This document shows, piece by piece, positions 1 to 64,000 of a stretch of 64,000 bases of DNA (position 1 is its first letter; each line of letters opens with the position of its first letter). The position numbers and the translations under genes are program-made. The DNA comes from Candidatus Latescibacterota bacterium. GTDB lineage: Bacteria > Latescibacterota > UBA2968 > GCA-2709665. The DNA lies in contig OZ250150.1 of NCBI GenBank assembly GCA_965237675.1, positions 3,904,001-3,968,000 of the forward strand, read 5' to 3'. The notes beneath the pieces are model-generated. The model saw only the letters and a list, made by a program, of their open reading frames with translations, was not told where the DNA came from and made no database searches.

Positions 1-778
1 GGATGGTGCGTTCGATGTGCTGGATGCGCTCCTCACCGTCTATCTGATCCTGGACATGGCCAACGACGCCAGCCAGTATGAACGCCGCGCTTCGGATTTG
101 AATCGGGATGGACTGGTCGACATTCTGGATCTGGCTCTGTTGATTCGAAAAATACTGGGTGTTCCGGACGGCGGGGCGAAAACCGCGGTGGTCAGCGTTG
201 CCACGTGGCGATGGGACGGCGAAAGCCTGAGTATCCAGGCCACGTCCCGACTCGCTGCGATTCAGGTTACATTTGACGGTTACGTTGAGAGCGTGAAATC
301 GCCCGTGGGCGCGAAAGCGGTGGTTTCGCATTCCCGCCCGGGTCAAACACGCGTAATTGTCTTCCCGGTTTCACCGGACGGGCTGGATGGCGGCGACACG
401 GGTCTGCGGCTGGTTCCCAAGGGAAGGCCTGGAACGGTTGCCGAAATTGCGGCCACGGATATGAGGGGCCGGCCGGTTGCGTTTGACTCCGGAGGGACCG
501 AACGGTTTGGTTTGGAGCAGAACTTCCCCAATCCGTTCAATGCGTCCACGATACTGGTGTACAATCTCCCCCGACGGGACTATACACAGCTGCGGATCTT
601 CTCGGTTCTGGGGCAGGAGGTTGCAAGGCCGGTCGACGGTCCGGTCGAGGCGGGTACCCACCGAATTATGTGGGACGGCCTCGATGCGGAGGGACGGCCA
701 GCCGGCAGTGGAATCTACCTGGGGTATCTGGTGGCTGGCAGACAGCGGTCCGTTATCAAGATGGTGTTGTTGAGGTAA
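1..778 (+). CDS. 5'-truncated secreted protein: dockerin-like repeat pair plus C-terminal FlgD-Ig/T9SS type A-like sorting domain
   Basis: Frame is open from position 2. Dockerin Ca-binding repeats DGAFDVLDALL and DLNRDGLVDILDLALL; tail QNFPNPFNAST...WDGLDAEGRPAGSGIY...KMVLLR. Confidence 0.8.
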   Translation, partial: DGAFDVLDALLTVYLILDMANDASQYERRASDLNRDGLVDILDLALLIRKILGVPDGGAKTAVVSVATWRWDGESLSIQATSRLAAIQVTFDGYVESVKSPVGAKAVVSHSRPGQTRVIVFPVSPDGLDGGDTGLRLVPKGRPGTVAEIAATDMRGRPVAFDSGGTERFGLEQNFPNPFNASTILVYNLPRRDYTQLRIFSVLGQEVARPVDGPVEAGTHRIMWDGLDAEGRPAGSGIYLGYLVAGRQRSVIKMVLLR

Positions 779-888
779 AGCAATCGTTTTGAGATTGACA
801 GCCGCTGTTCGGCAGGCATCGGAAGACGTCAATTCCTTACACCTTGTTTCCGGGCACGTTCCAAATCGACATTCGAGGGTATCATTAC

Positions 889-3800
889 ATGCGTCGTAGC
901 ATACACACAATACACACATTGGCCATCCTGCTGATGCTGGACCGGCCGCCGGCCGGTTACTGCACCCCCGCCGACACGCTGAGGGCGGTCGGAACAACTG
1001 TCCTGGCCGCGGACACGGCGGGCGTTGAGGTTATCTTGAAAAATGCGCATAGAGTAGGTGGTGCGTCGTGGACCCTGCAGTACGATTCTTCCGCCATGGC
1101 CGTGGTCGGGGTCGGGAAAACGGAGCGTTCCGCAGACATGGAGATCTATACGCACGCGGCAGGGGATTCGGTAAAGACGTTGATCCTGGATCCTTCAAGG
1201 GGGCGGGCGATCACGCCTGGCGAGGGAGCCGTAGCCCGCTTGCGGTTGCTGATTCTTGATGCCGCCTCAGACGGCGTCTACCCTCTGGTGTTTCGCACGG
1301 TGGATCTTGTGAATGCGGCCCAGCCGCCGGAGCGGCTAGAAGCGGTAGGGCTGGACGGACACGTTCGGATTGCGTCCCAGTTTCTATCCGTCGGGGCAAC
1401 CAGCGGGTCTCCCGGCGACACCGTGGCCGTGCCTCTCAAGCTGCACAATAAGGCCGTTGTCGCGGGCATTCAGGCTGTTCTGACCTGGCCTAAAAACGCG
1501 CTGAGCTTCGTGAAGGTGTTGCCTGGAAAGCGAATTGACCAGTGGGATCTGTGGGCGGTAGCCAGAATCGAGGGAGGCGTCAGGCTTCTAGGCGTGGATC
1601 TGGACGGAACGCAGTTAATACCGCCGGGTGACGGCACCATTGCCCTCCTGAATCTGGCCGTCCCCGAATTCTCAACCGGTAGCGCAATATCCATTTCTGT
1701 TGACAGTTTAAGGTTGGCGGATCCGGAGGGAGTTGCCCTGTCTGCGGCCTTGGCAAGCGGCGAGATCACTATTTCATCGCGCGTGAATCGATCCCCTCAA
1801 CTGGCTCTGCCTGAGTATATTACGATGGACGAAGATTCGATGTTTCTCTGGCGGATACCGGCTTCCGATCCGGACGGAGACCAGCTTCTATTCGAAACTG
1901 AAAACCTTCCTGGATGGCTCTCGCTCGACGCCCATACCGGCGAATTCAGCGGCATACCCTTGGACAGGGATGTCGGCGTTTATATGGTCGGTCTCCGGGT
2001 TTCCGACGGTCATTTCAGTGTCCCGGACACCATGCGGCTTGAAGTCTACAATCTTCCGCCTCAGATTCTGGGCACGCCCGAACGCACGGCCCGTGTGGAA
2101 GCGGTTTACCGTTATGCGCCGCGGGTGCGAAACCTCGATGGAGGCGTTGTTCGCATTGAGCCGGATGATATGGGCATTTTGTGGGATGCGGCGTCCGGCC
2201 TCGTAATTTGGCGGCCCGAGAAATCGGGCGATATTCGCCTGCGCATGATCGCCGTGGATCCGAACGGCGGAGAGGCAGTCCAGGAATTCACCGTAACGGT
2301 TGTGGACCGCGCCAGGGTGGTGATCGACGAGGTGTTGGCGGATCCGGCTTCAGGTCCTCTTGGCGATGCCAACCGCGACGGGGTTAGAGACGGCAAGGCG
2401 GATGAGTTCGTGGAGATATGGAATCCTGATTCGACACCGGTCGCAATAGGCGGATGGTGGCTCAGCGACGACGATGCCGGACCGAGAGGCCGGTTTCATT
2501 TTCCGGACGGGTTCGTACTGGAACCCGGTGCACGCGCGGTCCTTTTTGGCGGCGGCGCGCCCTCAGGTATTCCGGAACCCTTTTTTGTGGACGACGGCAG
2601 TATCGGTAACGGTTTAACCAACGGCGGTGACTTCGTGTTGCTGGTCGATCCGGTCTTCGAAGATACGGTGGCAGTCGCCGACTTCCGGGTAAAGGGCGAC
2701 CTGAACCGGTCGGTCGTGAGGCTTGCCGAGGGCATCTACGTTCCGCATCCCGATTTACCGGATGGTGGCGTCATATCGCCTGGCGGGTCTCATCCGAAGC
2801 CTGCGGTGGCGGAGGATCCGGAGAAATCTCCTCCGCCGGTATTTCTGGATGAACCCCCATCGTGGTGCCGCGTCGGTGCGCTCTGTCGGTTCGTGCCCAA
2901 GGTTCGCAATCTGAACGGCGGGTTCGTGCACCTGGAGACCCGCGTGCATGGTGTCGCGTGGGACCGTGCCACTGGTGAGATTCTGTGGAGGCCCGATAAG
3001 GAAGGGCGTTTTCGTTTCTGGCAGACTGCAGTCAGTGGCGCGGGAGAGAAGACCGTCAGGCAGTTTGACGTTTGGGTCGAGCCCCGCCCACAAATTGCAA
3101 TTGTTGAAATTCTGGCAGACCCTCCGCCCGGCGTGAACGGAGACGTGAATGGAGACGGAACGCGAGACAGCCAGGCGGACGAATTCGTGGAGATCTTGAA
3201 TGAAGGGCCGGATGCAGTCTGGCTTACGGATTGGCGGCTGAGCGACGATGATGTATCGGCCCGCCGGCAGTTTCGGTTTCCCGATTTCACCCGGCTCCAT
3301 CCTGGGGAACGTGCCGTGCTGTTTGGAGGGGGACGGCCCGAGGGGATCAAGGGTCAGGTATTCGTGGATGACGGCAGAATCGGTAATGGGTTGACCAACA
3401 AGTCCGATGTGATTCTGCTGATCGACCCCGTTCTGAACGATACGCTCGCCCGCGCATCCTATCGCATCGAGGAGGACATTGATCAGTCCCTGGTGTGGGA
3501 CGGCACGGCCTGGATCCCGCATCAGACGCCGCCGGGGCGAGGCGTCTTTTCGCCTGGACTGCCGCGGGAGATGGGTACCGTCATCGAGGCAAAGGGACCG
3601 GTTGCCGATGATGCCTCGCCGAATGAGGGTAGCGGACAGTCCCGTCATCCTCCAGGATCCGTCCCGGCAGGTGTGATTATCAGTGAGATCCTTGCGGATC
3701 CCGCCGCCGATACCAGCGGCGATGCCAACGGTGATGGCAAACGCCATGCATTCGAGGATGAGTTCGTGGAACTGCGGAATGCAGGACCGGACACGGCTCG

Positions 3801-5760
3801 TCTCGATGGGTGCAGGCTGGGAGATGACGACACGCCCTTGGACCGTCTTTTTGGCTTTCCCTCCGGTACGATGCTTCCGCCAGGCGGGTTTCTGGTCCTG
3901 TTTGGTGGCGGTTCGACGACGGATTTCCCCGGGAGCGCGTTTGCGGATGATGGCCGCATCGGAGACGGGCTCTCGAATGCCGGCGACACCGTCATTTTCC
4001 TATCGCCCGATGGCGGGGATACGCTCGATATCACGACCTTTGACAAAGCGTTCGAAGGATCCTCGCTCGTCCGCCGTGAGGATGGCACGCTGCAACGGCA
4101 TGATCTTCTGCCGTTCAAGGGAATGTTCTCGCCAGGCCGCGCGGCGCCGCAGCTCGTCGCTATCCGCATCGTCCCGGACACGTTAGTCATGGAAACTGGA
4201 TCCAGTCGCGCCGTCACTGCGGAGGGCATTTTCGATTCGGAATCCGTGTCGGATGTCACGGACAACGTGGAATGGACGGTTGAGGACGCCTCCGTCGCGC
4301 AACTTGGCCCGGAGTTCATGCTGCGAGGGGTCGCGCCAGGTGAGACCGCGGTGAACGCGCGTTTTGGGCGTCTTACGTCGAACGCCTTCGTACGGGTGTT
4401 TTCTGAGGCGAAGGATGCAACCGGTGATTCAGGCACGGTTGCCCCCGACAACACCGGCAATTCGAACCCTCCATCCAACCTCCCGCCGGTATTCCTCTCA
4501 CACCCCGACACGCTGGCGATCGCGGGTCTGAAGTACGTTTACCGGCCGAAGGCGGAAGATCCCGAGGGTGGGCCTGTCGTATTTATGGCGTTGCGGATTC
4601 CAACGTGGCTGCGATGGATGGAGACCTATCTGGAAGGCTTACCGGAAGAGACCGGTTACTGGCCGGTTGTCATCGCGGCTGGGGACGGCGCCGACACGAC
4701 TGAACAGGCGTTCACGATCCGCGTTGTCCGACCTGGAGTTCCTGCGGCAAACCGACCGGACAGCGTTGCCTACGTTGGCGTTACATGGCGGATGCCGCTG
4801 GATATCAGTGACGGAATTCAGACCCAGGTGGAGGGCGGACCTGTTGTGGAAGCCTCTGGCGAGTCTCTGGTGTGGCGCCCGCAGGCGGGCGACGAAGGCG
4901 AACGGGAGATTTCGGTCTCGATGAGTGGAAACGGTGTCGAAAGCGTGGTGTTGACATTCAGGATCACGGTCTGGCCTCGGCCGCTGATTCGCGTCGAAGA
5001 AATCCTGGTCGATGCGATCGCTGATTTGAACGGGAATGGGACTCTGGACCCATACGGTGATCAATTCATCGAGTTGCTCAATGCCGTCGAGCACGCGGTG
5101 GAACTGTCCGGCTGGACGCTCGGTGATGACGACGGAGATCCATTTCAATTCCCGAATGGTACGGTTCTGAATGGTGGAGATCGATTAACCCTGGTTGGAG
5201 ACGGACAGAGCAGGGAGCGGGAAGGCCGGTTCTCCGCTGGCGGCCGGATCGGTAACGGACTGGCTGCCGCGGATCGGATACTATTGATCGCACCGGCGGG
5301 CCCCGATACGTTGATCGATACACGTTACTCCAACGGTAAGGTTGGCGCCTCTCTGGTGCCCGACCCGCAGCATCCGGGGAGCTGGTTGCCCCATAGCCAG
5401 GTTTCGAACCTGCCCTTTTCACCCGGATTGGCGACACCGGTTGCGGACACCAGCATCTCTGCGACCACCGGGCAGCCACCCAATGCGGTCGAAACCCACC
5501 CGGTACACCCATTTCCAAATCCGTTCAATGTGCACACCACCATTGGTTTTCTAAGCACAGGCGATCGGGCGGAACTCACCGTGTACAATATACTCGGGCA
5601 ACCCGTACGGCGTCTTGGGGTCGCAGCGCAGGCGGGGCTCCATCAATTCGTGTGGGATGGACGCGACGATCTGGGACGATCGGTAGGAACCGGCATATAT
5701 CTCATTCGCTTTCAAAACGGATTGAGCGTCCGCACGATGCGGGTGGTTCTGGTCAAATAA
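889..5760 (+). CDS. Large secreted modular protein: two cohesin-like domains, cadherin/Ig-like repeats, four lamin-tail-like domains, a Big_2-like domain and an FlgD-Ig/T9SS-like tail
   Basis: ATG 889 follows GAGGG and a signal-peptide-like N-terminus. Cohesin-like SGSPGDTVAVPLKL/VAGIQAVL; cadherin-like ASDPDGDQL/AEDPEGGPV; four repeats of EILADP..GD.NGDG.RD..DEFVE..N...GW.L.DDD; tail PFPNPFN...WDGRDDLG..VGTGIY...RVVLVK. Confidence 0.85.
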   Translation: MRRSIHTIHTLAILLMLDRPPAGYCTPADTLRAVGTTVLAADTAGVEVILKNAHRVGGASWTLQYDSSAMAVVGVGKTERSADMEIYTHAAGDSVKTLILDPSRGRAITPGEGAVARLRLLILDAASDGVYPLVFRTVDLVNAAQPPERLEAVGLDGHVRIASQFLSVGATSGSPGDTVAVPLKLHNKAVVAGIQAVLTWPKNALSFVKVLPGKRIDQWDLWAVARIEGGVRLLGVDLDGTQLIPPGDGTIALLNLAVPEFSTGSAISISVDSLRLADPEGVALSAALASGEITISSRVNRSPQLALPEYITMDEDSMFLWRIPASDPDGDQLLFETENLPGWLSLDAHTGEFSGIPLDRDVGVYMVGLRVSDGHFSVPDTMRLEVYNLPPQILGTPERTARVEAVYRYAPRVRNLDGGVVRIEPDDMGILWDAASGLVIWRPEKSGDIRLRMIAVDPNGGEAVQEFTVTVVDRARVVIDEVLADPASGPLGDANRDGVRDGKADEFVEIWNPDSTPVAIGGWWLSDDDAGPRGRFHFPDGFVLEPGARAVLFGGGAPSGIPEPFFVDDGSIGNGLTNGGDFVLLVDPVFEDTVAVADFRVKGDLNRSVVRLAEGIYVPHPDLPDGGVISPGGSHPKPAVAEDPEKSPPPVFLDEPPSWCRVGALCRFVPKVRNLNGGFVHLETRVHGVAWDRATGEILWRPDKEGRFRFWQTAVSGAGEKTVRQFDVWVEPRPQIAIVEILADPPPGVNGDVNGDGTRDSQADEFVEILNEGPDAVWLTDWRLSDDDVSARRQFRFPDFTRLHPGERAVLFGGGRPEGIKGQVFVDDGRIGNGLTNKSDVILLIDPVLNDTLARASYRIEEDIDQSLVWDGTAWIPHQTPPGRGVFSPGLPREMGTVIEAKGPVADDASPNEGSGQSRHPPGSVPAGVIISEILADPAADTSGDANGDGKRHAFEDEFVELRNAGPDTARLDGCRLGDDDTPLDRLFGFPSGTMLPPGGFLVLFGGGSTTDFPGSAFADDGRIGDGLSNAGDTVIFLSPDGGDTLDITTFDKAFEGSSLVRREDGTLQRHDLLPFKGMFSPGRAAPQLVAIRIVPDTLVMETGSSRAVTAEGIFDSESVSDVTDNVEWTVEDASVAQLGPEFMLRGVAPGETAVNARFGRLTSNAFVRVFSEAKDATGDSGTVAPDNTGNSNPPSNLPPVFLSHPDTLAIAGLKYVYRPKAEDPEGGPVVFMALRIPTWLRWMETYLEGLPEETGYWPVVIAAGDGADTTEQAFTIRVVRPGVPAANRPDSVAYVGVTWRMPLDISDGIQTQVEGGPVVEASGESLVWRPQAGDEGEREISVSMSGNGVESVVLTFRITVWPRPLIRVEEILVDAIADLNGNGTLDPYGDQFIELLNAVEHAVELSGWTLGDDDGDPFQFPNGTVLNGGDRLTLVGDGQSREREGRFSAGGRIGNGLAAADRILLIAPAGPDTLIDTRYSNGKVGASLVPDPQHPGSWLPHSQVSNLPFSPGLATPVADTSISATTGQPPNAVETHPVHPFPNPFNVHTTIGFLSTGDRAELTVYNILGQPVRRLGVAAQAGLHQFVWDGRDDLGRSVGTGIYLIRFQNGLSVRTMRVVLVK

Positions 5761-5952
5761 CCCGGCGAACGAACATCTGATGCCGCCGGCGTTTTTGAAC
5801 GTAACTCGCACAGCGCCGGAATGTCGATAAGCCCGGAATGCGGTGCCGGGCGGTAACCGGACTTTAAGTGGCGGTCGACAGTAATCGCCGTTAATCGTCA
5901 GCAACATCGTTGCGGTTAGATTAATAAAACATCAAGAAAGGGGGTGAAATTC

Positions 5953-6219
5953 ATGGCACAGCCCGAGATCACTTTCAGACACGGTTCCTGCAGCGCTTCC
6001 GTGTTTGAGAACGAATACAACCGCGGTTCGGATAGCTTTAACGTCCGTTCGGTTTCGTTTCAGAGAAGCTTCCGCGACAAGCAAGGGGAGTGGCAACGGT
6101 CCAGCACCCTGCGGGTGAACGACATTCCAAAGGCGATCCTGGTGCTTAACAAAGCGTATGAGTACCTGACGTCCAACGGCCAGGGCGAGGCGGAAGAGGA
6201 AACCGAAACGCGGGCTTAA
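5953..6219 (+). CDS. Small conserved hypothetical protein, possibly a PC4/YdbC-like nucleic-acid-binding fold
   Basis: RBS AAGGGGG precedes the ATG. Pattern ASVFEN...VSFQRSFRDKQGEW..SSTL..NDIPKAILVLNKAYEYL with an acidic tail. The fold is inferred. Confidence 0.65.
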   Translation: MAQPEITFRHGSCSASVFENEYNRGSDSFNVRSVSFQRSFRDKQGEWQRSSTLRVNDIPKAILVLNKAYEYLTSNGQGEAEEETETRA

Positions 6220-6371
6220 TAGGCGGGTTGACAGAATTGAGGGATAACCGGCGCTCCTGGCCGGTGTCCCTCTTTTGCATTTTGCTATTCTATATTGTTG
6301 TTTCCGATGCGGTTTGTTTGTATCTTCCAAGGATCGTTCGATTCGCGAATCTATGCAACAGGATCGTCCAC

Positions 6372-7292
6372 ATGGGTGATACGACGATAGATATCGAGCA
6401 GTCCTTGCGCCAACTGACCGGCGAATTGAAAAATTTCGAGGAAATTGCCAGACATATCAAACCGCCTTCGGGTGAAATTCCGGTGTTGAAGGGAATCGAC
6501 ATCTACGGAGAAACCATTCCCCTGAACGGCCTGATCGGCGGCGATCATATCATATACGTCGATTTCAAAAAACGGTACGATTTGGAGGCGCGTATACGGC
6601 AGGCGGAGAAAGAAGGTCGGGGGAGAGTAGCCGCAAACCTCAGGAGATGTCAGCGGATGGCCGGGATTGCCCTCGTGGATGTGTCAGGACACCAGATTAC
6701 GGACGCGATGCTGGCCGGTATGCTGCACGAGGCATTCTTGCTCGGCGCCATCTACGAAATGGACCAGTTTGGCACGATCACTGAGAAATTGTTCGAGAAT
6801 TTGAATACCCGGATATACAATTCCTCCAGTGTCAGCAAGTTTCTGACGATGATATATGGGGAAATCGGAGAAGACGACACGTTCAAATTTCTCTCCGCGG
6901 CACACCCGATGCCGATTGTATTTTCGAATATGCAAGATCGGATAATGGACATCAATGAGAATCTGTTTGTGAATTTCCCTCCCATCGGAACCTTACCCTC
7001 ACAGGTGGATATCGACCGGCAGGCGATCCAGAGTGTTCTGGGCTTCAAGAAAAAATACGAGATCAATGAGTGGACGCTGATGGGGCCGGGCGACATTCTG
7101 TTGCTTTATACGGACGGGCTGACGGACCACCGCCGTGGCGATCACGATTATTTCCCTGATCGGCTCGAGGGTGCGCTCCGCCGGGTCAAAGAGCTGCCGG
7201 CTCAGAAAATTTTCGAAGCCGTCAAAGCGGATCTGCTCGACTTTGGGAGACCCCTGGACGATATCAGTCTTGTCGTGATAAAAAGGACTTAG
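6372..7292 (+). CDS. PP2C/SpoIIE-family Ser/Thr phosphatase, no obvious sensor domain
   Basis: Motifs IGGDH, VDVSGH, KFLTMIYG, SAAHP, GDILLLYTDGLTD, DDISLVVIK. Start codon uncertain. Confidence 0.85.
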   Translation: MGDTTIDIEQSLRQLTGELKNFEEIARHIKPPSGEIPVLKGIDIYGETIPLNGLIGGDHIIYVDFKKRYDLEARIRQAEKEGRGRVAANLRRCQRMAGIALVDVSGHQITDAMLAGMLHEAFLLGAIYEMDQFGTITEKLFENLNTRIYNSSSVSKFLTMIYGEIGEDDTFKFLSAAHPMPIVFSNMQDRIMDINENLFVNFPPIGTLPSQVDIDRQAIQSVLGFKKKYEINEWTLMGPGDILLLYTDGLTDHRRGDHDYFPDRLEGALRRVKELPAQKIFEAVKADLLDFGRPLDDISLVVIKRT

Positions 7293-7370
7293 AAGGATAC
7301 GTACCCGCCGCGTACTGCGAACGAACCGGCCCGGGTCTTAAATATCCGTTATTTCGCAGGAGGCAAGGTT

Positions 7371-8780
7371 ATGAAGATGTTTGTCAATTCCCGCTGGATG
7401 GATAAAGACGACAAGGTCGAGGTGCTGAATCCATACGATGGTTCGGTGATCGATACGGTACCCCGGGCGGATGGCACGGACGTGCAGGCCGCCCTGGCGA
7501 CGGCAGTCAGGGGCGCTGAGGTGATGGCGGCAATGCCCGCCCACGAACGATACCGCATTCTGCATCGCGCCGCGGAGTTGATGGCGGAGCGCCAGGAGGA
7601 TTTCGGGCAGACCATATCCGCAGAAGAGGGAAAGGTTATCGCCGAGGGGCGCGGGGAGGCTGCTCGGGCCGTCGATACGATGACACTTTCGGGCGAAGAG
7701 GCCAAGCGGCTTTACGGTGAGACCATTCCGCTGGACGGTGCAACCGGCGCCGAGGGCAAGTTCGGCTTTACCGTGCGGGTGCCCTGTGGCGTCGTGGTTG
7801 CGATCACGCCCTTTAATTTTCCCCTGAATCTGGTCTGTCACAAAGTAGGGCCTGCTCTGGCGGCGGGAAATTCCGTCATTGTGAAGCCGGCCACAGACAC
7901 ACCGCTTTCCGCTATGAAATTGGTGGAGGTGCTACTCGACGCGGGCGCACCCGCCGAAGCCGTGCAGTGCATCACGGGGCCGGGGGGTGAGATCGGCGCC
8001 CTGTTGTCGTCTGATTCCAGGGTACGAAAGATCTCCTTCACAGGCAGCAGGGACGTCGGTGAACGGATTTGCAAAACCGCGGGGCTGAAGAAGGTGACAA
8101 TGGAACTGGGGTCCAATTCTCCGTTAATTGTGATGCCCGATGCCGATCTGGAGAAGGTGGCCGCCGCCACGGCTGCCACAGGGTTTGCAAATGCCGGTCA
8201 GGTTTGCATTTCGGCGCAGCGTGTGATGGTTAACAGGGAAGTGTATGAAGATTTCATTGACGTACTTAAGCCCCAGGTGGAGGCCCTGAAGACCGGCAAC
8301 CAATTGGATGAGTCCGTGTCCATGGGTCCAATGATCCGCGAAAAAGATGCGGAGCGGGTAAGCGCCTGGATACAGGAGGCCCGGGAGGGCGGTGCAAGGG
8401 TGATTGTGGGCGGGGGACGGGATGGGACATTGCATGCGCCCACGGTGGTTGCGGATGTTGATCCTAAGATGCGGATGTCGTGTGACGAACTCTTCGGTCC
8501 GGCCGTTGGATTGACCCGATTCGAAACGATCGAAGAGGCCATTGCCTTGGCCAACGACACAAACTACGGTTTGTCAGCCGCGTTGTTCACTGAAAATCTG
8601 GAGCACGCGATGCAATTTGTAAACCAGGTGCAATCGGGCAATATTATGGTAAACTGGGGTCCGCAATGGCGGGCAGACCTGATGCCATACGGAGGCCTGA
8701 AGGAAAGTGGGATGGGTAAAGAAGGACCGAAATACGCGGTGGAGGAAATGACAGAGTTGAAGATGGTGGTTTTCCATTGA
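7371..8780 (+). CDS. NAD(P)-dependent aldehyde dehydrogenase
   Basis: RBS AGGAGG; ITPFNFP, FTGS, catalytic MELGSN and GQVCIS, ELFGP, PYGGLKESG. Confidence 0.95.
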   Translation: MKMFVNSRWMDKDDKVEVLNPYDGSVIDTVPRADGTDVQAALATAVRGAEVMAAMPAHERYRILHRAAELMAERQEDFGQTISAEEGKVIAEGRGEAARAVDTMTLSGEEAKRLYGETIPLDGATGAEGKFGFTVRVPCGVVVAITPFNFPLNLVCHKVGPALAAGNSVIVKPATDTPLSAMKLVEVLLDAGAPAEAVQCITGPGGEIGALLSSDSRVRKISFTGSRDVGERICKTAGLKKVTMELGSNSPLIVMPDADLEKVAAATAATGFANAGQVCISAQRVMVNREVYEDFIDVLKPQVEALKTGNQLDESVSMGPMIREKDAERVSAWIQEAREGGARVIVGGGRDGTLHAPTVVADVDPKMRMSCDELFGPAVGLTRFETIEEAIALANDTNYGLSAALFTENLEHAMQFVNQVQSGNIMVNWGPQWRADLMPYGGLKESGMGKEGPKYAVEEMTELKMVVFH

Positions 8781-8952
8781 TCGCGGAGGGCGAGAAACCG
8801 CCGGGGAACACGAGGCGGCGTCACGGATCCGATAATCATGCCGTGGGAATGATCCGCGAAAACGTCGGCATCAAATGACAACAGCCGTCGCTCTTGGGCC
8901 GCCCTGCGTCAACTCCCCGTTTTCCCGATTCCAATCGTGTTTGTAACGCATT

Positions 8953-8988
8953 AAAAAAGCGGAGTGTCGACGTCGGCGCTCCGCTTTT
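8953..8988. terminator. Bidirectional intrinsic terminator between the convergent ALDH and HU/IHF genes
   Basis: AAAAAAGCGGAGTGTCG-ACGT-CGGCGCTCCGCTTTT: long stem with G-U pairs and A/T tracts on both sides. Confidence 0.8.
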
Positions 8989-9089
8989 GGCGTAAACATG
9001 AAGATGTTTCAGGTCGGTATCCTACCACGGGTCTCGACGTGAGGACCCCTCCGGCGACCGTACGCCTGCCGTGCCAAGCCCAGGTTCCG

Positions 9090-9419
9090 TTACTTAAGTA
9101 GCGGTTCGGATTCCTCCTGATCGGTTGGGTCGAGTGGCTGGTGGAGTGCTTTTTTGATGAGCACACCCGCTTTAAAGTAGCTTTTCTTCCGTGCGGGCAC
9201 ATAGACAATTTCACCGGTTCGGGGATTCCGTGCGGCGGGCTTGGGCTTGGTGTTTTTTACACCGAGCACACCAAAGCCACGAATTTCAATGCGGTCGCCG
9301 GAAATCAGGCTCTCGCGCATGGCCTTGAAAAGCGTGTCTACAACCTCATAGGCGAGCTGCTTCTTGACGCCCAGGCGTTCGGAGATTTCGAGCGCAAGAT
9401 CCTTCTTGGTTGTCGTCAT
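9090..9419 (-). CDS. HU/integration host factor family DNA-binding protein
   Basis: RBS GGGAGGAG; TKKDL, RIEIRGFG, ARNPRTGEIVYVPARK..YFKAG. Confidence 0.92.
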   Translation of the reverse strand: MTTTKKDLALEISERLGVKKQLAYEVVDTLFKAMRESLISGDRIEIRGFGVLGVKNTKPKPAARNPRTGEIVYVPARKKSYFKAGVLIKKALHQPLDPTDQEESEPLLK

Positions 9420-9664
9420 TTTCTCCTCCCGTTTGGCTTGCTCGATCAAGCCGAAATATAATATAGAGCCAAACTGCCGATTGCCGCAAGAAAAAAATTT
9501 ACTAGTAGTTACACGAATTTTCTCGAATCGTGATCCGGATTTCAAGAATTGGATTTTCTCATAATTGATTGTTTTTAAAAAACTTGCGGATAATTTCGTG
9601 TATATTATTGAATTTTAGACACTTACACGGATTGACGCTTGGTGTTTTCTCTGTCCAGGAAGCC

Positions 9665-9689
9665 GCACGGACACCAGGTCCGACCCTAC
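9665..9689 (-). repeat. Degenerate GTAG-type REP-like palindrome
   Basis: Minus strand GTAGGGT-CGGAC-CTGGT-GTCCG-TGC: GTAG tetranucleotide plus a short hairpin. Single copy in this window. Confidence 0.35.
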
Positions 9690-9921
9690 CCGTCACGCGA
9701 TGTGACGAATCCGCAGATGGATATTACGGGAAACCCGGGAGTCCATAACGCGACGGAAATTGCGTGGGCGACGCCGTTTCGGCGACTCGAATCTCAAGTG
9801 GAATAGGGGACGGGAATCTGGGAGGAAACGAGGAATAGATCGATGAAAATCGGCGAAACAGGACACCGCCACAACCGGAGCCGCTGGGTGCACGCCCTGT
9901 CCCGCCGCGGGTCGCAAGACC

Positions 9922-9941
9922 AAAACCCATCTGTGGATGGG
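9922..9941 (-). terminator. Possible intrinsic terminator downstream of the aminotransferase pseudogene
   Basis: Minus strand CCCATC-CACA-GATGGG-TTTT. Confidence 0.45.
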
Positions 9942-10029
9942 GGATGCGATTGAGACCTTCAATGTCGTCTTGTGAACCTATCCGAACAGGCGTCAGAGTC
10001 TATTCTCAGACAATGACGCCATTAGAAAC

Positions 10030-10474
10030 TCAGGCGTGGCGTCGTTCGTATAGGGCCTCCATCAGCCGGTCGACGTGGTCAAATCCGTTGCAAATGTGGG
10101 TAGAGACCCGTATCCAGTGGGCGTCGTCGGTTCTTTCCGTTGGCACGGTGATCCGATACTGTTTATATAGGTCGAGGTTTTCGAATCCCCTTACGTAGAA
10201 TGCCGAAATTGAACCGGACATGTCGGCCTTGGAGGGTGTGAGCAGGTCTGCCCACCCGGTTGCCGCCCGAGTGCTTCGCTCGATTCCGGATCGGGCTGCG
10301 CTCGACATCCTTCAGAATCGCAGTCATTTTCTTAAAGACCCGCCTGGGCTGCGCGCCTACGGACCCGGTGTTGAGGTAGATCTCATCGTCGGCGATCATA
10401 TATTCTTTGCGAATCGTCTGCCAATAGGCTTCCTCCGCTGTCGAAGTCGGCCAGCACGGGTCTGGAAGGGTCAT
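10030..10474 (-). pseudogene. Class V aminotransferase (isopenicillin-N-epimerase/cysteine-desulfurase-like) with a large internal deletion
   Basis: RBS AGGAGG plus ATG 10474. N-terminal EEAYWQTIRKEY...IYLNTGSVGAQPRRV is joined out of frame near 10260 to C-terminal LLTPS..MSGSISAF...WIRVSTHICN..DHVDRLMEAL. The PLP-binding core is absent. Confidence 0.8.
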
Positions 10475-10685
10475 CGATACCTCCTGAAACGATGGCGAAT
10501 GGAAATGAGCGGCCCCCGCCATGGCCACTCCAGGCAGCGATGTAATGTGGCGGACGGGTTGACGCACCATTGTAATTTCAGGACCACGTATTTTCAAGTC
10601 TTTTGTGAGTGAAACGGCGACGCTCCGACGGAATACAGGACGCAAAGCCGGTTCGTGCTGTGTACCTTGAGTGCGCATCCGTGTC

Positions 10686-10714
10686 TTGACGGTCAAATAC
10701 CTCCAGGATAAATT
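10686..10714 (+). promoter_or_regulatory. Sigma70-type promoter for the ankyrin gene
   Basis: TTGACG (10686-10691), 17 nt, TAAATT (10709-10714). The -35 lies within the palindrome TTGAC-G-GTCAA. Confidence 0.6.
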
Positions 10715-10843
10715 GAAACCGGTGAGACGAACGGCAGCACCCGAACGTGGTGAGGGGTGGACACACCATGGTTTCATGCCGTCCGTAGGGCATTCGTTCC
10801 GTTGGTCGGTGCGGAAATTCGGCCCCGGCGAGAGGAGGTTGTG

Positions 10844-12061
10844 GTGTCGAAACGTCTATCGATGAACCTTACTATGAGTCAACTCCACAGGCAGGCACGA
10901 CAGCTTCTGGATGAGATCAGAATTGGAGATCCGTCCGCGTGCAGGCGGATCGATCTCCATCCCGCCTATCTCTTCAAGAATCTGAGTTCGAGGGAGGTCA
11001 AAGGCCTCGAGTTTACGTTGAGGGATGCCCAGCTTATCGTTGTGCGCGAATACAGGCACAAGACCTGGACTGACCTCACGGAGACCGTGCGAAGGATCCA
11101 ACGATTGGGAACGACGCCTGTGCAGCAGGCGATTCAGGAGGATCGAATGGATGAACTCAGGAGATTGCTCGACGACGACGGACACCTGGTTCACGAGCCC
11201 GTCGAATGGCTCACGCGGTGGAACCGGATTCAGACCGGTTCACTGCTTTCGTTTACACGCGAAAACGGAACGATCGCGTCGATGCAGGCAGTGGTTAAAG
11301 CCGGCGCGGATCCCGCCGAGCTACAGGCCCAGTTCTTCGGACTCTGTGAGAATCTAAACCTGGACGGAATGCGGCGCATGGTTGCTATTGGCCTGGATCC
11401 AATGCGGGCTGTCAACGGCGGATGGAACTGTGATGTGCTCCACGGATGTCTTCAGACGTACACCCGAAAATCCGCCGAACATCTGCACGCCTGCATCAAT
11501 CTATTGATCGACGCCGGAGCGCAATACGAGGATGGGGCGTTATGGGATCTCTTCAAGGGCGACAGAGACCGGCTTGAACGGAGGTTGCTGGAAAGCAAGG
11601 GCCTGGTGGAGGAGAGACTCGATTTTGACTATGGAAACCACCTGTCTCTCAGAGGTTCAACGTTACTACACCTGGCCGCAGAATACAATTTGTTCTGGGC
11701 CGTAGATCTCCTCCTGGAACATGGCGCAAATCTCAATGCCCGCGTCGACGTTGGTGTAGACGGCGTGGGTGGGCAGACCCCCATTTACCATACGATCGCT
11801 TCCAACGGGGGAGCATGTTTCTCAATGTTCGAATATCTCTTGAGCAAGGATCCCGACCTTAACGTCAGGGCCTTCATTCAGGAGGACTCCGCCAAAGGCG
11901 GCGCGGTGACCCACACGCTCAGGAGCGGCGTGGTCCCGGTGTACGAGGGAATCAGGGAAGTCACGCCGCTTGGGTATGCGCTGTGGTACGAGACGGAGCC
12001 GACCTACAGAAACGCAGGGCGAGAAGCAAAATTGCTCAGAAATATCGGAGCGCCCGGGTGA
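10844..12061 (+). CDS. Ankyrin-repeat protein with an N-terminal 'QL..QA..LL...L.DAQL...REY...W' helical domain
   Basis: RBS AGGAGG plus GTG. Ankyrin motifs GSTLLHLAAEYN...LLLEHGANLNAR, GQTPIYH, TPLGYA. Confidence 0.85.
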   Translation: MSKRLSMNLTMSQLHRQARQLLDEIRIGDPSACRRIDLHPAYLFKNLSSREVKGLEFTLRDAQLIVVREYRHKTWTDLTETVRRIQRLGTTPVQQAIQEDRMDELRRLLDDDGHLVHEPVEWLTRWNRIQTGSLLSFTRENGTIASMQAVVKAGADPAELQAQFFGLCENLNLDGMRRMVAIGLDPMRAVNGGWNCDVLHGCLQTYTRKSAEHLHACINLLIDAGAQYEDGALWDLFKGDRDRLERRLLESKGLVEERLDFDYGNHLSLRGSTLLHLAAEYNLFWAVDLLLEHGANLNARVDVGVDGVGGQTPIYHTIASNGGACFSMFEYLLSKDPDLNVRAFIQEDSAKGGAVTHTLRSGVVPVYEGIREVTPLGYALWYETEPTYRNAGREAKLLRNIGAPG

Positions 12062-12441
12062 ATGCCGGCTGTCGAATCGACCCGTCAGCGCCATTGCCTG
12101 CGCCGATAGGTTCGGCGAGCAAACCCTTGCGTGAACCGAGAGTTTTCATCTTGTGGATCGATTGTTCGAATGTACGATCAAGGCAGGCAACAACGGCGCC
12201 AGACTGACGCGTTACATGAGCCTGATCTTGAATTGAAACCGTCAAGAATCCTGTCCGTGGAACGGTGAGCGGCCTGTCTTCCGTCCAACCCATTCACGAT
12301 GCCACTTTCTATCACTGTGTCGAGCTATCCACGGCTTTCGGTGAGTCGATGAAAGACCGCTTCGACTCTTCCGTACCGCACTGCAGAATCACCGTGGTAT
12401 TGCACGCCCGCGCACGGGGATTCTTCTGTAACCACCTTGGC

Positions 12442-12470
12442 TTGACAGGGTGATTTATCTTGTCTATATT
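12442..12470 (+). promoter_or_regulatory. Sigma70-type promoter of the formate dehydrogenase operon
   Basis: TTGACA (12442-12447), 17 nt, TATATT (12465-12470), about 250 nt upstream of ATG 12721. Confidence 0.7.
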
Positions 12471-12720
12471 AGACTGAATATAAGTGGGTGACCTGCCTAC
12501 CTGAACAGGGGTTTGCCGACATGCTGTCAAATAAAATGACTTTCCTTATTGTCTGCGCTTGCCGGCGAATTTCGTACGCCCGGGTGCGGGCGGCCGTTCT
12601 TCAGGCAACCCTGAACGCCTTCGGAAGCACGTGAACGAGAGCATCGGTGTGATCCTGGCGCACCCAGCCGGACCGGTTTGCGGTTAATTTCAGATCCAGG
12701 CACGTGGATGGGAGTGTGCA

Positions 12721-14382
12721 ATGGCGAGCCATTCGGACGCTGAACTGGTTCGGCGCTGGAAAGACGAGCCCGCGCCGCTGTTGCCGTTGTTGCACGCGTT
12801 CCACGATCGGGATGGATATGTTTCAGATGAGGGTATACGGTCCATCTCTGCCGGGCTGAAAACGCCACTGGCAGATCTGTTTGGCACAGTAAGTTTCTAC
12901 CATCACTTTTCCCGCAAGCCGGGCGGATTGGATAAACCCCGGGTGTGCACAGGGCCTGTGTGTTGTCTACGGCGCGCGCAGGAAATGTGCGATGCCCTGG
13001 ACGGTGCCCCCATGGCCTGCGCGGGGAGATGTGACGATCCGGTGCCGGTGATTCAGAACCACCGCGTCCTCGTGGGAACCGATGCGCGGAGCCTTGCGGA
13101 AGGCCCTTCACCACTGCCCGCGCAAAATCCAGGAAACCTGGAAGAATGTGTGTTTCGCCACATTCGCGCGCCAAAGCGCGCGAATGTGGAAGGATATCGC
13201 GCAACCGGCGGGTACGACGCGTTGGAAAGAGCGGTAAAGGAAATGCAGCCCCTGGATGTTGTGGAACGGGTTACAAAAAGCGGACTGGCCGGCCGCGGTG
13301 GGGCCGGTTTTCCCACTGGTGCGAAGTGGAAGGCGGTGGCTGAGGCCACGGGGGATCCGAAAACGGTTATCTGCAACGCCGATGAGGGCGAGCCGGGTTG
13401 TTTCAAGGATCGAGCCCTGCTGGACTACGATCCGCACGCGGTGCTGGAGGGTATGGCCATCGCGGCGTTCGCATCGGGCGCCACACGCGGGTTTATCTAT
13501 CTTCGATACGAATATCCACAGACGGTAGGCATTCTGGCAAGCGCCATTGTCGAGGCGGAGGAGGCCGGGCTGCTTGGCAACGGCATTCTGGGGACGGACT
13601 TCAACTTTAACGTTCATGTTCGAAGGGGTGCCGGGGCATATGTATGCGGGGAAGAGGGATCGTTGCTGAACAGCCTGGAGGGCAAACATCCGTTTCCGAG
13701 AAATCGCCCGCCGTTTCCCGTGACCCACGGCTTTGAGGACCTGCCGACTGCGGTGAACAACGTCGAAACGCTGGTTGCCGTGCCACAGATCCTTCGAAAG
13801 GGCGCAGATTGGTACCGGGGTCTCGGGTTGAATGGTCAGCCTGGAACCAAGGTTATCAGTCTCTCGGGCGATATCGCAAACCCAGGTAATTACGAGGTGC
13901 CGTTCGGGTTGCCCCTGAAGACACTCCTTTACGATTGGGGCGGTGGCCCGCCTGAAGGCCGAAACATCCAGGCGGTGACAATGGCCGGGCTCTCCGGCGG
14001 TTTTGTGGCGGGCGAAGCACTGGAGGCCACCCTGGACGAACCCAGCCTCCGTGGCTACGGGTCATTTCTGGGTGCCGGGGGCATCATCGTATTTGACGGC
14101 AGCCGGGATATGGTTGCGGTTGCACACGGAGCGATGGCCTTTTTTGCAGACGAGTCCTGCGGCAAGTGTTTTCCGTGCCGAATCGGAACGCGCCGGTTGA
14201 CCGAGCGGTTGAATAAGGATGCGGGACCTGAACGGCTCGAGACGTGGTGGGCGGAGGTCCACGATATCGGCCACACAATGATGGCCACCAGCGCCTGCGG
14301 CCTGGGCACGGCGGCGCCGCTGGTAACCGAAAGCCTGATGAAGTATTTTCCGAATCAGGTTGAAGGGTTTGTTGAGAGTTAA
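12721..14382 (+). CDS. Fused NuoE-like/NuoF-like diaphorase subunit of NAD-dependent formate dehydrogenase (FdsG+FdsB-like)
   Basis: NuoE-like LLPLLHAFHDRDGYV...VSFYHHF...VCTGPVC...CAGRCD; NuoF motifs SGLAGRGGAGFPTG.KW, CNADEGEPG, GAGAYVCGEE, ESCGKCFPCRIG, SACGLG. Confidence 0.9.
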   Translation: MASHSDAELVRRWKDEPAPLLPLLHAFHDRDGYVSDEGIRSISAGLKTPLADLFGTVSFYHHFSRKPGGLDKPRVCTGPVCCLRRAQEMCDALDGAPMACAGRCDDPVPVIQNHRVLVGTDARSLAEGPSPLPAQNPGNLEECVFRHIRAPKRANVEGYRATGGYDALERAVKEMQPLDVVERVTKSGLAGRGGAGFPTGAKWKAVAEATGDPKTVICNADEGEPGCFKDRALLDYDPHAVLEGMAIAAFASGATRGFIYLRYEYPQTVGILASAIVEAEEAGLLGNGILGTDFNFNVHVRRGAGAYVCGEEGSLLNSLEGKHPFPRNRPPFPVTHGFEDLPTAVNNVETLVAVPQILRKGADWYRGLGLNGQPGTKVISLSGDIANPGNYEVPFGLPLKTLLYDWGGGPPEGRNIQAVTMAGLSGGFVAGEALEATLDEPSLRGYGSFLGAGGIIVFDGSRDMVAVAHGAMAFFADESCGKCFPCRIGTRRLTERLNKDAGPERLETWWAEVHDIGHTMMATSACGLGTAAPLVTESLMKYFPNQVEGFVES

Positions 14383-14436
14383 TCGTTCCCACCGATTTGC
14401 GTTCATTCCGTTGCCCATATCCAGGAGGCGGATGCA

Positions 14437-17163
14437 ATGGTCACAAATGAAACGAAGGCCAACACCCCGACGATGATGCTGGACGACGAGACCGTCAACT
14501 TTTCTGAGGGGGAGACCGTCTACGACGTGGCACAAAGACACCTGAAACACGTGCCGACGCTATGTTACGACCCACGGCTGAAGCCCTTGGGAGCTTGCCG
14601 CCTCTGCGTGGTGGAGCTGCAGGGTGCCCGGACGCCCGTGGCTTCGTGTACCACGCCGGCGACGCCGGGGATGGTGGTGCATACGGCTACGGATCGGATA
14701 CTGAGCCATCGGAAGGTCCTGCTGGAGATGGTGGCATCTGAAAACCCCGAGATTGATGTGGACCCCCTTAGTGGATATGCGTCACAGGAACTGGCCACAT
14801 TGGTGGATCTATACGATGCGCGGACGGACCGGTTTGCGGGGGTGCGTTCCGGACGCAGCAAGGAGGATGACGAGAATCCGTTTCTGCTGCGTGACTACGA
14901 CAAGTGTATCTCCTGCTACCGATGCGTCAGGGTGTGCGCGGAACAGGAGGGTGACGACGCGATAAGCGTGATGAACCGCGGCTTCGAGACGCAGATTGTT
15001 ACCGAGTTCGATGGCTTGCTGGAGGATTCTTCCTGTACGTTCTGCGGGCAGTGCATTCAAACCTGCCCCACGGGTGCGCTTGCTGACAAGAAGGCGTTGC
15101 GGGCAGTGGAGATTCACGGCGAAATCCAGAAAACGCGTTCGATCTGCCCTTATTGCGGGGTAGGATGCTCGGTGGATGTAATGACCAAAGGCGAGAAAAT
15201 TGTGGGCATCCAACCCGCGATGGATGGCCCGGCGAACCTGGGTGCGCTGTGCGTAAAAGGGCAGTTTGCGTTCGACTTCGTGCACCATGGTGACCGTCTG
15301 AAGATGCCGCTGGTGCGCGGGGGCGACGGCAGACTGCACGAAGCGAGCTGGGAGGAGGCGTTGGATCGGGCGGCGCGGGGTTTCATGGCTGCGCGGGCAA
15401 CACACGGAAGGCACAGTGTGTACGGTGTGGCTTCGGGTCGTGCGCCGACCGAGGCATCCTACCTGATGGGCAAGTTCATTCGTGCAGGATTCGGTACCAA
15501 TTATATAGACAACTGCAGCCGTGCGTGACACGCTCCAACGGTTGCCGGTCTGGCAGCCACGATCGGATGGGGCGCGATGTCGAATCCGCTGGTGGATATG
15601 GAGAAACCCGATGTGTTCTTTTGCATCGGAACGAATATGACCGAGTGCCACCCGGTGGCGGCCACCCGCCTGAAGAAAGCGACGCGGCGCGGGGCAAAAC
15701 TCATTGTCGCGGATCCTCGCAGCATTCCGTTGGCGAAGATGGCGGATCTGCATCTACCGTTGCGAGTGGGGTCGGACGTGGCCCTGTTGCTGGCGATGGC
15801 GCACGTCATCTCAAGGGAAGGGCTGGTCGACAAGGACTTCGTCAATAACAGAACCGTCAAGGCAAAGGACTTCCTCGAACATATAAAAGCGTATCCGCCG
15901 GAGTGGGCTGAACCGATTACCGAGGTCCCGGCGGCGGATATCGAACGGGCTGCGATGTGGTACGGCAGTGCGGATCGGGGAGCGATATACTATACACTGG
16001 GGATTACGGAACATATCTGCGGCGTTGAAAATGTACAAAGCCTGTGCAATCTCGCCCTGATGACGGGGAACGTAGGCCGCGAGGGTACCGGCATCAATCC
16101 GATGCGGGGCCAGAACAACATCCAGGGGGCCGGAGATTCCGGTGCGATTCCCGACAAATTCCCCGGGTTCCAGCCGTGCGAGGATCCTGAGAACACCCGG
16201 AAATTTTCAAGTCTGTATGGCCGCCAGATAGATGCTGCTAAGGGTATAACCAAAGTGGCGGCCCTGAACCTCTGTGGCGACCGGGTTCGCGCAATGCTGA
16301 TCGACGGGGAAAATACGGTCGTATCCGATCCGGACAGGACACACTGCCAACGCGCATTGGAGAGCCTGGACCATCTGGTCGTGATTGATATCTTCTTAAC
16401 CGATACGGCTGAACTCGCGGACGTTGTGCTGCCCGCCACGGCCTGGGGCGAGACGGATGGAACGTGCACCAATACGGAGCGGCGGGTACAGCGCCTGCGA
16501 GCGGCGGTGCCGCCTCCCGGAATGGCTCGGCCGGATTGGTGGATCGTCAGCGCAATCGCAAAGCAGATGGACACGCCGGGATTCGAATTCGAGTCAGCGA
16601 AAGACGTATTTAACGAGTTGTGCAGCGTGTCGACCATATACGCCGGGCTGGATTGGGATCGTATCGAACACGGCCAGTACCAGTGGCCAGTCCCGAATCA
16701 GGAACATTCCGGCACGCCCATGTTGCACCAGGACGAGTTCAGGAATGGAAGGGGAATTTTCACGAACACCCACTATCGCGATCCGGCCGAGACGGTGAGT
16801 GACGCTTTCCCGGTCTGGCTGACAACAGGGCGTAGATTGCAGGCCTACCATACCCGGACTCAGACGGGACGCTCGGAAGGGATCGACTATTTTCTCTCTG
16901 AGGAGACCCTGGAGGTGCATCCATCGGACGTAGCGGCCTGGGATCTCGAGGACGGCGGCTGGTGCCGGATGTCGAGCGCGCGAGGTTCGATTCGAATCAA
17001 GGTGAAGGCAACACGGCAGTCTCCCCGCGGCACGGTGTTCGCCAGCTTCGGTTTCAGCGATACGCCGGTGAATGTCTTGACCGGCTCCGGCTACGATCCA
17101 GTGACCGACACGGCCGAATTGAAGGTCTGTCCGGTTCGTATTGAAGCGGCTGTTAGAGAATGA
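14437..17163 (+). CDS. fdhF: Formate dehydrogenase alpha subunit, selenocysteine-containing (908 aa with UGA 15526-15528 read as Sec)
   Basis: ORFs 14437-15528 and 15577-17163 are in frame and join as DNCSRA-U-HAPTVAGL at the Mo/W ligand position. N-terminal 2Fe-2S and 4Fe-4S motifs, CPYCGVGC, RGQNN.QGA, C-terminal LTTGR and ELKVCPV. Confidence 0.93.
15526..15558 (+). promoter_or_regulatory. Sec codon and bacterial SECIS element
   Basis: TGA, 11-nt spacer, then hairpin GGTTGCC-GGTCT-GGCAGCC (15540-15558). This resembles the E. coli fdhF SECIS (GGUUGCAGGUCUGCACC). Confidence 0.9.
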
Positions 17164-17184
17164 CATATACCCCAAGGGGTAAAA

Positions 17185-18015
17185 TTGAATTCAGGCATCA
17201 CACAGCGAATCGTGTCGCGGGTGAATCACGGCGGTAAGGTGCGTTCGATTCAGGATGATATCGCAGTTGAAGAGCCTCTGGAAATCCGCGTGGCGGGGGA
17301 TCCCGTGGCTGTCACGATGCGTTCGCCGGGAGAGGACGCCCGGCTCGCCGTCGGGTTTCTGCATTCAGAAGGAATAATCGCCTCGATCGAGGACGTGGGC
17401 AGGGTCTATCACTGTGGAAGGCCCGGGACCGAAACGTATGGGAATGCGATCGACGTGCTGCCCGCGCCCGGCCATAGTCTGGATATCGAGCGAGTCAACG
17501 CGAGCCGGCGCGGCACATTGACGACGTCGGCGTGTGGCGTCTGTGGTCGACAGGACGTTGCCGATCTGGTGGCACGTTGTCCTGTATTACCGCCTGGACC
17601 GAAGATACCGGCAAATTTGCTGTTTGAAACGATAGAACAAATGACACGCATTCAGCCTACGTTCATCCACACCGGCGGCGTGCACGCAGCGGCTGCGTTC
17701 GGTCCGGAAGGCCGCGCGCTTGTCTGCTGTGAAGACGTGGGCCGACACAATGCCGTGGACAAGACCGTCGGCGCCCTGCTTTTCGACCGATCGGTGGGAA
17801 CGCCCGAGGGAGCCACTTTACTTGCCGTGAGCGGCAGGGCGAGTTTTGAAATCATCCAGAAAGCGGCAGTCGCACAAATTCCTTTTGTCGTAAGCGTCTC
17901 CGCCGCCAGTTCGCTCGCGGTCGATCTCGCAACCGATGTCGGTATTACGCTGGCGGGATTCGTTCGCCGAAAGGGATTCAATCTGTACGCGCACCCGGAA
18001 CGGATCGTGCATTAA
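17185..18015 (+). CDS. fdhD: Formate dehydrogenase accessory sulfurtransferase FdhD
   Basis: AVEEPLEI, TMRSPG.D..LAVGFL.SEG, SACGVCG, TGGVHAAA, EDVGRHNAVDK, SGRASFE..QKA. Confidence 0.95.
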   Translation: MNSGITQRIVSRVNHGGKVRSIQDDIAVEEPLEIRVAGDPVAVTMRSPGEDARLAVGFLHSEGIIASIEDVGRVYHCGRPGTETYGNAIDVLPAPGHSLDIERVNASRRGTLTTSACGVCGRQDVADLVARCPVLPPGPKIPANLLFETIEQMTRIQPTFIHTGGVHAAAAFGPEGRALVCCEDVGRHNAVDKTVGALLFDRSVGTPEGATLLAVSGRASFEIIQKAAVAQIPFVVSVSAASSLAVDLATDVGITLAGFVRRKGFNLYAHPERIVH

Positions 18016-18025
18016 GGAGTGGAAG

Positions 18026-18253
18026 ATGCCTATTTTTGAGTTTATCTGTTGCAATTGTCGTCAACCCTTCGAAACGTTGGTTCAGGGCTCGCAGAAACCG
18101 CGTTGCCCGTCCTGTGGTAGCAGCGAGCTTGAAAAACAACTTTCGGTATTTGCCGTAAGCGGCGGCAGCGGTGATAGTTCAGCACGCGAACCATCGGGAC
18201 CGTGCGGCACCTGTGGAGACCCGAGAGGCCCTGGGGCCTGTTCACTGAACTAG
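18026..18253 (+). CDS. FmdB-family zinc-ribbon protein
   Basis: RBS AAGGAG; MPIFEFICCNC..PFE.L...CPSCGS..LEKQLS.F with a Cys-rich tail. Confidence 0.88.
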   Translation: MPIFEFICCNCRQPFETLVQGSQKPRCPSCGSSELEKQLSVFAVSGGSGDSSAREPSGPCGTCGDPRGPGACSLN

Positions 18254-18258
18254 ACTCT

Positions 18259-18292
18259 GGACCCCGGTTGAAAATGCCGGGGTTCTTTTTTT
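18259..18292 (+). terminator. Intrinsic terminator of the FDH operon
   Basis: GGACCCCGG-TTGAAAATG-CCGGGGTTC followed by TTTTTTT. Confidence 0.85.
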
Positions 18293-18748
18293 GATGACAT
18301 TTTAATTATTGAACAAGTTTTCATATTTATGTTGCAGCCCTACAAATCACCTGCGACGTTAAGAATTGCGTTTGTGAAAACTGCCATTTCGTTCTATCTT
18401 TGGCGCAGTTGTCTCGTCTTTTCGTCATCTCCGGCGCTAGTGTTCTGTACCGTAAATAGATTGCCGAAATTCGGCCGGCGAGTCGCCCGGTTCGCAAGGG
18501 GCCCGCGACCTGCGAAAGGTCGGCGAGTTCGTTGCGACAGGGCTCAACGCAGGCAACGACCGCAACGCAGCGAGAGGGGATGAACCGGCCTGCCTGTGCG
18601 GAAAATCTGCACGCAGACAGGCGAACGAATGGTGACACAGTTCCGGGACAGGACTAGAGTACACGCGCGGATCCAATCCAAATAGTATTGGCCCGACTGG
18701 AACCCCCGAAGTTTGGCTTGGCGGCTGATCGGTGGGGGAGTTTTCGAC

Positions 18749-20542
18749 ATGGGCGGCTTTTTCACAAGAGCGTACCGCCACATTCAACAATCGATAGACG
18801 ATGATCGCTGTGTGATTCTGGATGGCGGAGTCGCAACGGAACTCGAACGCATGGGGCTTCGTGATCAAGCCATAAGCGATCACAACCTCTGGGGCACATG
18901 GGCTCTGTATCACGAACCCTATTCGGTGCTGGATGTACATCGCCGGTTTGTGGAGGTCGGCTGTGACGTCATTTCAACCAACACCTGGGGGATCCTGGAG
19001 GGGCCGGAGATAGGCGGGGGGGGTCTTACCGCGGACGCGGGGATATCGCACTGGATGGATGTGGCACGGCGGGGCGTCAGGCTGGCTCGCCGGGCAAATC
19101 AACAGGTCGGCAGGGCGGACGAATGTGCCGTGGCCTTCAGCATAAATGGCGATATCGACACGTCTCAGCGGCTGGAACGATTGCAGCTTCTGTCACGGGT
19201 ATTTGTAGACGATCCACCCGATCTCATTCTCATGGAGACGATGTCAATTGTCCGGGATGACCTGACGCTTCCGGCCGTCGACCTGATGATCCAGACCGGT
19301 ATTCCGGTCTGGCTGAGCTTCCGGCGTTGCAGACAGGGTTTGTGCGGTGTACATGGACAGCACTGGGGCGGTCCCGAGGGCGACTATTTCGGAAGAGTGG
19401 CCGGCCGTTTCGAACGAATGGGTATAGGAGCCCTTTTGATTAATTGCCTTCCGGTAGAGCACGTCTCCGGGATGATTGCGTGGCTGCGGGATTTTACGGA
19501 CCTGCCGTTGGGTGTGTACCCGAACATGGGGCGTTACCTGGACCCGGGTTGGAAATTCGATGAAACCGTGGGACCGCGGTTTTTTGCCACCCTGGCTGAG
19601 GCCTGGCGTGAAGAGGGAGCACAGATCGTCGGTGGGTGCTGTGGCGTGACACCGGATCATATCGCCGAAGCCAGGAAGGCGCTGACGGGAACCCGGGCAG
19701 GCAGTACGCGACCCCCGCCTCCGACGTTTGCGGGGGTCGGAACCGACGAGGATCACTCGGTCGTTCCGTGCCCGTGGGTCGACGAGAACAGCCGGAAGCT
19801 CTTTCCGTTGCCATTTCCCGAAATTATGTGCGACCCGGGTGTTTTCGCGCCCACACAGGGGAGTTTCCTGATCTGGAAGCATCTCTTTCGAACGGGCGCC
19901 GGTCACGGCAAACGCTGCCTGGATGTAGGGTGCGGCACCGGCGTCTTGTCCGTACAACTGGCGTTGAATGGGGCGGAGCAGGTGGTGGCAATCGATATCC
20001 AGAAAGAAGCCGTGGGCAATACGATGACGAACGCCTTTAGGAACGGCGTGGCCGACCGCGTTTCCGGAAAGGTCGTGGATCTCTATACCTATATTCCGGA
20101 AGAAAAGCACGACCTGGTAATCGGCAGCCTCTATCAGATGCCCGTGGATCCGATTCGGCAAACGGCCGGACACCGTCCGGCCGATTTCTGGGGCAGGAAT
20201 CTACTCGATCACCTGATCGCTCTGCTGCCTGAGATGCTTGCCGATGACGGTGTCGCCTATCTGATGCAGATTTCGGCGCTGAGTCAGATTCGAACCGGAG
20301 AACTGATTGCCGTCGCCGGGCTGGAAGCCCGGGTTTTGGATTTCAGCTTTTTTCACTTCAGCCCGGTATTTGAAGAGAATACGGATCAAATCAGGCGGGT
20401 CTCTGAGCTGTCGGATGCCTTTCACCTCAGTTTCGGTCAGGACAATGTGATGGTGATGTACCTGCTGGAAATAAAGTTCCGTGGACGAAATCCACAGATA
20501 GCCGGGGGTGAGAACACGGCGCCGTCCGGACCGGCGATGTGA
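18749..20542 (+). CDS. Homocysteine S-methyltransferase domain fused to a class I SAM-dependent methyltransferase domain
   Basis: N-terminal ILDGGVATELER, ILMET, INC, VYPN, GGCCG (Zn ligands); C-terminal PGVF.P, LDVGCGTGVLS, VVAIDI, YDL-like HDLVIG. Confidence 0.88.
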   Translation: MGGFFTRAYRHIQQSIDDDRCVILDGGVATELERMGLRDQAISDHNLWGTWALYHEPYSVLDVHRRFVEVGCDVISTNTWGILEGPEIGGGGLTADAGISHWMDVARRGVRLARRANQQVGRADECAVAFSINGDIDTSQRLERLQLLSRVFVDDPPDLILMETMSIVRDDLTLPAVDLMIQTGIPVWLSFRRCRQGLCGVHGQHWGGPEGDYFGRVAGRFERMGIGALLINCLPVEHVSGMIAWLRDFTDLPLGVYPNMGRYLDPGWKFDETVGPRFFATLAEAWREEGAQIVGGCCGVTPDHIAEARKALTGTRAGSTRPPPPTFAGVGTDEDHSVVPCPWVDENSRKLFPLPFPEIMCDPGVFAPTQGSFLIWKHLFRTGAGHGKRCLDVGCGTGVLSVQLALNGAEQVVAIDIQKEAVGNTMTNAFRNGVADRVSGKVVDLYTYIPEEKHDLVIGSLYQMPVDPIRQTAGHRPADFWGRNLLDHLIALLPEMLADDGVAYLMQISALSQIRTGELIAVAGLEARVLDFSFFHFSPVFEENTDQIRRVSELSDAFHLSFGQDNVMVMYLLEIKFRGRNPQIAGGENTAPSGPAM

Positions 20543-20691
20543 GCAGATCCGGCTCCATCTTCCGGGATCCGCGAACCCGACAAAGGGTCGCGTGGCGCCT
20601 TATGCACAGATCGGGCTGTGCTGATCGCCGTGCGCGCGTCTGAACGATTTTCACCGGCGGTGCGGGCTCCGCATTCGCCCGGGAATGCAAT

Positions 20692-21522
20692 ATGGTTGAT
20701 CCATTCATGAAGGGTCGCGTCGCGATTGTCACGGGAGGCGCGAGCGGGTTGGGAAAAGCCATTGCGTTGCGCCTGGCAGGTCGGTGTGCGGACATTTGTA
20801 TTATGTCCTTGAGCAGCCGGCGGGTGAAACGAATGGACAGCGAAGTGAAGTACTTCGCGGACGTCGACGAGATCGAGACAACCCGACAGGAAATCCAGGA
20901 AATCGGCGTAAGGTGCATTGGCCTGGACGGCGACGTCAGCTCGGAAACAGACGTGGAGGGCATGATCGGCCGGACCGTCAGGACCTTCGGCAGGTTGGAC
21001 GTTCTGGTGAATAACGCCGCGACAAACGTGGTACATCCGGTCCTTGACCACGACAACGCCGCCTGGAAGCGTGTGGTGGATGTCAATCTGTTCGGACCCT
21101 ACCTTTGCACCCGTATCGCGCTACCGTATCTGATCGAAAACGGCTGGGGTCGAGTCGTTTCTATCGGTTCCACCAACGCCCACGTCGGTACCGCCAGTTA
21201 CAGCGCTTACGCGGCGTCCAAACACGGGTTGCTGGGGTTCAACAAATCTCTCGCGCTGGAGGTGGCGCCCCACCACATCACCGCCAATACCATCAGCCCT
21301 GCAACGGTAGAAACACCGTCCGCGCAGATGCATCTTCTGCGATGGGCGGAAGACTTGGGTCTCTCGCGTGAAGCCATGCGAGAGGAGTTCCTGAAATCCT
21401 ACCCGCAGGGCAGATTTCTGCTCCCGGAAGAAATTGCCGACCTGGTTGTCTATTTGTGCAGGGAAGAAGCGAGAGGAATCAACGGGGAAGATATCCGCGT
21501 GACGACGGGTGCGATGTACTAG
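20692..21522 (+). CDS. Short-chain dehydrogenase/reductase (SDR)
   Basis: TGGASGLG, LVNNAA, catalytic YAASK. Confidence 0.92.
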   Translation: MVDPFMKGRVAIVTGGASGLGKAIALRLAGRCADICIMSLSSRRVKRMDSEVKYFADVDEIETTRQEIQEIGVRCIGLDGDVSSETDVEGMIGRTVRTFGRLDVLVNNAATNVVHPVLDHDNAAWKRVVDVNLFGPYLCTRIALPYLIENGWGRVVSIGSTNAHVGTASYSAYAASKHGLLGFNKSLALEVAPHHITANTISPATVETPSAQMHLLRWAEDLGLSREAMREEFLKSYPQGRFLLPEEIADLVVYLCREEARGINGEDIRVTTGAMY

Positions 21523-21546
21523 TGTTCGTGGGCGAAGGAGGCGATT

Positions 21547-22329
21547 ATGGATCTGGGATTAAAGGGCCGCCGTGCACTGGTGACAGGCGCGAGCAAGGGG
21601 ATCGGCAAGGCAATTGCCTTTGAATTGGCAACGGAAGGGGCCGATCTCGCAATCTGTGCCCGTGGGTCCCGTGATCTTGAGAATACGGCTGCAGCGCTCA
21701 AGGCGAAGAAGGGTGTGAACGTGTTTGCTGCCACCGCGGACGTAACGGTCAAAGAGGAGATGCAGGCATTTGTGGAGGAGGCGTCCGCCGCGCTGGGCGG
21801 GCTCGATATTCTCGTGAACAACGCTGGCAGCGCGCTTCCCGGTACGTTCGAAGAGGTGGACGAGGTTCGCTGGCGTGCGGACCTGGATGTGAAGCTGTTT
21901 GCCGCGATGCACTGCGTGCGTGCCGCCCTGCCTTATCTGAAACAGAGCCGGCAGGCGAGGATCGTCAATATCAACTCGATTGTCGGTCGTCAGATTGCGC
22001 CGGAATACATCGCAAACAGCACGGATAGAGCGGCCTGTCTGGCGTTCAGCAAGGGCCTGGCGGACAACCTGGCACAATATGGAATTCTCGTAAACAGTGT
22101 GAATCCCGGCAACGTGAAAAGCCAGGCCTGGGGTAGCACCCTCGACTATTTCGCACCGGTCGCGGAATTGGAAGATTACTATTCGGAGGCAAGCCGGGAA
22201 ACACCGCTTGGCAGGGTGGCGGAAGCAGCCGAGATCGCGGCAGTGGTGGCGTTTCTGGCAGGCAAAAGGGCGAGCTATATCACCGGCGCTTCCATCGATG
22301 TGGACGGCGGATTGGTGAGGTATATCTGA
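21547..22329 (+). CDS. SDR-family oxidoreductase with an atypical active site
   Basis: RBS AAGGAGG; TGASKGIG, LVNNAG, VNSVNPG, YITGASIDVDGG. The YxxxK position reads NSTDR. Confidence 0.9.
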   Translation: MDLGLKGRRALVTGASKGIGKAIAFELATEGADLAICARGSRDLENTAAALKAKKGVNVFAATADVTVKEEMQAFVEEASAALGGLDILVNNAGSALPGTFEEVDEVRWRADLDVKLFAAMHCVRAALPYLKQSRQARIVNINSIVGRQIAPEYIANSTDRAACLAFSKGLADNLAQYGILVNSVNPGNVKSQAWGSTLDYFAPVAELEDYYSEASRETPLGRVAEAAEIAAVVAFLAGKRASYITGASIDVDGGLVRYI

Positions 22330-22544
22330 GCCGCCCGGGGGTCGGAGGTTGAAGTGCGGGTGTCTGTCGCCCCGCGTTCGTCAACAAAGATCGCGTGTTT
22401 CAGGTAAGTGGTAAGATCGGTCCCGCAATCGTGCACCCGCCTTGCGGTGAAATGTAGCGCATCATGCACGGGTTCTTGCGGCAACGATGGACATGGTACG
22501 TTGGTCTGTGTCGTCAGGCGAAAGTTTCCGCACCGAAAGGAAAC

Positions 22545-24803
22545 GTGTTGCCCAATCCGCGTTTCGAAAGATTGTCTCCAGTACCTGGCCAGGGCCTGGA
22601 GGGTTATGCCGACGAAATAACCCTCCAGGCCGGAGCCGAGATCGAGTTCAAACTGGGAGGTCCTCGGGGCGCGGCAGAGGTGAACATGGCCCGACTGATT
22701 CACGGGGATCCGAATCCCGATGGACCCGGTTACGGGGAAGAACGTGTTTCGTGGGGACAGCCGGGCCGGATTGAGGTGTCCGAACAGGTAACGGATTATG
22801 GTTCATTTATTGAGATTCCGCATTCCGATTCCCTGAACCCGGTGGGCGGGTTTACCGTGGCACTCTGGTTTCGTCCGACTTTAGGCGGCGGCGGATGGCG
22901 CGCCATCGCGGTGAAGTGGGCGAGCGAAAACTTGAGCTACGGGATTTTTTTCGCCGGCGAACGGTTTCTGACGGCAGCCGTGTCTCACGACGGGAAAAAG
23001 GCGAACTGGGCAACAGCCAGAGAGTCAATCCATATCGACAACTGGCAGTTCGTGGCGTTCTCTTACGAACCTGACTCAGGGGAAGTTTGTCTCTACCAGC
23101 AGATGGGGGATACGGCTGGCGTGGTCGAAACACGGTCCTCCCGCGATGCGCTGGTCTGTGCGTCGAAAAGAACCGAACGGGGTCCGGTATTCGCGGGTAC
23201 CGCGCCCCTGCTGTTTGGCGCCTGTCCGGATCCGGGCCGCGAAGGCAACCATTGGGCCCATTTTACGGGCAAAATTGCACATCCCGTGCTTTTCGGAACC
23301 GCGCTGGAACGCGATGGGATCCAGGCACTTGCCGGTGGGGAGAATCCTTCATCACTGGGCCCGTTGCTCGGATGCTGGCATCTTGGCGTCGACGTGACCG
23401 GGGAACGCGTCGTTGATCTGTCTGACTACGAAAATCACGGGATTGCTGTAAACGCGCCTGGCCGTGCGGTTACGGGGCCGACCTGGAACGGAATGCCGTC
23501 CCGGCTCTATACCGATCATCCTGACGACTACAATGCGATCTACCTGCACGAAGACGATCTGGAAGATGCCCGGTGGCCAACGTCCTTTGCGGTGCAAGCA
23601 CCCCCTGACGCAAGACCCGGAATCTATGCAGTCCGCGCCGAGAACGATGCGGAAACTCTCTTCGTGCCGTTTATCGTGACATCGAAGACACCACGGTCCG
23701 AATTGGCATGTCTGATACCCACGCTCACGTGGCAGGCGTACGGCAGCAACCGCGCGGCGTACAGCTATACTGAAGACGGTGTTCTCGATCGCACGCTATG
23801 CACTTACGACGTGCACAGCGACGGGTCGATGGTTTGTTACTACTCGCGCCTTCAGCCCACGCGTGGATGGAATCCGAAGGCGGGATTTCAAAACTGGGGC
23901 GCGCACAATATTACCGCGAATCTCTATCTGATCGACTGGCTGGAAGCACTGAAGTTCGAATATGACGTGTTCGCGGACGAAAATTTGCATTGCGAAGGGA
24001 CCGAGCTGCTTTCGAAATATCGATGTGTGATTCTGGGAAGCCATCCCGAATACCACACCGAAAAGATGGTCGACAGCCTGGCGGCGTATGTGCGAAATGG
24101 CGGCCGGCTCGTCTATTTGAGCGGCAACGGTCTATACTGGGTGATGTCCATCGACCCCCGGCGGCCGCACGTGCTTGAACTTCGCCGAGGGGGAGAGGGC
24201 GACTACGGACCGACATACGAGCCGGTGCCCGGGGAATCGCAACACAGCACGACACTGGAACTGGGGGGACTGTGGGCAAGGCGAGGACGTCCTCCCCGGC
24301 GGACGGTCGGCGTGGAACATGCGTCCAACGCCTGGATCGAAAGCAAAGAAAGAAGGGGCTTTCGGCGCCTTCCGGCAGGCACGGATTCCCGGTACGCGTT
24401 CGTTTTCGACGGTATCGGAGAAGACGAAGTTATTGGAGACTTCGGCCTGAACCTCGGGAGCGCGGCAGGATTCGAAATGGACGCCGTGCAGGATTGGGTA
24501 TGGGACGGGCTCACGCCCGAGCCTGTCGTACTTGCCCGGGCGTCGCATCCCGAATATATCCCCGCGCGACGCACGCACGTTTCGCCGGCGGCGGATCTGG
24601 CGATTATGGCTTATCCGGGTGGCGGCGCGGTTTTTTCGGCTGGCTCGGTAACCTGGACGGGCAGCCTCTCCCACAACGGTTATGCGAACAATGTATCCAC
24701 CATCACCCGCAACGTGATTCGCCGGTTTCTGGATGCGCCCGCCGGCGGGACGGTACTCGGAGACGCCGGACACCCATCCCCGGTAAACGCATCTCCGAAA
24801 TGA
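22545..24803 (+). CDS. N,N-dimethylformamidase large-subunit family protein with a LamG-like insert
   Basis: EGYAD, ARLIHGDPNPDGPG, HEDDLEDARW, PTLTWQAY, TYDVHSDG, GSHPEY, YLSGNG.YW, GG.VFSAGS.TW.GSL...N.S.IT.NV..RF. Start is GTG 22545 or TTG 22548 after AAGGA. Confidence 0.85.
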   Translation: MLPNPRFERLSPVPGQGLEGYADEITLQAGAEIEFKLGGPRGAAEVNMARLIHGDPNPDGPGYGEERVSWGQPGRIEVSEQVTDYGSFIEIPHSDSLNPVGGFTVALWFRPTLGGGGWRAIAVKWASENLSYGIFFAGERFLTAAVSHDGKKANWATARESIHIDNWQFVAFSYEPDSGEVCLYQQMGDTAGVVETRSSRDALVCASKRTERGPVFAGTAPLLFGACPDPGREGNHWAHFTGKIAHPVLFGTALERDGIQALAGGENPSSLGPLLGCWHLGVDVTGERVVDLSDYENHGIAVNAPGRAVTGPTWNGMPSRLYTDHPDDYNAIYLHEDDLEDARWPTSFAVQAPPDARPGIYAVRAENDAETLFVPFIVTSKTPRSELACLIPTLTWQAYGSNRAAYSYTEDGVLDRTLCTYDVHSDGSMVCYYSRLQPTRGWNPKAGFQNWGAHNITANLYLIDWLEALKFEYDVFADENLHCEGTELLSKYRCVILGSHPEYHTEKMVDSLAAYVRNGGRLVYLSGNGLYWVMSIDPRRPHVLELRRGGEGDYGPTYEPVPGESQHSTTLELGGLWARRGRPPRRTVGVEHASNAWIESKERRGFRRLPAGTDSRYAFVFDGIGEDEVIGDFGLNLGSAAGFEMDAVQDWVWDGLTPEPVVLARASHPEYIPARRTHVSPAADLAIMAYPGGGAVFSAGSVTWTGSLSHNGYANNVSTITRNVIRRFLDAPAGGTVLGDAGHPSPVNASPK

Positions 24804-24834
24804 AATTCTGCGTCACACCGGAGCGTGAATTCAA

Positions 24835-25902
24835 TTGAACGCCGATAATCCGGAAAACCCCCGAAGCCTGTTGCAGCGCCTGGATGATGACGCGGTGATC
24901 TGCGCGGAGGGGTATCTGTTTGAACTCGAGCGTCGAGGGTATCTGCAGGCGGGCCCGTACGTGCCGGAAGTCGTGCTGGAACATCCTGAGGTCGTGGCCG
25001 GGCTGCACCGGGAATTCTGGCGTTCGGGCACGGATGTGATCGAGGCGTTTACGTATTACGCCCATCGGGAAAAACTGCGTCTTATCGGCAAGGAACATCT
25101 TCTGGAACCCTTACAGAAAAATGCGCTGGCAATCGCGAAAGCGGTTGCCGCCGAGGTCGGAGGAGAACGCCCACTCGTGGCCGGCAATATTTGTAATACC
25201 AACATTTGGGATCCGGCGGATCGCGCAACGGATGCGCGGGTTACCGCGATGTTCGACGAACAGGTGGCCTGGGCAGTTGAGGCCGGAGTCGATTACATGA
25301 TCGCGGAGACATTCTCGTTTTTCGGGGAGGCCGAGTTGGCCTTGGCGTCCATCAAGCGGGCTGGATTGTCGGCCGTGGTGACCTTTGCCCACCATCGGGA
25401 AGAAGGTTTACGGGATGGGGTCCTGCTGGATGAGGCGGCAGGACGTCTGGAGGGGGCGGGAGCGGAAGTGGTGGGTGTGAACTGTACCAGGGGGCCAGGG
25501 ACGATGCTGCCCGATGTCGAACGCATTCGGAGGGCGGTATCCTGTCACGTGGCGGCATTGCCGGTACCGTTTCGCACGACCGAAAATCAACCGACGTTCC
25601 AGTCGCTTCGGGAGCCGGGCCCTGAACCGCCGCCCACGGGACGGTCGTTTCCGACAGCACTGGACCCGTTCTCCTGCCACAGGTACGAGTTGGCCGAGTT
25701 TGCGCGTCGGGCGTACGATATGGGTGTCCGCTACCTGGGGGTTTGCTGCGGGGCCGGGCCTCATCACGTCCGGTCAGTTGCGGAAGAATTGGGCCGGGTC
25801 CCGCCCGCCAGCAGATACAGCCCGGACATGTCCAGGCACTATGCGCTGGGCAGCGATTCAAGCCTCAAGAGCCACAATCGGGAATTTATCGAAAAGCTGT
25901 GA
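24835..25902 (+). CDS. Betaine-homocysteine S-methyltransferase-like protein
   Basis: EGYLFELERRGYLQAGP..PEVVLEHPE.V..LHREF matches the BHMT N-terminus; AET, GVNC.RGP, YLGVCCG..PHH.R..AEEL. Confidence 0.85.
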   Translation: MNADNPENPRSLLQRLDDDAVICAEGYLFELERRGYLQAGPYVPEVVLEHPEVVAGLHREFWRSGTDVIEAFTYYAHREKLRLIGKEHLLEPLQKNALAIAKAVAAEVGGERPLVAGNICNTNIWDPADRATDARVTAMFDEQVAWAVEAGVDYMIAETFSFFGEAELALASIKRAGLSAVVTFAHHREEGLRDGVLLDEAAGRLEGAGAEVVGVNCTRGPGTMLPDVERIRRAVSCHVAALPVPFRTTENQPTFQSLREPGPEPPPTGRSFPTALDPFSCHRYELAEFARRAYDMGVRYLGVCCGAGPHHVRSVAEELGRVPPASRYSPDMSRHYALGSDSSLKSHNREFIEKL

Positions 25903-26060
25903 CAAATCCCGCGGCCACACCGTATCGGAATTGGTGTATTTTCTCGGAAATCGACCTGCGCCAACTGGGCGCGTGCGATCGAGTCCATCCCTGCTGACAG
26001 GTCCACGCAACGGCGCATGAGTCAGCTTGTCGTTGGACTCGACCCGGAGCGTTCAAGTCG

Positions 26061-27662
26061 ATGCGATCCTGCGCGGCTGCCATCGCGAAAACCTTGCACG
26101 ATGAAAAGGTCCGGTACGTATTCGGTCATCCGGGCGGCGAGGTCGTGGACCTGATCGACGCGCTTGAGAACGCGGGAATCCGATTCGTGCTGACCGGCCA
26201 CGAAGCTGCCGCCGCGTTTATGGCGAGCACGGTCGGGCGCCTGACCGGGACTCCCGGCGTCTGCATGGCGACGCTGGGGCCGGGCGGCTGCAATCTGGTC
26301 CTGGGTGTCGGCGCCGCGTTCCTCGACAGGGACCCGATGCTGGCCATTTCCGCGCGGAGTCTGGCATCGCGGGCAAGGATGAGCGAGAAGCAAAACCTGC
26401 GTCTCAATGAATTGTTCGATCCCATCTGCAAATGGTCCGTCTCGCTGGGAAATAACGGCGTGGAGCAGACGGTGCGGTCCGCGTTGTCGCTGGCGGGGGC
26501 GCCGCCGGCTGGCCCCGTATACCTCTCGTTACCGAATGATGTCGCCGTGGCAGATGCCGCCACCGGCACGGGCGCGTCGCCACCGTGTCCGATTCGTGTA
26601 TGCGAGGGGGATCTCGAAGATATAACAACAGCGTTGAATCGGGCCGAACGCCCCGTTGGCGTTGTGGGCGTTGCGTTGAATGCCCGGCGGGATTCTGCAG
26701 CCGTGCGTCGATTTTTCGCGGCATCGGGAATTCCCTACGTCGTTCTTCCACAGGCAAAGGGCATTGCGGATGAGTCGGGCCCCGGGTACCTGGGCACGGT
26801 GGCGTCGGCCGCCGGAGATGCCGTCCTTGTGAATCTGATACGGCGAAGCGATTGTTTACTGGGCGTGGGCTTCGATCCCGTGGAGTCGGCCCAGGACTGG
26901 CATCTTCGCCAACCGGTCTACTCTCTGGCCAATTCCTCGATCGCGTTCGGCGACTTTGAACCGGCCACGGAGTGCGTGGGTGACGTTGCCTCCCTGCTCG
27001 ACCGTTTGCTTGAGGGATACGACCGGGACGCCCGTTGGACAGCGGCCGAAATCCGCAACGCGCAGCATGCGGTAGCGGATGCGATTCGTCCGATGACGGC
27101 GTCCAGCCCCAATGGTCTTTCACCCTACCATCTGATGTGTGTCTTGTGCGATACGCTGCCCGAAGAGACCGTTCTTTCAACCGACGTGGGCGCCCACAAG
27201 ATGCTGATTTCGCAGGTCTGGCGGGCGCGTTCCCCGGGCGCGTTTCTGACTTCCAACGGCCTGTCCGCGATGGGGTACGGGCTGCCGTCGGCGCTGTCGG
27301 CCGCGCTGGTACGGCCCGGCCGGCCGGTAGCCGGTGTGTTCGGGGACGCCGGTTTCGCGATGATGGTTCAGGAATTGGAAACGGCGCGCAGGCTGGGACT
27401 GCGCCCCTTGCTGGTCGTGCTCTGCGACCGATCTCTGGCAATTGTCAAAGTCGCGCAGGACATGCGTAACATCCCGCACCGGGGGGTGGATTTCCATCCT
27501 GTGGATTGGGCAGTGGTCGCCGATGGATTTGGCGTGAGGGGAGAGACCGTGACCACCCTGGATGACATGCGGAGGGTGGGGGAGGAATGGCTGGCAAAAC
27601 CGCGGTTGACCGTTGTGGCGGCACGGGTGGATGACGAATTATACACTGCGTTGGAATATTGA
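26061..27662 (+). CDS. Thiamine-diphosphate-dependent enzyme, acetolactate synthase large-subunit-like
   Basis: VFGHPGG, HEAAAAFMA, TLGPG, TDVGAHK, SNGLSAMGYGLP, GDAGFAM. Confidence 0.9.
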   Translation: MRSCAAAIAKTLHDEKVRYVFGHPGGEVVDLIDALENAGIRFVLTGHEAAAAFMASTVGRLTGTPGVCMATLGPGGCNLVLGVGAAFLDRDPMLAISARSLASRARMSEKQNLRLNELFDPICKWSVSLGNNGVEQTVRSALSLAGAPPAGPVYLSLPNDVAVADAATGTGASPPCPIRVCEGDLEDITTALNRAERPVGVVGVALNARRDSAAVRRFFAASGIPYVVLPQAKGIADESGPGYLGTVASAAGDAVLVNLIRRSDCLLGVGFDPVESAQDWHLRQPVYSLANSSIAFGDFEPATECVGDVASLLDRLLEGYDRDARWTAAEIRNAQHAVADAIRPMTASSPNGLSPYHLMCVLCDTLPEETVLSTDVGAHKMLISQVWRARSPGAFLTSNGLSAMGYGLPSALSAALVRPGRPVAGVFGDAGFAMMVQELETARRLGLRPLLVVLCDRSLAIVKVAQDMRNIPHRGVDFHPVDWAVVADGFGVRGETVTTLDDMRRVGEEWLAKPRLTVVAARVDDELYTALEY

Positions 27663-27718
27663 CCTTTCCGTGCATGTGCGGCGGCGGGCCGACCGGACTG
27701 GGAACGTGAGGGGGCTCC

Positions 27719-29056
27719 ATGGGTTTACCGGAACACGTGAGGTATCTGATCATCGGCGCCGGGGTACACGGTCTGAGTACCGGCTACCACCTGGCGCGGG
27801 AGTTGAAAAGGCGGCGCCAGGGTTGCGGGCCGGACGTGCTGATTGTGGACAAGACGGGGGTGGCCGCGGGCGCTTCCGGTATCGCCTGCGGTGTGATCCG
27901 AAACAACTATTACCAACCTGCCATGCGCGAACTGATGGCGCACAGCGTCGAGATATGGGAGACCGATCCAGAGGCATTCAGTTATCACCCCGTTGGTTAC
28001 ATGCAGATCAGCCCTGAGTCGATGCACGAAGGTGTTGCAACCATCGCACAACAACAGTGTGAGATCGGTTACGAATCGGAGTTTATAGAAGGAGAAGCAG
28101 ACTGCATGAAGTATATGCGGGGTTTGTTTCACGACTGGCAGGCGAAGGGAATCACGTCCGTTCTGCACGAAAAAAGAGGGGGATACGCCAACAATCGTGC
28201 GTCGATGATCGGCCTGGCGTCGAAGGCCAGAAGCGAGGGCGTGGAGATACTGGAAGGCGTTGGGGTGGCCGGATTTCGGTACGATGGCGGGGCCATATCG
28301 GCCGTGGAAACGGATCAGGGCGTGATCCGGGTCGATGAGGTCGTGGTCGCCGTGGGACCGTGGGCGAAATTACTATGGGACCTGTTGGAACTACCCGCAT
28401 CAGTGAGCATCAAGGCTTCGGACGGCGCCGTACATCACGATATTCCAATGTGGACCTACTGGTGTCTGCAGGAAGGTACGCTGGGTGTGGACCCTCATTT
28501 TCTCAAGACAAACGACGGAAGGACGCCCCCGGTGATTCATCTGGATACGGACGAACCGCTGTTTTCGGACGTCGACGGTTCGCTGATAACAGATCGGATG
28601 TGGGGGATATATTACAAGCCCGACTTCCACTTTGGGGGTGTGCAGGGAGGCGGTATGCCCTACAGGGTGGAAAGACCAACGGACGAGGTCGCGGTGGACC
28701 CCTATGGCCCGGAGTCTCTCGATTTCATCGTTGGCGACCGATTCGCGCTGCAGTGGTGTTCCGCGCTGGCATTTTGTCAGAAGCGGTTTGAAGGAAAATC
28801 CCCGCTCTTTAAGAAAGAGCCATCCGGTGGCATTGGCGCGTTTACACCCGACAGTTTTCCGGTGTTCGACCGATTTCACAAGAACTGTTACATGATTGCG
28901 GATTCCAACCACGGGTACAAGATGATCGGAGTGGGTAAGCTCGTGGCGGAGGAACTCCTGGGCAAACGCTCCGACCTCCTGGAGCCGTTCCGTTTTACCC
29001 GCTATGCTGCGGGTAGGCTGCACCCGGTATCGAACAGCCCGTTTCCCTGGAGTTGA
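27719..29056 (+). CDS. FAD-dependent oxidoreductase, DAO family (sarcosine oxidase beta / N-methylglutamate dehydrogenase-like)
   Basis: IIGAGVHGLSTGYHLA, GASGIACGVIRNNY, FTPDSFP, HGYKM. Substrate not determinable from sequence. Confidence 0.85.
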   Translation: MGLPEHVRYLIIGAGVHGLSTGYHLARELKRRRQGCGPDVLIVDKTGVAAGASGIACGVIRNNYYQPAMRELMAHSVEIWETDPEAFSYHPVGYMQISPESMHEGVATIAQQQCEIGYESEFIEGEADCMKYMRGLFHDWQAKGITSVLHEKRGGYANNRASMIGLASKARSEGVEILEGVGVAGFRYDGGAISAVETDQGVIRVDEVVVAVGPWAKLLWDLLELPASVSIKASDGAVHHDIPMWTYWCLQEGTLGVDPHFLKTNDGRTPPVIHLDTDEPLFSDVDGSLITDRMWGIYYKPDFHFGGVQGGGMPYRVERPTDEVAVDPYGPESLDFIVGDRFALQWCSALAFCQKRFEGKSPLFKKEPSGGIGAFTPDSFPVFDRFHKNCYMIADSNHGYKMIGVGKLVAEELLGKRSDLLEPFRFTRYAAGRLHPVSNSPFPWS

Positions 29057-29232
29057 CTTCGACCGCAAACTTCTAAACACCCTGATCGCAAGGGTATGCA
29101 TCGAGCGCTGAACCTGTAATCCGGGCCCTGGATGTCAGAGCCTCCGAACCCTTTGTTGAAACCCGGGACCATGCATTCCACGGCCGCAGAACGGATATCG
29201 GGAAACCAGATTCAGGAACACAGACGGAGAAT

Positions 29233-30486
29233 ATGTCGATGCAACAACCCGACGTCAGGCGGCGAATGCGGGTTCGGCATACGGATTGGGGAGATGCTGT
29301 ACGCATTGATCTCAATCAACTGGGTGCACGGTTGCCGTCGCACAGCACGGACGGCGTGACATGGTCGGAAGCAACCAGCGAGGCTTTGCGGGACGAATGG
29401 TCGGAATCCCAGAACGAGGCGCTGTGCGACTCGATGACGGAGGTTGCTGCCGGTATGGGAGGGGGATTCGATTCGTTTGCCGAGTGGACGGTGTTGCACA
29501 ACAAGCTGTACGACGGCACGCACATGCGCGATGTGCGTCGGGCGCGGTTCACCCGGGGGTACCGCGCGGCGATCACGACGCTCGGCTGGGCGCATCCGAA
29601 GACCTTGCTTTCGACATGCATTCAGGCGGTGGGTTACGTGCCAAAAGATCGCGTGGAGTTCGAGCAGACCGCGTGGCGGCCGGAGTCAATGTACGATACC
29701 GAGTTCATGGCGCTTTCGCCGGCCGTGGTGACGAGGTTCGGCGGAGGTCGGCAGATACACCTGTCGGGTGTTGTGGCGTGGGACAAGGAAATCAATCCGC
29801 TATTCGAAGGGCAGCCGGAACGTCAGATTACCCACGTATTCGACCTCATTCAGGGTGTATTCGAGGAAGGCGGCGGAACGCTGTCCGACGTGGTCCGCCT
29901 GCGTCCATTCGCCCACTCAACCGACATTGCGAAGATTATCCGGTGCGAAGTGAACCGGCGCTGGGCCGGCCTCCCAGGGCCCGTCGTGCTGATGTCGGAC
30001 AGCCGGCGCTTTGGCGACCCGCCGAGGCTCTACACGGAAATTCAGGTCATGGGCGTCATGTCGGATGACCGGTTTGAGGTGGGGCACTCCGAAATTGAAC
30101 TTCCTCCGGGGGTACTGGACGACGGCACCACGGGGATTCGCAGCAGTCGTGCCCGCGACTGGGAACTGATTCAGGTGGGCGAACTGCGTGCGGCGCCGGG
30201 TGCGGGCCCCGCCCAGGAGGCGGAGCAGTTGGCCGCGCAAATGGCCGCTGTCCTCGAGCATGCCTCGCTCACACCAGACGACGTCTGCCTGACGTTTGCC
30301 TATATCAGTTCGCTTGAGATTGCCGGTGCGTTTTCGAAAGCTGTACCTCAGGCGGCGCCGTTGGACACGTTGCACGTGTTGCCGTGCCCCGCAATGCCGG
30401 AATTGGAGGGCCGTCATATCAAGGTTGAGATGACGGCAAGGAGACTCCTGAAGCCGGTCTCCCGGACGGGTTCCGGGGCGCTCTGA
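29233..30486 (+). CDS. Multidomain RidA/YjgF-like protein, apparently three tandem Rid-fold units
   Basis: Middle unit IHLSGVVA...QI..VF..I..V.EEGGG.LSDVVRL...YTEIQVMG; third unit L..ASL.PDDV...IKVEMTA; first unit degenerate. Confidence 0.6.
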   Translation: MSMQQPDVRRRMRVRHTDWGDAVRIDLNQLGARLPSHSTDGVTWSEATSEALRDEWSESQNEALCDSMTEVAAGMGGGFDSFAEWTVLHNKLYDGTHMRDVRRARFTRGYRAAITTLGWAHPKTLLSTCIQAVGYVPKDRVEFEQTAWRPESMYDTEFMALSPAVVTRFGGGRQIHLSGVVAWDKEINPLFEGQPERQITHVFDLIQGVFEEGGGTLSDVVRLRPFAHSTDIAKIIRCEVNRRWAGLPGPVVLMSDSRRFGDPPRLYTEIQVMGVMSDDRFEVGHSEIELPPGVLDDGTTGIRSSRARDWELIQVGELRAAPGAGPAQEAEQLAAQMAAVLEHASLTPDDVCLTFAYISSLEIAGAFSKAVPQAAPLDTLHVLPCPAMPELEGRHIKVEMTARRLLKPVSRTGSGAL

Positions 30487-30610
30487 GGAGAACGACGACA
30501 ACCTGCCGATCATCGCAGGTTTCGCCCGGTCCATACTGGAACGAACATCGACACTAACCGGTCTAATATAATGAAGTGTGTGCCTCCGACAACCCCATAA
30601 AGGTCCGGAA

Positions 30611-31501
30611 ATGCGTATAAGCGCAACGGGTTTAACGAAAATCTATCCGAAGGGGACCGTGCCCGCGCTGGATCGTGTGGACCTGGAGATCGGACGGGGG
30701 ACATTCGGGATCCTGGGTCCGAACGGTGCGGGAAAAACCACGCTCATCAAGATTCTTTCAACCCAAATGGAGCCAACGGCAGGTCAGGCAAGAATCGGTG
30801 CGTGGGACCTGCAGCGCAACCGTTCCGAAGTGCGTCGCAGGCTGGGTTATCTTCCGCAACACTTCGGGGCATATCCGCAACTGACAGCGTGGGAATTTCT
30901 GGACTATATGGACCGGCTGGCGGACGGGCGCCGTCGGGGCGGAAAGAGGGAACGGGTGCGGGATGCACTTGAGAGCGTCGGGCTCTACGGCGCGCGCAAC
31001 CGGCGAACCGGCACGTTCTCCGGCGGAATGATGCGGCGGCTTGGCATTGCGCAGGCCATTGTCGGTAATCCTGAGATCCTGATTGTGGATGAGCCTACCG
31101 TGGGGCTCGACCCGGAAGAACGCATACGCTTTCGGAGGATTCTCGCCCGGTTGAGTCGAGATCGGACAATCTTGATTTCCACCCATATTGTGGGTGATGT
31201 CTCGAGTACGTGCGATGATCTGGCCGTACTGGATGCCGGGCGGGTCGTCTACAGGGGTTCTCCCGCGACGCTAGTAACGCGCGCAAAGGGCAAGACCTGG
31301 CGGGTGCAGGCGGACGACGCCGGTTTCGAAACGCTCTCCAAACGGTTTCTGGTCGTGACGGTTGCCGTGGACGGAGACCTGTTGGATCTCCGGATTGTGG
31401 GCGACGGCGATCCTCCTGCCAATGCGGAACCGGTTCCGCCAAATCTTGAAGATGCGTATGTCTATTTTATGGGTATGGAGAATATGGAAAGGGCGGCGTG
31501 A
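30611..31501 (+). CDS. ABC transporter ATP-binding protein (ABC-2/multidrug type)
   Basis: GPNGAGKTT, GYLPQ, FSGGM, IVDEPTVGLDP, STH, LEDAY. Confidence 0.95.
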   Translation: MRISATGLTKIYPKGTVPALDRVDLEIGRGTFGILGPNGAGKTTLIKILSTQMEPTAGQARIGAWDLQRNRSEVRRRLGYLPQHFGAYPQLTAWEFLDYMDRLADGRRRGGKRERVRDALESVGLYGARNRRTGTFSGGMMRRLGIAQAIVGNPEILIVDEPTVGLDPEERIRFRRILARLSRDRTILISTHIVGDVSSTCDDLAVLDAGRVVYRGSPATLVTRAKGKTWRVQADDAGFETLSKRFLVVTVAVDGDLLDLRIVGDGDPPANAEPVPPNLEDAYVYFMGMENMERAA

Positions 31502-31513
31502 GTCGCATTGAGG

Positions 31514-34500
31514 ATGGATACGGCTTTTACCATATTGTCGGTTGCCTGGTATGAACGCAAAATGCTGATGCGGACGACCAGGTTTCGCATTCTGGGCGGT
31601 ATTGGGGTACTCATCCCCGCTGTTCTCGGCGTTGGCTTGGCAATCGCGGAAGCCAGGGGCGTCGAATTCGAATCTGTCAGCGGAATTGGTGCCTATATGC
31701 CCTTTTTCGTTTACAGTTTTCTGCAGACCGTCGTGATCGCGTTTGTTGTGGGAGATTTCCGCGCTGCGGATGAGCGGGCTGGAATCTATGAGGTGGTTGC
31801 GGCCCGGCCGCTGTCTACGGCCGAACTGGTGATGGGCAAATACCTGGGTGTTCTGGGCGCGCTGTTCACGCTGAGCATGGTTGTGCTGGTGCTCAGCCTC
31901 GGAGTTCATGCGGCTAAAATCAGCATTACGGGTGCTCCGTTTGACATTCGACCCTACCTGGCGTACCTGCTGCTGCTGAACCTGCCGGGGCTCATTTATA
32001 TGTCCGCCCTCACGTTCTTTCTTGGAGCCGTGTTACGTCGGCAGGCTGCAGTGACGGTGCTGACCATCGCGTATGTCCTGATTGTACTCTTGTTTCTCGG
32101 ACGCCGATACGGGGGCATTTACGATTTCGGCGCATTTTTCGCCCCCGTGTTCTATTCGGATATGCTCGGGCTTGGCGACATCCGGCGGGTTGTGGAAATC
32201 CGGTTCTTCTACATGATGGTTGCCATGTTTTTCTTCGGTCTGTCAATCGACAGGTATCCGCGCCTGCCGCAATCCAGGTCCTGGCGCAGGTTTGGCCGGT
32301 GTCTGACCGCGGGCGGTTTCGTCGCCGCGCTGGGGTTGTTCCTTTATATGGAGAATCTGGACGCGACCGACCTCGACTACAGGTCGGCGCACCTGGAATT
32401 TCAGGAAAGATACGCCGAACAGCCAACGGTTGCAGTAACGCATTACACCCTCGATCTGGACCTGGCGACCGACCGGGCGCCGCTGCTTGGCAGGGCGGTC
32501 CTGCAAGTCTTGAACCCTCATCCCATACCCCTGGATACCCTGGTTTTCAGTCTCAACCCGGGATTGCGTTTGCGGTCTGTGGGCACACAGCAGGAAGGGG
32601 GCGTTAATGTCAACTGGCGTCGCGATTTCTCAACCGTGCGGGTCGTGCGCCAACTGCAACCCGATAGTCTGGCTACACTGGTTTTTGTATACGACGGGTG
32701 GATTGATCGCAGCGGATTCGACCTGAGGCGTCATCCGGACACAAGGCGTCTGCAAAAAAGGCGTTCGGGGCCGGGAACAAAAGGTGATCTGACCGCCTGG
32801 ATTCACCACGATTCCGTATTTCTGCCGCCTCGCAGCCGGTGGTATCCCACGCCGGGCGTGGATTACGGCCATCAGGATGGCAGACCCTTTTCCTTCGCAA
32901 CGGCAGACCTCAACATTTCTCTTCCCGCCGGGCTGGAAATTGCAACCCAGGGTGTGCCGGTTAACAGAGAACAACTGCGTAAACGGGAGATCCATACATG
33001 GAAAGTGGAAACCCCGGTACCCGTTCTTTCGCTCAATGCCGGCGTCTATCGTGTTTTTCGGGCTCGAATTCATGATATCGACTGTGCTATTTATGTGCAT
33101 CCGGCCCACGCCAGGCAGGTCACCTTTTTCGAAGACGCAAAAGATGACGCCATTAAAACCCTGGGCGAAATCCTGGATAGCGTTGAGCAGGAGACCAGTC
33201 TGGCTTACCCCTATCAACGGCTTTCGGTAGTGGAGGTGCCATTTCAGATACAATGGTATTACGACGGATGGGAGGAAGCGGGTGGATTGGTACAGCCCGG
33301 CGTGCTGATGCTGGAAGAGGATGTCCTGATGCGGTTGAAGTTACGCCAGCGGCTGAAGTGGATGCAGCGGCGGCAACGGCGAAACGACGACCCGTCGCGA
33401 GTCAAGCGGGATCTGCTGGTCAGCACGGTCCTGAACACGTTTCTCGCGAGGGAATCGGCTCAGAGTGGAATATATCGGAGTCCTGTTGCGCAACTCTGGT
33501 CGTTCAACAAGGGATTCGAAGGCGAACACTATTCCCTGCTCAAGCGCGGAATGCCAGTCTATATGCAGAAGCATCTCGGAACCAATTTACAGCAGACGTT
33601 CTATTCGCGGCGGGGCCGGTTTCGCGGGCGGTTCCGGCGAGAAAGAGGCGTGGGCGGCGTCTCGTGGGATACGATAACCACACGGATGCGGCAGCGTTCC
33701 TTCGCGGAACTGGACCCGAGCGGCGAAGCGGAACTCTACCGCGCGGTCGTCGACGCCAAGGGCGCCTCCATGTTCGGCATGATGCAGGCGGTGGTGGGGG
33801 ACGAGTCATTCCGGGATGTGGTGAGCGGGTTCGATGAGGCGAATCGACACGTCGGGGTTGACTTCGCTTCGTTTGAACAGGCGGCGATCGGGGATTCCTC
33901 ACGCCAGGTGAACAGGCCCATCCTGAATCGCCTGGTCCGCGACTGGCTGCACGGTACGCAGGTGCCGGGATACACACTGACACGGGCAAAAGCATATAAG
34001 GTGGACGATGGGTGGGGTATGCTGACGTATCAGGTCATTGTGCGGATCCGAAACGGTGAACCCGGGCGCGGGTTTGTCCAGATTCGAGCGATGGGCAACG
34101 AGGACGAGGCCGTAAAGGGAGTCGAGATAGAGGGCGGGCAGGAAGTGGAGGTGGGGTTGATCCTATGGGAACGGCCCTTAAGGTTGAGTGTCGAGCCATT
34201 CTTTGCACGCAACCGACGCGTCCTGATGGCGCCGTTGCGAATTCCCGAACAGCCGATGGACGGGTCTGCCACGACCTACGTGAGGGAGGTTGCCCCGGAC
34301 GAGACCGGATTGACGGAGATCATCGTGGACAACGATGATGAAGGATTCGAGATGCCGGTCCGCAGAGTGCGGCGTTATTTGAGGCCGCATTTGAAGGGCG
34401 ACAACTGGCAGGAGCGCCAGATGCCGTTTGCCTTCGGCCGGTATGAGAACAACTTCCGATGGAAGAAACCCGGCGACGGCGCGCAACCCGCCGTTTGGAC

Positions 34501-34885
34501 CGCAAGGTTGCCGCACAGCGGGGATTACGATGTCTACTATTTTTTCGTTCCTTACAGGTTTTCAAGGCGTCTGCGCATGGCATCCGAGTTCAATCTGGCC
34601 GTCTTTCACGGTGAGGCGGTGGATACACTGGCAGTCGAAGCACGCGAACTGAAGGCGGGCTGGAACGTCCTGGGTCGTTATCGGTTCGAGCAGGGGGAAC
34701 TGGCACGCGTCGAATTGTCGGACCGTGCCAATGGGCGCCTGTACGCCGACGCGGTGCGCTGGAGGTACGTCGATCCGGACCATCCCGAGGAGGTATATGA
34801 AGAGGAACTCCCCACTTGGAACTTCGGCCGCCGCCGCAGGGGTGACCGGAGCGGGCGGGAACAAAGGCGCGGAGGACAATGGTAA
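31514..34885 (+). CDS. ABC-2 permease fused to an M1-aminopeptidase-like domain (no HEXXH) and a golvesin-C-like beta-sandwich
   Basis: N-terminal multi-TM with EVVAARPLS..ELVMGKYLG; M1-like HY.LDL, FSLNPGL, WYP, YPY..L.VVEVP; C-terminal IIVDNDDEGF...G.YDVY...GWNVLG.Y.F...YADAVRW. Confidence 0.8.
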   Translation: MDTAFTILSVAWYERKMLMRTTRFRILGGIGVLIPAVLGVGLAIAEARGVEFESVSGIGAYMPFFVYSFLQTVVIAFVVGDFRAADERAGIYEVVAARPLSTAELVMGKYLGVLGALFTLSMVVLVLSLGVHAAKISITGAPFDIRPYLAYLLLLNLPGLIYMSALTFFLGAVLRRQAAVTVLTIAYVLIVLLFLGRRYGGIYDFGAFFAPVFYSDMLGLGDIRRVVEIRFFYMMVAMFFFGLSIDRYPRLPQSRSWRRFGRCLTAGGFVAALGLFLYMENLDATDLDYRSAHLEFQERYAEQPTVAVTHYTLDLDLATDRAPLLGRAVLQVLNPHPIPLDTLVFSLNPGLRLRSVGTQQEGGVNVNWRRDFSTVRVVRQLQPDSLATLVFVYDGWIDRSGFDLRRHPDTRRLQKRRSGPGTKGDLTAWIHHDSVFLPPRSRWYPTPGVDYGHQDGRPFSFATADLNISLPAGLEIATQGVPVNREQLRKREIHTWKVETPVPVLSLNAGVYRVFRARIHDIDCAIYVHPAHARQVTFFEDAKDDAIKTLGEILDSVEQETSLAYPYQRLSVVEVPFQIQWYYDGWEEAGGLVQPGVLMLEEDVLMRLKLRQRLKWMQRRQRRNDDPSRVKRDLLVSTVLNTFLARESAQSGIYRSPVAQLWSFNKGFEGEHYSLLKRGMPVYMQKHLGTNLQQTFYSRRGRFRGRFRRERGVGGVSWDTITTRMRQRSFAELDPSGEAELYRAVVDAKGASMFGMMQAVVGDESFRDVVSGFDEANRHVGVDFASFEQAAIGDSSRQVNRPILNRLVRDWLHGTQVPGYTLTRAKAYKVDDGWGMLTYQVIVRIRNGEPGRGFVQIRAMGNEDEAVKGVEIEGGQEVEVGLILWERPLRLSVEPFFARNRRVLMAPLRIPEQPMDGSATTYVREVAPDETGLTEIIVDNDDEGFEMPVRRVRRYLRPHLKGDNWQERQMPFAFGRYENNFRWKKPGDGAQPAVWTARLPHSGDYDVYYFFVPYRFSRRLRMASEFNLAVFHGEAVDTLAVEARELKAGWNVLGRYRFEQGELARVELSDRANGRLYADAVRWRYVDPDHPEEVYEEELPTWNFGRRRRGDRSGREQRRGGQW

Positions 34886-36006
34886 TTAACTGCGTATCAA
34901 GGGCATATAACTTTTTGGTGAGGTTTGTTTTGAATCGACGATTTTCTGAATTCTGGGTGCTATTCAGCGCTGTTTCCGTGCTGTCCGGTTGCGGCGGGCA
35001 AACCGAGCAGCGGTCCGTGGATCTGACAGTTCCGGTAACGGTTCAGGCTGTGAGGCTGGATACAATGGAGGCGACGGTGGCCGCCACGGGCACGCTCCGC
35101 TCCATAAAAGAGGCTCGAATTCAAACTGAGGTCGAGGGCATTATTCGATTTGTCGGCCGGGACGGTTGGGGAAGGCCAACCGAAGGCTTGCGGGTTTCCC
35201 GAAACCAGGTGATTGCCAGCCTGGTGAACAAGGAGCTTGTTGTGAACGCCCGGCTGGAATCCCGGGAGCTTGCGCGGGCCACTGCGAAGCGAACGCTGCG
35301 CGAACAGGAGGTACTTGTTGAGCGCAAGCTGAGCACACGGAGAGATCTGGAAGAAGCACGCCACGCCCTTGCCGAAGCCGAATCAAACTATGAAGACGCC
35401 ATCGTTCAGATCGCCAAGACAACGATTCGGACACCTATCGCCGGGTTTTTGACGGGCCTGGCCGATATTACCGAAGGTACACTGGTCGACGCCCGTACGA
35501 CCATCGCGACGGTGATGGATTACAGCCAGGTACTCGTCGATCTCAAAATACCGAATGCCTATATTTCTTCGGTGATGCCGGGCCAGGTTGTGCGAGTGGA
35601 GAACTATGCGTTGCCCAACCGACTGTTCTTTGGCACCATCAAGGTGGTGGACCCGGCCATCGATCCGACGACCCGTACGTTCCGGGTGGTGGGGGCCGTG
35701 GAAAACTCGAACCTGATGTTGCGACCGGGCATGTTCGTGACGGCGGAGATTGTGACGGAGTCACACGAAAACGCCGTGGTCATTCCGCGTCGCTATGTCC
35801 TGACCCGTCAGAATCGCAAGGTCGTGTTCGTTGAAGAGGAGGGGAGGGCGCAGATGCGCAACGTGGAACCGGGGTTGGAGGGGCCGGAGTTGGTCGAAAT
35901 CCTGGAAGGTCTTGAACCTGGAGAGCGCCTGATTACCAGCAACTACGAGACCCTGCGGCCCCGAACGCGCGTCCGGGTAACCGGTGCGGGAGTGCCAGGG
36001 CGGTAA
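34879..36006 (+). CDS. RND efflux periplasmic adaptor (membrane fusion protein)
   Basis: Lipobox-like VLSGC; IRTPIAG, IDPTTRTF.V, LRPGMFV, VEILEGLEPGE. Start uncertain. Confidence 0.9.
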   Translation: MVINCVSRAYNFLVRFVLNRRFSEFWVLFSAVSVLSGCGGQTEQRSVDLTVPVTVQAVRLDTMEATVAATGTLRSIKEARIQTEVEGIIRFVGRDGWGRPTEGLRVSRNQVIASLVNKELVVNARLESRELARATAKRTLREQEVLVERKLSTRRDLEEARHALAEAESNYEDAIVQIAKTTIRTPIAGFLTGLADITEGTLVDARTTIATVMDYSQVLVDLKIPNAYISSVMPGQVVRVENYALPNRLFFGTIKVVDPAIDPTTRTFRVVGAVENSNLMLRPGMFVTAEIVTESHENAVVIPRRYVLTRQNRKVVFVEEEGRAQMRNVEPGLEGPELVEILEGLEPGERLITSNYETLRPRTRVRVTGAGVPGR

Positions 36007-36244
36007 TGAACACGAGCGCCGGTCGTCCGCGGTCCGAGGAATGGTACCGGCTTGAAAAATCCCATCTGCGCCGATATATCAACGCAAAACACAGTGTGAG
36101 TTCTGAATTGAAGCCCTCTGGGACGCACGGACCGCGTATGCCCCTTCCGGAGGGTCCTTTTTAGGCCTGCGGGTCGGGAAGCGCATTCGCACGAGCAACC
36201 AGCGATAAGACACCTGGCCACATCCTTTTCAAAGAGTTGAATCG

Positions 36245-39200
36245 ATGTCATTGCCCGAATTTTCGACAAAGTATCCCGTGACGGTTGCGATGGCCACGCT
36301 GGCGGTAGCGCTCCTGGGTTGGATCTCGCTGGCGCGGCTGGACGTGGATCTGTTGCCCGACCTGCGTTCTCCCGTGATAACCGTCGATTTGCGTTTTCCG
36401 GGAAAGACGCCCATGGAGATGGAAGAGCGTTACGCGCGAAGGCTCGAAGGGGATATCGGTACGGTCCGCCACGTCAAACGTGTACATTCCGTGTCTCGCT
36501 CCGGACAAGCCGTGGTGATCGCGGAATTTGAATGGGATGCGGATATGGATTTCGCCCTGCTCGATGTACAAAAGAAAGTGGGGCGGTACGCAGCGGATCC
36601 CGATATCACGAGTCTGGACGTTACACAGGAAGACCCCCATGCGCTGCCGGTGATGCGTCTGGCCGTCTACGGAGCGGATTGGCAGGATCCGGACGAACTG
36701 CTGGGTAGCGTGGAAACGGTGATCAGGCCGAAACTGGAAGGGTTTCCGGGGGTGGCTTCAGTCGAAATCGAAGGGGGGGCCGAGAAAGAGATTCGTGTCA
36801 CGCTGGATTCCTATCTCCTGGAGGCCTTTGGCGTTGGTTCCGAAACGGTCGTCTCGAGGATTCGTGAGGCGAATGCGGATGTCTCCGGGGGAACGTTGAA
36901 GGATGGGCAACGTACCTATCTGGTCAAGGGTCTGGGACGTCTGACCGATTTGCAGGACGTGAACAACCTGGTGGTGGGCGAGCGCAGGGGCGGCGCCACC
37001 AACGGCCAGGAAGACGCCCCCACCCAGCGCGTACCCGTCACCGTGGCCGATGTGGGCACTGTGGCGTTACGTTACATGGAGCGGGAAACCATTGTGCGCC
37101 TCGATGGTATGGAGTGCGTGGGCCTTTCCGTATACAAGGAAGCGGGCGCGAATACGTCGGCGGTGGTCAACGGGGTTCTTCGAGAATTGGAAGGCCTGGA
37201 GGCAGATCTGGCGGGCGTCCGGTTTACCGTGGTGGAGAATCAGGCACGCTTTGTCGAGCGAGCGGTAAACGAAGTGGAAGAAGCGGCCGTGCTCGGCGCG
37301 TTGCTGGCCCTTGGCGTGCTGCTGGCTGCGCTCCGGCAGTGGACGGCCACACTGGTCATCGGCCTGGCCATTCCAATTTCCGTACTGGCCACCTTCACGC
37401 TGATGTACTTCCAGGGTTTGACGTTGAATGTGATGACCCTGGGCGGGTTGGCGCTAGGCGCTGGCATGCTGGTTGACAATGCCATTGTGGTGATTGAAAA
37501 CATCTACCGGCATATCGAACGGGGAGAAACAGCCGCCGAAGCCTCCATCCGAGGTGCGGGCGAGGTCGGTGTGGCCATTCTGGCTTCCACACTTACCACG
37601 GTGTCCGTGTTTCTGCCCATCGTCTATCTTCACGGGTTGGCCGGCGAACTCTTCAAGGAGCAGGCGTGGACGGTCGCGTTTTCGCTGATTTCGTCTCTGG
37701 TGGTGGCCATGACGCTGGTCCCGATGTTGACCGCCCGTCTCTTCAGGCGGTTTCCTCGCCGAGCCCCCAGAGCCGCTGGATCAGCCATATTCGGACGATT
37801 TCTGGCAGCATCACTCAACCGTAAGGGCCGCACGATGGCAGTGCTTGTCGCCTTTCTTCTGGCCGCTGTGTACATGGCCCGGTCCATCCATACGTCTTTT
37901 ATTCCCAGGGAAGACGAGGGTGTACTTCACGTGGCCCTCGCGCTGCCGGAGGGCACAAGGCTCGAGTCCACGGACAGGGTGGCGAGACGCGTTGCCGCAA
38001 TCACACAGGCGGTCGCCGGAGAGGAAGCCCTGCACATCTACCTCCGCGCGGGAACCGATTCGAACCGGCTGACGGCCGTGGGCGAACCCTCCGGCCCAAA
38101 CAGGGCCGAGTTGACGGTGGTGCTGGCGCAGCGAACGGACCGCCGTAGTGTCTCCGAACTGACCACCGCGCTGGATACGGCCATTCGGGAAGTGCCGAAT
38201 ATCAAGGTCAACTATCGACTTCAAAAGGCTGCATTAGAAGGACTTATCCGAGGAGATGCCGCTCCGGTTCAAGTCGAGGTGAGCGGCGAGAACCTGGCGT
38301 TACTTCGGGAATTGACGGCAGATCTGAAACGGCGCATGGCGGGGTTGCGCACGGTATATAACGTGCGAACGAGCTTTCAGGATGGTCAGCCCGAAGTGGA
38401 CGTGGTGTTGCGGCCGGACGTCACAGCGGCGTTTGGCCTGACCGCGGAGAATCTGGTGCGCGAACTCGGGCGGAGGCTGGGAGGCGAGATAGTCGGGGAA
38501 CTCTCCAAGGACCAGCGGGCGCGAACCATCCGGGTGGGTTTCGAAGATTTGGATCTTCGTGCGTTGAAACACGCGAGAATTGACGGCCCCGACGGTGCAA
38601 TGCTCACTCTGGGAGATCTCGCCGACCTGCGGGTGGTCCATGGGCCACGGGAGATATTGCGCGACGGGCAGCGTCGGGTGGGCAGGGTATCGGCTTACCT
38701 GACCGAAGGGGTGGTATTGAGCCAGGCGGCGACGCAGATCAGACAGGCGGTGGAACAGATGGCCATTCCGCACGGGTACCGGTTGACGGTTACTGGCGAG
38801 GAACGGGAACGGGCCGAGTCGTTTGCCGGTCTGCAATTCGCCCTGTTACTGTCGGTTGTGCTCGTCTATATGGTAATGGCTTCGCTTTTCGAGTCTTTAC
38901 TCCATCCGTTTACCGTGATGCTGACGGTGCCGCTGGCAGGCATCGGGGTCGTGTTCGCATTTTGGAGTCTTGGAGAGGCGTTTGGCGTGATGGCGTTCAT
39001 CGGAGCGATTATGCTGGGAGGTATCGCCGTGAACGACGCCATTATTCTGGTGGACCGGATCAACCAGCTCCGGCGCGATACGGGCGACTTGAGGACGGCC
39101 GTTCTCCAGGGGGCACAGGATCGGCTGCGTCCGATCCTGATGACCAGCGCCACAACCATTCTGGCGCTGTTGCCCATGGCGGTGGGGGTTGGGGAGGGAG

Positions 39201-39328
39201 CCCGGCTCAGGGCGCCGATGGCGGTGGCGGTTATCGGCGGGTTGGTGACGTCCACGCTGATGACGCTTGTGGTGATTCCGGTCGTTTACGAATTGATCGA
39301 ACGGGTCAGAATCAGGAGGGCGCCGTGA
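36245..39328 (+). CDS. RND permease (AcrB/AcrD/AcrF family)
   Basis: L.VDLLPD...P, GMLVDNAIVVIENI, ASTLTT..VFLP, MASLFES..HP, RLRPILMT, GGL.TST. Confidence 0.95.
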   Translation: MSLPEFSTKYPVTVAMATLAVALLGWISLARLDVDLLPDLRSPVITVDLRFPGKTPMEMEERYARRLEGDIGTVRHVKRVHSVSRSGQAVVIAEFEWDADMDFALLDVQKKVGRYAADPDITSLDVTQEDPHALPVMRLAVYGADWQDPDELLGSVETVIRPKLEGFPGVASVEIEGGAEKEIRVTLDSYLLEAFGVGSETVVSRIREANADVSGGTLKDGQRTYLVKGLGRLTDLQDVNNLVVGERRGGATNGQEDAPTQRVPVTVADVGTVALRYMERETIVRLDGMECVGLSVYKEAGANTSAVVNGVLRELEGLEADLAGVRFTVVENQARFVERAVNEVEEAAVLGALLALGVLLAALRQWTATLVIGLAIPISVLATFTLMYFQGLTLNVMTLGGLALGAGMLVDNAIVVIENIYRHIERGETAAEASIRGAGEVGVAILASTLTTVSVFLPIVYLHGLAGELFKEQAWTVAFSLISSLVVAMTLVPMLTARLFRRFPRRAPRAAGSAIFGRFLAASLNRKGRTMAVLVAFLLAAVYMARSIHTSFIPREDEGVLHVALALPEGTRLESTDRVARRVAAITQAVAGEEALHIYLRAGTDSNRLTAVGEPSGPNRAELTVVLAQRTDRRSVSELTTALDTAIREVPNIKVNYRLQKAALEGLIRGDAAPVQVEVSGENLALLRELTADLKRRMAGLRTVYNVRTSFQDGQPEVDVVLRPDVTAAFGLTAENLVRELGRRLGGEIVGELSKDQRARTIRVGFEDLDLRALKHARIDGPDGAMLTLGDLADLRVVHGPREILRDGQRRVGRVSAYLTEGVVLSQAATQIRQAVEQMAIPHGYRLTVTGEERERAESFAGLQFALLLSVVLVYMVMASLFESLLHPFTVMLTVPLAGIGVVFAFWSLGEAFGVMAFIGAIMLGGIAVNDAIILVDRINQLRRDTGDLRTAVLQGAQDRLRPILMTSATTILALLPMAVGVGEGARLRAPMAVAVIGGLVTSTLMTLVVIPVVYELIERVRIRRAP

Positions 39329-42300
39329 TTCTCCCCGATCTTGCCGTCCGGAGGCCGGTAACGACGTCCATGTTTTTCTCCGCATTGGCCATATTGGGTG
39401 TCGTGTCTTGGACCCGGCTTCCGGTACAGCTCTTTCCGGAGCTGATTTTTCCGGAAGTCTTCGTCACGCTCACGCTGCCCGGAGCGACTCCGGAACAGGT
39501 TGAAAGGGATCTGGTGATTCCGGCCGAAGGGGAGATTGGCAAGCTTGACGGGGTCCAGGAGATGGAGTCGTTTGCGATGGCAAATATGGGTGGCGTAAGG
39601 ATATCCTATGCCCCGGACGTGGATATGAAATTCGCCCTGCTTCAGCTCCAGAGCAACCTGAACAGATTACAGCCGACACTGCCCGAACGATCGCAAACTG
39701 ATGTACGGAGGTTTGATTCGACAGATCTGAGCAGCATCATCATGGAGCTTCACGTACTTGCCGATTGGGATCTGAACCAGCTCCGGGAGTTCACCGAGGA
39801 AAAGATCCGTCCTGAACTGGAGTCTATAGACGGTGTCGTGAATGTGTCCGTTATGGGTGGGCGGCGCAGTGCCGTGGAAATTGTCCTGGATCCGTTCCTG
39901 CTCGAGGCGCATGGACTTTCGACCGGACAGGTACGGGAACGCCTGAACAACTACAACCGGCGACGGGAATACCTGGGTCGCGTATATGACGGGAACAGGG
40001 CCTATTCGGTGAGCATTCAGGGACAGTTTACGGATCTGCGCCAGATCCGTAATCTGGTGTTGAACACGGACGGCACCCTCAGACTGGGCGACGTATCCCG
40101 GGTGGGATACGGACTGCAGGAACAGGCCGATCGTCACAGAGTCAACGGCAAACCTTCGGTGGGGGTCCGAATCCAGAAAGACGACGAAGCGAATCTGATC
40201 GAGGTGGCCGCGGCCGTCGAAGCGGCCATTGGCCGGCTGAATCGGGATTTCAAAGGCGAGGGCGTGGAATTGGGCGTGAGTTCGTCTCAGGCGGATCTGA
40301 TGTCCGGGGCGCTATCCACTCTGAAACAGGCGGCCATTGTAGGCGCTGTCCTCGGACTGATCGTGCTTTTTCTGTTTCTTCGAAACTTTCGTTTTGTCTC
40401 GGTCCTCCTGCTGGCCATTCCGGTTTCTCTTCTGATGACCTTTAATCTGATGTACCTGGGCGGGCTATCCGTAAACGTCCTGTCCCTTTGCGGCCTTGCC
40501 CTCGCGATGGGAATGCTTGCCGACAACGGCATTGTCGTGATGGAGAATATCTTCAAGCATTACGAGCGTGGAAAATCCCCTGTCCATGCAGCGCGTGACG
40601 GGGCGGCTGAGGTCGGGCGCGCGGTGGTCGCGGCAACCGCAACCACGGTAACCGCTTTTTTGCCTGTTTTGTTTATCGAGAGCGACGCGCGGGACCTGCT
40701 CCGTGAACTGGCGTTGTCCATGGCGTTTCCTCTTATGGCCTCCCTGCTGGTGGCGCTGACACTCGTACCGGCCCTGGCGGTGCGGGCACTGAGCCGCGAG
40801 GTCCGGCGACCACCCGATGTCCGTGGCTTGCTGGAACGGTATACGCTGTTGTTGAAAGCCGCCCTGCGGCACCGCGCGTTGGTGGCCCTGTCCGTAGGAG
40901 GTGCCCTTACACTGACACTCGTCGTGGCCTTCTATTACCTGCTTCAGCAGCAGGTACGGAGAGAGGAAACGCGATTTACGGTCTATGTGAACCTGCCGGA
41001 AGGGGCCACGCTGGATGCTACCGATGAAGTCGCGAAACAGGTGGAAGAATCTGTGCGTGACGTTCCCGGGCTGGATCGATTCACAACGTCGGTTCGGGAG
41101 GCGGAATCCAGCGTTACTGTCTTGCTGGAAGATCGGTCTGACCGGCCCGGCGACATCTCACTGGATGAAATCAAAGAACAACTCGACGAAAAACTGCAGA
41201 ACGTACAGGGCGGCGTGGTAGGGTACGAGCCCAGGCCACGGGCGGGGAGGGGCGGTCGTGGGCAGGGAATAGGACAGCGTCGGAGACGCAGTTCGGGTGG
41301 ATTCGATCTGACCGGGGCCACCCCGAACGAGCAGGCCGTGGTTCGAGGATACGACTTCACTTTACTGACAATGATTGCCAACGACGTGGTGTACCGCCTC
41401 GAGGAACTGGAGGAGGTCGACGCCAACAGCGTCCGCGCGGACGCCGAACGGAGTTCGCCCGAGGTTCAGGTGATACCCGATGCGGCGGCTCTGTTCGACA
41501 GGCAGCTTGGGACACGGGAGGTGTTGGCCGCAATGGGTGATACCCGTTGGGACGGTTTCCGTACCACCGTACCGTTTCTCCTGCCCGACGCAACCGAGAT
41601 ACCCATTGAAGTGCGTACAATTGAAGAGGAGGACCGGGACCGGTACGGGCTGGCTGAATTCAAGCGCTCCCGCATTCTCAACCAGGTCGGGCAGTACGTG
41701 TCTCTGGACGAAGTCGCGCGTGTTCGAACGGATGAAGGCAGGAGCAACCTGTTGAGGACCGACCAGGCCCGTCGGATCGTGGTTTCGTACCGGTTTCCTT
41801 CGGAAATTCTCGATTCACAACCGCGGTTGGAGACCGCGAGACGTGTCGTACGGACGACTCTTCAGGATATGGTGCTGCCGGAGGGCTATTCGATCGAAAT
41901 AACAGAGGCACAGGAGGAGACGATTTACTATTGGATGATGGGAGTTGCCGCGGTGCTCATCTACATGATTCTGGCCTCGCTGTTTGAATCTTTCGCGTCT
42001 CCGGTCATCATTCTGTGTACGCTACCACCCGCGGCCATTGGTTCCTGTTGGGCGCTGATGATGTCGGGTACGGGTCTGAGCCAGCAGGAGGGGCCCATGG
42101 CGCTGCTGGGCTTTGTTGTCCTGCTGGGCATTGCCGTGAATAACGGGATTATCCTGATCGATGCAGTCGGCGTGCTCAGGTCCCGATTCGGTTATCGCCG
42201 GGAACGCGCGGTATTGGCGGCGGCACGGTCCCGGGTACGACCGATATTGATGACGACGGCCACAACGCTTCTGGGCGTCCTACCGCTCGCTCTGGTATTC

Positions 42301-44037
42301 GGAGGCGACTTTGAAATCTGGCCGCCGTTTGCAATCACCGTTCTGGGCGGGTTGTCGGTTTCCATGGTGTCCACACTGATCCTGATTCCGGTCGTTTACA
42401 TGGGGCTGGACCAGATCGGAGCCTGGCTGGCCGATATGGGGTTTATCGGCGTCACTCTCTCACTGCTGGCTACAGCGGCGGCCGGCTATGGCGTATATAC
42501 CCGGTATGACAGCGTCTTCTGGGCGGCCCTGTCGATATTGCCTATCTGGGTTGTGTTCTTGTCAGCGGTGTGGATCGTACTGAAGGTCCATCGCGCTCGA
42601 GTGTCCGCCCGTCGCGTGGCGGACGCCGTGTATTCCATTCAGTTGCGGAATCTGACGAAGACCTACGGCGCGCCCGGGCGATTTGCACGCGAGTGGGCGC
42701 GAAGCGAACGTCGGAGAGGGCGGTTGATGGAAACGGGGTTGGATCCGCAGGACCGCAAGGCGGTCCGGGATACTCTTTTCTGGAAGCTGCCGTTACTCGC
42801 CCTGTTGCTGTTTTTTGCGGCCTATTTCGAGGATGAAATCTGGATCTATCTGCACGGGGTGGCGCTGGCCTTTATGCTGGCCCATGTGGGTCAATGTTTC
42901 GGCGCCCTCTGGCGCGGGCAAACGTCGGCACCGGTCACTCGCATCGGCGACTTTCTTCGTAAAGTGGTTCTGCCACTGGGATTTCTGGCCTATGTGCACT
43001 GGCGGCTGAACCTGCTTTCCGTCACGATTGCATCGTTCGGGTTGTGGGTTGTCTATCGTCTGGCGCGGCGGCTCGCGAACAGGGTGCGGACGGGCAAGGT
43101 AAACCCCGACGAAATGTCCGGACGGGTTGGATGGGCACGCCGATGGGTCTATCGGATGGCATCGGCCTTACCTCTTATAGGGGTTCCCCGGCCGGCATTT
43201 CGGGCGCTGGCGGGCGTCAACCTGGAGATTGGCAGGGGGATGTTCGGTCTCTTGGGCCCGAATGGCGCCGGTAAGACCACGTTGATGCGTATTCTCTGCC
43301 GGGTTCTCGAGCCCAGCTGCGGGTCAATTCTGATCGATGGTCGAAACATCCTGAGAAGGGGTTCGATTCATGGGCTGATCGGGTATCTTCCGCAGCACTT
43401 CGGTAACTATGGACATCTTTCCGCATACGAATTCCTGGAATACCGGGCGCTGCTGGAAGGCTTTAAGGACCGAAAAACCCGGGAGACGCGGGTGATCGAG
43501 TCTCTGGAACAGGTCAATCTGATCGAGCGGAAGGAAGATCCGATCGGATCCTTCTCCGGTGGCATGAAGCAGCGCCTGGGCATCGCGCAGACCCTGTTGC
43601 ACACTCCGCTGATCGTGGTCGTGGACGAGCCCACTGCGGGGCTCGACCCGCTGGAGCGCATCCGGTTTCGCAACCTGCTCGCCCGTTTGAGCCAGGATCG
43701 GATCGTCATTTTTTCCACGCACATCGTGGAAGACATCTCAGGAAGCTGCAATCGACTGGCGGTACTGGATCAGGGGCGCCTACTGTATACCGGAACGCCA
43801 CAGGAGATGAGAAACCTGGCAGAGGGACGGGTGTGGGATGCGGTTGTGCCGGACCGGCGCTTTTCCGAACTCGAAGAAAAACTGAAGCTCGTAACGCATC
43901 AGCGAACGTCAGCCGGGGTCCGAATGCGATTCTTGTCCGATCGCCCACCGGTTGGCGTCGGCGCGCAGAGCGCGGATCCAACGCTTGAAGACGCTTATCT
44001 TTACCTTCTTGGCAGGGGAAAGGAACAGCCGTGCTGA
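39325..44037 (+). CDS. RND permease fused to extra TM segments and a C-terminal ABC ATPase domain (1570 aa)
   Basis: GTG 39325 follows AGGAGG and overlaps the upstream stop (GTGA). RND motifs GMLADNGIVVMENI, LASLFES, RVRPILMT; then GPNGAGKTT, GYLPQ, FSGGMKQR, VVDEPTAGLDP, STH in one uninterrupted frame. Confidence 0.9.
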   Translation: MILPDLAVRRPVTTSMFFSALAILGVVSWTRLPVQLFPELIFPEVFVTLTLPGATPEQVERDLVIPAEGEIGKLDGVQEMESFAMANMGGVRISYAPDVDMKFALLQLQSNLNRLQPTLPERSQTDVRRFDSTDLSSIIMELHVLADWDLNQLREFTEEKIRPELESIDGVVNVSVMGGRRSAVEIVLDPFLLEAHGLSTGQVRERLNNYNRRREYLGRVYDGNRAYSVSIQGQFTDLRQIRNLVLNTDGTLRLGDVSRVGYGLQEQADRHRVNGKPSVGVRIQKDDEANLIEVAAAVEAAIGRLNRDFKGEGVELGVSSSQADLMSGALSTLKQAAIVGAVLGLIVLFLFLRNFRFVSVLLLAIPVSLLMTFNLMYLGGLSVNVLSLCGLALAMGMLADNGIVVMENIFKHYERGKSPVHAARDGAAEVGRAVVAATATTVTAFLPVLFIESDARDLLRELALSMAFPLMASLLVALTLVPALAVRALSREVRRPPDVRGLLERYTLLLKAALRHRALVALSVGGALTLTLVVAFYYLLQQQVRREETRFTVYVNLPEGATLDATDEVAKQVEESVRDVPGLDRFTTSVREAESSVTVLLEDRSDRPGDISLDEIKEQLDEKLQNVQGGVVGYEPRPRAGRGGRGQGIGQRRRRSSGGFDLTGATPNEQAVVRGYDFTLLTMIANDVVYRLEELEEVDANSVRADAERSSPEVQVIPDAAALFDRQLGTREVLAAMGDTRWDGFRTTVPFLLPDATEIPIEVRTIEEEDRDRYGLAEFKRSRILNQVGQYVSLDEVARVRTDEGRSNLLRTDQARRIVVSYRFPSEILDSQPRLETARRVVRTTLQDMVLPEGYSIEITEAQEETIYYWMMGVAAVLIYMILASLFESFASPVIILCTLPPAAIGSCWALMMSGTGLSQQEGPMALLGFVVLLGIAVNNGIILIDAVGVLRSRFGYRRERAVLAAARSRVRPILMTTATTLLGVLPLALVFGGDFEIWPPFAITVLGGLSVSMVSTLILIPVVYMGLDQIGAWLADMGFIGVTLSLLATAAAGYGVYTRYDSVFWAALSILPIWVVFLSAVWIVLKVHRARVSARRVADAVYSIQLRNLTKTYGAPGRFAREWARSERRRGRLMETGLDPQDRKAVRDTLFWKLPLLALLLFFAAYFEDEIWIYLHGVALAFMLAHVGQCFGALWRGQTSAPVTRIGDFLRKVVLPLGFLAYVHWRLNLLSVTIASFGLWVVYRLARRLANRVRTGKVNPDEMSGRVGWARRWVYRMASALPLIGVPRPAFRALAGVNLEIGRGMFGLLGPNGAGKTTLMRILCRVLEPSCGSILIDGRNILRRGSIHGLIGYLPQHFGNYGHLSAYEFLEYRALLEGFKDRKTRETRVIESLEQVNLIERKEDPIGSFSGGMKQRLGIAQTLLHTPLIVVVDEPTAGLDPLERIRFRNLLARLSQDRIVIFSTHIVEDISGSCNRLAVLDQGRLLYTGTPQEMRNLAEGRVWDAVVPDRRFSELEEKLKLVTHQRTSAGVRMRFLSDRPPVGVGAQSADPTLEDAYLYLLGRGKEQPC

Positions 44038-44753
44038 ACTGGCATGAATTGCTGCTGACCTGGTGGCGGCTCTATCGGCTTAGCTGCAGAATCATATTTC
44101 ACAGGAAATTGATGTTCATGGCTATTGGTGTTCTCGTTTATTACGCTGCCATGTATGCATTTGCGGTCTGGCGGCCCAGCGAAGGATTCGGCGTATCGCG
44201 GGCGCTCAATGTTCTGGTTGAAATTCCCGGCATCGCCCTGGCCATTTATCTGACGATGGATCTGGTTGCGGGCGAACGAGATAGAAATACACTGGAAACG
44301 CTGTTCAGTACCACGTCGTCCCACTATAAGATCTGGGCGATTCGTATGCTCGGAGTCTATTTCGTGTTGGCGGCCACCCTGATGGGTATGACGGTGGTTG
44401 CCTATTTTGTTTTCGCGGAGTTGCCTATCTTTTGGGGCGGGCTGAATGCTTTTCTGCCTGCGTGCCTTGCCGCGGGGCTCACTTTTTATTTTTCTGTTCT
44501 CTGTCGAAGCGGCAATGCGGCCGCGATGCTCGCTACGGGAGTGATGGGCCTGACTGTGTTCATCTCGGAATCCATGCCAGATTCACCCTTCGCGCTTTTT
44601 CTGAGTACGTTTGATCCCCCGGTGGGAATGGAAGGCACCCTTTGGGGCGACCAGATGCTGCTGAATCGCCTGGGTGTAATATTGCTGTCGGGTTTGCTGC
44701 TTTTTATGGGCCTCCGGAAGATGGAAGCCAGGGAGCGATTGGTTTCTTCCTGA
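44031..44753 (+). CDS. ABC-2-type permease-like membrane protein
   Basis: About six hydrophobic segments; ABC-2 loop GERDRNTLETLFST; overlaps the upstream stop. Confidence 0.8.
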   Translation: MLNWHELLLTWWRLYRLSCRIIFHRKLMFMAIGVLVYYAAMYAFAVWRPSEGFGVSRALNVLVEIPGIALAIYLTMDLVAGERDRNTLETLFSTTSSHYKIWAIRMLGVYFVLAATLMGMTVVAYFVFAELPIFWGGLNAFLPACLAAGLTFYFSVLCRSGNAAAMLATGVMGLTVFISESMPDSPFALFLSTFDPPVGMEGTLWGDQMLLNRLGVILLSGLLLFMGLRKMEARERLVSS

Positions 44754-44920
44754 TGTTGAAAAGTGACTTACGTGCGCAAGTCACGCTAATTGAGGTCTAC
44801 TGAAGATATCTATTTCATTTTAAATTGGATAGTCTGTCGGTACGTTTTCTTCCTCAATGACATATCCGCTAGTTTACGTTGTGTTCTGAATTAATGACTC
44901 TTGATGGCCTTCCGTGTTTA

Positions 44921-45505
44921 TCACTCAGATTCCCATTCGTTTGGAATCGAACAACTGTTTTGGGCGGCCCAGCGACGTGCCTGCTCGTAAAAGTCCTTAA
45001 ACGAACCTGATCCAGCAATCCAAGATCTCAATGATGTTGTTGAAACGTAGTTGCAGACTCGTGCTTTTCCCAGTTCTTTGTCACGTCCAGTCAACCCGAA
45101 TCTCCGCTTTACAAAATCAGAAGGGTTGTCCCTCGGTATCTCTTCCTCCTTACATTCCAGTTCGCGGGCAAGCGAGCCCCGGTCAATTGCCAGCCACCAT
45201 TCTATATTTTGGTCAGCCACGCCAAATACGGTCAGATGACGGAGATTTTCGGGAATCCGAGCGCCCTCGCGATTTTTGACCTCACGCCAGGGATTGTTAT
45301 CGGCATCCGTCAACACAACCAGTATGTTACATCCTTCATGGCTATTTAAGACCTGGAGATTCTTGGCAATCTCTCGCCTGTGAGATTCCTTCGACCCACC
45401 TCGATATCGCCCCGGTGCCAACTCCGCAGCAGGACACCAGCGTTCTTTCAGCCCCCGGACGACTGCTTCATCCATATCCCCCTGGACATAAAATCCAATC
45501 TTCAT
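44921..45505 (-). CDS. TOPRIM-like (DUF4276/RloB-type) protein coupled to the upstream ATPase
   Basis: N-terminal strand IGFYVQGDMDE, central VVLTDAD, later NIEWWL; ATGA overlap with the ATPase. Confidence 0.6.
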   Translation of the reverse strand: MKIGFYVQGDMDEAVVRGLKERWCPAAELAPGRYRGGSKESHRREIAKNLQVLNSHEGCNILVVLTDADNNPWREVKNREGARIPENLRHLTVFGVADQNIEWWLAIDRGSLARELECKEEEIPRDNPSDFVKRRFGLTGRDKELGKARVCNYVSTTSLRSWIAGSGSFKDFYEQARRWAAQNSCSIPNEWESE

Positions 45506-46689
45506 CCCAACAACCCCCGAAAATGCTGTTCTCCCAGCGGGAATTGTTCAAGGCGCGCCTTCAGATTATCGATATTCGGTTGCGAAATTGAAGTGTGCTG
45601 TTCGTCGCGATTAAGCACAAAGACCGCATCCAAATATTGATCGAATAGATCGATAAAATACGGTGCATGCGAGGTAAAAACGACCTGAGGGCCTTGCGAC
45701 TGTTCGATCAATTCGAACAAGGATTTCAATAAACCGACATAAATTCCATTTTCCGGCTCTTCAATTATTAACAACGGTCGGGTATCAACGATTGGCTGCA
45801 TCAACAAAACATAGGTTAGGGCCAAGAATCGCAACGTGCCACTCGATGCACTCCATGCTGGGTATGCACTCCGGTCTGCATATTCGAAAATCATGTTCAC
45901 TTGGTTTGAAAAAACCTCAAAGTTGATTAGTTCAAGTCTTGGGTCCACTTCTTTTATTACATTCAGAAGCTGGCGATAATCCCACTCCCGGGACGTTTTT
46001 AGCCTGTAGAGTAACGAGGCGAGATTGCTGCCATCGCGAGCGAGGACGACTTCATTTGGGTTGTGTTCCGACGACCTCATTGCAATAGGGGATAGATCAT
46101 AAGAGCACCAAGTGCTCAAATAACGTTTAAAGTGATTAGCCCGTGCATTCGAATCCGAATCATAGAGCCGCTGCAGCATCGTTGTATCTGCGGGTGGGCT
46201 TGCCTCAACATAGTTCTCAGTTCCATCAATGAAATCCTTCTCATGCAAAAGGCGAATCCGACCATTGGAATGATGGAGCAGGGCAGTTTGATCGAATTTT
46301 CCGCCGGTAACGATCAATTTCTCTCGGGTAACTCTAATTGTAGATTCTTCTCCAGAAAAAGCATTCGTACTAATAGAGAACCCCGGTAGCGATATCGTCA
46401 GTTCATATTCAAATGTGTGAACATCGTGCATAAAGGGAACATCTGCTCGCAGATAGAAATCTATGGTTTGTTTATTAAACGCGAAATTCGTCAAACCAAA
46501 TCGCCAACTTTGGATCAAAGACACGCAATCGTCTAGCTTCAAGACAGAACTAGCAGCAACAAACTGCAATGCCTGGCAGAGATTGGTCTTTCCGGAGTTG
46601 TTTTTCCCTATAATTAGATTGATTTGACGCGGCTCAAATACAATATTAATCAAAGACTTAAAATTATCGACGCGAAATTCTTTCAACAT
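45502..46689 (-). CDS. ABC-type ATPase of the AAA_15/AAA_21 (OLD/AbiEii-like) class
   Basis: RBS GGAGG; NFKSL, Walker A GKNNSGKT, signature ASSGT, Walker B LLIIEEPENG, H-loop FTSHAP; AT-richer than the flanks. Confidence 0.9.
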   Translation of the reverse strand: MLKEFRVDNFKSLINIVFEPRQINLIIGKNNSGKTNLCQALQFVAASSVLKLDDCVSLIQSWRFGLTNFAFNKQTIDFYLRADVPFMHDVHTFEYELTISLPGFSISTNAFSGEESTIRVTREKLIVTGGKFDQTALLHHSNGRIRLLHEKDFIDGTENYVEASPPADTTMLQRLYDSDSNARANHFKRYLSTWCSYDLSPIAMRSSEHNPNEVVLARDGSNLASLLYRLKTSREWDYRQLLNVIKEVDPRLELINFEVFSNQVNMIFEYADRSAYPAWSASSGTLRFLALTYVLLMQPIVDTRPLLIIEEPENGIYVGLLKSLFELIEQSQGPQVVFTSHAPYFIDLFDQYLDAVFVLNRDEQHTSISQPNIDNLKARLEQFPLGEQHFRGLLG

Positions 46690-46742
46690 TACAAGCCTCC
46701 TAAACAGACGTGGCCTGAACAGTGGTTTTGCCAATAGATGGT

Positions 46743-46785
46743 AACATAAGACCCACATGGCCTCAGGTCAAATCATTTGACCTGA
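46743..46785 (-). promoter_or_regulatory. Putative promoter of the ATPase operon overlapped by a perfect 11-bp inverted repeat
   Basis: Minus strand TTGACC (46771-46766), 17 nt, TATGTT (46748-46743). Palindrome TCAGGTCAAAT-C-ATTTGACCTGA at 46763-46785. Confidence 0.55.
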
Positions 46786-47077
46786 CCGCAACAAACACGT
46801 TCTCCAACATCGCGCGATATGTACTGCTTCAAAGTCTGCATCGTCCGGGCGTTTCCAAAGAGGTCTTGCTCGACGGTTTCAGACCATTGACCAATGCAAC
46901 GTGCTAAACGGAGTTGACTCTCGTTCCGAATGCCACCCGAGAAAACCGGCGTAGGGAGTACGATTCCAATTGTCCATTCCGACTCTTGCCGTCGTACCTA
47001 TATCGTCGTATTAGATCGATCGTCTTTAAGGGAACGACTGATAACCGCATTTTGATTCGGGATCTTTGCGTTCCATT

Positions 47078-48220
47078 CTATTCTTTGCGTACATCCAACC
47101 GGACCTTGCGGGGTTCTACCTTTACGACCGTCAGATCCGTCCCGTGTGTTATCGACTCGGTGTCAAACTCGAAGGTTCTGCGTCCGTACCTGACGTAGGC
47201 GGCATCGATAACGAGGCTGAAGTCCACCACAGACGCCAGTAGCAGGGCGCGTCGTGTTCCCTTTACGGTTACGCTCACCGCGGGGGGTTTGACGCCCTCC
47301 AGCGAGTATCCCTGTGGTAAGTTCTCCACACTGACACCCACCTCGTACGTCGTTTCCTGCACCGCCGCGCCGGGTACCAGCAACATCCATGCACCGAAGG
47401 CCAGCGCGAAGGAGAGCAGCCCTTCGCCGAGATGCCGGGCCAGCCGGCCGCGCTGGATCCGGCCCGCACCGACCACCGCGTGCTGAACGTGCTCCTGTAA
47501 CCTGGCCAGCAATTCGTCAGGATCGTCTATAGTCTCCAGTCGACCCTGCCGCGCGACGGCGATGGTGCCGCGCTCCTCGGAAACCACAATGCAAAGGGCG
47601 TCGCTGCGCTCGGCCAGCCCCAGTGCCGCGGCGTGGCGCGTGCCTCCCGGCCCGAGTTCGCCCCGGTTTTCCGAAAGCGGCAGATATACGGCAAAGCGCT
47701 CCAGCCTGTCTTCGCGCATCACCAGCGCACCGTCGTGGCCCGCCGATGTCGTGCCGAAAATGCTGTCGATGAGTTCCTCGCTAATGGTCGCTTGCAAGGC
47801 GATCCCGCCTTGTAAATACCGCTCCAGGGGCTCACGTCCGGGCAAAACCACCAGGGCGCCGCGTCGCCTCGCCACCAGCTGATGCATCGCTCGAACCAGG
47901 ACCGCCAGACTGCCACCGCGGGGCCTGGATACCCTCTGGCCCAGACCCAGTGCGGCGATCCGCTCGAAGAGCCGACGCAGGTCGTCTTGAAACACCACGA
48001 CGAGCAGTACGACGAGGACGGCGAAAAAACCTTGGAAAATCCACGCAGTCAGTTGCAGTTCGAATTGCCGCGCCAGCAGATAGAAAGCGCCGAGAAAAGC
48101 CAGCCCGATAAGCGCCATTCGGGCGTGCATCCTCCGAGTCCAGGCCAACAGGCCCCACAACAGGACGCCCACGACCACTATATCCACAAAATCCGTAAAT
48201 GCGATTTCAAGTAACGTCAT
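47078..48220 (-). CDS. Membrane diadenylate cyclase (CdaA/DacA-type) fused to a TM segment and a YbbR-like domain
   Basis: Three N-terminal TMs, VVVFQDDLRR.FERI, GALVV, HDGA, YLPLS, GTRHAAALGLAE.SDA.CIVVSEERG; C-terminal NLP.GY...P..VSVTVKG.R, VEP.KV. Confidence 0.88.
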   Translation of the reverse strand: MTLLEIAFTDFVDIVVVGVLLWGLLAWTRRMHARMALIGLAFLGAFYLLARQFELQLTAWIFQGFFAVLVVLLVVVFQDDLRRLFERIAALGLGQRVSRPRGGSLAVLVRAMHQLVARRRGALVVLPGREPLERYLQGGIALQATISEELIDSIFGTTSAGHDGALVMREDRLERFAVYLPLSENRGELGPGGTRHAAALGLAERSDALCIVVSEERGTIAVARQGRLETIDDPDELLARLQEHVQHAVVGAGRIQRGRLARHLGEGLLSFALAFGAWMLLVPGAAVQETTYEVGVSVENLPQGYSLEGVKPPAVSVTVKGTRRALLLASVVDFSLVIDAAYVRYGRRTFEFDTESITHGTDLTVVKVEPRKVRLDVRKE

Positions 48221-48630
48221 ATCCAATGATCTTCCGGCTGGCGAAATCAGTCGTTTGGGGGCGCGAGAATACCCAACGATGTGCGTCTTGCTCCTGGTCC
48301 GGAATATGGGCAAACTTTCACATTTCGTCAAGACCCCCCGGATCCCTTTTTTACGACCGATTATCGTCGAAACCCGGGGGCCCCGGCGGTAAATCCGTCG
48401 CTCGTTTCGGGGTTGGGCGTCTGCGGGAAACCGCTGTTGCCGCCGATCCCGCTCATCACGTCATGCGGTAACACCCGGGGGCCGGGCATGAACGTCCTGC
48501 AAAACAACCCTGCGGATCTCGTCTTTCATTTGGTCAGTCCTGTGAAAATGCATATATTTAGAGACATTCGGGACCGACCGGAAATCGATATCTTGTAATC
48601 TGACGCTGTTTTTGGACGGAGGAAAGCGAT

Positions 48631-49311
48631 ATGCAGGGCTCACGGGGACGATTGAGCAGGCGGGAACTCAAGCAGGACGAGTTTGCGAACAGGATACTGG
48701 CTGCCTGGGCCTATGTGGAGGAAAACTACGTCCGGGTGCTTGCCGTGGGCGGCGGCGTGGTCGTTCTTATCCTGCTGGGTGTCTTCGTCAAGCAACAGAT
48801 GGACGCCCAGGCCAGGGAGGCCGTGGAAGCGGAGGGGCGGGTCCGGGTCTTATTGCTCCAGGGGCAAATTGACGATGCCATTTTGGAAGCGGAACGCATT
48901 GCGGACGCCTATAGCGGTGAAACAGCTGCGGGGCGGGCGCTTCAACTGGCTGGTGGACTCTATTTCGAAATGGGGCGCCACGCCGAGGCACAGGCTGCAT
49001 TTGAAAAATATCTCAAGGAGTTCGAGGCGACGGGCCCCACCGGGTACAGCGCCTGGTCCGGCGTGGCCGCGGCGATGGAAGAACAGGGCGATCCTGCCGG
49101 CGCGGCTGCCAGATACAAGGCGTTCGCCGATGAGTTCGAAGACTCGCCCTTCGCCCCCAATGCGCTCAAAGAGGCGGCCCGTTGTTTTAGGGCTTCGGGA
49201 GATACCGATCAGGCCAGGACGCTGTTGCAGCGCATCCTGGACAGGTATTCCAACAGTCCCGTCGTTCGTAGCGCGGAGGAGGAACTCAAGCAGATGGGCG
49301 GTATCGGATGA
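48631..49311 (+). CDS. Membrane-anchored TPR protein (YfgM-like)
   Basis: RBS GGAGG; LSRRELKQDEF, one TM, then TPR-like helices. Confidence 0.8.
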   Translation: MQGSRGRLSRRELKQDEFANRILAAWAYVEENYVRVLAVGGGVVVLILLGVFVKQQMDAQAREAVEAEGRVRVLLLQGQIDDAILEAERIADAYSGETAAGRALQLAGGLYFEMGRHAEAQAAFEKYLKEFEATGPTGYSAWSGVAAAMEEQGDPAGAAARYKAFADEFEDSPFAPNALKEAARCFRASGDTDQARTLLQRILDRYSNSPVVRSAEEELKQMGGIG

Positions 49312-52300
49312 CCGATCCGGAACTGCGGTTAACTCGTTCTCGCGGATTTCGCCCGACCAACCTGGCCGAGGATATCCTGCTGGTGGTACCGGACGATATG
49401 CTGCGGCGTCCATCCGTCGCCCGCGTCCGGGAAGCGTTCGGGCAGGTGGGACAATTGCCTGAAACGATCCCGGAGAGGGATTTTCAGCAGGCTTTCTTCC
49501 GAGAAAAACAGGTGATTGCCTGCGGAAATCTGGCAAACAACCGGGCGATTCAACGCCTATATACCGCCCGGTGTTGTTTTGTGGATACCTTTTTCCCGGG
49601 AACGAACGGTTATTTTGTCAAATCGATTTCGGATCCGTTCGGGTTCGACCGGAATTGCATTGTCGTAGGTGCCAGCACGGAGGAGGGGCTGGAGGCGGCC
49701 CTCGCCGTCTTCAGGGACATCGTCGCCACCAGTAGCGGCAGCCTGGATCGGGTTCACGCCGCGTCCTTCGACCACGAATTACCGGGGCGGCCGGATGCGT
49801 CCGAGACCGACCGGATGGTGCGGGACGATCTGGCAATCTGGGGGACGGGGTGGTCGGCTTCGCCCTTTCGGGGCGGCCGGGTGCTTTCCTATCTCTGGCA
49901 CTATTACCTGACAGATCATCCGGTCTGGGCGCGAGCGGCGGTGGATATCCTGAAGGGATCGATAGAACCGTGGCGCGCGGAGTGCCGTGCGCACCCGGAG
50001 GCCTACCACTGTTTTTTCAACCTGCACAGCTACATCCATCTATGGGATCTGGTGGAAGACAGCCCACTGTTTATACCGGAAGACCGCCTGGGGGCGGTCA
50101 CTATGTTTGGCGAGTTGTTGAGACATCTCATGACACTCTCCTACGTCTCGGAGGAAGTGAATCCGCCGGGTGAAATTCGACAGAATCACACGACTTACAT
50201 TGGATTGAACCTGGCCGTGGGCGGCGATTATATGATCAGGCGGCACGGTATCGCGGAATTTCAGCGGGCAAACGTAATCGCAAGGCGGATATTCGAAGGT
50301 CAGATGGATTGCTATAAGCCCGATGACGATGGGGGAGTGGGATATACCTGGCATGTACCCCAGGAAACCCTCTCTTATTTCCTGTATCGCGGCGACGACC
50401 GTTATATTGCCGGTGGCCACGTGTCGGATCTGTGTAAATTGGCGGTACTGACAACCGACAATATGCGCAGCGAGTGCGGTTACGGCGATACCTCCGGATA
50501 CGCCCGCTTTTCCACAGACGGATGGGAAGCGCGCCTCTGGCCGTTAATGGTTTCGACATGGCATGATCCGAACCCCGAACACCTCTGGACGTTGAACTGG
50601 CTGGGCCAGGGAAAACGCCCTCCGCTGGACCGGGTGCTGCACGGTCTCTATTCGGCAATAGGCTACGTCGACGACGGCTTCGCCGTTGGGGGGGTCGAGC
50701 CGGAAGCACCCCGCGAACTGCTTGGGATCTGCGTGATGGATATGCCCCAGGCCGTGCTGGACTGGGTCCGTCGACACGTCCCCCGGGCGCATCATCCGGA
50801 TCCCGGAAAACGATATTTCGATAAATTGTCACTCCGGCGGAATTTCCTGCCCGGGGGCGAATACCTGTTGCTGGAAGGACTCGGCACGACCTGCCACGGA
50901 CACGAAGATACCAATGCGATTGTACGGCTGACGTGGAACAACAGGGCCTGGCTGGCCGACGGGGATTACATCCGGGCGGCGCCCAGGTTTCACAATTCCG
51001 TCGTGGTCATGCGCGAAGGCGTCGGTGTCCTTGAATCGCCTGGAGCCGGCGTGGTCATTCCACCGCTGGCGTCCCTGAATACAAGCAACGGCGGTTCGGA
51101 ACTTGCGATGGTCCGCACCGAAGCAGCGGGTTACAACGGCGTGGATTGGCAACGGGATATTTTCTGGCGCAAGGGTCGATATATGGTGATCATGGACCGG
51201 CTCCGCTGTTATGAAGCCGGCCACTATAACCTGCAATGTCTGTGGCGGATGGTAGGGGATACGGAACTGGGAGAGGACGGGGTTCGCATCCGGCAGAAAG
51301 GAGAAGGGTTCCATATTCGCAACGTGGACGGTTCCGCACAGGAGATCGTCCCGGACCCGCACGTCAAAAGCCGCTGGGGGACCTACCCGTTTGCAGACGG
51401 TAAACTTTCCGTGCTGCATCAACGAATGGGGTGTCCACTCGATGCCGGAACCTCGTTTACCTTTATGAATCTGCTCACCCCGGACCCGGACATTCGTCTG
51501 GAGCGGCTCGGTCCCGAAGCGGTTAAGGTGACGGACGGGGACGAAGTCACGTTGTTGGGCGCGGGTACCCTGGAACTGGATGATCTCGAGCTTTCGGGAA
51601 GCATGTTTGCGTGCCTGGCCCGGGACAATAGAGTGGTTGTACAGGGCATCGAACGGCTGGCTGGACGGGAGGTTGACAGCCTTGAACAGGTGCTGGATCG
51701 TCCGGATCTCGCTGCAGGGATCCGGTCCGCGCGAGAAGCGTCGGCGGTGAGCCCACCGACAGACACACCGCTCGTTTCACGCGGTCTGACGCAACGGTGG
51801 CGCCGGGAGTTCCCCGCCGACATCCGGGATATATCCGTCTCAGGGGACGGCAGATTGCTTCTGGCAAACGGCGGGAAGGTTGGGTGCCTGGTTGCGTCGA
51901 CCGGCGCGACGGTCTGGTCTCGACCGGTTGAAGGGGAAGGTGGCGCCAGCCGGGTACATGCATCGGATATCGACGGTGACGGAAATTCGGAAGCACTGGT
52001 GGGAACCTCGGACTCGCAACTGATTGTACTGGCGGGAGATTCCGGCGAAGAACGGTGGCGGCGCGGGTTGGAAAATATGTGGAATCGCGGCATGAGGGTT
52101 TCGGACATCGCCGTAGCGGATCTGGAGGGAAACGGCGACCTGAGCGTGCTTGCCGGTACCGAAGGATGGTTTGTCAATGCGTTTGGGCACGATGGCACCC
52201 CCAAATGGGCCGAATGGTTTCGATATCACGCCATAACCGCGCTGAAAGTGGAGGACACGGACGGAGATGGAAGGGCCGAGATTCTGGTCGGTACGGAATA

Positions 52301-52850
52301 TTGCACGCCGCTAACCGTCCACAATTTCGACGGGTCGTTTCGCTGGTCCACGTTCGAGCAGGTTGGATCGGATGGCAACGCGACAACGCCGAGGCGCGGC
52401 ATCTGCCTGAAACATATGGTTGTATGTGATCTTGATCGCGACGGGATCCTTGAAATTGTCTATGGCACGGAGGATGGCTGGGTCTATGCCGTCAAACCGC
52501 ACGATGGAGCGGAACTCTGGCACATCAATCTCGTGGGAGAAATCACGGGAATTGTCGTTAAGAAGGACGTCCTGATTGTCGCGTGCGAATACGGCGCGCT
52601 TTATGGATTCGATTTTCACGGCAACATGAAATGGCGAAATCACGAAGCGCAATGGATCCACGCGCTCGCTGAATCCCGTGGCGTGATCGCCGTCGCGGCG
52701 AACCGGCGGGAAATCCGGACGTATGACATCGAGGGACGTTGTCAGGGTTTGTTGGAAATGCCCGCGAACGTCTCGTCGCTCGTCGCCGGCGAGAACGGTT
52801 TCGTGTGTTGCACAGGGCGGGGGCTCACCGCGCTTGATCTTCCGTCCTGA
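49308..52850 (+). CDS. Large protein with a heparinase II/III-like region and C-terminal PQQ/FG-GAP beta-propeller repeats
   Basis: HGHEDTNAI...WL.D.DY...HNSV, W.RDIFW..G.Y.VI.D.L; repeats DIDGDGNSE, DLEGNG, DTDGDGRAE, DLDRDGILE, G.E.W. No obvious signal peptide. Confidence 0.7.
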   Translation: MTDPELRLTRSRGFRPTNLAEDILLVVPDDMLRRPSVARVREAFGQVGQLPETIPERDFQQAFFREKQVIACGNLANNRAIQRLYTARCCFVDTFFPGTNGYFVKSISDPFGFDRNCIVVGASTEEGLEAALAVFRDIVATSSGSLDRVHAASFDHELPGRPDASETDRMVRDDLAIWGTGWSASPFRGGRVLSYLWHYYLTDHPVWARAAVDILKGSIEPWRAECRAHPEAYHCFFNLHSYIHLWDLVEDSPLFIPEDRLGAVTMFGELLRHLMTLSYVSEEVNPPGEIRQNHTTYIGLNLAVGGDYMIRRHGIAEFQRANVIARRIFEGQMDCYKPDDDGGVGYTWHVPQETLSYFLYRGDDRYIAGGHVSDLCKLAVLTTDNMRSECGYGDTSGYARFSTDGWEARLWPLMVSTWHDPNPEHLWTLNWLGQGKRPPLDRVLHGLYSAIGYVDDGFAVGGVEPEAPRELLGICVMDMPQAVLDWVRRHVPRAHHPDPGKRYFDKLSLRRNFLPGGEYLLLEGLGTTCHGHEDTNAIVRLTWNNRAWLADGDYIRAAPRFHNSVVVMREGVGVLESPGAGVVIPPLASLNTSNGGSELAMVRTEAAGYNGVDWQRDIFWRKGRYMVIMDRLRCYEAGHYNLQCLWRMVGDTELGEDGVRIRQKGEGFHIRNVDGSAQEIVPDPHVKSRWGTYPFADGKLSVLHQRMGCPLDAGTSFTFMNLLTPDPDIRLERLGPEAVKVTDGDEVTLLGAGTLELDDLELSGSMFACLARDNRVVVQGIERLAGREVDSLEQVLDRPDLAAGIRSAREASAVSPPTDTPLVSRGLTQRWRREFPADIRDISVSGDGRLLLANGGKVGCLVASTGATVWSRPVEGEGGASRVHASDIDGDGNSEALVGTSDSQLIVLAGDSGEERWRRGLENMWNRGMRVSDIAVADLEGNGDLSVLAGTEGWFVNAFGHDGTPKWAEWFRYHAITALKVEDTDGDGRAEILVGTEYCTPLTVHNFDGSFRWSTFEQVGSDGNATTPRRGICLKHMVVCDLDRDGILEIVYGTEDGWVYAVKPHDGAELWHINLVGEITGIVVKKDVLIVACEYGALYGFDFHGNMKWRNHEAQWIHALAESRGVIAVAANRREIRTYDIEGRCQGLLEMPANVSSLVAGENGFVCCTGRGLTALDLPS

Positions 52851-53080
52851 AAGCGAACACCGCTCCGACGCGATTATTCCTTACCGGAAAACACCACAGG
52901 AAAACCGAGAGGACTTACTGTAAAACATATGTTGAAGGCATGAATTTAAATTTGCCTGATTAATTCAGTAGAGTCGAGATGTGGCGCGGTGGTTTAGGAG
53001 GTGCCTATCTGTTTCCGCCCCTTTCGTCTGGCGGTGCCTCAATAGCCTCTCCGTGCTCCGTCTCCACCTCCCGCTCGTCG

Positions 53081-53939
53081 GTAGGGTCGAGAACTGGCGC
53101 GCCGACGGTAGGGTCCGGTGGCCGTTCCACCGCTTTCGCGATGGGCCTCAGTCCGGCTCCCGTGGTCACGTTTCCAACTCCCGCCGCGTCAAACCCGGCG
53201 TGCCGTTTGCCGGCACCGGGCTTTCCTGCTGATTTCCTCTCAAGGGTTATGGGACCTATTGTACCGGAGTGGCTTTCGGCCCGTGGTCGTCAACCCGATA
53301 CTCAGAAAAGAGTTCGAGTCCTTTGTATAGCCACTGCCTACTCCACCGCTTCCAGCCAAATCAGCCTTCGCCTTGAGATATATTCTCCTTCTCAGGTCCT
53401 GCACCTTGATGGGCGTGTTTGTCATTCCGCCCGTGCCTCCCTTTTTGTTGGAGAATGGTCAACAGCAGGGCGCCTTCGCTCCACGGGCATTACCCCACTT
53501 CTTCGCTACTACGCGCCCCTCCGCCACCCTCTCACCTTCAGCCCCCTTCCCGGTGTCTCCGGTTATAGGGCTTACCTTGCTCTGGCGATTTCGCGCCAGG
53601 GCGAGGAGGGCTTCTCCAGTTGCTCGGTATGTCCTTGTCAACGTGCCATCGCTACCACCCCGCCGAAGTGGGGCAGCCGTCTCATTCAGCATTCGGCTGC
53701 CCATGCTGCCTTCGCCCTCTGGTTGTGGGCTCGGCCTTCGGGCCTTCGCACTTTCGGGGCCACCTCTGCGTTCACTGCGCGTTACGGCCCAATGACTCGC
53801 TATCTCCCCCAGGGAGACTCTGTCGATAGGCTTCAGGATTTTGGTTTCCCGCCACCCTGCTATCCAAGCTACGGGGCTGCTGACTCTTACCCCGGCAGGA
53901 CTGTCTCCTGCTGAACATGCCAGCCTTCGCTGGACACAC
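53081..53939 (-). mobile_element. Inner ORF-deleted group II intron (859 nt) inserted in domain V of the outer intron
   Basis: 5' GTGTG at 53939; own DV AAGCCCGGTGCCGGCAAACGGCACGCCGGGTTT; 3' CTCGACCCTAC at 53081. Removing it restores GTCCGGTT|CGACGAGCGGG. Confidence 0.9.
53290..53425 (-). pseudogene. Remnant of the inner intron's RT/maturase ORF (first and last codons only)
   Basis: MTNTPIKVQDLRRRIYLKAKAD is joined out of frame near 53360 to FGWKRWSRQWLYKGLELFSEYRV. These are typical N- and C-termini of intron-encoded proteins. Confidence 0.8.
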
Positions 53940-53970
<31 letters not shown>

Positions 53971-54394
53971 CTCGGACAAGGATTCATGCGTTCGCCCACG
54001 GAAGGTTGCGCGTCTGCACTTCCAGCCGGGCCAGTCCCAGGGTATCGTAGAGGACCTCGTAAGGGAAGCGTGAGGTTCCCTTTCCCGGTATCCTATGCTT
54101 GTTGCACAACCACCAGCGGAGCCGATGTCGGGTGTGGGCATCCCCACTCCGGTAGGCTTTGCTGACCGGTCCAAGACAGAAGTAGTTGCCCCAGCCTACC
54201 AGCTTTCGGTTCAGGTGGGCAATCCGTTCTTGAAGGTCTTTCAGCAACCACCGTCGCGCCGTTGCCTCGCTGATGGCCTGGCAGATGCGCCGGATGGCCT
54301 TCTTTGACGGGCGCGTGCCCAGGTAGGCCCTGCCCGTTTTTGGCGAGTAACAGCGTGAGATGGTGTAGCCCAGAAAGTCAAATCGTCCTTCTAA

Positions 54395-56090
54395 CCTGAT
54401 TAATTCATGAATCGTCAGATAATGCATTTTAAGGAAGCAGAAAGAGCTTGCGAGTGAGACGAGAAACGAAAGAGCACGGGCTGGACGGATTTGGCGTGTT
54501 CAAGCCGTGTGGGCGGCGCCTGCTGGCAGCACGTTTGCCCCGTGGCGTCAGGTTTCCCTGAATTCCGCTGTCAAAAGCACAGACGTCTCCATGTCCCTTG
54601 GTCGTGTCGCTCCAAACGTGAAGGCGGGGTCAGCACGTCGATGGGTTATGGAACATCCGTTGCCAGATTATAGAGGATCTTGCCGTAAAGGTGTTTGAGT
54701 GGAAACGCCGTTGGGAGATGGAACTTGATCCTGGTTTTCAACTCACAAACGCGCCCGGCGACTTTCAAGAGACGATTTTGCAGGGTATTGAACTGTGCGT
54801 TGGTCCACTTCGTGCCGCGCAACCCGGTTTGTGCCAAGGCGTGCATCAGGACATAGGCGGCGCTGTGGAGAAAGAGACGGAAGTGATTGGCCTGGAAGGT
54901 GTGACAAGAGGTGCGATCGGAATGGAGAAAGGTCTTGTGATTTTTGATGAAGTTTTCCATCCTGCCGCGTGCGCAATAGGCGGTTTTGTAGATGAATGAC
55001 GGTTGGGCGCGCTTCAGGTTGGTGACCACGAATCGGATATTGTCACCTTGCGGCGTCACCTCCGCCTTGCAGATGATGCGTTGTGGACAAGCCCCATGTT
55101 TTGGCCTGATAGGGCCAACAGCGATAAAGGCGCACGGTTTTTCCCGAAGCGGCATACAGCGTTTTGGCCTGGTCCATCAAGGACTGTGCCGAGCGCAGGA
55201 GTTTGGCGTTGCCGTTCTGTCCGAGGACAAAATACACATCTTCTTCCTCACACAACACGTGCACTTCCGGACACGAAAAATGAGCATCGCCACGTAACAG
55301 GATCGCCACGTCGGGCCAGGCGCGACGCAGGTAGGCGATCACCCGTTTGAGGATGGTGACGATCTCTTTACCCGTGGGCCGCCTGCCAGGACGCAAGACC
55401 GTCGTGATCAACTTGCCCGTCTGGCCTTCATAGATATGCAGGGGCTGGTAGCAATAGCCATTGAAATACGCATTGAACAACGACAACTGTTGAGACCCAT
55501 ACACCTTGTCTTCCGTGTCATCGATATCCAACAGAATGGCTTCGGGCGGTTCCTCATACGAGGCGACAAACACATCCGCAAAGGCCTTGGCGATCCGATA
55601 CAAATCGGTTCTGCTGATCCGGTTCTCGAACCGACTCATCGTGGGCTGACTGGCCAGATCCGCACCGGAAAGCGGCAACCGATCACAGGCCGCCTTGAAG
55701 CCGGGATCCTCGCGCAACGTCTTGCAATCGTTCGCATCCTCATAGCCACAGGCCATCTGAAAGACACGTTGTTTGATCAGGTCCGTCATCGAATGATGTA
55801 CGTAATTTGATGCCGATGATCGGTGAGCGCCGCAACCATCCGATGCAAAATGCCGATTCTGGCCTCCGCCTCACGAAGCAGCATCACCCCGACGTCGGTC
55901 GTCAGCACGCCCCCGTCGAACGTGGCTTCTACCTGCCTACCAGAAAGACTTGCGAAAGACAACCTGTGATGTGTATCTTGATCTCCCACGGTAGTTTCCT
56001 CCTGTTTCATTGTTATTAGGTTATTTGCGTAACCATAATATAATACAATGACTTGGGTATGGAAACTACCTTTTTTGTGAATTTTTCAGG
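54395..56090 (-). mobile_element. IS1380-family insertion sequence (1696 bp) with 4-bp target duplication CTAA
   Basis: Terminal IRs CCTGATTAATTCAT and CCTGAAAAATTCAC; CTAA at 54391-54394 and 56091-56094; IS1380-type DDE transposase inside. Confidence 0.93.
54646..55989 (-). pseudogene. IS1380 transposase with two frameshifts (near 55805 and near 55095)
   Basis: FDGG.LTTD.G..LL, QRVFQMACGYED.ND..TLR.DP, LASQPTMSRFEN, LDIDDT.D..YG.Q, LRPG, RGDAHF, RFVVTN, Y..RG.MENFIK, spread over three frames. Confidence 0.88.
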
Positions 56091-57595
56091 CTAAAAGCGT
56101 GCACACGCTTGTCTTCGTCTCATTGACCGTCAACTTAAGCGCTTTCATGATGGATCGCATCACGCGCATCGCTTCTTGTGCAGTGCCGCGACAACAGATC
56201 ACATAATCGTCCGCGTAGTTGACAATATGAGCCTTCAGGCGCTGCTGATGTCCCAGAAGCTGCCATCCCAAAATGAACCGGCGCATATACAGGTTCGCCA
56301 TCAACGGGGAGAGGGGGGCGCCTTGCGGTATCCCCCTTCCCTGATCCTTGTTCGGCGTTGTTCGCTGCTTCCGACCCCGCGCGTCTGTCTCCTCGACCGG
56401 GGCCGTCAGCCACATCTTGATCAGGCGCAGCATCCTCCCGTCCGAGATGCGCCGCGCTACCGATTTCATCAACTCGGCGTGCGGGATCGTGTCGAAGTAG
56501 CCGCTCAAGTCGGCGTCGATGACCTGCGTGTGGCCTGTATTTACCAGACCGTGTACCGCCCTGATGGCGTCGTGCGCACTCCGTTTCGGACGGTAGGCAT
56601 ACTGCTGCGATGGCAGGTCCGCTTCAAAGATCGGCTCCAAGACCAGCATCGCTGCACTTTGCACCACACGGTCCTTGACCGTCGGGATACCAAGCGGTCG
56701 CTGCCTGCCGTCCGCCTTGGGGATGTAGACCCGACGGATCGGAGACGCTCGATACGATTTGCTTCTGACGGCTTCCGCCAGTTCACCCAACCACCCGTCA
56801 CGTCCATATGACTCGATGTCCGCAAAGGTCTCTCCGTCCACACCCGCCGCGCCGCCATTGGCCTTGCAGCTGCGGTAGGCATAAAGCAGGATGTCCTCGC
56901 GATACACCTTGTCATATAGCGCGTAGAATCGGTAATCGGGCGATTCCTTCGCTTTGGCATGCAACGTCCTCTGCAGCTTCCGAACCTTTTCCGGAGGTCT
57001 TAGGCGCATACCAATCTCCCGGCTCTCGCTCCTTTGACGTTGCCCTTGAACCAAGGCCCCTTTCCTCCACCGGCATTACCCGGCTTCACAGGTACTACGG
57101 GCCTCTCCGCCACCCCTCTCGGCCCGGCCTGGCCCTCGCGGGTTGCCGGTTGGTGGCCATCCACCACCGTTGGGGCTTCCCGTGTTGCCTCGGATCTCCT
57201 TGTATGCAAGCCGTCGCCATTACCCCGGCGGGACCGTTGGGTGCTCCCGTTGCCTTCTTCCCCAACGACGGCGGCCTTCCCCGAAATTCAGGCGGGTCGG
57301 CTCCCGCATTACCTTTTTCGAGGCCTGCTCAGCGTTCACACACGTTTCGGCCCGCATACTCGCCAAGTCGCCTTGCGACCCTCTACACCGGAGGCTTCGG
57401 AGATGTCGTTACCTGCGTCCCCGCTCCGATTGCTACCGACTGTGGCAACATTTGTCGGGTGGGACTCTCACCCACTGGAGTTCCGCGCCTTTTCACGGCG
57501 CACTGAATTGTCACGGTTAGCTGGTTTCCTCGCGAATCAACCAACGCGACGCCAGCACAGTGGCTTGTCGAGCCTTTGAGGAGACGTGTGTGAGT

Positions 57596-57620
57596 GTGGG
57601 GCAGACATTCCGGTCTGCCC
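57596..57620 (+). repeat. REP-like palindrome
   Basis: GTG-GGGCAGAC-ATTCCG-GTCTGCCC: perfect 8-bp stem preceded by GTGG. Confidence 0.5.
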
Positions 57621-57831
57621 TCGGCATTGCCGTTCTGCCGGAACGCAGACAGAAGAAAGACCTACGTCATCCTTTGTCCAGTGGCAAAAAACGGGGTCGC
57701 GTCCTGGCGACTCCAGACACAGGATGGTGTGGTGTGGGTTTGATGTATATGAGCAGACGAAGATGGGATTGACTCGATTTGGTGGACACCCATCTTCTTG
57801 TTATTTTGATGGGAAGAAAGGAGCGATTGAG

Positions 57832-58260
57832 ATGAGGGAGGATCTTGAAGGTCGTAATGTTTGTTTAAGAATGGCAAGGACGCAGGTAGATAGATCGTTA
57901 GAATTGACGTGGTCGATCTATGGTACGAATGTAAAGGCGTTAATTTCGTTTGAAGACAAGCGTACGAATCGAATCGCTAAATGGGTTCTGAAAAGAAGCG
58001 TTAGTAAGAGTTCGAAGAATGCAGTGTTTCAGGCAGGATTGGCGACAAGAGCGGTGGAGAACATCATAGCGGAGTTTGGAAGGGATGACGTTAGTGGATT
58101 TGTTGCGGACAACATCGATGACTGGATGAGAAAGGTAAATGAGACCGAGGATGAAATGAAAGCAATGGTTGAGATGACAAGAGTGTGTTACGAGATTACG
58201 AGAAAAGCTAAGGAAGCGTTAAAAAGAATAGCGGGGGACCGGCCGATAGGCGGCGGCTAA
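57832..58260 (+). CDS. Hypothetical protein (142 aa, AT- and purine-rich, predicted helical)
   Basis: RBS AAGGAG plus ATG; open frame; no recognisable motif. Confidence 0.5.
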   Translation: MREDLEGRNVCLRMARTQVDRSLELTWSIYGTNVKALISFEDKRTNRIAKWVLKRSVSKSSKNAVFQAGLATRAVENIIAEFGRDDVSGFVADNIDDWMRKVNETEDEMKAMVEMTRVCYEITRKAKEALKRIAGDRPIGGG

Positions 58261-58533
58261 CGTGCACCTGAGTTGTATAATCATGAATGAACGGTCCTGG
58301 CCGTGTCAAGGGTTTTGGAATGCGTGTTGATTCGTCGTTGATCGTGTGCGTCTATAGTAAATATCGTCGTACGACAGTAATGCCTTCCATTTTTTAACCT
58401 TACGACGGTTTTTTCCAAGGCTGCACGAATTGCAGGCAATGTGCGTGCAAACAACAGAAAACCGGTATAAGATATATTATGTAAACTTACGCCTGTCGTT
58501 GACAGGTCTGTCTCCCTTTAATCTGCGGTCGTT

Positions 58534-59202
58534 CTATTCAAGAGACCCTTCCTGCTTACCTCTGTCCTGCAGTACGGTTATTTCGGTTCTCAATCGCCCT
58601 ATTTCCCTGTTTTTGGCCGCCAGGTCCTCTTTGAATGCGTCGCAGCTGTTTTCAAGAATCCTGTTTTTCTCTCTCAGGCGTTTCCGCTCACCTCCGAGCC
58701 TGTCCAGTTCTTTTCTGAGCCAATGCGCCGCCAAAACCGCCGCCTCCCGGGTTTTGTCTGATGCGCGGAGGTTTTCTCGCAAACCCTCGACGTCACCTTT
58801 GTATTTTCGTGCTTCGGTCCATCCGGATGCGGACGAAGCCTCGAGTTGGGTCTGGCGTTCGCTCAACGCTTTAAGTTCGATCATGCGTTCACTCAGTGTC
58901 CTCTCAACGGCCTCGAGTTTGCCCACCCGCTGTTGCAACCGGTCGTAGTCGTCCCGCTGGAGTTGCACATAGGGTTCGTTTTGAAGCCGTTCCAGATTTT
59001 CATATTCTATTATTTTTCCATATTTTTTCCGGTATATTTCTAATAAATTTCCCCGCGGAATTCTCCACGAACCATTCCACTTTTGGGCGTTCAGAAATTC
59101 ACGATCTATATAGTTTCGCACGGTTTTTGTGGTCACTTTGAGGATATTTGCCGCTTGTTCAATGGTCAAATATTGCGGCTGATCGTTCCCTGGATCGGAC
59201 AT
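58534..59202 (-). CDS. Excisionase/MerR-like HTH (HTH_17-type) protein with a long coiled coil
   Basis: RBS GGAGG; YLTIEQAANILKVTTKTVRNYI....L.A.K....WRI followed by a heptad-rich charged region. Confidence 0.8.
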   Translation of the reverse strand: MSDPGNDQPQYLTIEQAANILKVTTKTVRNYIDREFLNAQKWNGSWRIPRGNLLEIYRKKYGKIIEYENLERLQNEPYVQLQRDDYDRLQQRVGKLEAVERTLSERMIELKALSERQTQLEASSASGWTEARKYKGDVEGLRENLRASDKTREAAVLAAHWLRKELDRLGGERKRLREKNRILENSCDAFKEDLAAKNREIGRLRTEITVLQDRGKQEGSLE

Positions 59203-59320
59203 AGTACCTCCATTGTTACGTAATTATTACATTTATTTTCATGAATTATTATAAGAAATTTCATTCACAAATTCAACAACGATCTACAGGGTGGATTTTC
59301 CTTCCGGAAGGAACACAGAG

Positions 59321-60430
59321 ATGAAAAAAAGCGAGTTGAAACGCACCCCACTCTACGGGCAACATATCGCATTGAACGCGAAGATGGTCGAATTCGGCGG
59401 TTGGGAGATGCCGGTCCAATATTCCGGTATCGTTGCGGAACATCAAGCAGTGCGAACGGCCGCGGGCTTGTTCGACGTCAGCCACATGGGGCAGGTCCAG
59501 GTCTCCGGCGACGGAGCAAGGGAATTTTTACAATATCTGGCAGCCAACGACATCGAGAAGCTCGAAATCGGCAAATGTCAATATTCCTTCCTGCTAAACG
59601 AACGTGGCGGTACGATTGACGACATGATGGTCTACCGGACCGAAGCGGACACGTACGTTCTTGTTGTCAACGCGTCGAATGCAGATAGAGACTGGGCCCA
59701 CGTGTCATCCACAGGGGCTGGCCGAAAGGGAATTCACTTGGAGAACCGAAGCGGCACCTGGGCCCTGCTGGCATTCCAGGGTCCGGCTGCCGGCGAAATC
59801 CTATCGAAACTGACGTCCGACGACGTCGCGGCGCTTCGTTTCCACGATGTGCGTCCGTTTACCGTTGCCGGTGTGCCGGTAGTGCTCGCCGCGTCCGGTT
59901 ATACCGGCGAAAACGGCTTTGAGGTCTTCGTGTCGTCGGACGAGGTGGAACTGCTGTGGCGCGCACTCCTGGACGCGGGTAAAGACGCGGGAGCGGTACC
60001 GGTTGGTCTGGGCGCCCGGGATACGCTCCGGCTGGAGGCCTCGCTCGCCCTGTACGGGCACGAACTGGATGAGAATACGTCCCCGTTGGTGGCCAATCTC
60101 GGTTTCGCGGTGGCCAAGACCGGATCGTATATCGGTTCCGGCGCGATTCGGAAACAGATGGCGCGCGGCGTCGACAAAAGGCTCGTGATGCTGGAAATGA
60201 TCGACAGAGGCATCCCGCGCCAGGGTTACGAGATTCACCGATCAGACGGCACAACCACAGGCGTCGTCACCAGCGGGTCGGTCTCGCCCTGGTCCGGCAA
60301 GATCATCGCCATGGGCTTTGTGAGCCCGAAGCTGGCCAGGCCGGGCCGGGAACTGCTTGTGTCCGTCCGAAGCCGTCGGCTTCGAGCCAAGGTGGTTCGC
60401 AGGCCGTACTACAGGCGTCCGGGCAGCTAG
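59321..60430 (+). CDS. gcvT: Glycine cleavage system aminomethyltransferase T
   Basis: LKRTPLY..H, FGGWEMPVQY, GLFDVSHMG, VVNASN, GYTGENGFE, GLGARDTLRLEA...LYGHE. Confidence 0.96.
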   Translation: MKKSELKRTPLYGQHIALNAKMVEFGGWEMPVQYSGIVAEHQAVRTAAGLFDVSHMGQVQVSGDGAREFLQYLAANDIEKLEIGKCQYSFLLNERGGTIDDMMVYRTEADTYVLVVNASNADRDWAHVSSTGAGRKGIHLENRSGTWALLAFQGPAAGEILSKLTSDDVAALRFHDVRPFTVAGVPVVLAASGYTGENGFEVFVSSDEVELLWRALLDAGKDAGAVPVGLGARDTLRLEASLALYGHELDENTSPLVANLGFAVAKTGSYIGSGAIRKQMARGVDKRLVMLEMIDRGIPRQGYEIHRSDGTTTGVVTSGSVSPWSGKIIAMGFVSPKLARPGRELLVSVRSRRLRAKVVRRPYYRRPGS

Positions 60431-60509
60431 TGTCCTCCCCCTACCATGCTCAGTTCGTTTTCTTGATTGACTGCAACCGGACTGTACGAATTTCAAATAC
60501 AATCAAAAG

Positions 60510-60544
60510 AAAAACCCGGAGTCGGTGGATGACTCCGGGTTTTT
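60510..60544. terminator. Bidirectional intrinsic terminator between gcvT and leuS
   Basis: AAAAACCCGGAGTC-GGTGGAT-GACTCCGGGTTTTT, a perfect inverted repeat. Confidence 0.9.
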
Positions 60545-60548
60545 GGAT

Positions 60549-62999
60549 TTACGCCACGATATTAACGAGGCGATTGGGAACGACAATTACCTTTCTGGGG
60601 ACCTTGTCCGCCAGATGGGTCCTGACGTTGGGCTGCTCCAACGCCAGTTTTTTTACGTCGTCGCCGTCGGCATCCACCTCCACCTGAAACCGTGCACGGA
60701 CTTTGCCGTTGACCTGTACCGGCATCTGAATGGTTGACGGGCGTGCAAGGGTTTCATCCCATTCGGGCCAGGCTTGTTGGTGAATGCTGTAGCTCCCGCC
60801 GATGCGTTCCCACAATTCTTCTGACAAGTGCGGTGCAAAGGGCGCCAATAACAGGCAAAGCGACCGGATGGCTCCTTTCCAGGCGTCCGAGTCCGCAACT
60901 GACGCGGCTTTTGCTTTTCCGAGCCGGTTGACGAAGGTCATCAGCGCGGCCACGGCGGTGTTGAAGTTGAACGACTCTAGATCCTCCGAAACCTTCTTGA
61001 TCGCCTGGTGGGTCACCCTCCGCAGTTCCGTCTCCTCCCCCTTCCCCGGTGGTTCACCCTCCAACGCCGGCTCCACGACCAGCGACCAGACCCGGTTCAG
61101 AAATCGGGGTACGCCCTCCATGCTCGCCGAGTTCCAGGGGCCGCCCTGGTCCCAGCGGCTGATGAACATCAGATACGCCCGAACGCTGTCGACGCCGCAT
61201 GCATCGATGAGATCGTCCGGATTCACCACGTTGCCCCGGGACTTGCTCATCTTTTCAGAATCCTCGCCGAGTATGATTCCCTGGTTGAATAACCGGACCA
61301 TGGGTTCGGCTTCGTCCGTGGCGATCAGCTTCATATCCCGCATCGCCATGGTGAAAAAACGCGTATAGAGCAGATGCATCGTGGCGTGTTCTATACCGCC
61401 CGTATACTGATCCACCGGCAGCCAGTAGGCCCCCTCGATCGGATCGAACGGGCCCGCGGCGTATTGAGGACTGAGATACCGGTACTGATACCACGAAGAA
61501 CACATGAATGTATCCATCGTATCGGTTTCTCTCAACGCATCCCCGTGACATTCCGGGCAGGTCGTATGCAGGAATCCTTCGTGATGTTTCAGCGGAGATT
61601 CGCCCGTAGGCAGAAACTCCGCATCCTCCGGCAATGTCAATGGGAGGTCCCGCTCCGGGACGGGCACGACCCCACAGTCGGCGCAGTAGACGATCGGTAT
61701 GGGACAGCCCCAATATCGTTGACGAGAAATCAGCCAGTCGTGCAACCGGTAGTTTACCTTCCGTTTGCCGATTCCCCGATCCTCCAGGTCTTCAGCCACC
61801 GCATGCTTCGCGGCCTCGGATGGCATTCCGATGAACCGGCCGGAATTGACCAGCACGCCTTCTCCCTCGTATGGACGCGTCAGTGGGCGACCATCCCAAT
61901 CCGGAGGTGCAATAACCGTTGGAACGGGCAATCCGTACCGTTTCGCAAACCCGAAATCCCTTTCGTCGTGTCCCGGAACGGCCATAATGGCGCCGGTTCC
62001 GTACGTTGTCAGCACGTAGTCCGCGATAAAAATCGGAACCTCGGCGTCGTTCATCGGGTTAATCGCATACGCCCCCGTGAAAACACCGTCCCGTTCTCTG
62101 TCCAGCGACAACCGGTCGATCTCGGATCGCCGGGCGGCTTTTTCGCGGTACGACGCGACGTCGGCCGCCTGGTCCTGTGTGGTGATGGTATCCACAAGGT
62201 GATGCTCTGGCGCCAATACGGCGAAGGTAACCCCGAAAATCGTATCCGCACGCGTGGTGAAAACGCGGAACGACTCCCCGGTTCCCTTAATTATCATTTC
62301 AAACTCCACCCCTTCGCTGCGGCCGATCCAGTTGGACTGCATCGTTTCGACCCGGTCGGGCCAGTCCAGGCCAGAAAAATCCAGCAGCGAATCCGCATAT
62401 TTCGTAATCCGGAACAGCCACTGATCCAGGTTTTTTTTGATTACGGGCGTATCGCAGCGTTCACAGTGGCGGTCGTCTCCCCACACCTGCTCTCTCGCAA
62501 GTGTGGTATTGCAACGGGGGCACCAGTCCACCGGGGCCTTTTTGCGGTAAGCCAGTCCGTGGCGATAGAACTGCAGGAACAGCCACTGCGTCCACTTGTA
62601 ATATTCAGGCTCGCACGTTACGATTTCTCTTTCCCAGTCGAACATGGCGCCCATTTTCTTCAGATGCCGCCGCATTCTTTCCACGTTGTCCATCGTCCAC
62701 CTGGCCGGATGAATTCCCCTTTCGATGGCGGCATTCTCCGCCGGTAGTCCGAACGCATCAAAACCAATTGGAAACAGGACGTTATAACCTTTCATCCGCA
62801 TCCATCTGGCGCGAGCGTCTGAAGGCGCCATCGCATACCAGTGTCCGATATGCAGGTCTCCTGAGGTATACGGCAACATGGTCAGCGCGTAGTGCTTGGG
62901 CCTGCCTTCTTGAACGGTACTCTTGTAGAGCCCCGTCTCCTCCCAGCGTGTGCGCCATTTGGATTCGATCAACGCAAAGTCATATCCGCTGTCAGCCAT
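60549..62999 (-). CDS. leuS: Leucine--tRNA ligase
   Basis: MLPYTSGDLHIGH, GFDAFGLPAENAA, editing domain FTTR.DT and GTGAIMAVP.HD.RD, DWLISRQRYWG, KMSKS, VQVNGK. Confidence 0.98.
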   Translation of the reverse strand: MADSGYDFALIESKWRTRWEETGLYKSTVQEGRPKHYALTMLPYTSGDLHIGHWYAMAPSDARARWMRMKGYNVLFPIGFDAFGLPAENAAIERGIHPARWTMDNVERMRRHLKKMGAMFDWEREIVTCEPEYYKWTQWLFLQFYRHGLAYRKKAPVDWCPRCNTTLAREQVWGDDRHCERCDTPVIKKNLDQWLFRITKYADSLLDFSGLDWPDRVETMQSNWIGRSEGVEFEMIIKGTGESFRVFTTRADTIFGVTFAVLAPEHHLVDTITTQDQAADVASYREKAARRSEIDRLSLDRERDGVFTGAYAINPMNDAEVPIFIADYVLTTYGTGAIMAVPGHDERDFGFAKRYGLPVPTVIAPPDWDGRPLTRPYEGEGVLVNSGRFIGMPSEAAKHAVAEDLEDRGIGKRKVNYRLHDWLISRQRYWGCPIPIVYCADCGVVPVPERDLPLTLPEDAEFLPTGESPLKHHEGFLHTTCPECHGDALRETDTMDTFMCSSWYQYRYLSPQYAAGPFDPIEGAYWLPVDQYTGGIEHATMHLLYTRFFTMAMRDMKLIATDEAEPMVRLFNQGIILGEDSEKMSKSRGNVVNPDDLIDACGVDSVRAYLMFISRWDQGGPWNSASMEGVPRFLNRVWSLVVEPALEGEPPGKGEETELRRVTHQAIKKVSEDLESFNFNTAVAALMTFVNRLGKAKAASVADSDAWKGAIRSLCLLLAPFAPHLSEELWERIGGSYSIHQQAWPEWDETLARPSTIQMPVQVNGKVRARFQVEVDADGDDVKKLALEQPNVRTHLADKVPRKVIVVPNRLVNIVA

Positions 63000-63213
63000 C
63001 TGGCGGCTCCCTCTTCTCACATTTTAAGAAGCTGTTATAAAATTTCTGGTGAGTTCCCGAGCGCGAGCGAAAATGTGTCGGTTCAGGCGGGCGAATCCGC
63101 CTATGAGAGGCGAGGGGCGCGCAGCCTCGACTGAAGATACGGGTGGATTTGTCCAACGCAGACCGACGCTCTTGCAGCCGCGCGAAGACCGCCGGGAGGT
63201 TTTAAGACAGCTT

Positions 63214-64000
63214 CTAGGGGTAAAGCCTCTGCATCATCCGGGGAAACGGAATCGTCTCCCGTACATGCCGCAACCCGCAGATCCACGCCACGGTCCGCTC
63301 GATGCCCAGGCCGAAACCGGCGTGCGGCACCGATCCGTAACGCCTCAGGTCCAGGTACCATTGTAAAGGGGTCTCGTCAAGTCTGTGTTCGGCGATCTTC
63401 CGCCGCAATTCCTCCAGGTTGTCTTCCCGCTGCCCGCCCCCAATGATCTCTCCGTATCCTTCAGGCGCCAGCATATCCATGCACAGCGCAAGCCGGCCGT
63501 CGTTTGGATCTCCCTTCATATAAAAGGCTTTACACGTCGCCGGATACCTGTGCACCAGGACCGGACGATCGAACTGTTCGGCCAGAACCGTTTCTTCGTC
63601 GCCGCCGAAATCATCGCCCCACCCATGCGGGACGCCCTTTTGGTTCAGGATATCCACCGCTTCCGTATAGGAGATTCTAGGGAACGGTTTCTTCACGCGT
63701 TCGAGCGGCTCGAGTTCCCGTTCCAGTAGCTCCAACTCCTCCCGCCGGTTTTCCAGGATCTGCTGAACGACGGTGCTGACGAAATCTTCCGCCAGATCCA
63801 TGTCGCCATTCAGGTCCAGGTAAGCCACCTCCGGCTCGACCATCCAGAATTCGGTGAGGTGCCGTCGGGTTTTCGATTTCTCCGCTCTGAATGTCGGCCC
63901 AAAGCAGTATACCTTTCCGAAGGCCATGGCGCTGGCTTCCAGATAGAGTTGTCCACTCTGGGTCAGATAGGCATGATCGTCAAAGTAGTCGGTCTGAAAG
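63214..64000 (-). CDS. asnS: Asparagine--tRNA ligase, 5'-truncated by the window end
   Basis: [69 protein letters not shown]. Confidence 0.96.

Follow-up and report, generated by a model that had tools for sequence, protein, structure and literature searches.

A conserved gene cluster in Latescibacterota combining RND efflux and ABC-2-type transporter components, with an RND-ATPase fusion

The window analysed here is a stretch of 64,000 nucleotides of contig OZ250150.1 (assembly GCA_965237675.1) from Candidatus Latescibacterota bacterium. Its plus strand harbors six adjoining open reading frames between positions 30611 and 44753 (g1 to g6), and an ORF check reproduced all of the gene coordinates listed in Table 1. 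The genes g1 and g2 are spaced by 6 nt and g3 and g4 by 238 nt, while g2/g3, g4/g5 and g5/g6 overlap by 7, 4 and 7 nt, respectively. An earlier note on this DNA had described six co-oriented, mostly abutting or overlapping genes, and this is borne out by the ORFs, their junctions and the domain matches. Its observation of a six-gene ABC-2/RND set as a whole is confirmed, with qualifications on the M1 likeness of g2 and on g6.

Table 1. Genes and domains of the cluster (nucleotide positions refer to the window; TM, transmembrane)
Feature	Position	Strand	Description
g1	30611-31501	+	free ABC ATPase (NBD), 296 aa, DrrA/GldA/NosF-like; ABC_tran 108 bits
g2	31508-34885	+	1125 aa; ABC2_membrane_3 31.8 bits, Golvesin_C 56.4 bits
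g2, N-terminal membrane domain	31508-32341	+	seven predicted TM helices; ABC2_membrane_3
g2, M1-like domain	32405-33997 (boundaries approximate)	+	M1 N-terminal beta domain and helical part of the catalytic domain
g2, C-terminal domain	34403-34759	+	Golvesin_C (PF25275) 56.4 bits, xanthan-lyase type
g3	34879-36006	+	RND-type periplasmic adaptor (MFP); TIGR01730 RND_mfp 181 bits, HlyD_D23
g4	36245-39328	+	RND permease, 1027 aa; ACR_tran 746 bits
g5	39325-44037	+	1570 aa, RND-NBD fusion; ACR_tran residues 5-1027 (610 bits), ABC_tran residues 1297-1438
g5, RND part, residues 1-1030	39325-42414	+	second RND paralogue; ACR_tran 610 bits
g5, residues 1044-1085	42454-42579	+	extra TM hairpin (two helices) right after RND TM12
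g5, residues 1104-1114	42634-42666	+	first beta strand of the NBD, split from the rest of the NBD
g5, residues 1115-1291	42667-43197	+	helical insertion within the NBD, between strands 1 and 2
g5, residues 1292-1570	43198-44037	+	rest of the NBD including its C-terminal domain; ABC_tran 94.8 bits
g6	44031-44753	+	small permease, 240 aa; weak ABC2_membrane_2 match, 19.8 bits

The adaptor g3, for which the RND_mfp cut-off is 94.9 bits, carries a lipoprotein-like signal with a terminal Cys. The ACR_tran match of g4 is full length (profile positions 3-1020 of 1021). The RND part of g5 is 33% identical to g4, and in a tree both fall into separate clades (supports 1.0 and 0.996). The motifs of both agree with those in the genome's other RND genes, and the TM4 Asp and the TM11 Arg are kept. 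The absence of a TolC-like gene from the window, already remarked upon in the earlier note, holds: a domain search found no OEP/TolC gene there, and the ten OEP-domain matches in the genome represent five genes, all outside the window. Four of these adjoin other RND operons and the fifth lies in a lipid-transport cluster. The outer channel of the proposed system would have to come from one of these five genes.

In g1, the sequences of Walker A, Q-loop, signature, Walker B and H-loop are canonical, and the same holds for every ATPase motif in the NBD of g5. The two NBDs share 46% identity across 277 residues and are reciprocal best paralogues, scoring 240 bits; the next best of the genome's 49 NBD-like matches reaches 159. 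The close kinship proposed earlier is thereby corroborated, down to the exact presence of the three motifs quoted for it. In a tree, g1-type and g5-type NBDs constitute two separate clades (supports 0.979 and 0.991). Each system has one member of either NBD clade and of either RND clade, and the ancient separation of these clades would be in keeping with an ABC component that is heterodimeric and an RND component that is heteromeric. Structural searches with the g5 NBD by Foldseek retrieved TM_1403 (5.9e-19) and NosF (1.8e-16, 29-32% identity), and structural comparison (VIA) gave a Z of 26.9, with NosF at 22.5.

In g5, the RND permease and the ABC ATPase share one reading frame. We give virtually no credence to the idea that two genes were merged here by a sequencing or assembly error. 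All of the best 120 database relatives of g5 contain both ACR_tran and ABC_tran, 110 of them with a length of at least 1455 aa, and the RND-ATPase junction is spanned in 59 of 80 related loci. The linker, which contains invariant residues, is conserved and was found in 84 of 168 genomes of the phylum, where it lies in open frames some 1570-1600 aa long. This recurrence of the same stop-free frame among the best relatives, in 59 loci of independent assemblies and in 84 genomes refutes an artefact. The fusion is genuine and conserved, and the proposal that the ABC part is physically attached to the RND part is borne out for at least one component, by a covalent link.

The region between both parts of g5 comprises six hydrophobic segments with a positive-inside pattern, which are conserved in the orthologue alignment together with strand 1 of the NBD. 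In the AlphaFold2 (AF2) model of the tether-NBD region (pLDDT 80.8; model numbering), the hairpin is formed by helices H2-61 and H65-98, and strand 1, with the invariant residues K1112 and Y1114, corresponds to E105-115. The insertion contains four hydrophobic helices (residues 1151-1167, 1172-1188, 1208-1224 and 1231-1247). Alignments of solved NBDs start at model residues 102-105 and run across the insertion, and 1vpl matches the NBD model with a Z of 26.2 and an rmsd of 1.7 over 231 of 238 residues. Six additional membrane helices are thus predicted to anchor the fused ATPase, four of them located inside the ATPase fold. The search for homology of the insertion to either ABC-2 permease was negative. 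The insertion family is small, with only 159 representative clusters, and a stand-alone form of the six-helix tether was not found. Sequence comparison argues that the RND-NBD fusion arose once and was then kept.

The membrane domain of g2 marginally exceeds the Pfam cut-off for ABC2_membrane_3 (31.6 bits). Family-averaged hydropathy and counts of K+R place its N-terminus inside and its C-terminus outside, and it is predicted to represent an ABC-2 type permease with an extra helix taking the remainder to the periplasm. Because seven TM helices are predicted, the ectodomain of about 840 residues, which is borne on the seventh helix, would be periplasmic. In profile searches against PDB, its M1-like domain matched 6a8z (5.7e-7), tricorn factor F3 (3e-6), ERAP1 (1e-4) and PepN (1.5e-3). 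However, Pfam Peptidase_M1 is absent from g2 of the window at E<=0.01 (the Marivirga orthologue has a sub-threshold match), and a search for an invariant His across 29 orthologues found none. The term “M1-like” introduced in the earlier note is therefore justified at the profile level, but neither by a Pfam match nor by a zinc site; to judge from the orthologues, this is an M1-like domain whose peptidase site has been lost. In a protein atlas, the neighbours of g2 at a score of 0.88 are ABC-2/M1 fusions, which provides a lead only. The C-terminal domain matched the C-terminal domain of xanthan lyase 6f2p (1.5e-11, profile against PDB). Considering this match, PF25275 and the account of such domains available from PMC9166713, it is CBM-like and probably glycan-binding.

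The small protein g6, at one copy per locus and per genome, passes no Pfam cut-off (27.2 bits for ABC2_membrane_2). Its profile alignment with the membrane domain of g2 by hhalign is weak (E 2.3e-4, probability 44%). Hydropathy and K+R counts predict six TM helices in the same layout as in g2. There is weak evidence for a small six-TM permease that is distantly ABC-2-like; for the second ABC-2 permease claimed in the earlier note, the layout speaks in favour, but the Pfam cut-off is not reached and the profile match is weak.

The ABC-2 module could also serve to move the dead-peptidase/CBM ectodomain of g2 and so load or gate the RND, which would do all of the transport. The large periplasmic domain on the seventh helix and the rank of NosF among the nearest solved NBD relatives are in line with this possibility, which we nevertheless consider rather unlikely. 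The same modest probability applies to its corollary that the substrate is captured from the periplasm or the outer leaflet and that the ABC-2 module itself performs no transport across the inner membrane. RND pumps such as AcrB take their substrates from the periplasm or the outer leaflet, which suits this mode of action. ATP hydrolysis drives the movement of periplasmic domains in NosDFY, MacB, LolCDE and FtsEX, and by analogy an ABC-2 module bearing a large ectodomain may perform mechanical work in the periplasm and not transport. However, our data fit transport and mechanotransmission alike, the permeases have an ordinary six-TM ABC-2 layout as found in true exporters too, and a profile search against PDB yielded no solved relative of g2 or g6.

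For the analysis of synteny, only fusion loci with an upstream flank of at least 9 kb were considered (n=49). The order g1-g2-(OEP)-g3-g4-g5-g6 is kept in 48 of these; in the 49th the order is unchanged and g5 is in two pieces. The loci belong to Bacteroidota, Latescibacterota, Calditrichaceae, Gemmatimonadaceae and Krumholzibacteria. g6 follows g5 in 46 of 47 loci, the 47th being cut off by the locus end, and median intergenic gaps across loci amount to 10-26 nt. A TolC-type gene lies between g2 and g3 in 46 of the 48 order-keeping loci, and the cluster includes one also in genomes G166, G011 and G105; most relatives thus encode the channel inside the cluster, and its lack is a peculiarity of the window's lineage. 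Beyond the cluster, locus comparison revealed no conserved neighbours, be it a substrate gene, a regulator or a biosynthetic gene. The search for co-occurring outer-membrane and substrate genes suggested earlier was hence successful for the former but not for the latter. Linker and g2 ectodomain co-vary across the 168 phylum genomes: both are present in 80, the linker alone in 4 (58-86% complete), the ectodomain alone in 2 and neither in 82. Together with the synteny, this establishes that ABC and RND genes strongly co-occur in other genomes.

These patterns bear on two further interpretations. The ABC-2 and RND modules might serve different substrates or steps and merely be co-regulated and co-localised, which appears improbable; that the fusion serves as a tether for assembly or localisation, uncoupled in mechanism, is just as improbable. 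Loci in Planctomycetota (L080), Anaerolineae and Tenacibaculum do combine an NBD with an ABC-2::M1-like permease in the absence of an RND, such a permease fusion stands alone as TCDB family 3.A.1.145 as described in PMC3924187, and the RND parts resemble those of ordinary complete pumps in their motifs. On the other hand, the seven-gene synteny is rigid across phyla with ABC genes flanking the RND genes on both sides, co-occurrence is near-perfect, and there is just one adaptor gene for the entire cluster. The fusion of single origin was kept, as was the tether with no stand-alone form, and even the rearranged locus L068 has all seven parts in another order. Very improbable in our view is a role in moving a cell-envelope component, for example a lipoprotein, a glycolipid or a glycopeptide related to peptidoglycan, to the surface or outer membrane, and equally so that the peptidase-like and sugar-binding domains would recognise this cargo. 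The ectodomain does unite an M1 fold, of peptide-binding type, and a domain of CBM type; the cluster is accompanied by neither a regulator nor a biosynthetic gene, as would fit a housekeeping role; and the system is single-copy, with 14 of 14 genomes from the window's genus carrying it. However, carriers account for half of the phylum genomes, for 4 of the 401 Bacteroidota sampled and, within one family of Bacteroidota, for 15 of 301 sampled genomes. With so patchy a distribution, the system cannot be essential envelope machinery in general.

Several characterized systems share features with the cluster. MdtABC-TolC and MuxABC-OpmB likewise have a paralogous, adjacent RND pair behind one adaptor gene, with the outer channel in the cluster, as in most relatives, or elsewhere, as in the window. 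The best PDB sequence match of the g5 TM segments is MdtB (9lyq), and the best equivalog-level NCBIfam matches are MdtC and MdtB, both far under their cut-offs. In contrast to these pumps, g5 extends beyond its RND part by six additional TM helices and an ABC ATPase, the operon adds an ATPase gene and two ABC-2 permease genes, and the residues are D-N in TM4 and N-N or N-D in TM10 instead of D-D and K-N. MacAB-TolC also combines an ATP-driven inner-membrane component, bearing a sizeable periplasmic domain, with an MFP and a TolC-type channel. However, MacB is an FtsX-type permease with four TM helices and an N-terminal NBD of its own, whereas here six- and seven-TM ABC-2-like permeases occur, an NBD is fused to the RND and an RND trimer would be present besides; a Pfam search of g1-g6 detected no MacB_PCD or FtsX domain. 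NosDFY pairs an ABC-2 permease system with a large periplasmic protein, and the likeness of NosF to the g5 NBD includes the C-terminal domain. Unlike the cluster, it has neither RND nor adaptor nor outer channel; NosD, a beta-helix protein, is separate and not an M1-like fusion; and NosY was absent from the profile-search results with g2 or g6. YbhGFSR of E. coli, as outlined in PMC7190983 and PMC13739795, unites two unlike ABC-2 permeases, two NBDs and an HlyD-family adaptor in one operon; compared by operon description, the YbhF NBDs are fused together, and RND, ectodomain and tether are missing. TCDB family 3.A.1.145 resembles g2 in that an ABC-2 membrane domain is followed by an M1-type domain, and its member Q1D520 of Myxococcus xanthus, a fusion to Peptidase M1, is described as functionally uncharacterised (PMC3924187). 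By this description, Q1D520 has 13 TM segments and a zinc peptidase domain, while g2 has 7 and no zinc site, ends in Golvesin_C and is part of an RND operon.

With slightly better than even confidence, we interpret the six genes as encoding one composite ATP- and proton-driven envelope exporter. They would form a single operon for an exporter with two energy sources. Its core would be a tripartite RND pump of the lipoprotein adaptor g3, the RND subunits g4 and g5, and an outer-membrane channel. g4 and g5 would probably assemble into a mixed trimer as in MdtBC, where the stoichiometry is MdtB2C. An ABC-2 type transporter would be hard-wired to this core: the C-terminus of g5 would be one of its two ATPases, and g1, as partner in an NBD heterodimer, would complete the module with the permeases g2 and g6. 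ATP hydrolysis could then bring a substrate to the periplasmic face by moving or extracting it from the cytoplasm or inner membrane. There, the g2 ectodomain, with its zinc-less M1 fold and carbohydrate-binding-type end domain, may hold or hand over the substrate, presenting it to the RND porter domain, and the proton-driven RND would expel it via the outer channel. Because the three-fold symmetry of an RND trimer does not match the two-fold symmetry of an ABC dimer, any stoichiometry is guesswork. Two g5 per trimer could, alternatively, give a homodimeric (g5C-g6)2 and a separate (g1-g2)2.

The overall interpretation of the earlier note, a heterodimeric ABC transporter docked on an RND-MFP complex, is supported in part, namely by the co-occurrence of ABC and RND genes and by their covalent attachment; for physical integration beyond this link, we infer from gene order. 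A literature search found no published description of the system, which agrees with the earlier designation of the machine as a candidate undescribed one. The RND-ABC fusion layout is common to many bacteria, yet has apparently never been studied.

All six genes on the + strand at 30611-44753 correspond to the set that the earlier note had proposed for this place, and domain searches agree with it in outline (table below). The genes are also packed as tightly as described there, with a gap of 6 nt between g1 and g2 and overlaps of 7, 4 and 7 nt at the g2/g3, g4/g5 and g5/g6 junctions. The sole sizeable gap, 238 nt between g3 and g4 (36007-36244), contains a weak terminator-like hairpin at 36142-36154; g3 and g4 overlap in L001 and L002, the loci of the nearest named relatives. 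Promoter and terminator scans gave counts not above those of shuffled sequence.

Genes of the export cluster and their domain assignments
Gene	Position	Strand	Length	Assignment
g1	30611-31501	+		ABC ATPase (Pfam/NCBIfam)
g2	31508-34885	+	1125 aa	ABC2_membrane_3, barely over cut-off, and Golvesin_C
g3	34879-36006	+		RND-type adaptor, TIGR01730 (181.3 bits, cut-off 94.9)
g4	36245-39328	+		RND over full length (746 bits)
g5	39325-44037	+	1570 aa	RND at residues 5-1027 (full-length), ABC ATPase at residues 1297-1438
g6	44031-44753	+	240 aa	ABC-2 matches below threshold only

The adaptor g3 covers positions 1-321 of the 322 of its profile. Both g4 and the RND part of g5 match the 12-TM, two-periplasmic-loop RND model at full length (Pfam ACR_tran, HAE-1-like; positions 3-1020 of 1021; 746 and 610 bits, cut-off 28), and they share 33% identity. 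Neither reached the NCBIfam cut-offs for RND_permease_2 (622 and 526 bits, cut-off 1250) or for the equivalogs MdtC (399 and 367 bits, cut-off 1774) and MdtB (381 and 336 bits, cut-off 1584). The ABC ATPase domains (NBDs) of g1 and g5 score 108 and 94.8 bits with ABC_tran (cut-off 25). Walker A, Q-loop, signature, Walker B with the catalytic glutamate, and H-loop are all present in both and invariant across 14 and 32 orthologues. That the two are close paralogues is borne out by 46% identity over 277 residues and by exact recovery of the three motifs quoted for them; they are also reciprocal best paralogues among the 49 NBD-like matches of the genome.

In RND transporters of the AcrB type, the proton relay is formed by D407 and D408 in TM4, K940 in TM10 and R971 in TM11. 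Equivalents of D407 and R971 are retained in the RND parts of g4 and g5. Asparagine takes the place of D408 and of K940 in g5 (D-N in TM4, N-N in TM10), and g4 reads D-N in TM4 and N-D in TM10. Because four other RND genes of the genome share the D-N/N-N pattern of g5, it appears to represent the local norm and no loss, and judged by these residues both RND parts look competent. We considered and dropped the idea that the fused RND has lost its proton relay and is driven by ATP only, since four other RND genes of the genome carry the same motifs.

The stretch joining RND and NBD in g5 was studied in an alignment of 32 orthologues and in an AlphaFold2 model of residues 1000-1570 (pLDDT 80.8, pTM 0.62), and the order of elements is identical in both. 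Behind TM12 of the RND part, two conserved hydrophobic helices are followed by a strand that is likewise conserved, has K1112 and Y1114 as invariant residues and matches the first strand of g1; next come about 175 residues with four more hydrophobic helices and then the rest of the ATPase. The NBD fold of g5 is not contiguous, its strand 1 (1104-1114) being separated by the helical insertion from strand 2, which starts at 1292, while that of g1 is contiguous. Solved NBDs can be aligned from strand 1 of the model (its residues 102-105) past the insertion as far as the C-terminus, among them TM_1403 (4yer; Z 26.9, rmsd 3.5, 261 of 277 residues), 1vpl (Z 26.2, rmsd 1.7, 231 of 238 residues) and NosF (7qba; Z 22.5). 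Foldseek returned 4yer (5.9e-19) and NosF (1.8e-16) and listed ABCA proteins as well. The insertion site is the one that we take to correspond to the regulatory insertion in CFTR NBD1. Family-averaged hydropathy gives six segments in the tether (1044-1060, 1069-1085, 1151-1167, 1172-1188, 1208-1224 and 1231-1247), with short, uncharged connecting loops and two cytoplasmic stretches rich in Lys/Arg (about 12 each). This predicts three hairpins that would leave both pieces of the NBD in the cytoplasm. The six helices were also compared with ABC-2 membrane domains, and a degenerate domain of that type was rejected on hhalign probabilities of 0.5% for the linker profile against the g6 family and 0.4% against the g2 family.

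A database search with g5 residues 1000-1570 found ACR_tran together with ABC_tran in 120 of the best 120 clusters (40-85% identity), and 110 of these reach at least 1455 aa; the named sources are Gemmatimonadota, Latescibacterota, Acidobacteriota, KSB1 and Krumholzibacteria. A set of 80 loci was taken from at least 590 confirmed stretches, with one genome scanned per species. A single alignment crosses the RND-NBD junction in 59 of them, mostly from Bacteroidota but also from Latescibacterota and from one member each of Calditrichaceae, Gemmatimonadaceae and Krumholzibacteria. Cultured carriers among the Bacteroidota are Marivirga sericea, M. tractuosa, Draconibacterium mangrovi, Maribellus maritimus, Parabacteroides massiliensis and Bacteroides sp. 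224. An exhaustive profile search of 1.84 billion proteins delimits the linker family to 159 representative clusters, all full-length members of which have about 1550-1590 aa. This search found no stand-alone form of the linker, the short matches looking like contig-cut pieces; among 8000 candidates scored for a separate tether-NBD protein, the one match of 297-947 aa is a fragment with ACR_tran. The protein atlas held no usable match to the linker. With the junction spanned in so many loci, the probability that the fusion is an artefact is negligible; joining RND to NBD in one chain is a genuine and ancient feature. Searches of openly available full texts, and a word search in the first 300,000 characters of a 2021 review in Chemical Reviews (PMC8277102), found no account of such a fusion.

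An NBD tree (70 sequences, FastTree, midpoint-rooted) was built from the window, those 24 of the 59 fusion loci with clean g1 and g5 open reading frames, the stand-alone NBDs of non-fusion loci, and L068, a related locus with a different gene order. All g5-type NBDs fall into one clade (25 sequences, support 0.991), to which the fused NBD of L068 is sister, and all g1-type NBDs into another (27 sequences, 0.979) that includes two contig-cut loci labelled 'alone'. The 63 sequences of the RND tree come from the window, L068, 26 loci and a further seven RND genes. Here, too, the g5 RND parts form one clade (27 sequences, 0.996) and g4 another (27 sequences, 1.0), each with the corresponding L068 gene as sister, and g4 lies closer to a free-standing paralogue from its own genome than it does to g5. 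These clades therefore indicate a single origin of the fusion, with each system keeping one member of each of four lineages. Such pairing fits, short of proof, a heterodimeric ABC transporter (g1 and the C-terminal part of g5 with g2 and g6) and a heteromeric RND.

L068 (2723-18034) holds all seven parts in the order MFP, NBD, small permease (283 aa), RND, g2-like protein (919 aa), RND-NBD fusion (1438 aa) and OEP, the TolC-type outer-membrane channel gene. Its linker is short and without membrane insertion, so that strand 1 is not split off by membrane helices. The locus may preserve the fusion at an earlier stage.

Co-occurrence of the ABC and RND genes in other genomes, on which the earlier note had made its reading depend, was found in gene order and in phyletic distribution alike. 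Where a junction-spanning locus includes 9 kb or more of upstream sequence (49 loci), g2-(OEP)-g3-g4 directly precedes g5 in 48 cases; L003, the remaining one, shows this order too, with g5 split over two alignment pieces. The free ATPase g1 was seen in 47 of 48 loci, the remainder being cut by the flank limit, and g6 follows g5 in 46 of the 47 loci with room, the last being cut at the locus end with a partial g6 visible. Intergenic gaps have medians of 10-26 nt. In a set of 168 genomes from the window's phylum, residues 1030-1300 of g5, the linker, have a match in 84, including 34 of the 52 high-quality genomes and 14 of 14 from the window's genus, and the g2 ectodomain has one in 82. Both are present in 80 and neither in 82, these being related and not independent genomes; the linker without the ectodomain was seen in four (58-86% complete), the reverse in two (90% and 76% complete). 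Outside the phylum the system is sporadic, with 4 carriers in 401 evenly sampled Bacteroidota, query genome included, and 15 in a sample of 301 from the family to which Bacteroides sp. 224 belongs. That the cluster encodes two pumps that share a location but work by separate mechanisms is, in our view, improbable. Extra small-permease copies accompanying bacteriocin-like cassettes were ruled out, as the g6 HMM finds exactly one open reading frame per locus (54 loci) and likewise a single one in the genome to which the window belongs.

A search for OEP genes confirmed that the window has no TolC-like gene and located five elsewhere in the genome. Four of these adjoin other RND/MFP operons. The fifth (G000:C1:5095512-5101634, equal to L096:513-6635) lies with genes for an MMPL-family RND protein (818 aa) and an MlaC protein, in one strand-run with an NTP-transferase/CDP-alcohol phosphatidyltransferase fusion, and its surroundings look like a lipid-export cluster. 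Among 48 related loci, 46 carry one more gene, placed between g2 and g3, which in Marivirga encodes an outer-membrane efflux protein (PF02321, 2e-40); only L001 and L002 (Latescibacterota, g5 60% identical) resemble the window in having none. In five phylum genomes that were checked, an OEP gene lies within the cluster in three (G166, G011, G105) and directly after g6 in G146 (C1:1712281-1725816), and the cluster of G089 contains none. The position of the OEP gene thus varies within the phylum, and its absence from the window's cluster is a lineage feature. The search for accompanying outer-membrane or substrate genes, suggested in the earlier note, thus yielded a candidate channel gene in most loci and no conserved flanking gene. 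Downstream, the best cluster of open reading frames is common to only 4 loci; upstream, seven genomes have unrelated genes (a Por_Secre_tail protein, rubrerythrin, an LTXXQ protein, FdhD, a RidA-like protein). Flanking genes were consequently rejected as a clue to substrate or regulator, there being no conserved neighbour on either side.

The permease g2 has seven predicted TM helices with the N-terminus inside and the C-terminus outside, and its C-terminal domain of about 840 residues is therefore predicted to be periplasmic. With the Pfam ABC2_membrane families it scores 31.8 against a cut-off of 31.6. The role of g6 as a second ABC-2 permease was upheld in part only: it misses these cut-offs (19.8 against 27.2, 17.3 against 31.6), and its profile has a best E of 0.95 against PDB sequences; its six TM helices match those of g2 in position, and the two membrane domains give a weak hhalign match (E 2.3e-4, probability 44%, 167 columns). 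The M1-like and golvesin-like parts ascribed to g2 fared differently from each other. Golvesin_C is found above its cut-off at residues 966-1084 (56.4 bits, cut-off 31.6), and the family profile matches the C-terminal domain of xanthan lyase 6f2p (1.5e-11). The likeness to M1 peptidases emerges from profiles, there being no Pfam Peptidase_M1 match to the window's g2 at E<=0.01. In the PDB it concerns two parts only, 303-393 (6a8z, 5.7e-7) and 730-813 (tricorn factor F3, 3e-6), with ERAP1 (1e-4) and PepN (1.5e-3) also matched.

Zinc aminopeptidases of the M1 family are characterized by the zinc site HEXXH-(18)-E, a GXMEN motif and a catalytic tyrosine. No histidine is invariant among 29 g2 orthologues, and the position of the catalytic tyrosine is not conserved in the alignment to F3. 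By these residues, the ectodomain is predicted to include a dead M1-like domain. Its Golvesin_C-type end belongs to a CBM6/35/36-like group that includes Bacteroides lectins (PMC9166713). ABC-2::M1 fusions form the uncharacterised TCDB family 3.A.1.145 (PMC3924187), and the protein-atlas neighbours of g2 are consistent with this picture. A system that transports an envelope component would be another reading of the cluster, which we consider very unlikely. In family f10 of the phylum, five genomes (G011, G014, G018, G019, G023) have 4-10 ectodomain matches each, several of them away from the contig that bears the RND-NBD fusion, and extra g2-like permease::dead-M1 paralogues therefore exist outside the cassette in this family. 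In a Planctomycetota MAG (L080:9764-14445), the gene for an NBD from the same subfamily precedes that for a 1237-aa protein in which two ABC-2-like membrane segments are combined with an M1-like part. No RND gene lies nearby, and the pair represents the ABC module on its own, in a form similar to TCDB 3.A.1.145.

Several further genes of the window were recorded. Directly after g6, a two-gene island of low GC content (44921-46758, - strand; 0.49 against about 0.59 around it) encodes a 418-aa AAA_15/AAA_21 ATPase and a 194-aa partner. It matches the PADLOC candidate defence system HEC-01 (HEC-01A 1.4e-37, HEC-01B 6e-7) as well as AriA and AbiLi models, and is probably an acquired anti-phage module. 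Upstream of g1, a run of metabolic genes (18713-30486, + strand) comprises two homocysteine S-methyltransferase-domain proteins, one with a SAM methyltransferase fused, two short-chain dehydrogenases, a 779-aa protein that resembles the beta subunit of N,N-dimethylformamidase, a TPP enzyme, an FAD oxidoreductase and a protein of 417 aa with a RidA domain; a RidA-like gene precedes g1 in a genome of the same genus, too. A CdaA-type diadenylate cyclase (DAC domain) is encoded at 47078-48331 (- strand), and genes for a TPR protein and for a beta-propeller protein of 1180 aa (FG-GAP/PQQ) follow on the + strand, up to 52850.

Single traits of the system are known from other transporters: two RND subunits from MdtABC/MuxABC, an ABC tripartite pump from MacAB-TolC, an ABC-2 transporter with adaptor from YbhGFSR, the nearest NBD from NosDFY, and a permease::M1 like g2 from TCDB 3.A.1.145. 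In none of these are RND and ABC joined, unlike in the window's system. We are slightly inclined towards one composite exporter, in which an ABC-2 heterodimer (g1 and the C-terminal part of g5, g2 and g6) would be tethered to a mixed RND trimer at its g5 protomer. The ABC module would carry cargo to the periplasmic face, where the g2 ectodomain would present it, and RND, adaptor and outer channel would then expel it. Counting against this are the mismatch between a two-fold ABC dimer and a three-fold RND trimer, the weak family membership of g6, and flanks that give no hint of a substrate. The full picture has, in our estimate, an even chance: a primary, ATP-driven and a secondary, proton-driven transporter in one covalently linked trans-envelope machine, where the ABC part lifts cargo from the cytoplasm or inner membrane by way of the dead-peptidase/lectin-like ectodomain to RND and TolC, and a six-helix tether is partly threaded through the ATPase fold. 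The nearness of the g5 NBD to NosF recalls another mechanism, ATP-driven mechanotransmission in the style of NosDFY or MacB, which would load or gate the RND without transport across the inner membrane; this seems to us rather unlikely.

Teaching treats tripartite pumps of the RND and ABC types as distinct, alternatively energised systems, and to our knowledge cooperation between an inner-membrane transporter and an RND has been argued for separate proteins only. The conserved gene fusion makes such cooperation directly testable, and it brings a dedicated membrane tether along with an ATPase fold that can accommodate an insertion of four membrane helices. New structural questions arise from it as well: how an ABC dimer with two-fold symmetry is seated on an RND trimer with three-fold symmetry, and what purpose an M1 fold without zinc serves in the periplasm. 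Carriers of the family include cultured, non-exotic Bacteroidota, and genetics and cryo-EM are therefore feasible; the family is found in gut-associated lineages, too, where efflux affects drug and bile tolerance. If the composite exporter is true, it would be the first hard-wired relay between the ABC and RND pump classes.

Follow-up and report, generated by a model that had tools for sequence, protein, structure and literature searches.

A single gene of the window (the whole stretch of 64,000 nucleotides that was analysed) joins a full-length RND permease to an ABC ATPase, and this RND-ABC fusion is genuine, selectively maintained and not an assembly artefact. The encoded protein contains a complete ACR_tran domain (Pfam E 6.8e-183, residues 5-1027, profile positions 3-1019 of 1021), about 265 residues of helices and, after these, an ABC-2-class ATPase (DrrA/GldA/ABCA-like; ABC_tran, residues 1297-1438, E 8.7e-27). 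A first, sequence-only reading had described the 1570-residue frame as a complete AcrB-type permease followed by extra helices and a full ABC nucleotide-binding domain (NBD), and this held for the frame, the Pfam domains and the AlphaFold2 (AF2) model. Every motif it had named was located: ADNGIV of TM4 (399), RVRPILMT (970), Walker A (GPNGAGKT, 1311), the Q-loop (LPQ, 1355), FSGG (as FSGGM, 1410), DEP (as VVDEPT, 1432) and the H-loop (FSTH, 1463). That reading knew of no characterised example, and no description of an RND-ABC fusion was found in the literature searched.

The start codon, a GTG, shares bases with the stop codon of the RND gene before it (GTGA). The longest open reading frame by first start codon would begin at 38962; since homologues are about 1570 aa in length, the start given in Table 1 is the better supported one.

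Table 1. Features of the fusion locus, in window positions (AF2 helices and strands in the numbering of the modelled module)
Feature	Position	Strand	Remarks
NBD1, stand-alone ABC-2-type ATPase, 307 aa	30578..31501	+	Pfam ABC_tran E 8.4e-31
TMD1big, 1125 aa	31508..34885	+	Pfam ABC2_membrane_3 (E 1e-7) and Golvesin_C (E 4.3e-15)
MFP, periplasmic adaptor, 375 aa	34879..36006	+	NCBIfam TIGR01730 RND_mfp, 181 bits vs cut-off 94.9; Pfam HlyD_D23
RND_A, unfused RND permease paralog, 1027 aa	36245..39328	+	Pfam ACR_tran E 7.2e-224
RND_B::NBD2 fusion gene	39325-44037	+	single open 1570-aa frame, then stop; zero internal stops (translation)
RND_B domain of the fusion	39325..42405	+	residues 1-1027; ACR_tran 5-1027
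Linker hairpin, two long helices	42415..42612	+	residues 1031-1096; AF2 helices 2-32 and 35-67
Detached first beta strand of the NBD	42634..42669	+	residues 1104-1115, LTKTYG; AF2 strand 75-85
Insertion inside the NBD	42670..43194	+	residues 1116-1290; one amphipathic, four long and one short helix (AF2)
NBD2 core, C-terminal domain and stop	43195..44037	+	residues 1291-1570; ABC_tran 1297-1438
TMD2small, six-helix ABC-2 (NosY-like) permease, 240 aa	44031..44753	+	start overlaps fusion stop
Contig crossing the junction (42411), X3 record 9	41838-42680		no indels
Contig crossing the junction (42411), X4 record 18	42381-43290		no indels
Contig crossing the junction (42411), X6 record 26	42212-42454		no indels

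The two domains (PF00873 and PF00005) are found together in all 120 listed long database proteins and in 100% of the members of Atlas clusters of 64-143 members. The C-terminal identity of the long proteins is 38-84%, the window's own sequence aside, and because the architecture recurs down to 38% identity in this part, it lies far beyond chance. One match each was obtained in 37 of 41 relatives, and 82 of the 168 genomes of the phylum carry the fusion, one copy apiece. In 71 of these 82 matches the open frame reaches at least 1550 aa, most of the others being on short contigs, and the fusion forms one frame in 9/9 fetched loci with full context. A sample of 401 genomes from the phylum to which a Bacteroidales MAG belongs gave four carriers of the fusion, one of them the genome that had supplied the query (G168). 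Hence the architecture is recurrent in many bacteria and across phyla. Contigs from two other studies span the junction. Thus, neither of the results that would have refuted the sequence-only reading was obtained, that is, separate genes elsewhere with a fusion unique to this assembly, or a stop or frameshift at the junction. No clean split form was found among the 120 listed shorter matches, which are mostly on contigs below 5 kb or named 'partial'. A few relatives show disruptions: the frame changes between residues ~1116 and 1143 in G081 and between ~911 and 939 in G059, while G059 and G060 contain one TAA each within the match. The breaks in G081 and G059 are uninformative on separability because they fall within domains rather than at the border between them. 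Finally, the invariance of motifs in 109 proteins suggests that both halves are under purifying selection. There are no RNA data: among the listed runs that contain this DNA, none is recorded as RNA.

The ATPase half, hereafter named NBD2, carries the full set of ABC catalytic motifs in 109/109 proteins: Walker A, the Q-loop, the signature (SGGM), Walker B including its catalytic Glu (D-E), the D-loop and the H-loop are all invariant. Its best NCBIfam families are drrA and GldA, with scores below the curated cut-offs, and its top Foldseek matches are 4yer (TM_1403, E 4.7e-23), NosF and ABCA. The usual contiguous arrangement of β1, β2 and Walker A is absent: about 175 residues of helices separate LTKTYG (1104-1115) from β2 (1292 onward). 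The AF2 model of the NBD2 module (pLDDT 91.2, pTM 0.79) has a strand at 1104-1114 with helices after it. Model and conservation together indicate that NBD2 is very probably split, its first strand being separated from the remaining fold downstream by ~175 aa that include four long helices; the split fold is shown as a model. Within the detached strand (LTKxYG), K1112 and Y1114 are present in 109/109 proteins, and the tyrosine of LTKTYG is taken to be, probably, the A-loop aromatic residue. LTKTYG matches GLTKIY of NBD1 when aligned by eye, and NBD1 is contiguous where NBD2 is split, its β1 leading directly into β2 without insertion.

In total, the AF2 model places six long helices in the segment 1031-1255. 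The linker hairpin is modelled with pLDDT values mostly of 91-96 and shows hydropathy peaks at 1031-1049 and 1068-1086; the helices of the insertion span 90-107, 115-135, 142-167, 173-199, 202-226 and 240-252 in module numbering. The insertion is kept throughout the family with few gaps in the 109-protein alignment. A query made of linker and insertion matched 48 of 1.84 billion proteins; 16 of these are at least 1500 aa long and all match at ~1019-1306, and in this search the module was seen only in the fused family. No ABC-2 homology of the six extra helices could be detected (hhalign probability 0.2%). As modelled, NBD2 indicates that the ABC fold can accommodate a large insertion of membrane helices between strands 1 and 2.

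In the RND half, D400 of TM4 as well as R972 and T977 of TM11 are found in 109/109 proteins, and R970 in 108/109. The proton relay of AcrB consists of D407, D408, K940, R971 and T978 (AcrB numbering). Where AcrB-type pumps have their second TM4 Asp and their TM10 Lys, asparagines (N401 and N939) stand in 109/109 proteins each. Because the unfused RND_A has the same substitutions, they are a trait of this RND subfamily and not of the fusion; RND_A also carries the same D/R/T-bearing motif strings (10/10 loci). RND_B and RND_A are 31-34% identical in related loci. The fusion scores 526 bits against RND_permease_2 (NCBIfam), under the curated cut-off of 1250; RND_B is a divergent member of the RND superfamily. 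The proton-motive force (PMF) as drive of the RND half is inferred from conserved residues, not shown, and the missing second TM4 Asp and TM10 Lys count against it. The sequence-only reading had inferred that an ATP-driven module is tethered in frame to a PMF-type permease; the tether is supported, and the drive itself stays an inference.

The fusion belongs to a conserved cluster of 6-7 genes in the order NBD1, TMD1big, MFP, RND_A, RND_B::NBD2 and TMD2small, with a TolC-type outer-membrane factor (OMF) before MFP in Bacteroidales loci. This setting refines the earlier reading, adding a second RND paralog, a second NBD paralog and the fusion's own ABC-2 permease just downstream, beside the splitting of the NBD by a membrane insertion. 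RND_A precedes the fusion, giving tandem RND paralogs behind one MFP, in 10/10 loci (window, L020-L026, L027 and L028), and the five genes from TMD1big to TMD2small are all present in 7/7 order-level loci. Both Bacteroidales loci have the same genes plus a TolC-family ORF (NCBIfam test in one locus). The position of NBD1 varies: it is immediately upstream of TMD1big in 8/8 distant-clade loci, not adjacent in 3/7 order-level loci and ~14 kb upstream in both Bacteroidales genomes. Over the 168 genomes, the fusion and TMD1big are present together in 77 and absent together in 82; the 9 discordant genomes are without exception assemblies of at most 90% completeness. These counts overstate the support since kin genomes are not independent. 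Five TolC-family (OEP-family) genes occur elsewhere in the own genome. From gene content only, the RND half likely works with the MFP and an outer-membrane factor, their physical assembly being inferred.

TMD2small follows the fusion in 20/20 loci. Its Pfam match to ABC2_membrane_2 is weak (19.7 bits, below cut-off); among its 98 homologues, some are named NosY-type permease by JGI. The predicted complex of TMD2small with the NBD2 module reached a score of 0.68, the best of three controls 0.00. The mark used was reached by 58/80 solved complexes and 2/110 mismatched pairs, and is only rough because own alignments were used. Runs agree in at least 81% of contacts, with a pLDDT of TMD2small of at least 73. 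The N-terminal helix and residues 85-96 of TMD2small contact module residues 293-354, around the Q-loop. Hence, TMD2small is predicted to dock on the fused NBD in the canonical ABC-2 way, without binding data; the score may stem from solved ABC-2 NBD-TMD complexes that the predictor has memorised, NosFY for example, and thus show likeness and not binding. Apart from residues 1114-1115, no confident contact of TMD2small with the six extra helices was seen in the predicted complex, and the role of these helices is unexplained.

NBD1 is the closest paralog of the fused NBD in the genome (46% identity, E 1.9e-73; next best ABC 39%, E 1.5e-36). Its best NCBIfam matches are drrA and GldA, both under cut-off. 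In a tree, the NBD1 and NBD2 clades are reciprocally monophyletic sisters (support 99/92 and 97/97), apart from six other ABC NBDs of the same genome. Canonical motifs are complete in both, so that nothing marks a heterodimer. TMD1big consists of an ABC-2 permease (~7 helices, residues 1-302), an M1-aminopeptidase-like fold and a Golvesin_C beta domain (AF2 mean pLDDT 77.5, pTM 0.68). Its top Foldseek match is IRAP/ERAP (E 8e-18, ~650 columns, 10-12% identity). HExxH and GxMEN are missing in 27/27 sequences, from which we infer that the M1-peptidase-like domain is likely inactive; Pfam Peptidase_M1 gives no match. In 2/2 paralogous loci examined, NBD1-like and TMD1big-like pairs stand alone next to glycosyltransferases, with no RND partner nearby, so the NBD1/TMD1big pair could possibly be an autonomous homodimer and not the other half of a heterodimer.

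The reading that we favor, by a modest margin, is that an ABC-2 exporter and an RND pump made of two paralogs are hard-wired together and use both ATP and the PMF. In this view, RND_A and RND_B would form a heterotrimeric pump with MFP and an outer-membrane channel, powered by the PMF via the conserved TM4 Asp and TM11 Arg/Thr. The two extra helices and the four-helix insertion after TM12 would hold NBD2 at the membrane, where it would bind TMD2small via the usual ABC-2 coupling helix to give an ATP-driven half-transporter. The other half would be supplied by NBD1 and TMD1big, or by a second RND_B::NBD2. At the inner membrane, the ABC-2 unit may then move or extract the substrate, which the tethered RND-MFP-OMF conduit would expel, the whole being a hard-wired exporter with two steps and two energy sources. 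Assembly, stoichiometry (including the trimer), energy use and substrate hand-off are all inferred without any experiment, and the substrate is unknown. A bolder version, clearly less likely than not, would be a single trans-envelope machine running on ATP and PMF, in which an A2B RND heterotrimer has exactly one NBD2. This NBD2 would pair with NBD1 to give one heterodimeric ABC-2 transporter (TMD1big and TMD2small) per trimer, and the ATP-driven unit bearing the inactive M1-peptidase-like periplasmic domain would capture or flip the substrate and pass it straight on to the PMF-driven RND-MFP-OMF conduit. If true, A2B with a single NBD2 would resolve the clash between three-fold and two-fold symmetry.

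An ATP-driven or ATP-gated RND permease appears unlikely. Here, an NBD2 dimer (with NBD1 or another NBD2) would act on the RND_B membrane domain via the six helices, ATP would power or gate the RND cycle, and TMD2small would be accessory. In its favor, the segment from TM12 to the NBD core holds six helices that are conserved and modelled with confidence, Asn occupies the positions of the AcrB-type second TM4 Asp and TM10 Lys, and, because they lack ABC-2 homology and confident TMD2small contacts, the helices may pack on the RND domain. However, D400, R972, T977 and R970 are retained almost without exception in RND_B, motif strings with the D/R/T residues occur in the unfused RND_A, and RND_A shares the Asn substitutions, which therefore mark the subfamily and not the fusion. 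In addition, the fusion is followed in every one of the 20 loci by its own, translationally coupled ABC-2 permease, which is predicted to fill the NBD coupling groove.

A passive tether is possible but rather unlikely, in which an independent ABC-2 exporter and an RND pump of one pathway would be fused for co-localisation or equal dosage, without mechanical or kinetic coupling. Fusions between genes of pathway partners are common, and this speaks for it, as do the two paralogous NBD1/TMD1big-like pairs without nearby RND partner. On the other hand, no clean split form appeared among the shorter matches, mostly short or partial as they are, the fusion is retained at 38% identity and across phyla, and an elaborate conserved NBD split by membrane helices argues for precise geometry. 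An assembly artefact, a two-gene read-through or a pseudogene can be all but ruled out. The frame breaks of G081 and G059 and the TAA codons of G059 and G060 would point that way, but 1570 codons run without stop, 71 of the 82 phylum frames are near full length, contigs of other studies cross the junction and the catalytic motifs are invariant.

RND pumps are proton-run trimers and ABC transporters ATP-run dimers, treated as separate answers to the same problem. A natural, widespread fusion of the two offers a way into the coupling of cytoplasm-to-periplasm with periplasm-to-outside transport, and lets one ask how a three-fold assembly meets a two-fold one and whether one efflux machine uses two energy sources. 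Little-studied phyla of soil and sediment commonly carry this family, so its substrate may belong to the envelope or to the secreted products of these bacteria.

Among known systems, MdtABC-type pumps (MdtB/MdtC heterotrimer) also have an MFP gene followed by two tandem RND permease genes, and MdtB (9lyq_B) is the best solved-structure match for the TM4 and TM10-12 segments of the fusion. HAE-1 RND pumps are rarely heterotrimers, MdtBC being one example (PMC8277102); its stoichiometry is B2C. In contrast with MdtABC, one RND paralog of the fusion cluster bears six extra helices and an ABC ATPase, the second-TM4-Asp and TM10-Lys positions are Asn, and two ABC-2 permeases and a free NBD are added. 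ABC-2 or type V exporters (DrrAB, GldA-type, NosFY, ABCA-like) resemble the system by the family and structure matches of NBD2 and by the NosY-like six-helix TMD2small downstream, with predicted docking by coupling loop and Q-loop groove; they differ in that NBD2 is covalently joined to an RND permease and has ~175 aa of helices between β1 and β2. MacAB-TolC, which is ATP-driven and tripartite, likewise spans the envelope with an ABC ATPase, an MFP and a TolC-type channel, but the MacB permease is FtsX-type, with four helices and a periplasmic domain and fused to its NBD, whereas the fusion ATPase is joined to a proton-type RND permease. A MacB-type tripartite ABC pump was considered and rejected, neither FtsX nor MacB_PCD being among the Pfam matches of the cluster proteins. 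Finally, ABC permease/M1 aminopeptidase proteins share the layout of TMD1big, in which an M1-aminopeptidase-like fold comes after the ABC-2 membrane domain, whereas TMD1big lacks the catalytic motifs and the Pfam Peptidase_M1 match and has Golvesin_C appended. Atlas clusters named ABC transporter permease/M1 family aminopeptidase were matched with a score of 0.88, which serves as a lead only.

The sequence-only reading had proposed that one open frame joins an RND permease to an ABC ATPase. This observation held and is confirmed, all the motifs it named were found in the protein, and its interpretation is supported and extended below. The fusion, RND_B::NBD2, translates without a stop over its 1570 residues. 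Pfam assigns a complete ACR_tran domain to residues 5-1027 (E 6.8e-183) and ABC_tran to residues 1297-1438 (E 8.7e-27). In NCBIfam, the first part matches RND_permease_2 best and the ATPase part drrA/GldA, of the ABC-2 class, every score being under the curated cut-off. Among solved structures, those nearest in sequence to the nucleotide-binding domain (NBD) are ABCA-type NBDs and bacterial ABC-2 ATPases. The fusion overlaps both neighbouring genes: its GTG start shares bases with the stop codon of the RND gene upstream, as its own stop does with the GTG at which the next gene begins.

The fusion recurs in many genomes. When long proteins only were searched with the C-terminal 541 residues, PF00873 and PF00005 occurred together in all 120 listed matches; lengths were mostly 1540-1650 aa and C-terminal identities 38-84%, except for the window's own sequence (100%). 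Their source-given names include Gemmatimonadota, Latescibacterota, Acidobacteriota, KSB1 and Krumholzibacteria. A search of shorter proteins added fragments from Bacteroidales, Prolixibacteraceae, Odoribacter and Mangrovibacterium; the 120 listed are mostly on contigs below 5 kb or named 'partial', and a few of them (proteins P0137, P0139, P0141, P0155 and P0232) sit on long contigs. In the protein Atlas, several clusters of 64-143 members each have both domains in 100% of members. Among relatives up to order level, 37 of 41 carry the NBD2 module (residues 1030-1570, comprising linker helices, insertion and ATPase); phylum-wide it occurs in 82 of 168 genomes, with a single match each time. 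The frame is open over at least 1550 aa in 71 of these 82 matches, and the remaining 11 shorter frames are mainly on short contigs. In the phylum of a Bacteroidales MAG, the module is rare (4/401 genomes in an even sample, the query's own genome, G168, being one of the four). A locus search in named genomes was dominated by generic ABC ATPases, with 2 of 80 retained loci matching the module from its start. As for clean split forms, two disrupted genome copies were checked (G081 and G059) and neither is a clean domain split; the frame changes within a domain, not at the RND/ABC border. Within one family-level group, the fused module falls into two sequence classes (~55-60% vs ~42-44% identity), which suggests old subfamilies or lateral transfer.

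Both engines keep their motifs, as shown by an alignment of 109 full-length proteins of 1480-1660 aa (108 database clusters plus the window's protein). No variation occurs on the ABC side in Walker A (GPNGAGKT), the Q-loop Gln, SGGM, the Asp-Glu of Walker B or the H-loop His. The RND half shows invariant D400 and N401 (TM4), N939 (TM10), R972 and T977; R970 is conserved in 108 proteins and N940 in 105. Alignment with MdtB (9lyq_B) and with 6ows_A matches D400 and N401 to the first and second TM4 Asp of AcrB-type pumps, N939 to the TM10 Lys, and R970 and T977 to the TM11 Arg and Thr. TM10 reads NN in 105/109 RND_B sequences, and ND in RND_A, the window's unfused paralog. The idea that NN marks a proton-dead fused RND was dropped, because both Bacteroidales RND_A copies are likewise NN and the trait is therefore not specific to the fusion.

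The ATPase of the fusion is predicted to be split. A strand-like LTKTYG motif, whose Lys and Tyr are conserved in 109/109 proteins, lies ~190 residues ahead of Walker A. An AlphaFold2 model of residues 1030-1570 (101-row alignment, mean pLDDT 91.2, pTM 0.79) places helices on both sides of this strand. In NBD1, a stand-alone ABC-2-type ATPase, the counterpart motif GLTKIY leads directly into the second strand. Given this layout and the contiguous counterpart, the model indicates that ~175 residues interrupt the NBD between its first two strands. The invariant Tyr would be the A-loop aromatic, which in ABC ATPases stacks on adenine; such a role would explain why the first strand is retained. 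Starting from the cytoplasmic end of RND TM12, helix lengths and hydropathy suggest six putative membrane helices (2 + 4), a consistent topology that would leave every NBD piece in the cytoplasm. Foldseek matched the NBD and C-terminal domain to TM_1403 (4yer, E 4.7e-23), NosF and ABCA, and left the extra helices of the module unmatched. Searched alone (266 aa) against 1.84 billion representatives, linker plus insertion matched 48 proteins; all 16 matches of at least 1500 aa aligned at ~1019-1306, and the others were shorter pieces. Hence the linker and insertion probably belong to the fused family only. A cryptic ABC-2 permease in the six extra helices was also considered and was rejected at the sensitivity of hhalign, whose profile comparison with the ABC-2 permease family gave a probability of 0.2%.

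Positions of the cluster genes, of junction-crossing contigs from public sequencing runs (window coordinates) and of predicted elements of the NBD2 module (fusion residues)
Feature	Position	Strand	Remark
NBD1	30578-31501	+	stand-alone ABC-2-type ATPase
TMD1big	31508-34885	+	large ABC-2 permease
MFP	34879-36006	+	periplasmic adaptor
RND_A	36245-39328	+	unfused RND permease
RND_B::NBD2	39325-44037	+	fusion
TMD2small	44031-44753	+	six-helix permease
Contig, X3 record 9	41838-42680		junction-crossing
Contig, X4 record 18	42381-43290		junction-crossing; zero differences
Contig, X6 record 26	42212-42454		junction-crossing
Two long helices	residues 1031-1061, 1064-1096		AlphaFold2
Beta strand	residues 1104-1114		AlphaFold2
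Amphipathic helix	residues 1119-1136		AlphaFold2
Four long helices	residues 1144-1164, 1171-1196, 1202-1228, 1231-1255		AlphaFold2
Short helix	between helix 1231-1255 and second NBD strand		AlphaFold2
Second NBD strand	from residue 1292		AlphaFold2

Six co-oriented genes make up the cluster, with the fusion in fifth place; none of the listed runs that contain the stretch is recorded as RNA. The synteny is shown by several sets of loci. The order TMD1big, MFP, RND_A, fusion, TMD2small is found in 7/7 loci from the same taxonomic order, four of which have an adjacent NBD1. The two Bacteroidales loci also have this five-gene order, plus a TolC-family ORF ahead of MFP, with NBD1 ~14 kb upstream in both genomes. 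In the phylum's more distant clade (42-44% identity), all eight loci checked have NBD1 immediately upstream of TMD1big. TMD2small follows the fusion in 20/20 loci. Across 168 genomes, 77 contain both the fusion and TMD1big, 82 neither, five the fusion only and four TMD1big only; each of the nine discordant genomes is at most 90% complete. These counts are descriptive only, because related genomes are not independent. The own genome carries five TolC-family genes, all outside the window. Scans for promoters (6 sites vs 6.5 in shuffles) and terminators (17 vs 15.3) showed no excess over shuffled sequence and gave no operon boundary. The only sizeable intergenic space of the cluster is a 238-nt gap between MFP and RND_A (36007-36244), within which a weak terminator-like site lies at 36142-36154 (+).

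NBD1 is the genome's nearest relative of NBD2 (46% identity). A maximum-likelihood tree was built from 35 NBD2 (the window's and 34 taken at random from the other 108), 13 NBD1 and six further ABC NBDs of the window's genome. Starred branches set NBD2 (97/97) and NBD1 (99/92) each apart, and together they split from the six others (97/95). The tree is rooted at midpoint only, and its outgroups are on long branches. It is compatible with one old duplication in which one copy became fused; a single origin is neither excluded nor proven. Elsewhere, loci L137 (G027:C1:1456000-1472000) and L138 (G089:C1:4432000-4447000) contain paralogous pairs of NBD1-like and TMD1big-like genes, and homologues of RND, MFP and TMD2small are all absent from them. 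The L137 pair adjoins GT4/GT28-type glycosyltransferases and a radical SAM protein.

TMD2small belongs to the NosY-like ABC-2 permeases and has six helices; relatives at 84-85% identity carry the source label 'Gemmatimonadota bacterium'. Since its own family match is sub-threshold, TMD2small was modelled in complex with the NBD2 module. The predicted complex scored 0.68, the best of three controls 0.00; that score is attained by 58 of 80 complexes with solved structures and by 2 of 110 mismatched pairs, counts that apply only roughly here because the prediction used the author's own alignments. Runs agreed on at least 81% of contacts, with a partner pLDDT of at least 73. The N-terminal helix and loop 85-96 of TMD2small are predicted to contact residues 293-354 of the module (own numbering), around the Q-loop, in the canonical ABC-2 geometry; the loop is conserved, with E89 and L91 invariant. 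The model supports binding without demonstrating it, and its success may be memory-driven because similar complexes, such as NosFY, have been solved. In TMD1big, ~820 residues follow an ABC-2 membrane domain. Its AlphaFold2 model (pLDDT 77.5, pTM 0.68) resembles the M1 aminopeptidases IRAP/ERAP (E 8e-18, ~650 columns, 10-12% identity), and a Golvesin_C domain is also present. HExxH and GxMEN are absent from 27/27 sequences, so the M1-like domain is likely to be a binding scaffold rather than an enzyme; given a seventh helix, it would, by inference, be periplasmic. TMD1big appears to be a pseudo-enzyme version of 'ABC permease/M1 aminopeptidase' proteins.

We propose a composite exporter, whose assembly, energy use and substrate hand-off are all inferred. 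RND_A and RND_B would together make up a mixed trimer, joined by MFP and an outer-membrane channel, on the model of the tandem pair MdtB/MdtC; heterotrimeric RND pumps such as MdtBC exist (PMC8277102). The stoichiometry of MdtBC is MdtB2C. The extra helices would anchor NBD2 to the membrane next to the trimer, and there NBD2 would energise an ABC-2 unit that includes TMD2small. This unit may be completed by NBD1 and TMD1big, leaving one NBD2 per trimer (A2B), or by a second RND_B::NBD2 (AB2), with TMD1big as second permease. The sister-paralog relation of NBD1 and NBD2 and the strict synteny speak for A2B; the three loci without adjacent NBD1 speak for AB2, as do the lone NBD1-like/TMD1big-like pairs beside glycosyltransferases in both paralogous loci. 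We cannot decide between them. Either way, ATP would power substrate capture or membrane extraction, and the proton-motive force expulsion. Because the paralogous pairs adjoin glycosyltransferases, this ABC-2 family could conceivably handle a glycoconjugate, a weak hint that leaves the substrate unidentified.

Other explanations were weighed against the composite exporter. An assembly artefact is all but excluded. Run X1 contains the whole stretch, yet the window itself may derive from it; in public runs of two other studies, contigs span the RND-to-linker junction with no indels listed. Separate genes in homologues, or a stop or frameshift at the junction, would have refuted the sequence-only reading; neither was met, given the recurrence of the fusion in proteins and genomes and these indel-free contigs. 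That ATP directly powers or gates the RND part seems unlikely; the Asp, Arg and Thr retained in both RND paralogs are compatible with proton coupling, an inference from conserved residues that is no proof. A passive tether, joining the two machines without coupling, is likewise a less likely possibility.

In kind, the fusion combines two known systems, an RND tripartite pump and an ABC-2 exporter; what is unusual is that they are covalently joined, that the NBD is split and that one permease carries a pseudo-peptidase. The JGI automatic annotation reads 'multidrug efflux pump subunit AcrB/ABC-type multidrug transport system ATPase subunit', so the architecture was already visible, though unexplained. 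No natural RND-ABC fusion was described in the literature searched; since subscription journals and supplements were outside the search, a description elsewhere cannot be excluded.

Upstream of the cluster and co-oriented with it, 22464-30486 (+) encodes a DMFA2_C/Laminin_G_3 protein, a homocysteine S-methyltransferase, a TPP enzyme, a DAO-type oxidoreductase and a RidA-like protein, with no evident tie to the transporter, their synteny being unchecked. Immediately after the cluster, in a low-GC patch (0.49 at 44001-46000 vs ~0.59 around), two genes at 44921-46758 (-) match the candidate anti-phage system HEC-01 (HEC-01A ATPase, E 1.4e-37; HEC-01B, E 6e-7). A CdaA-type diadenylate cyclase with DAC, CdaA_N and YbbR-like domains is encoded at 47078-48331 (-).
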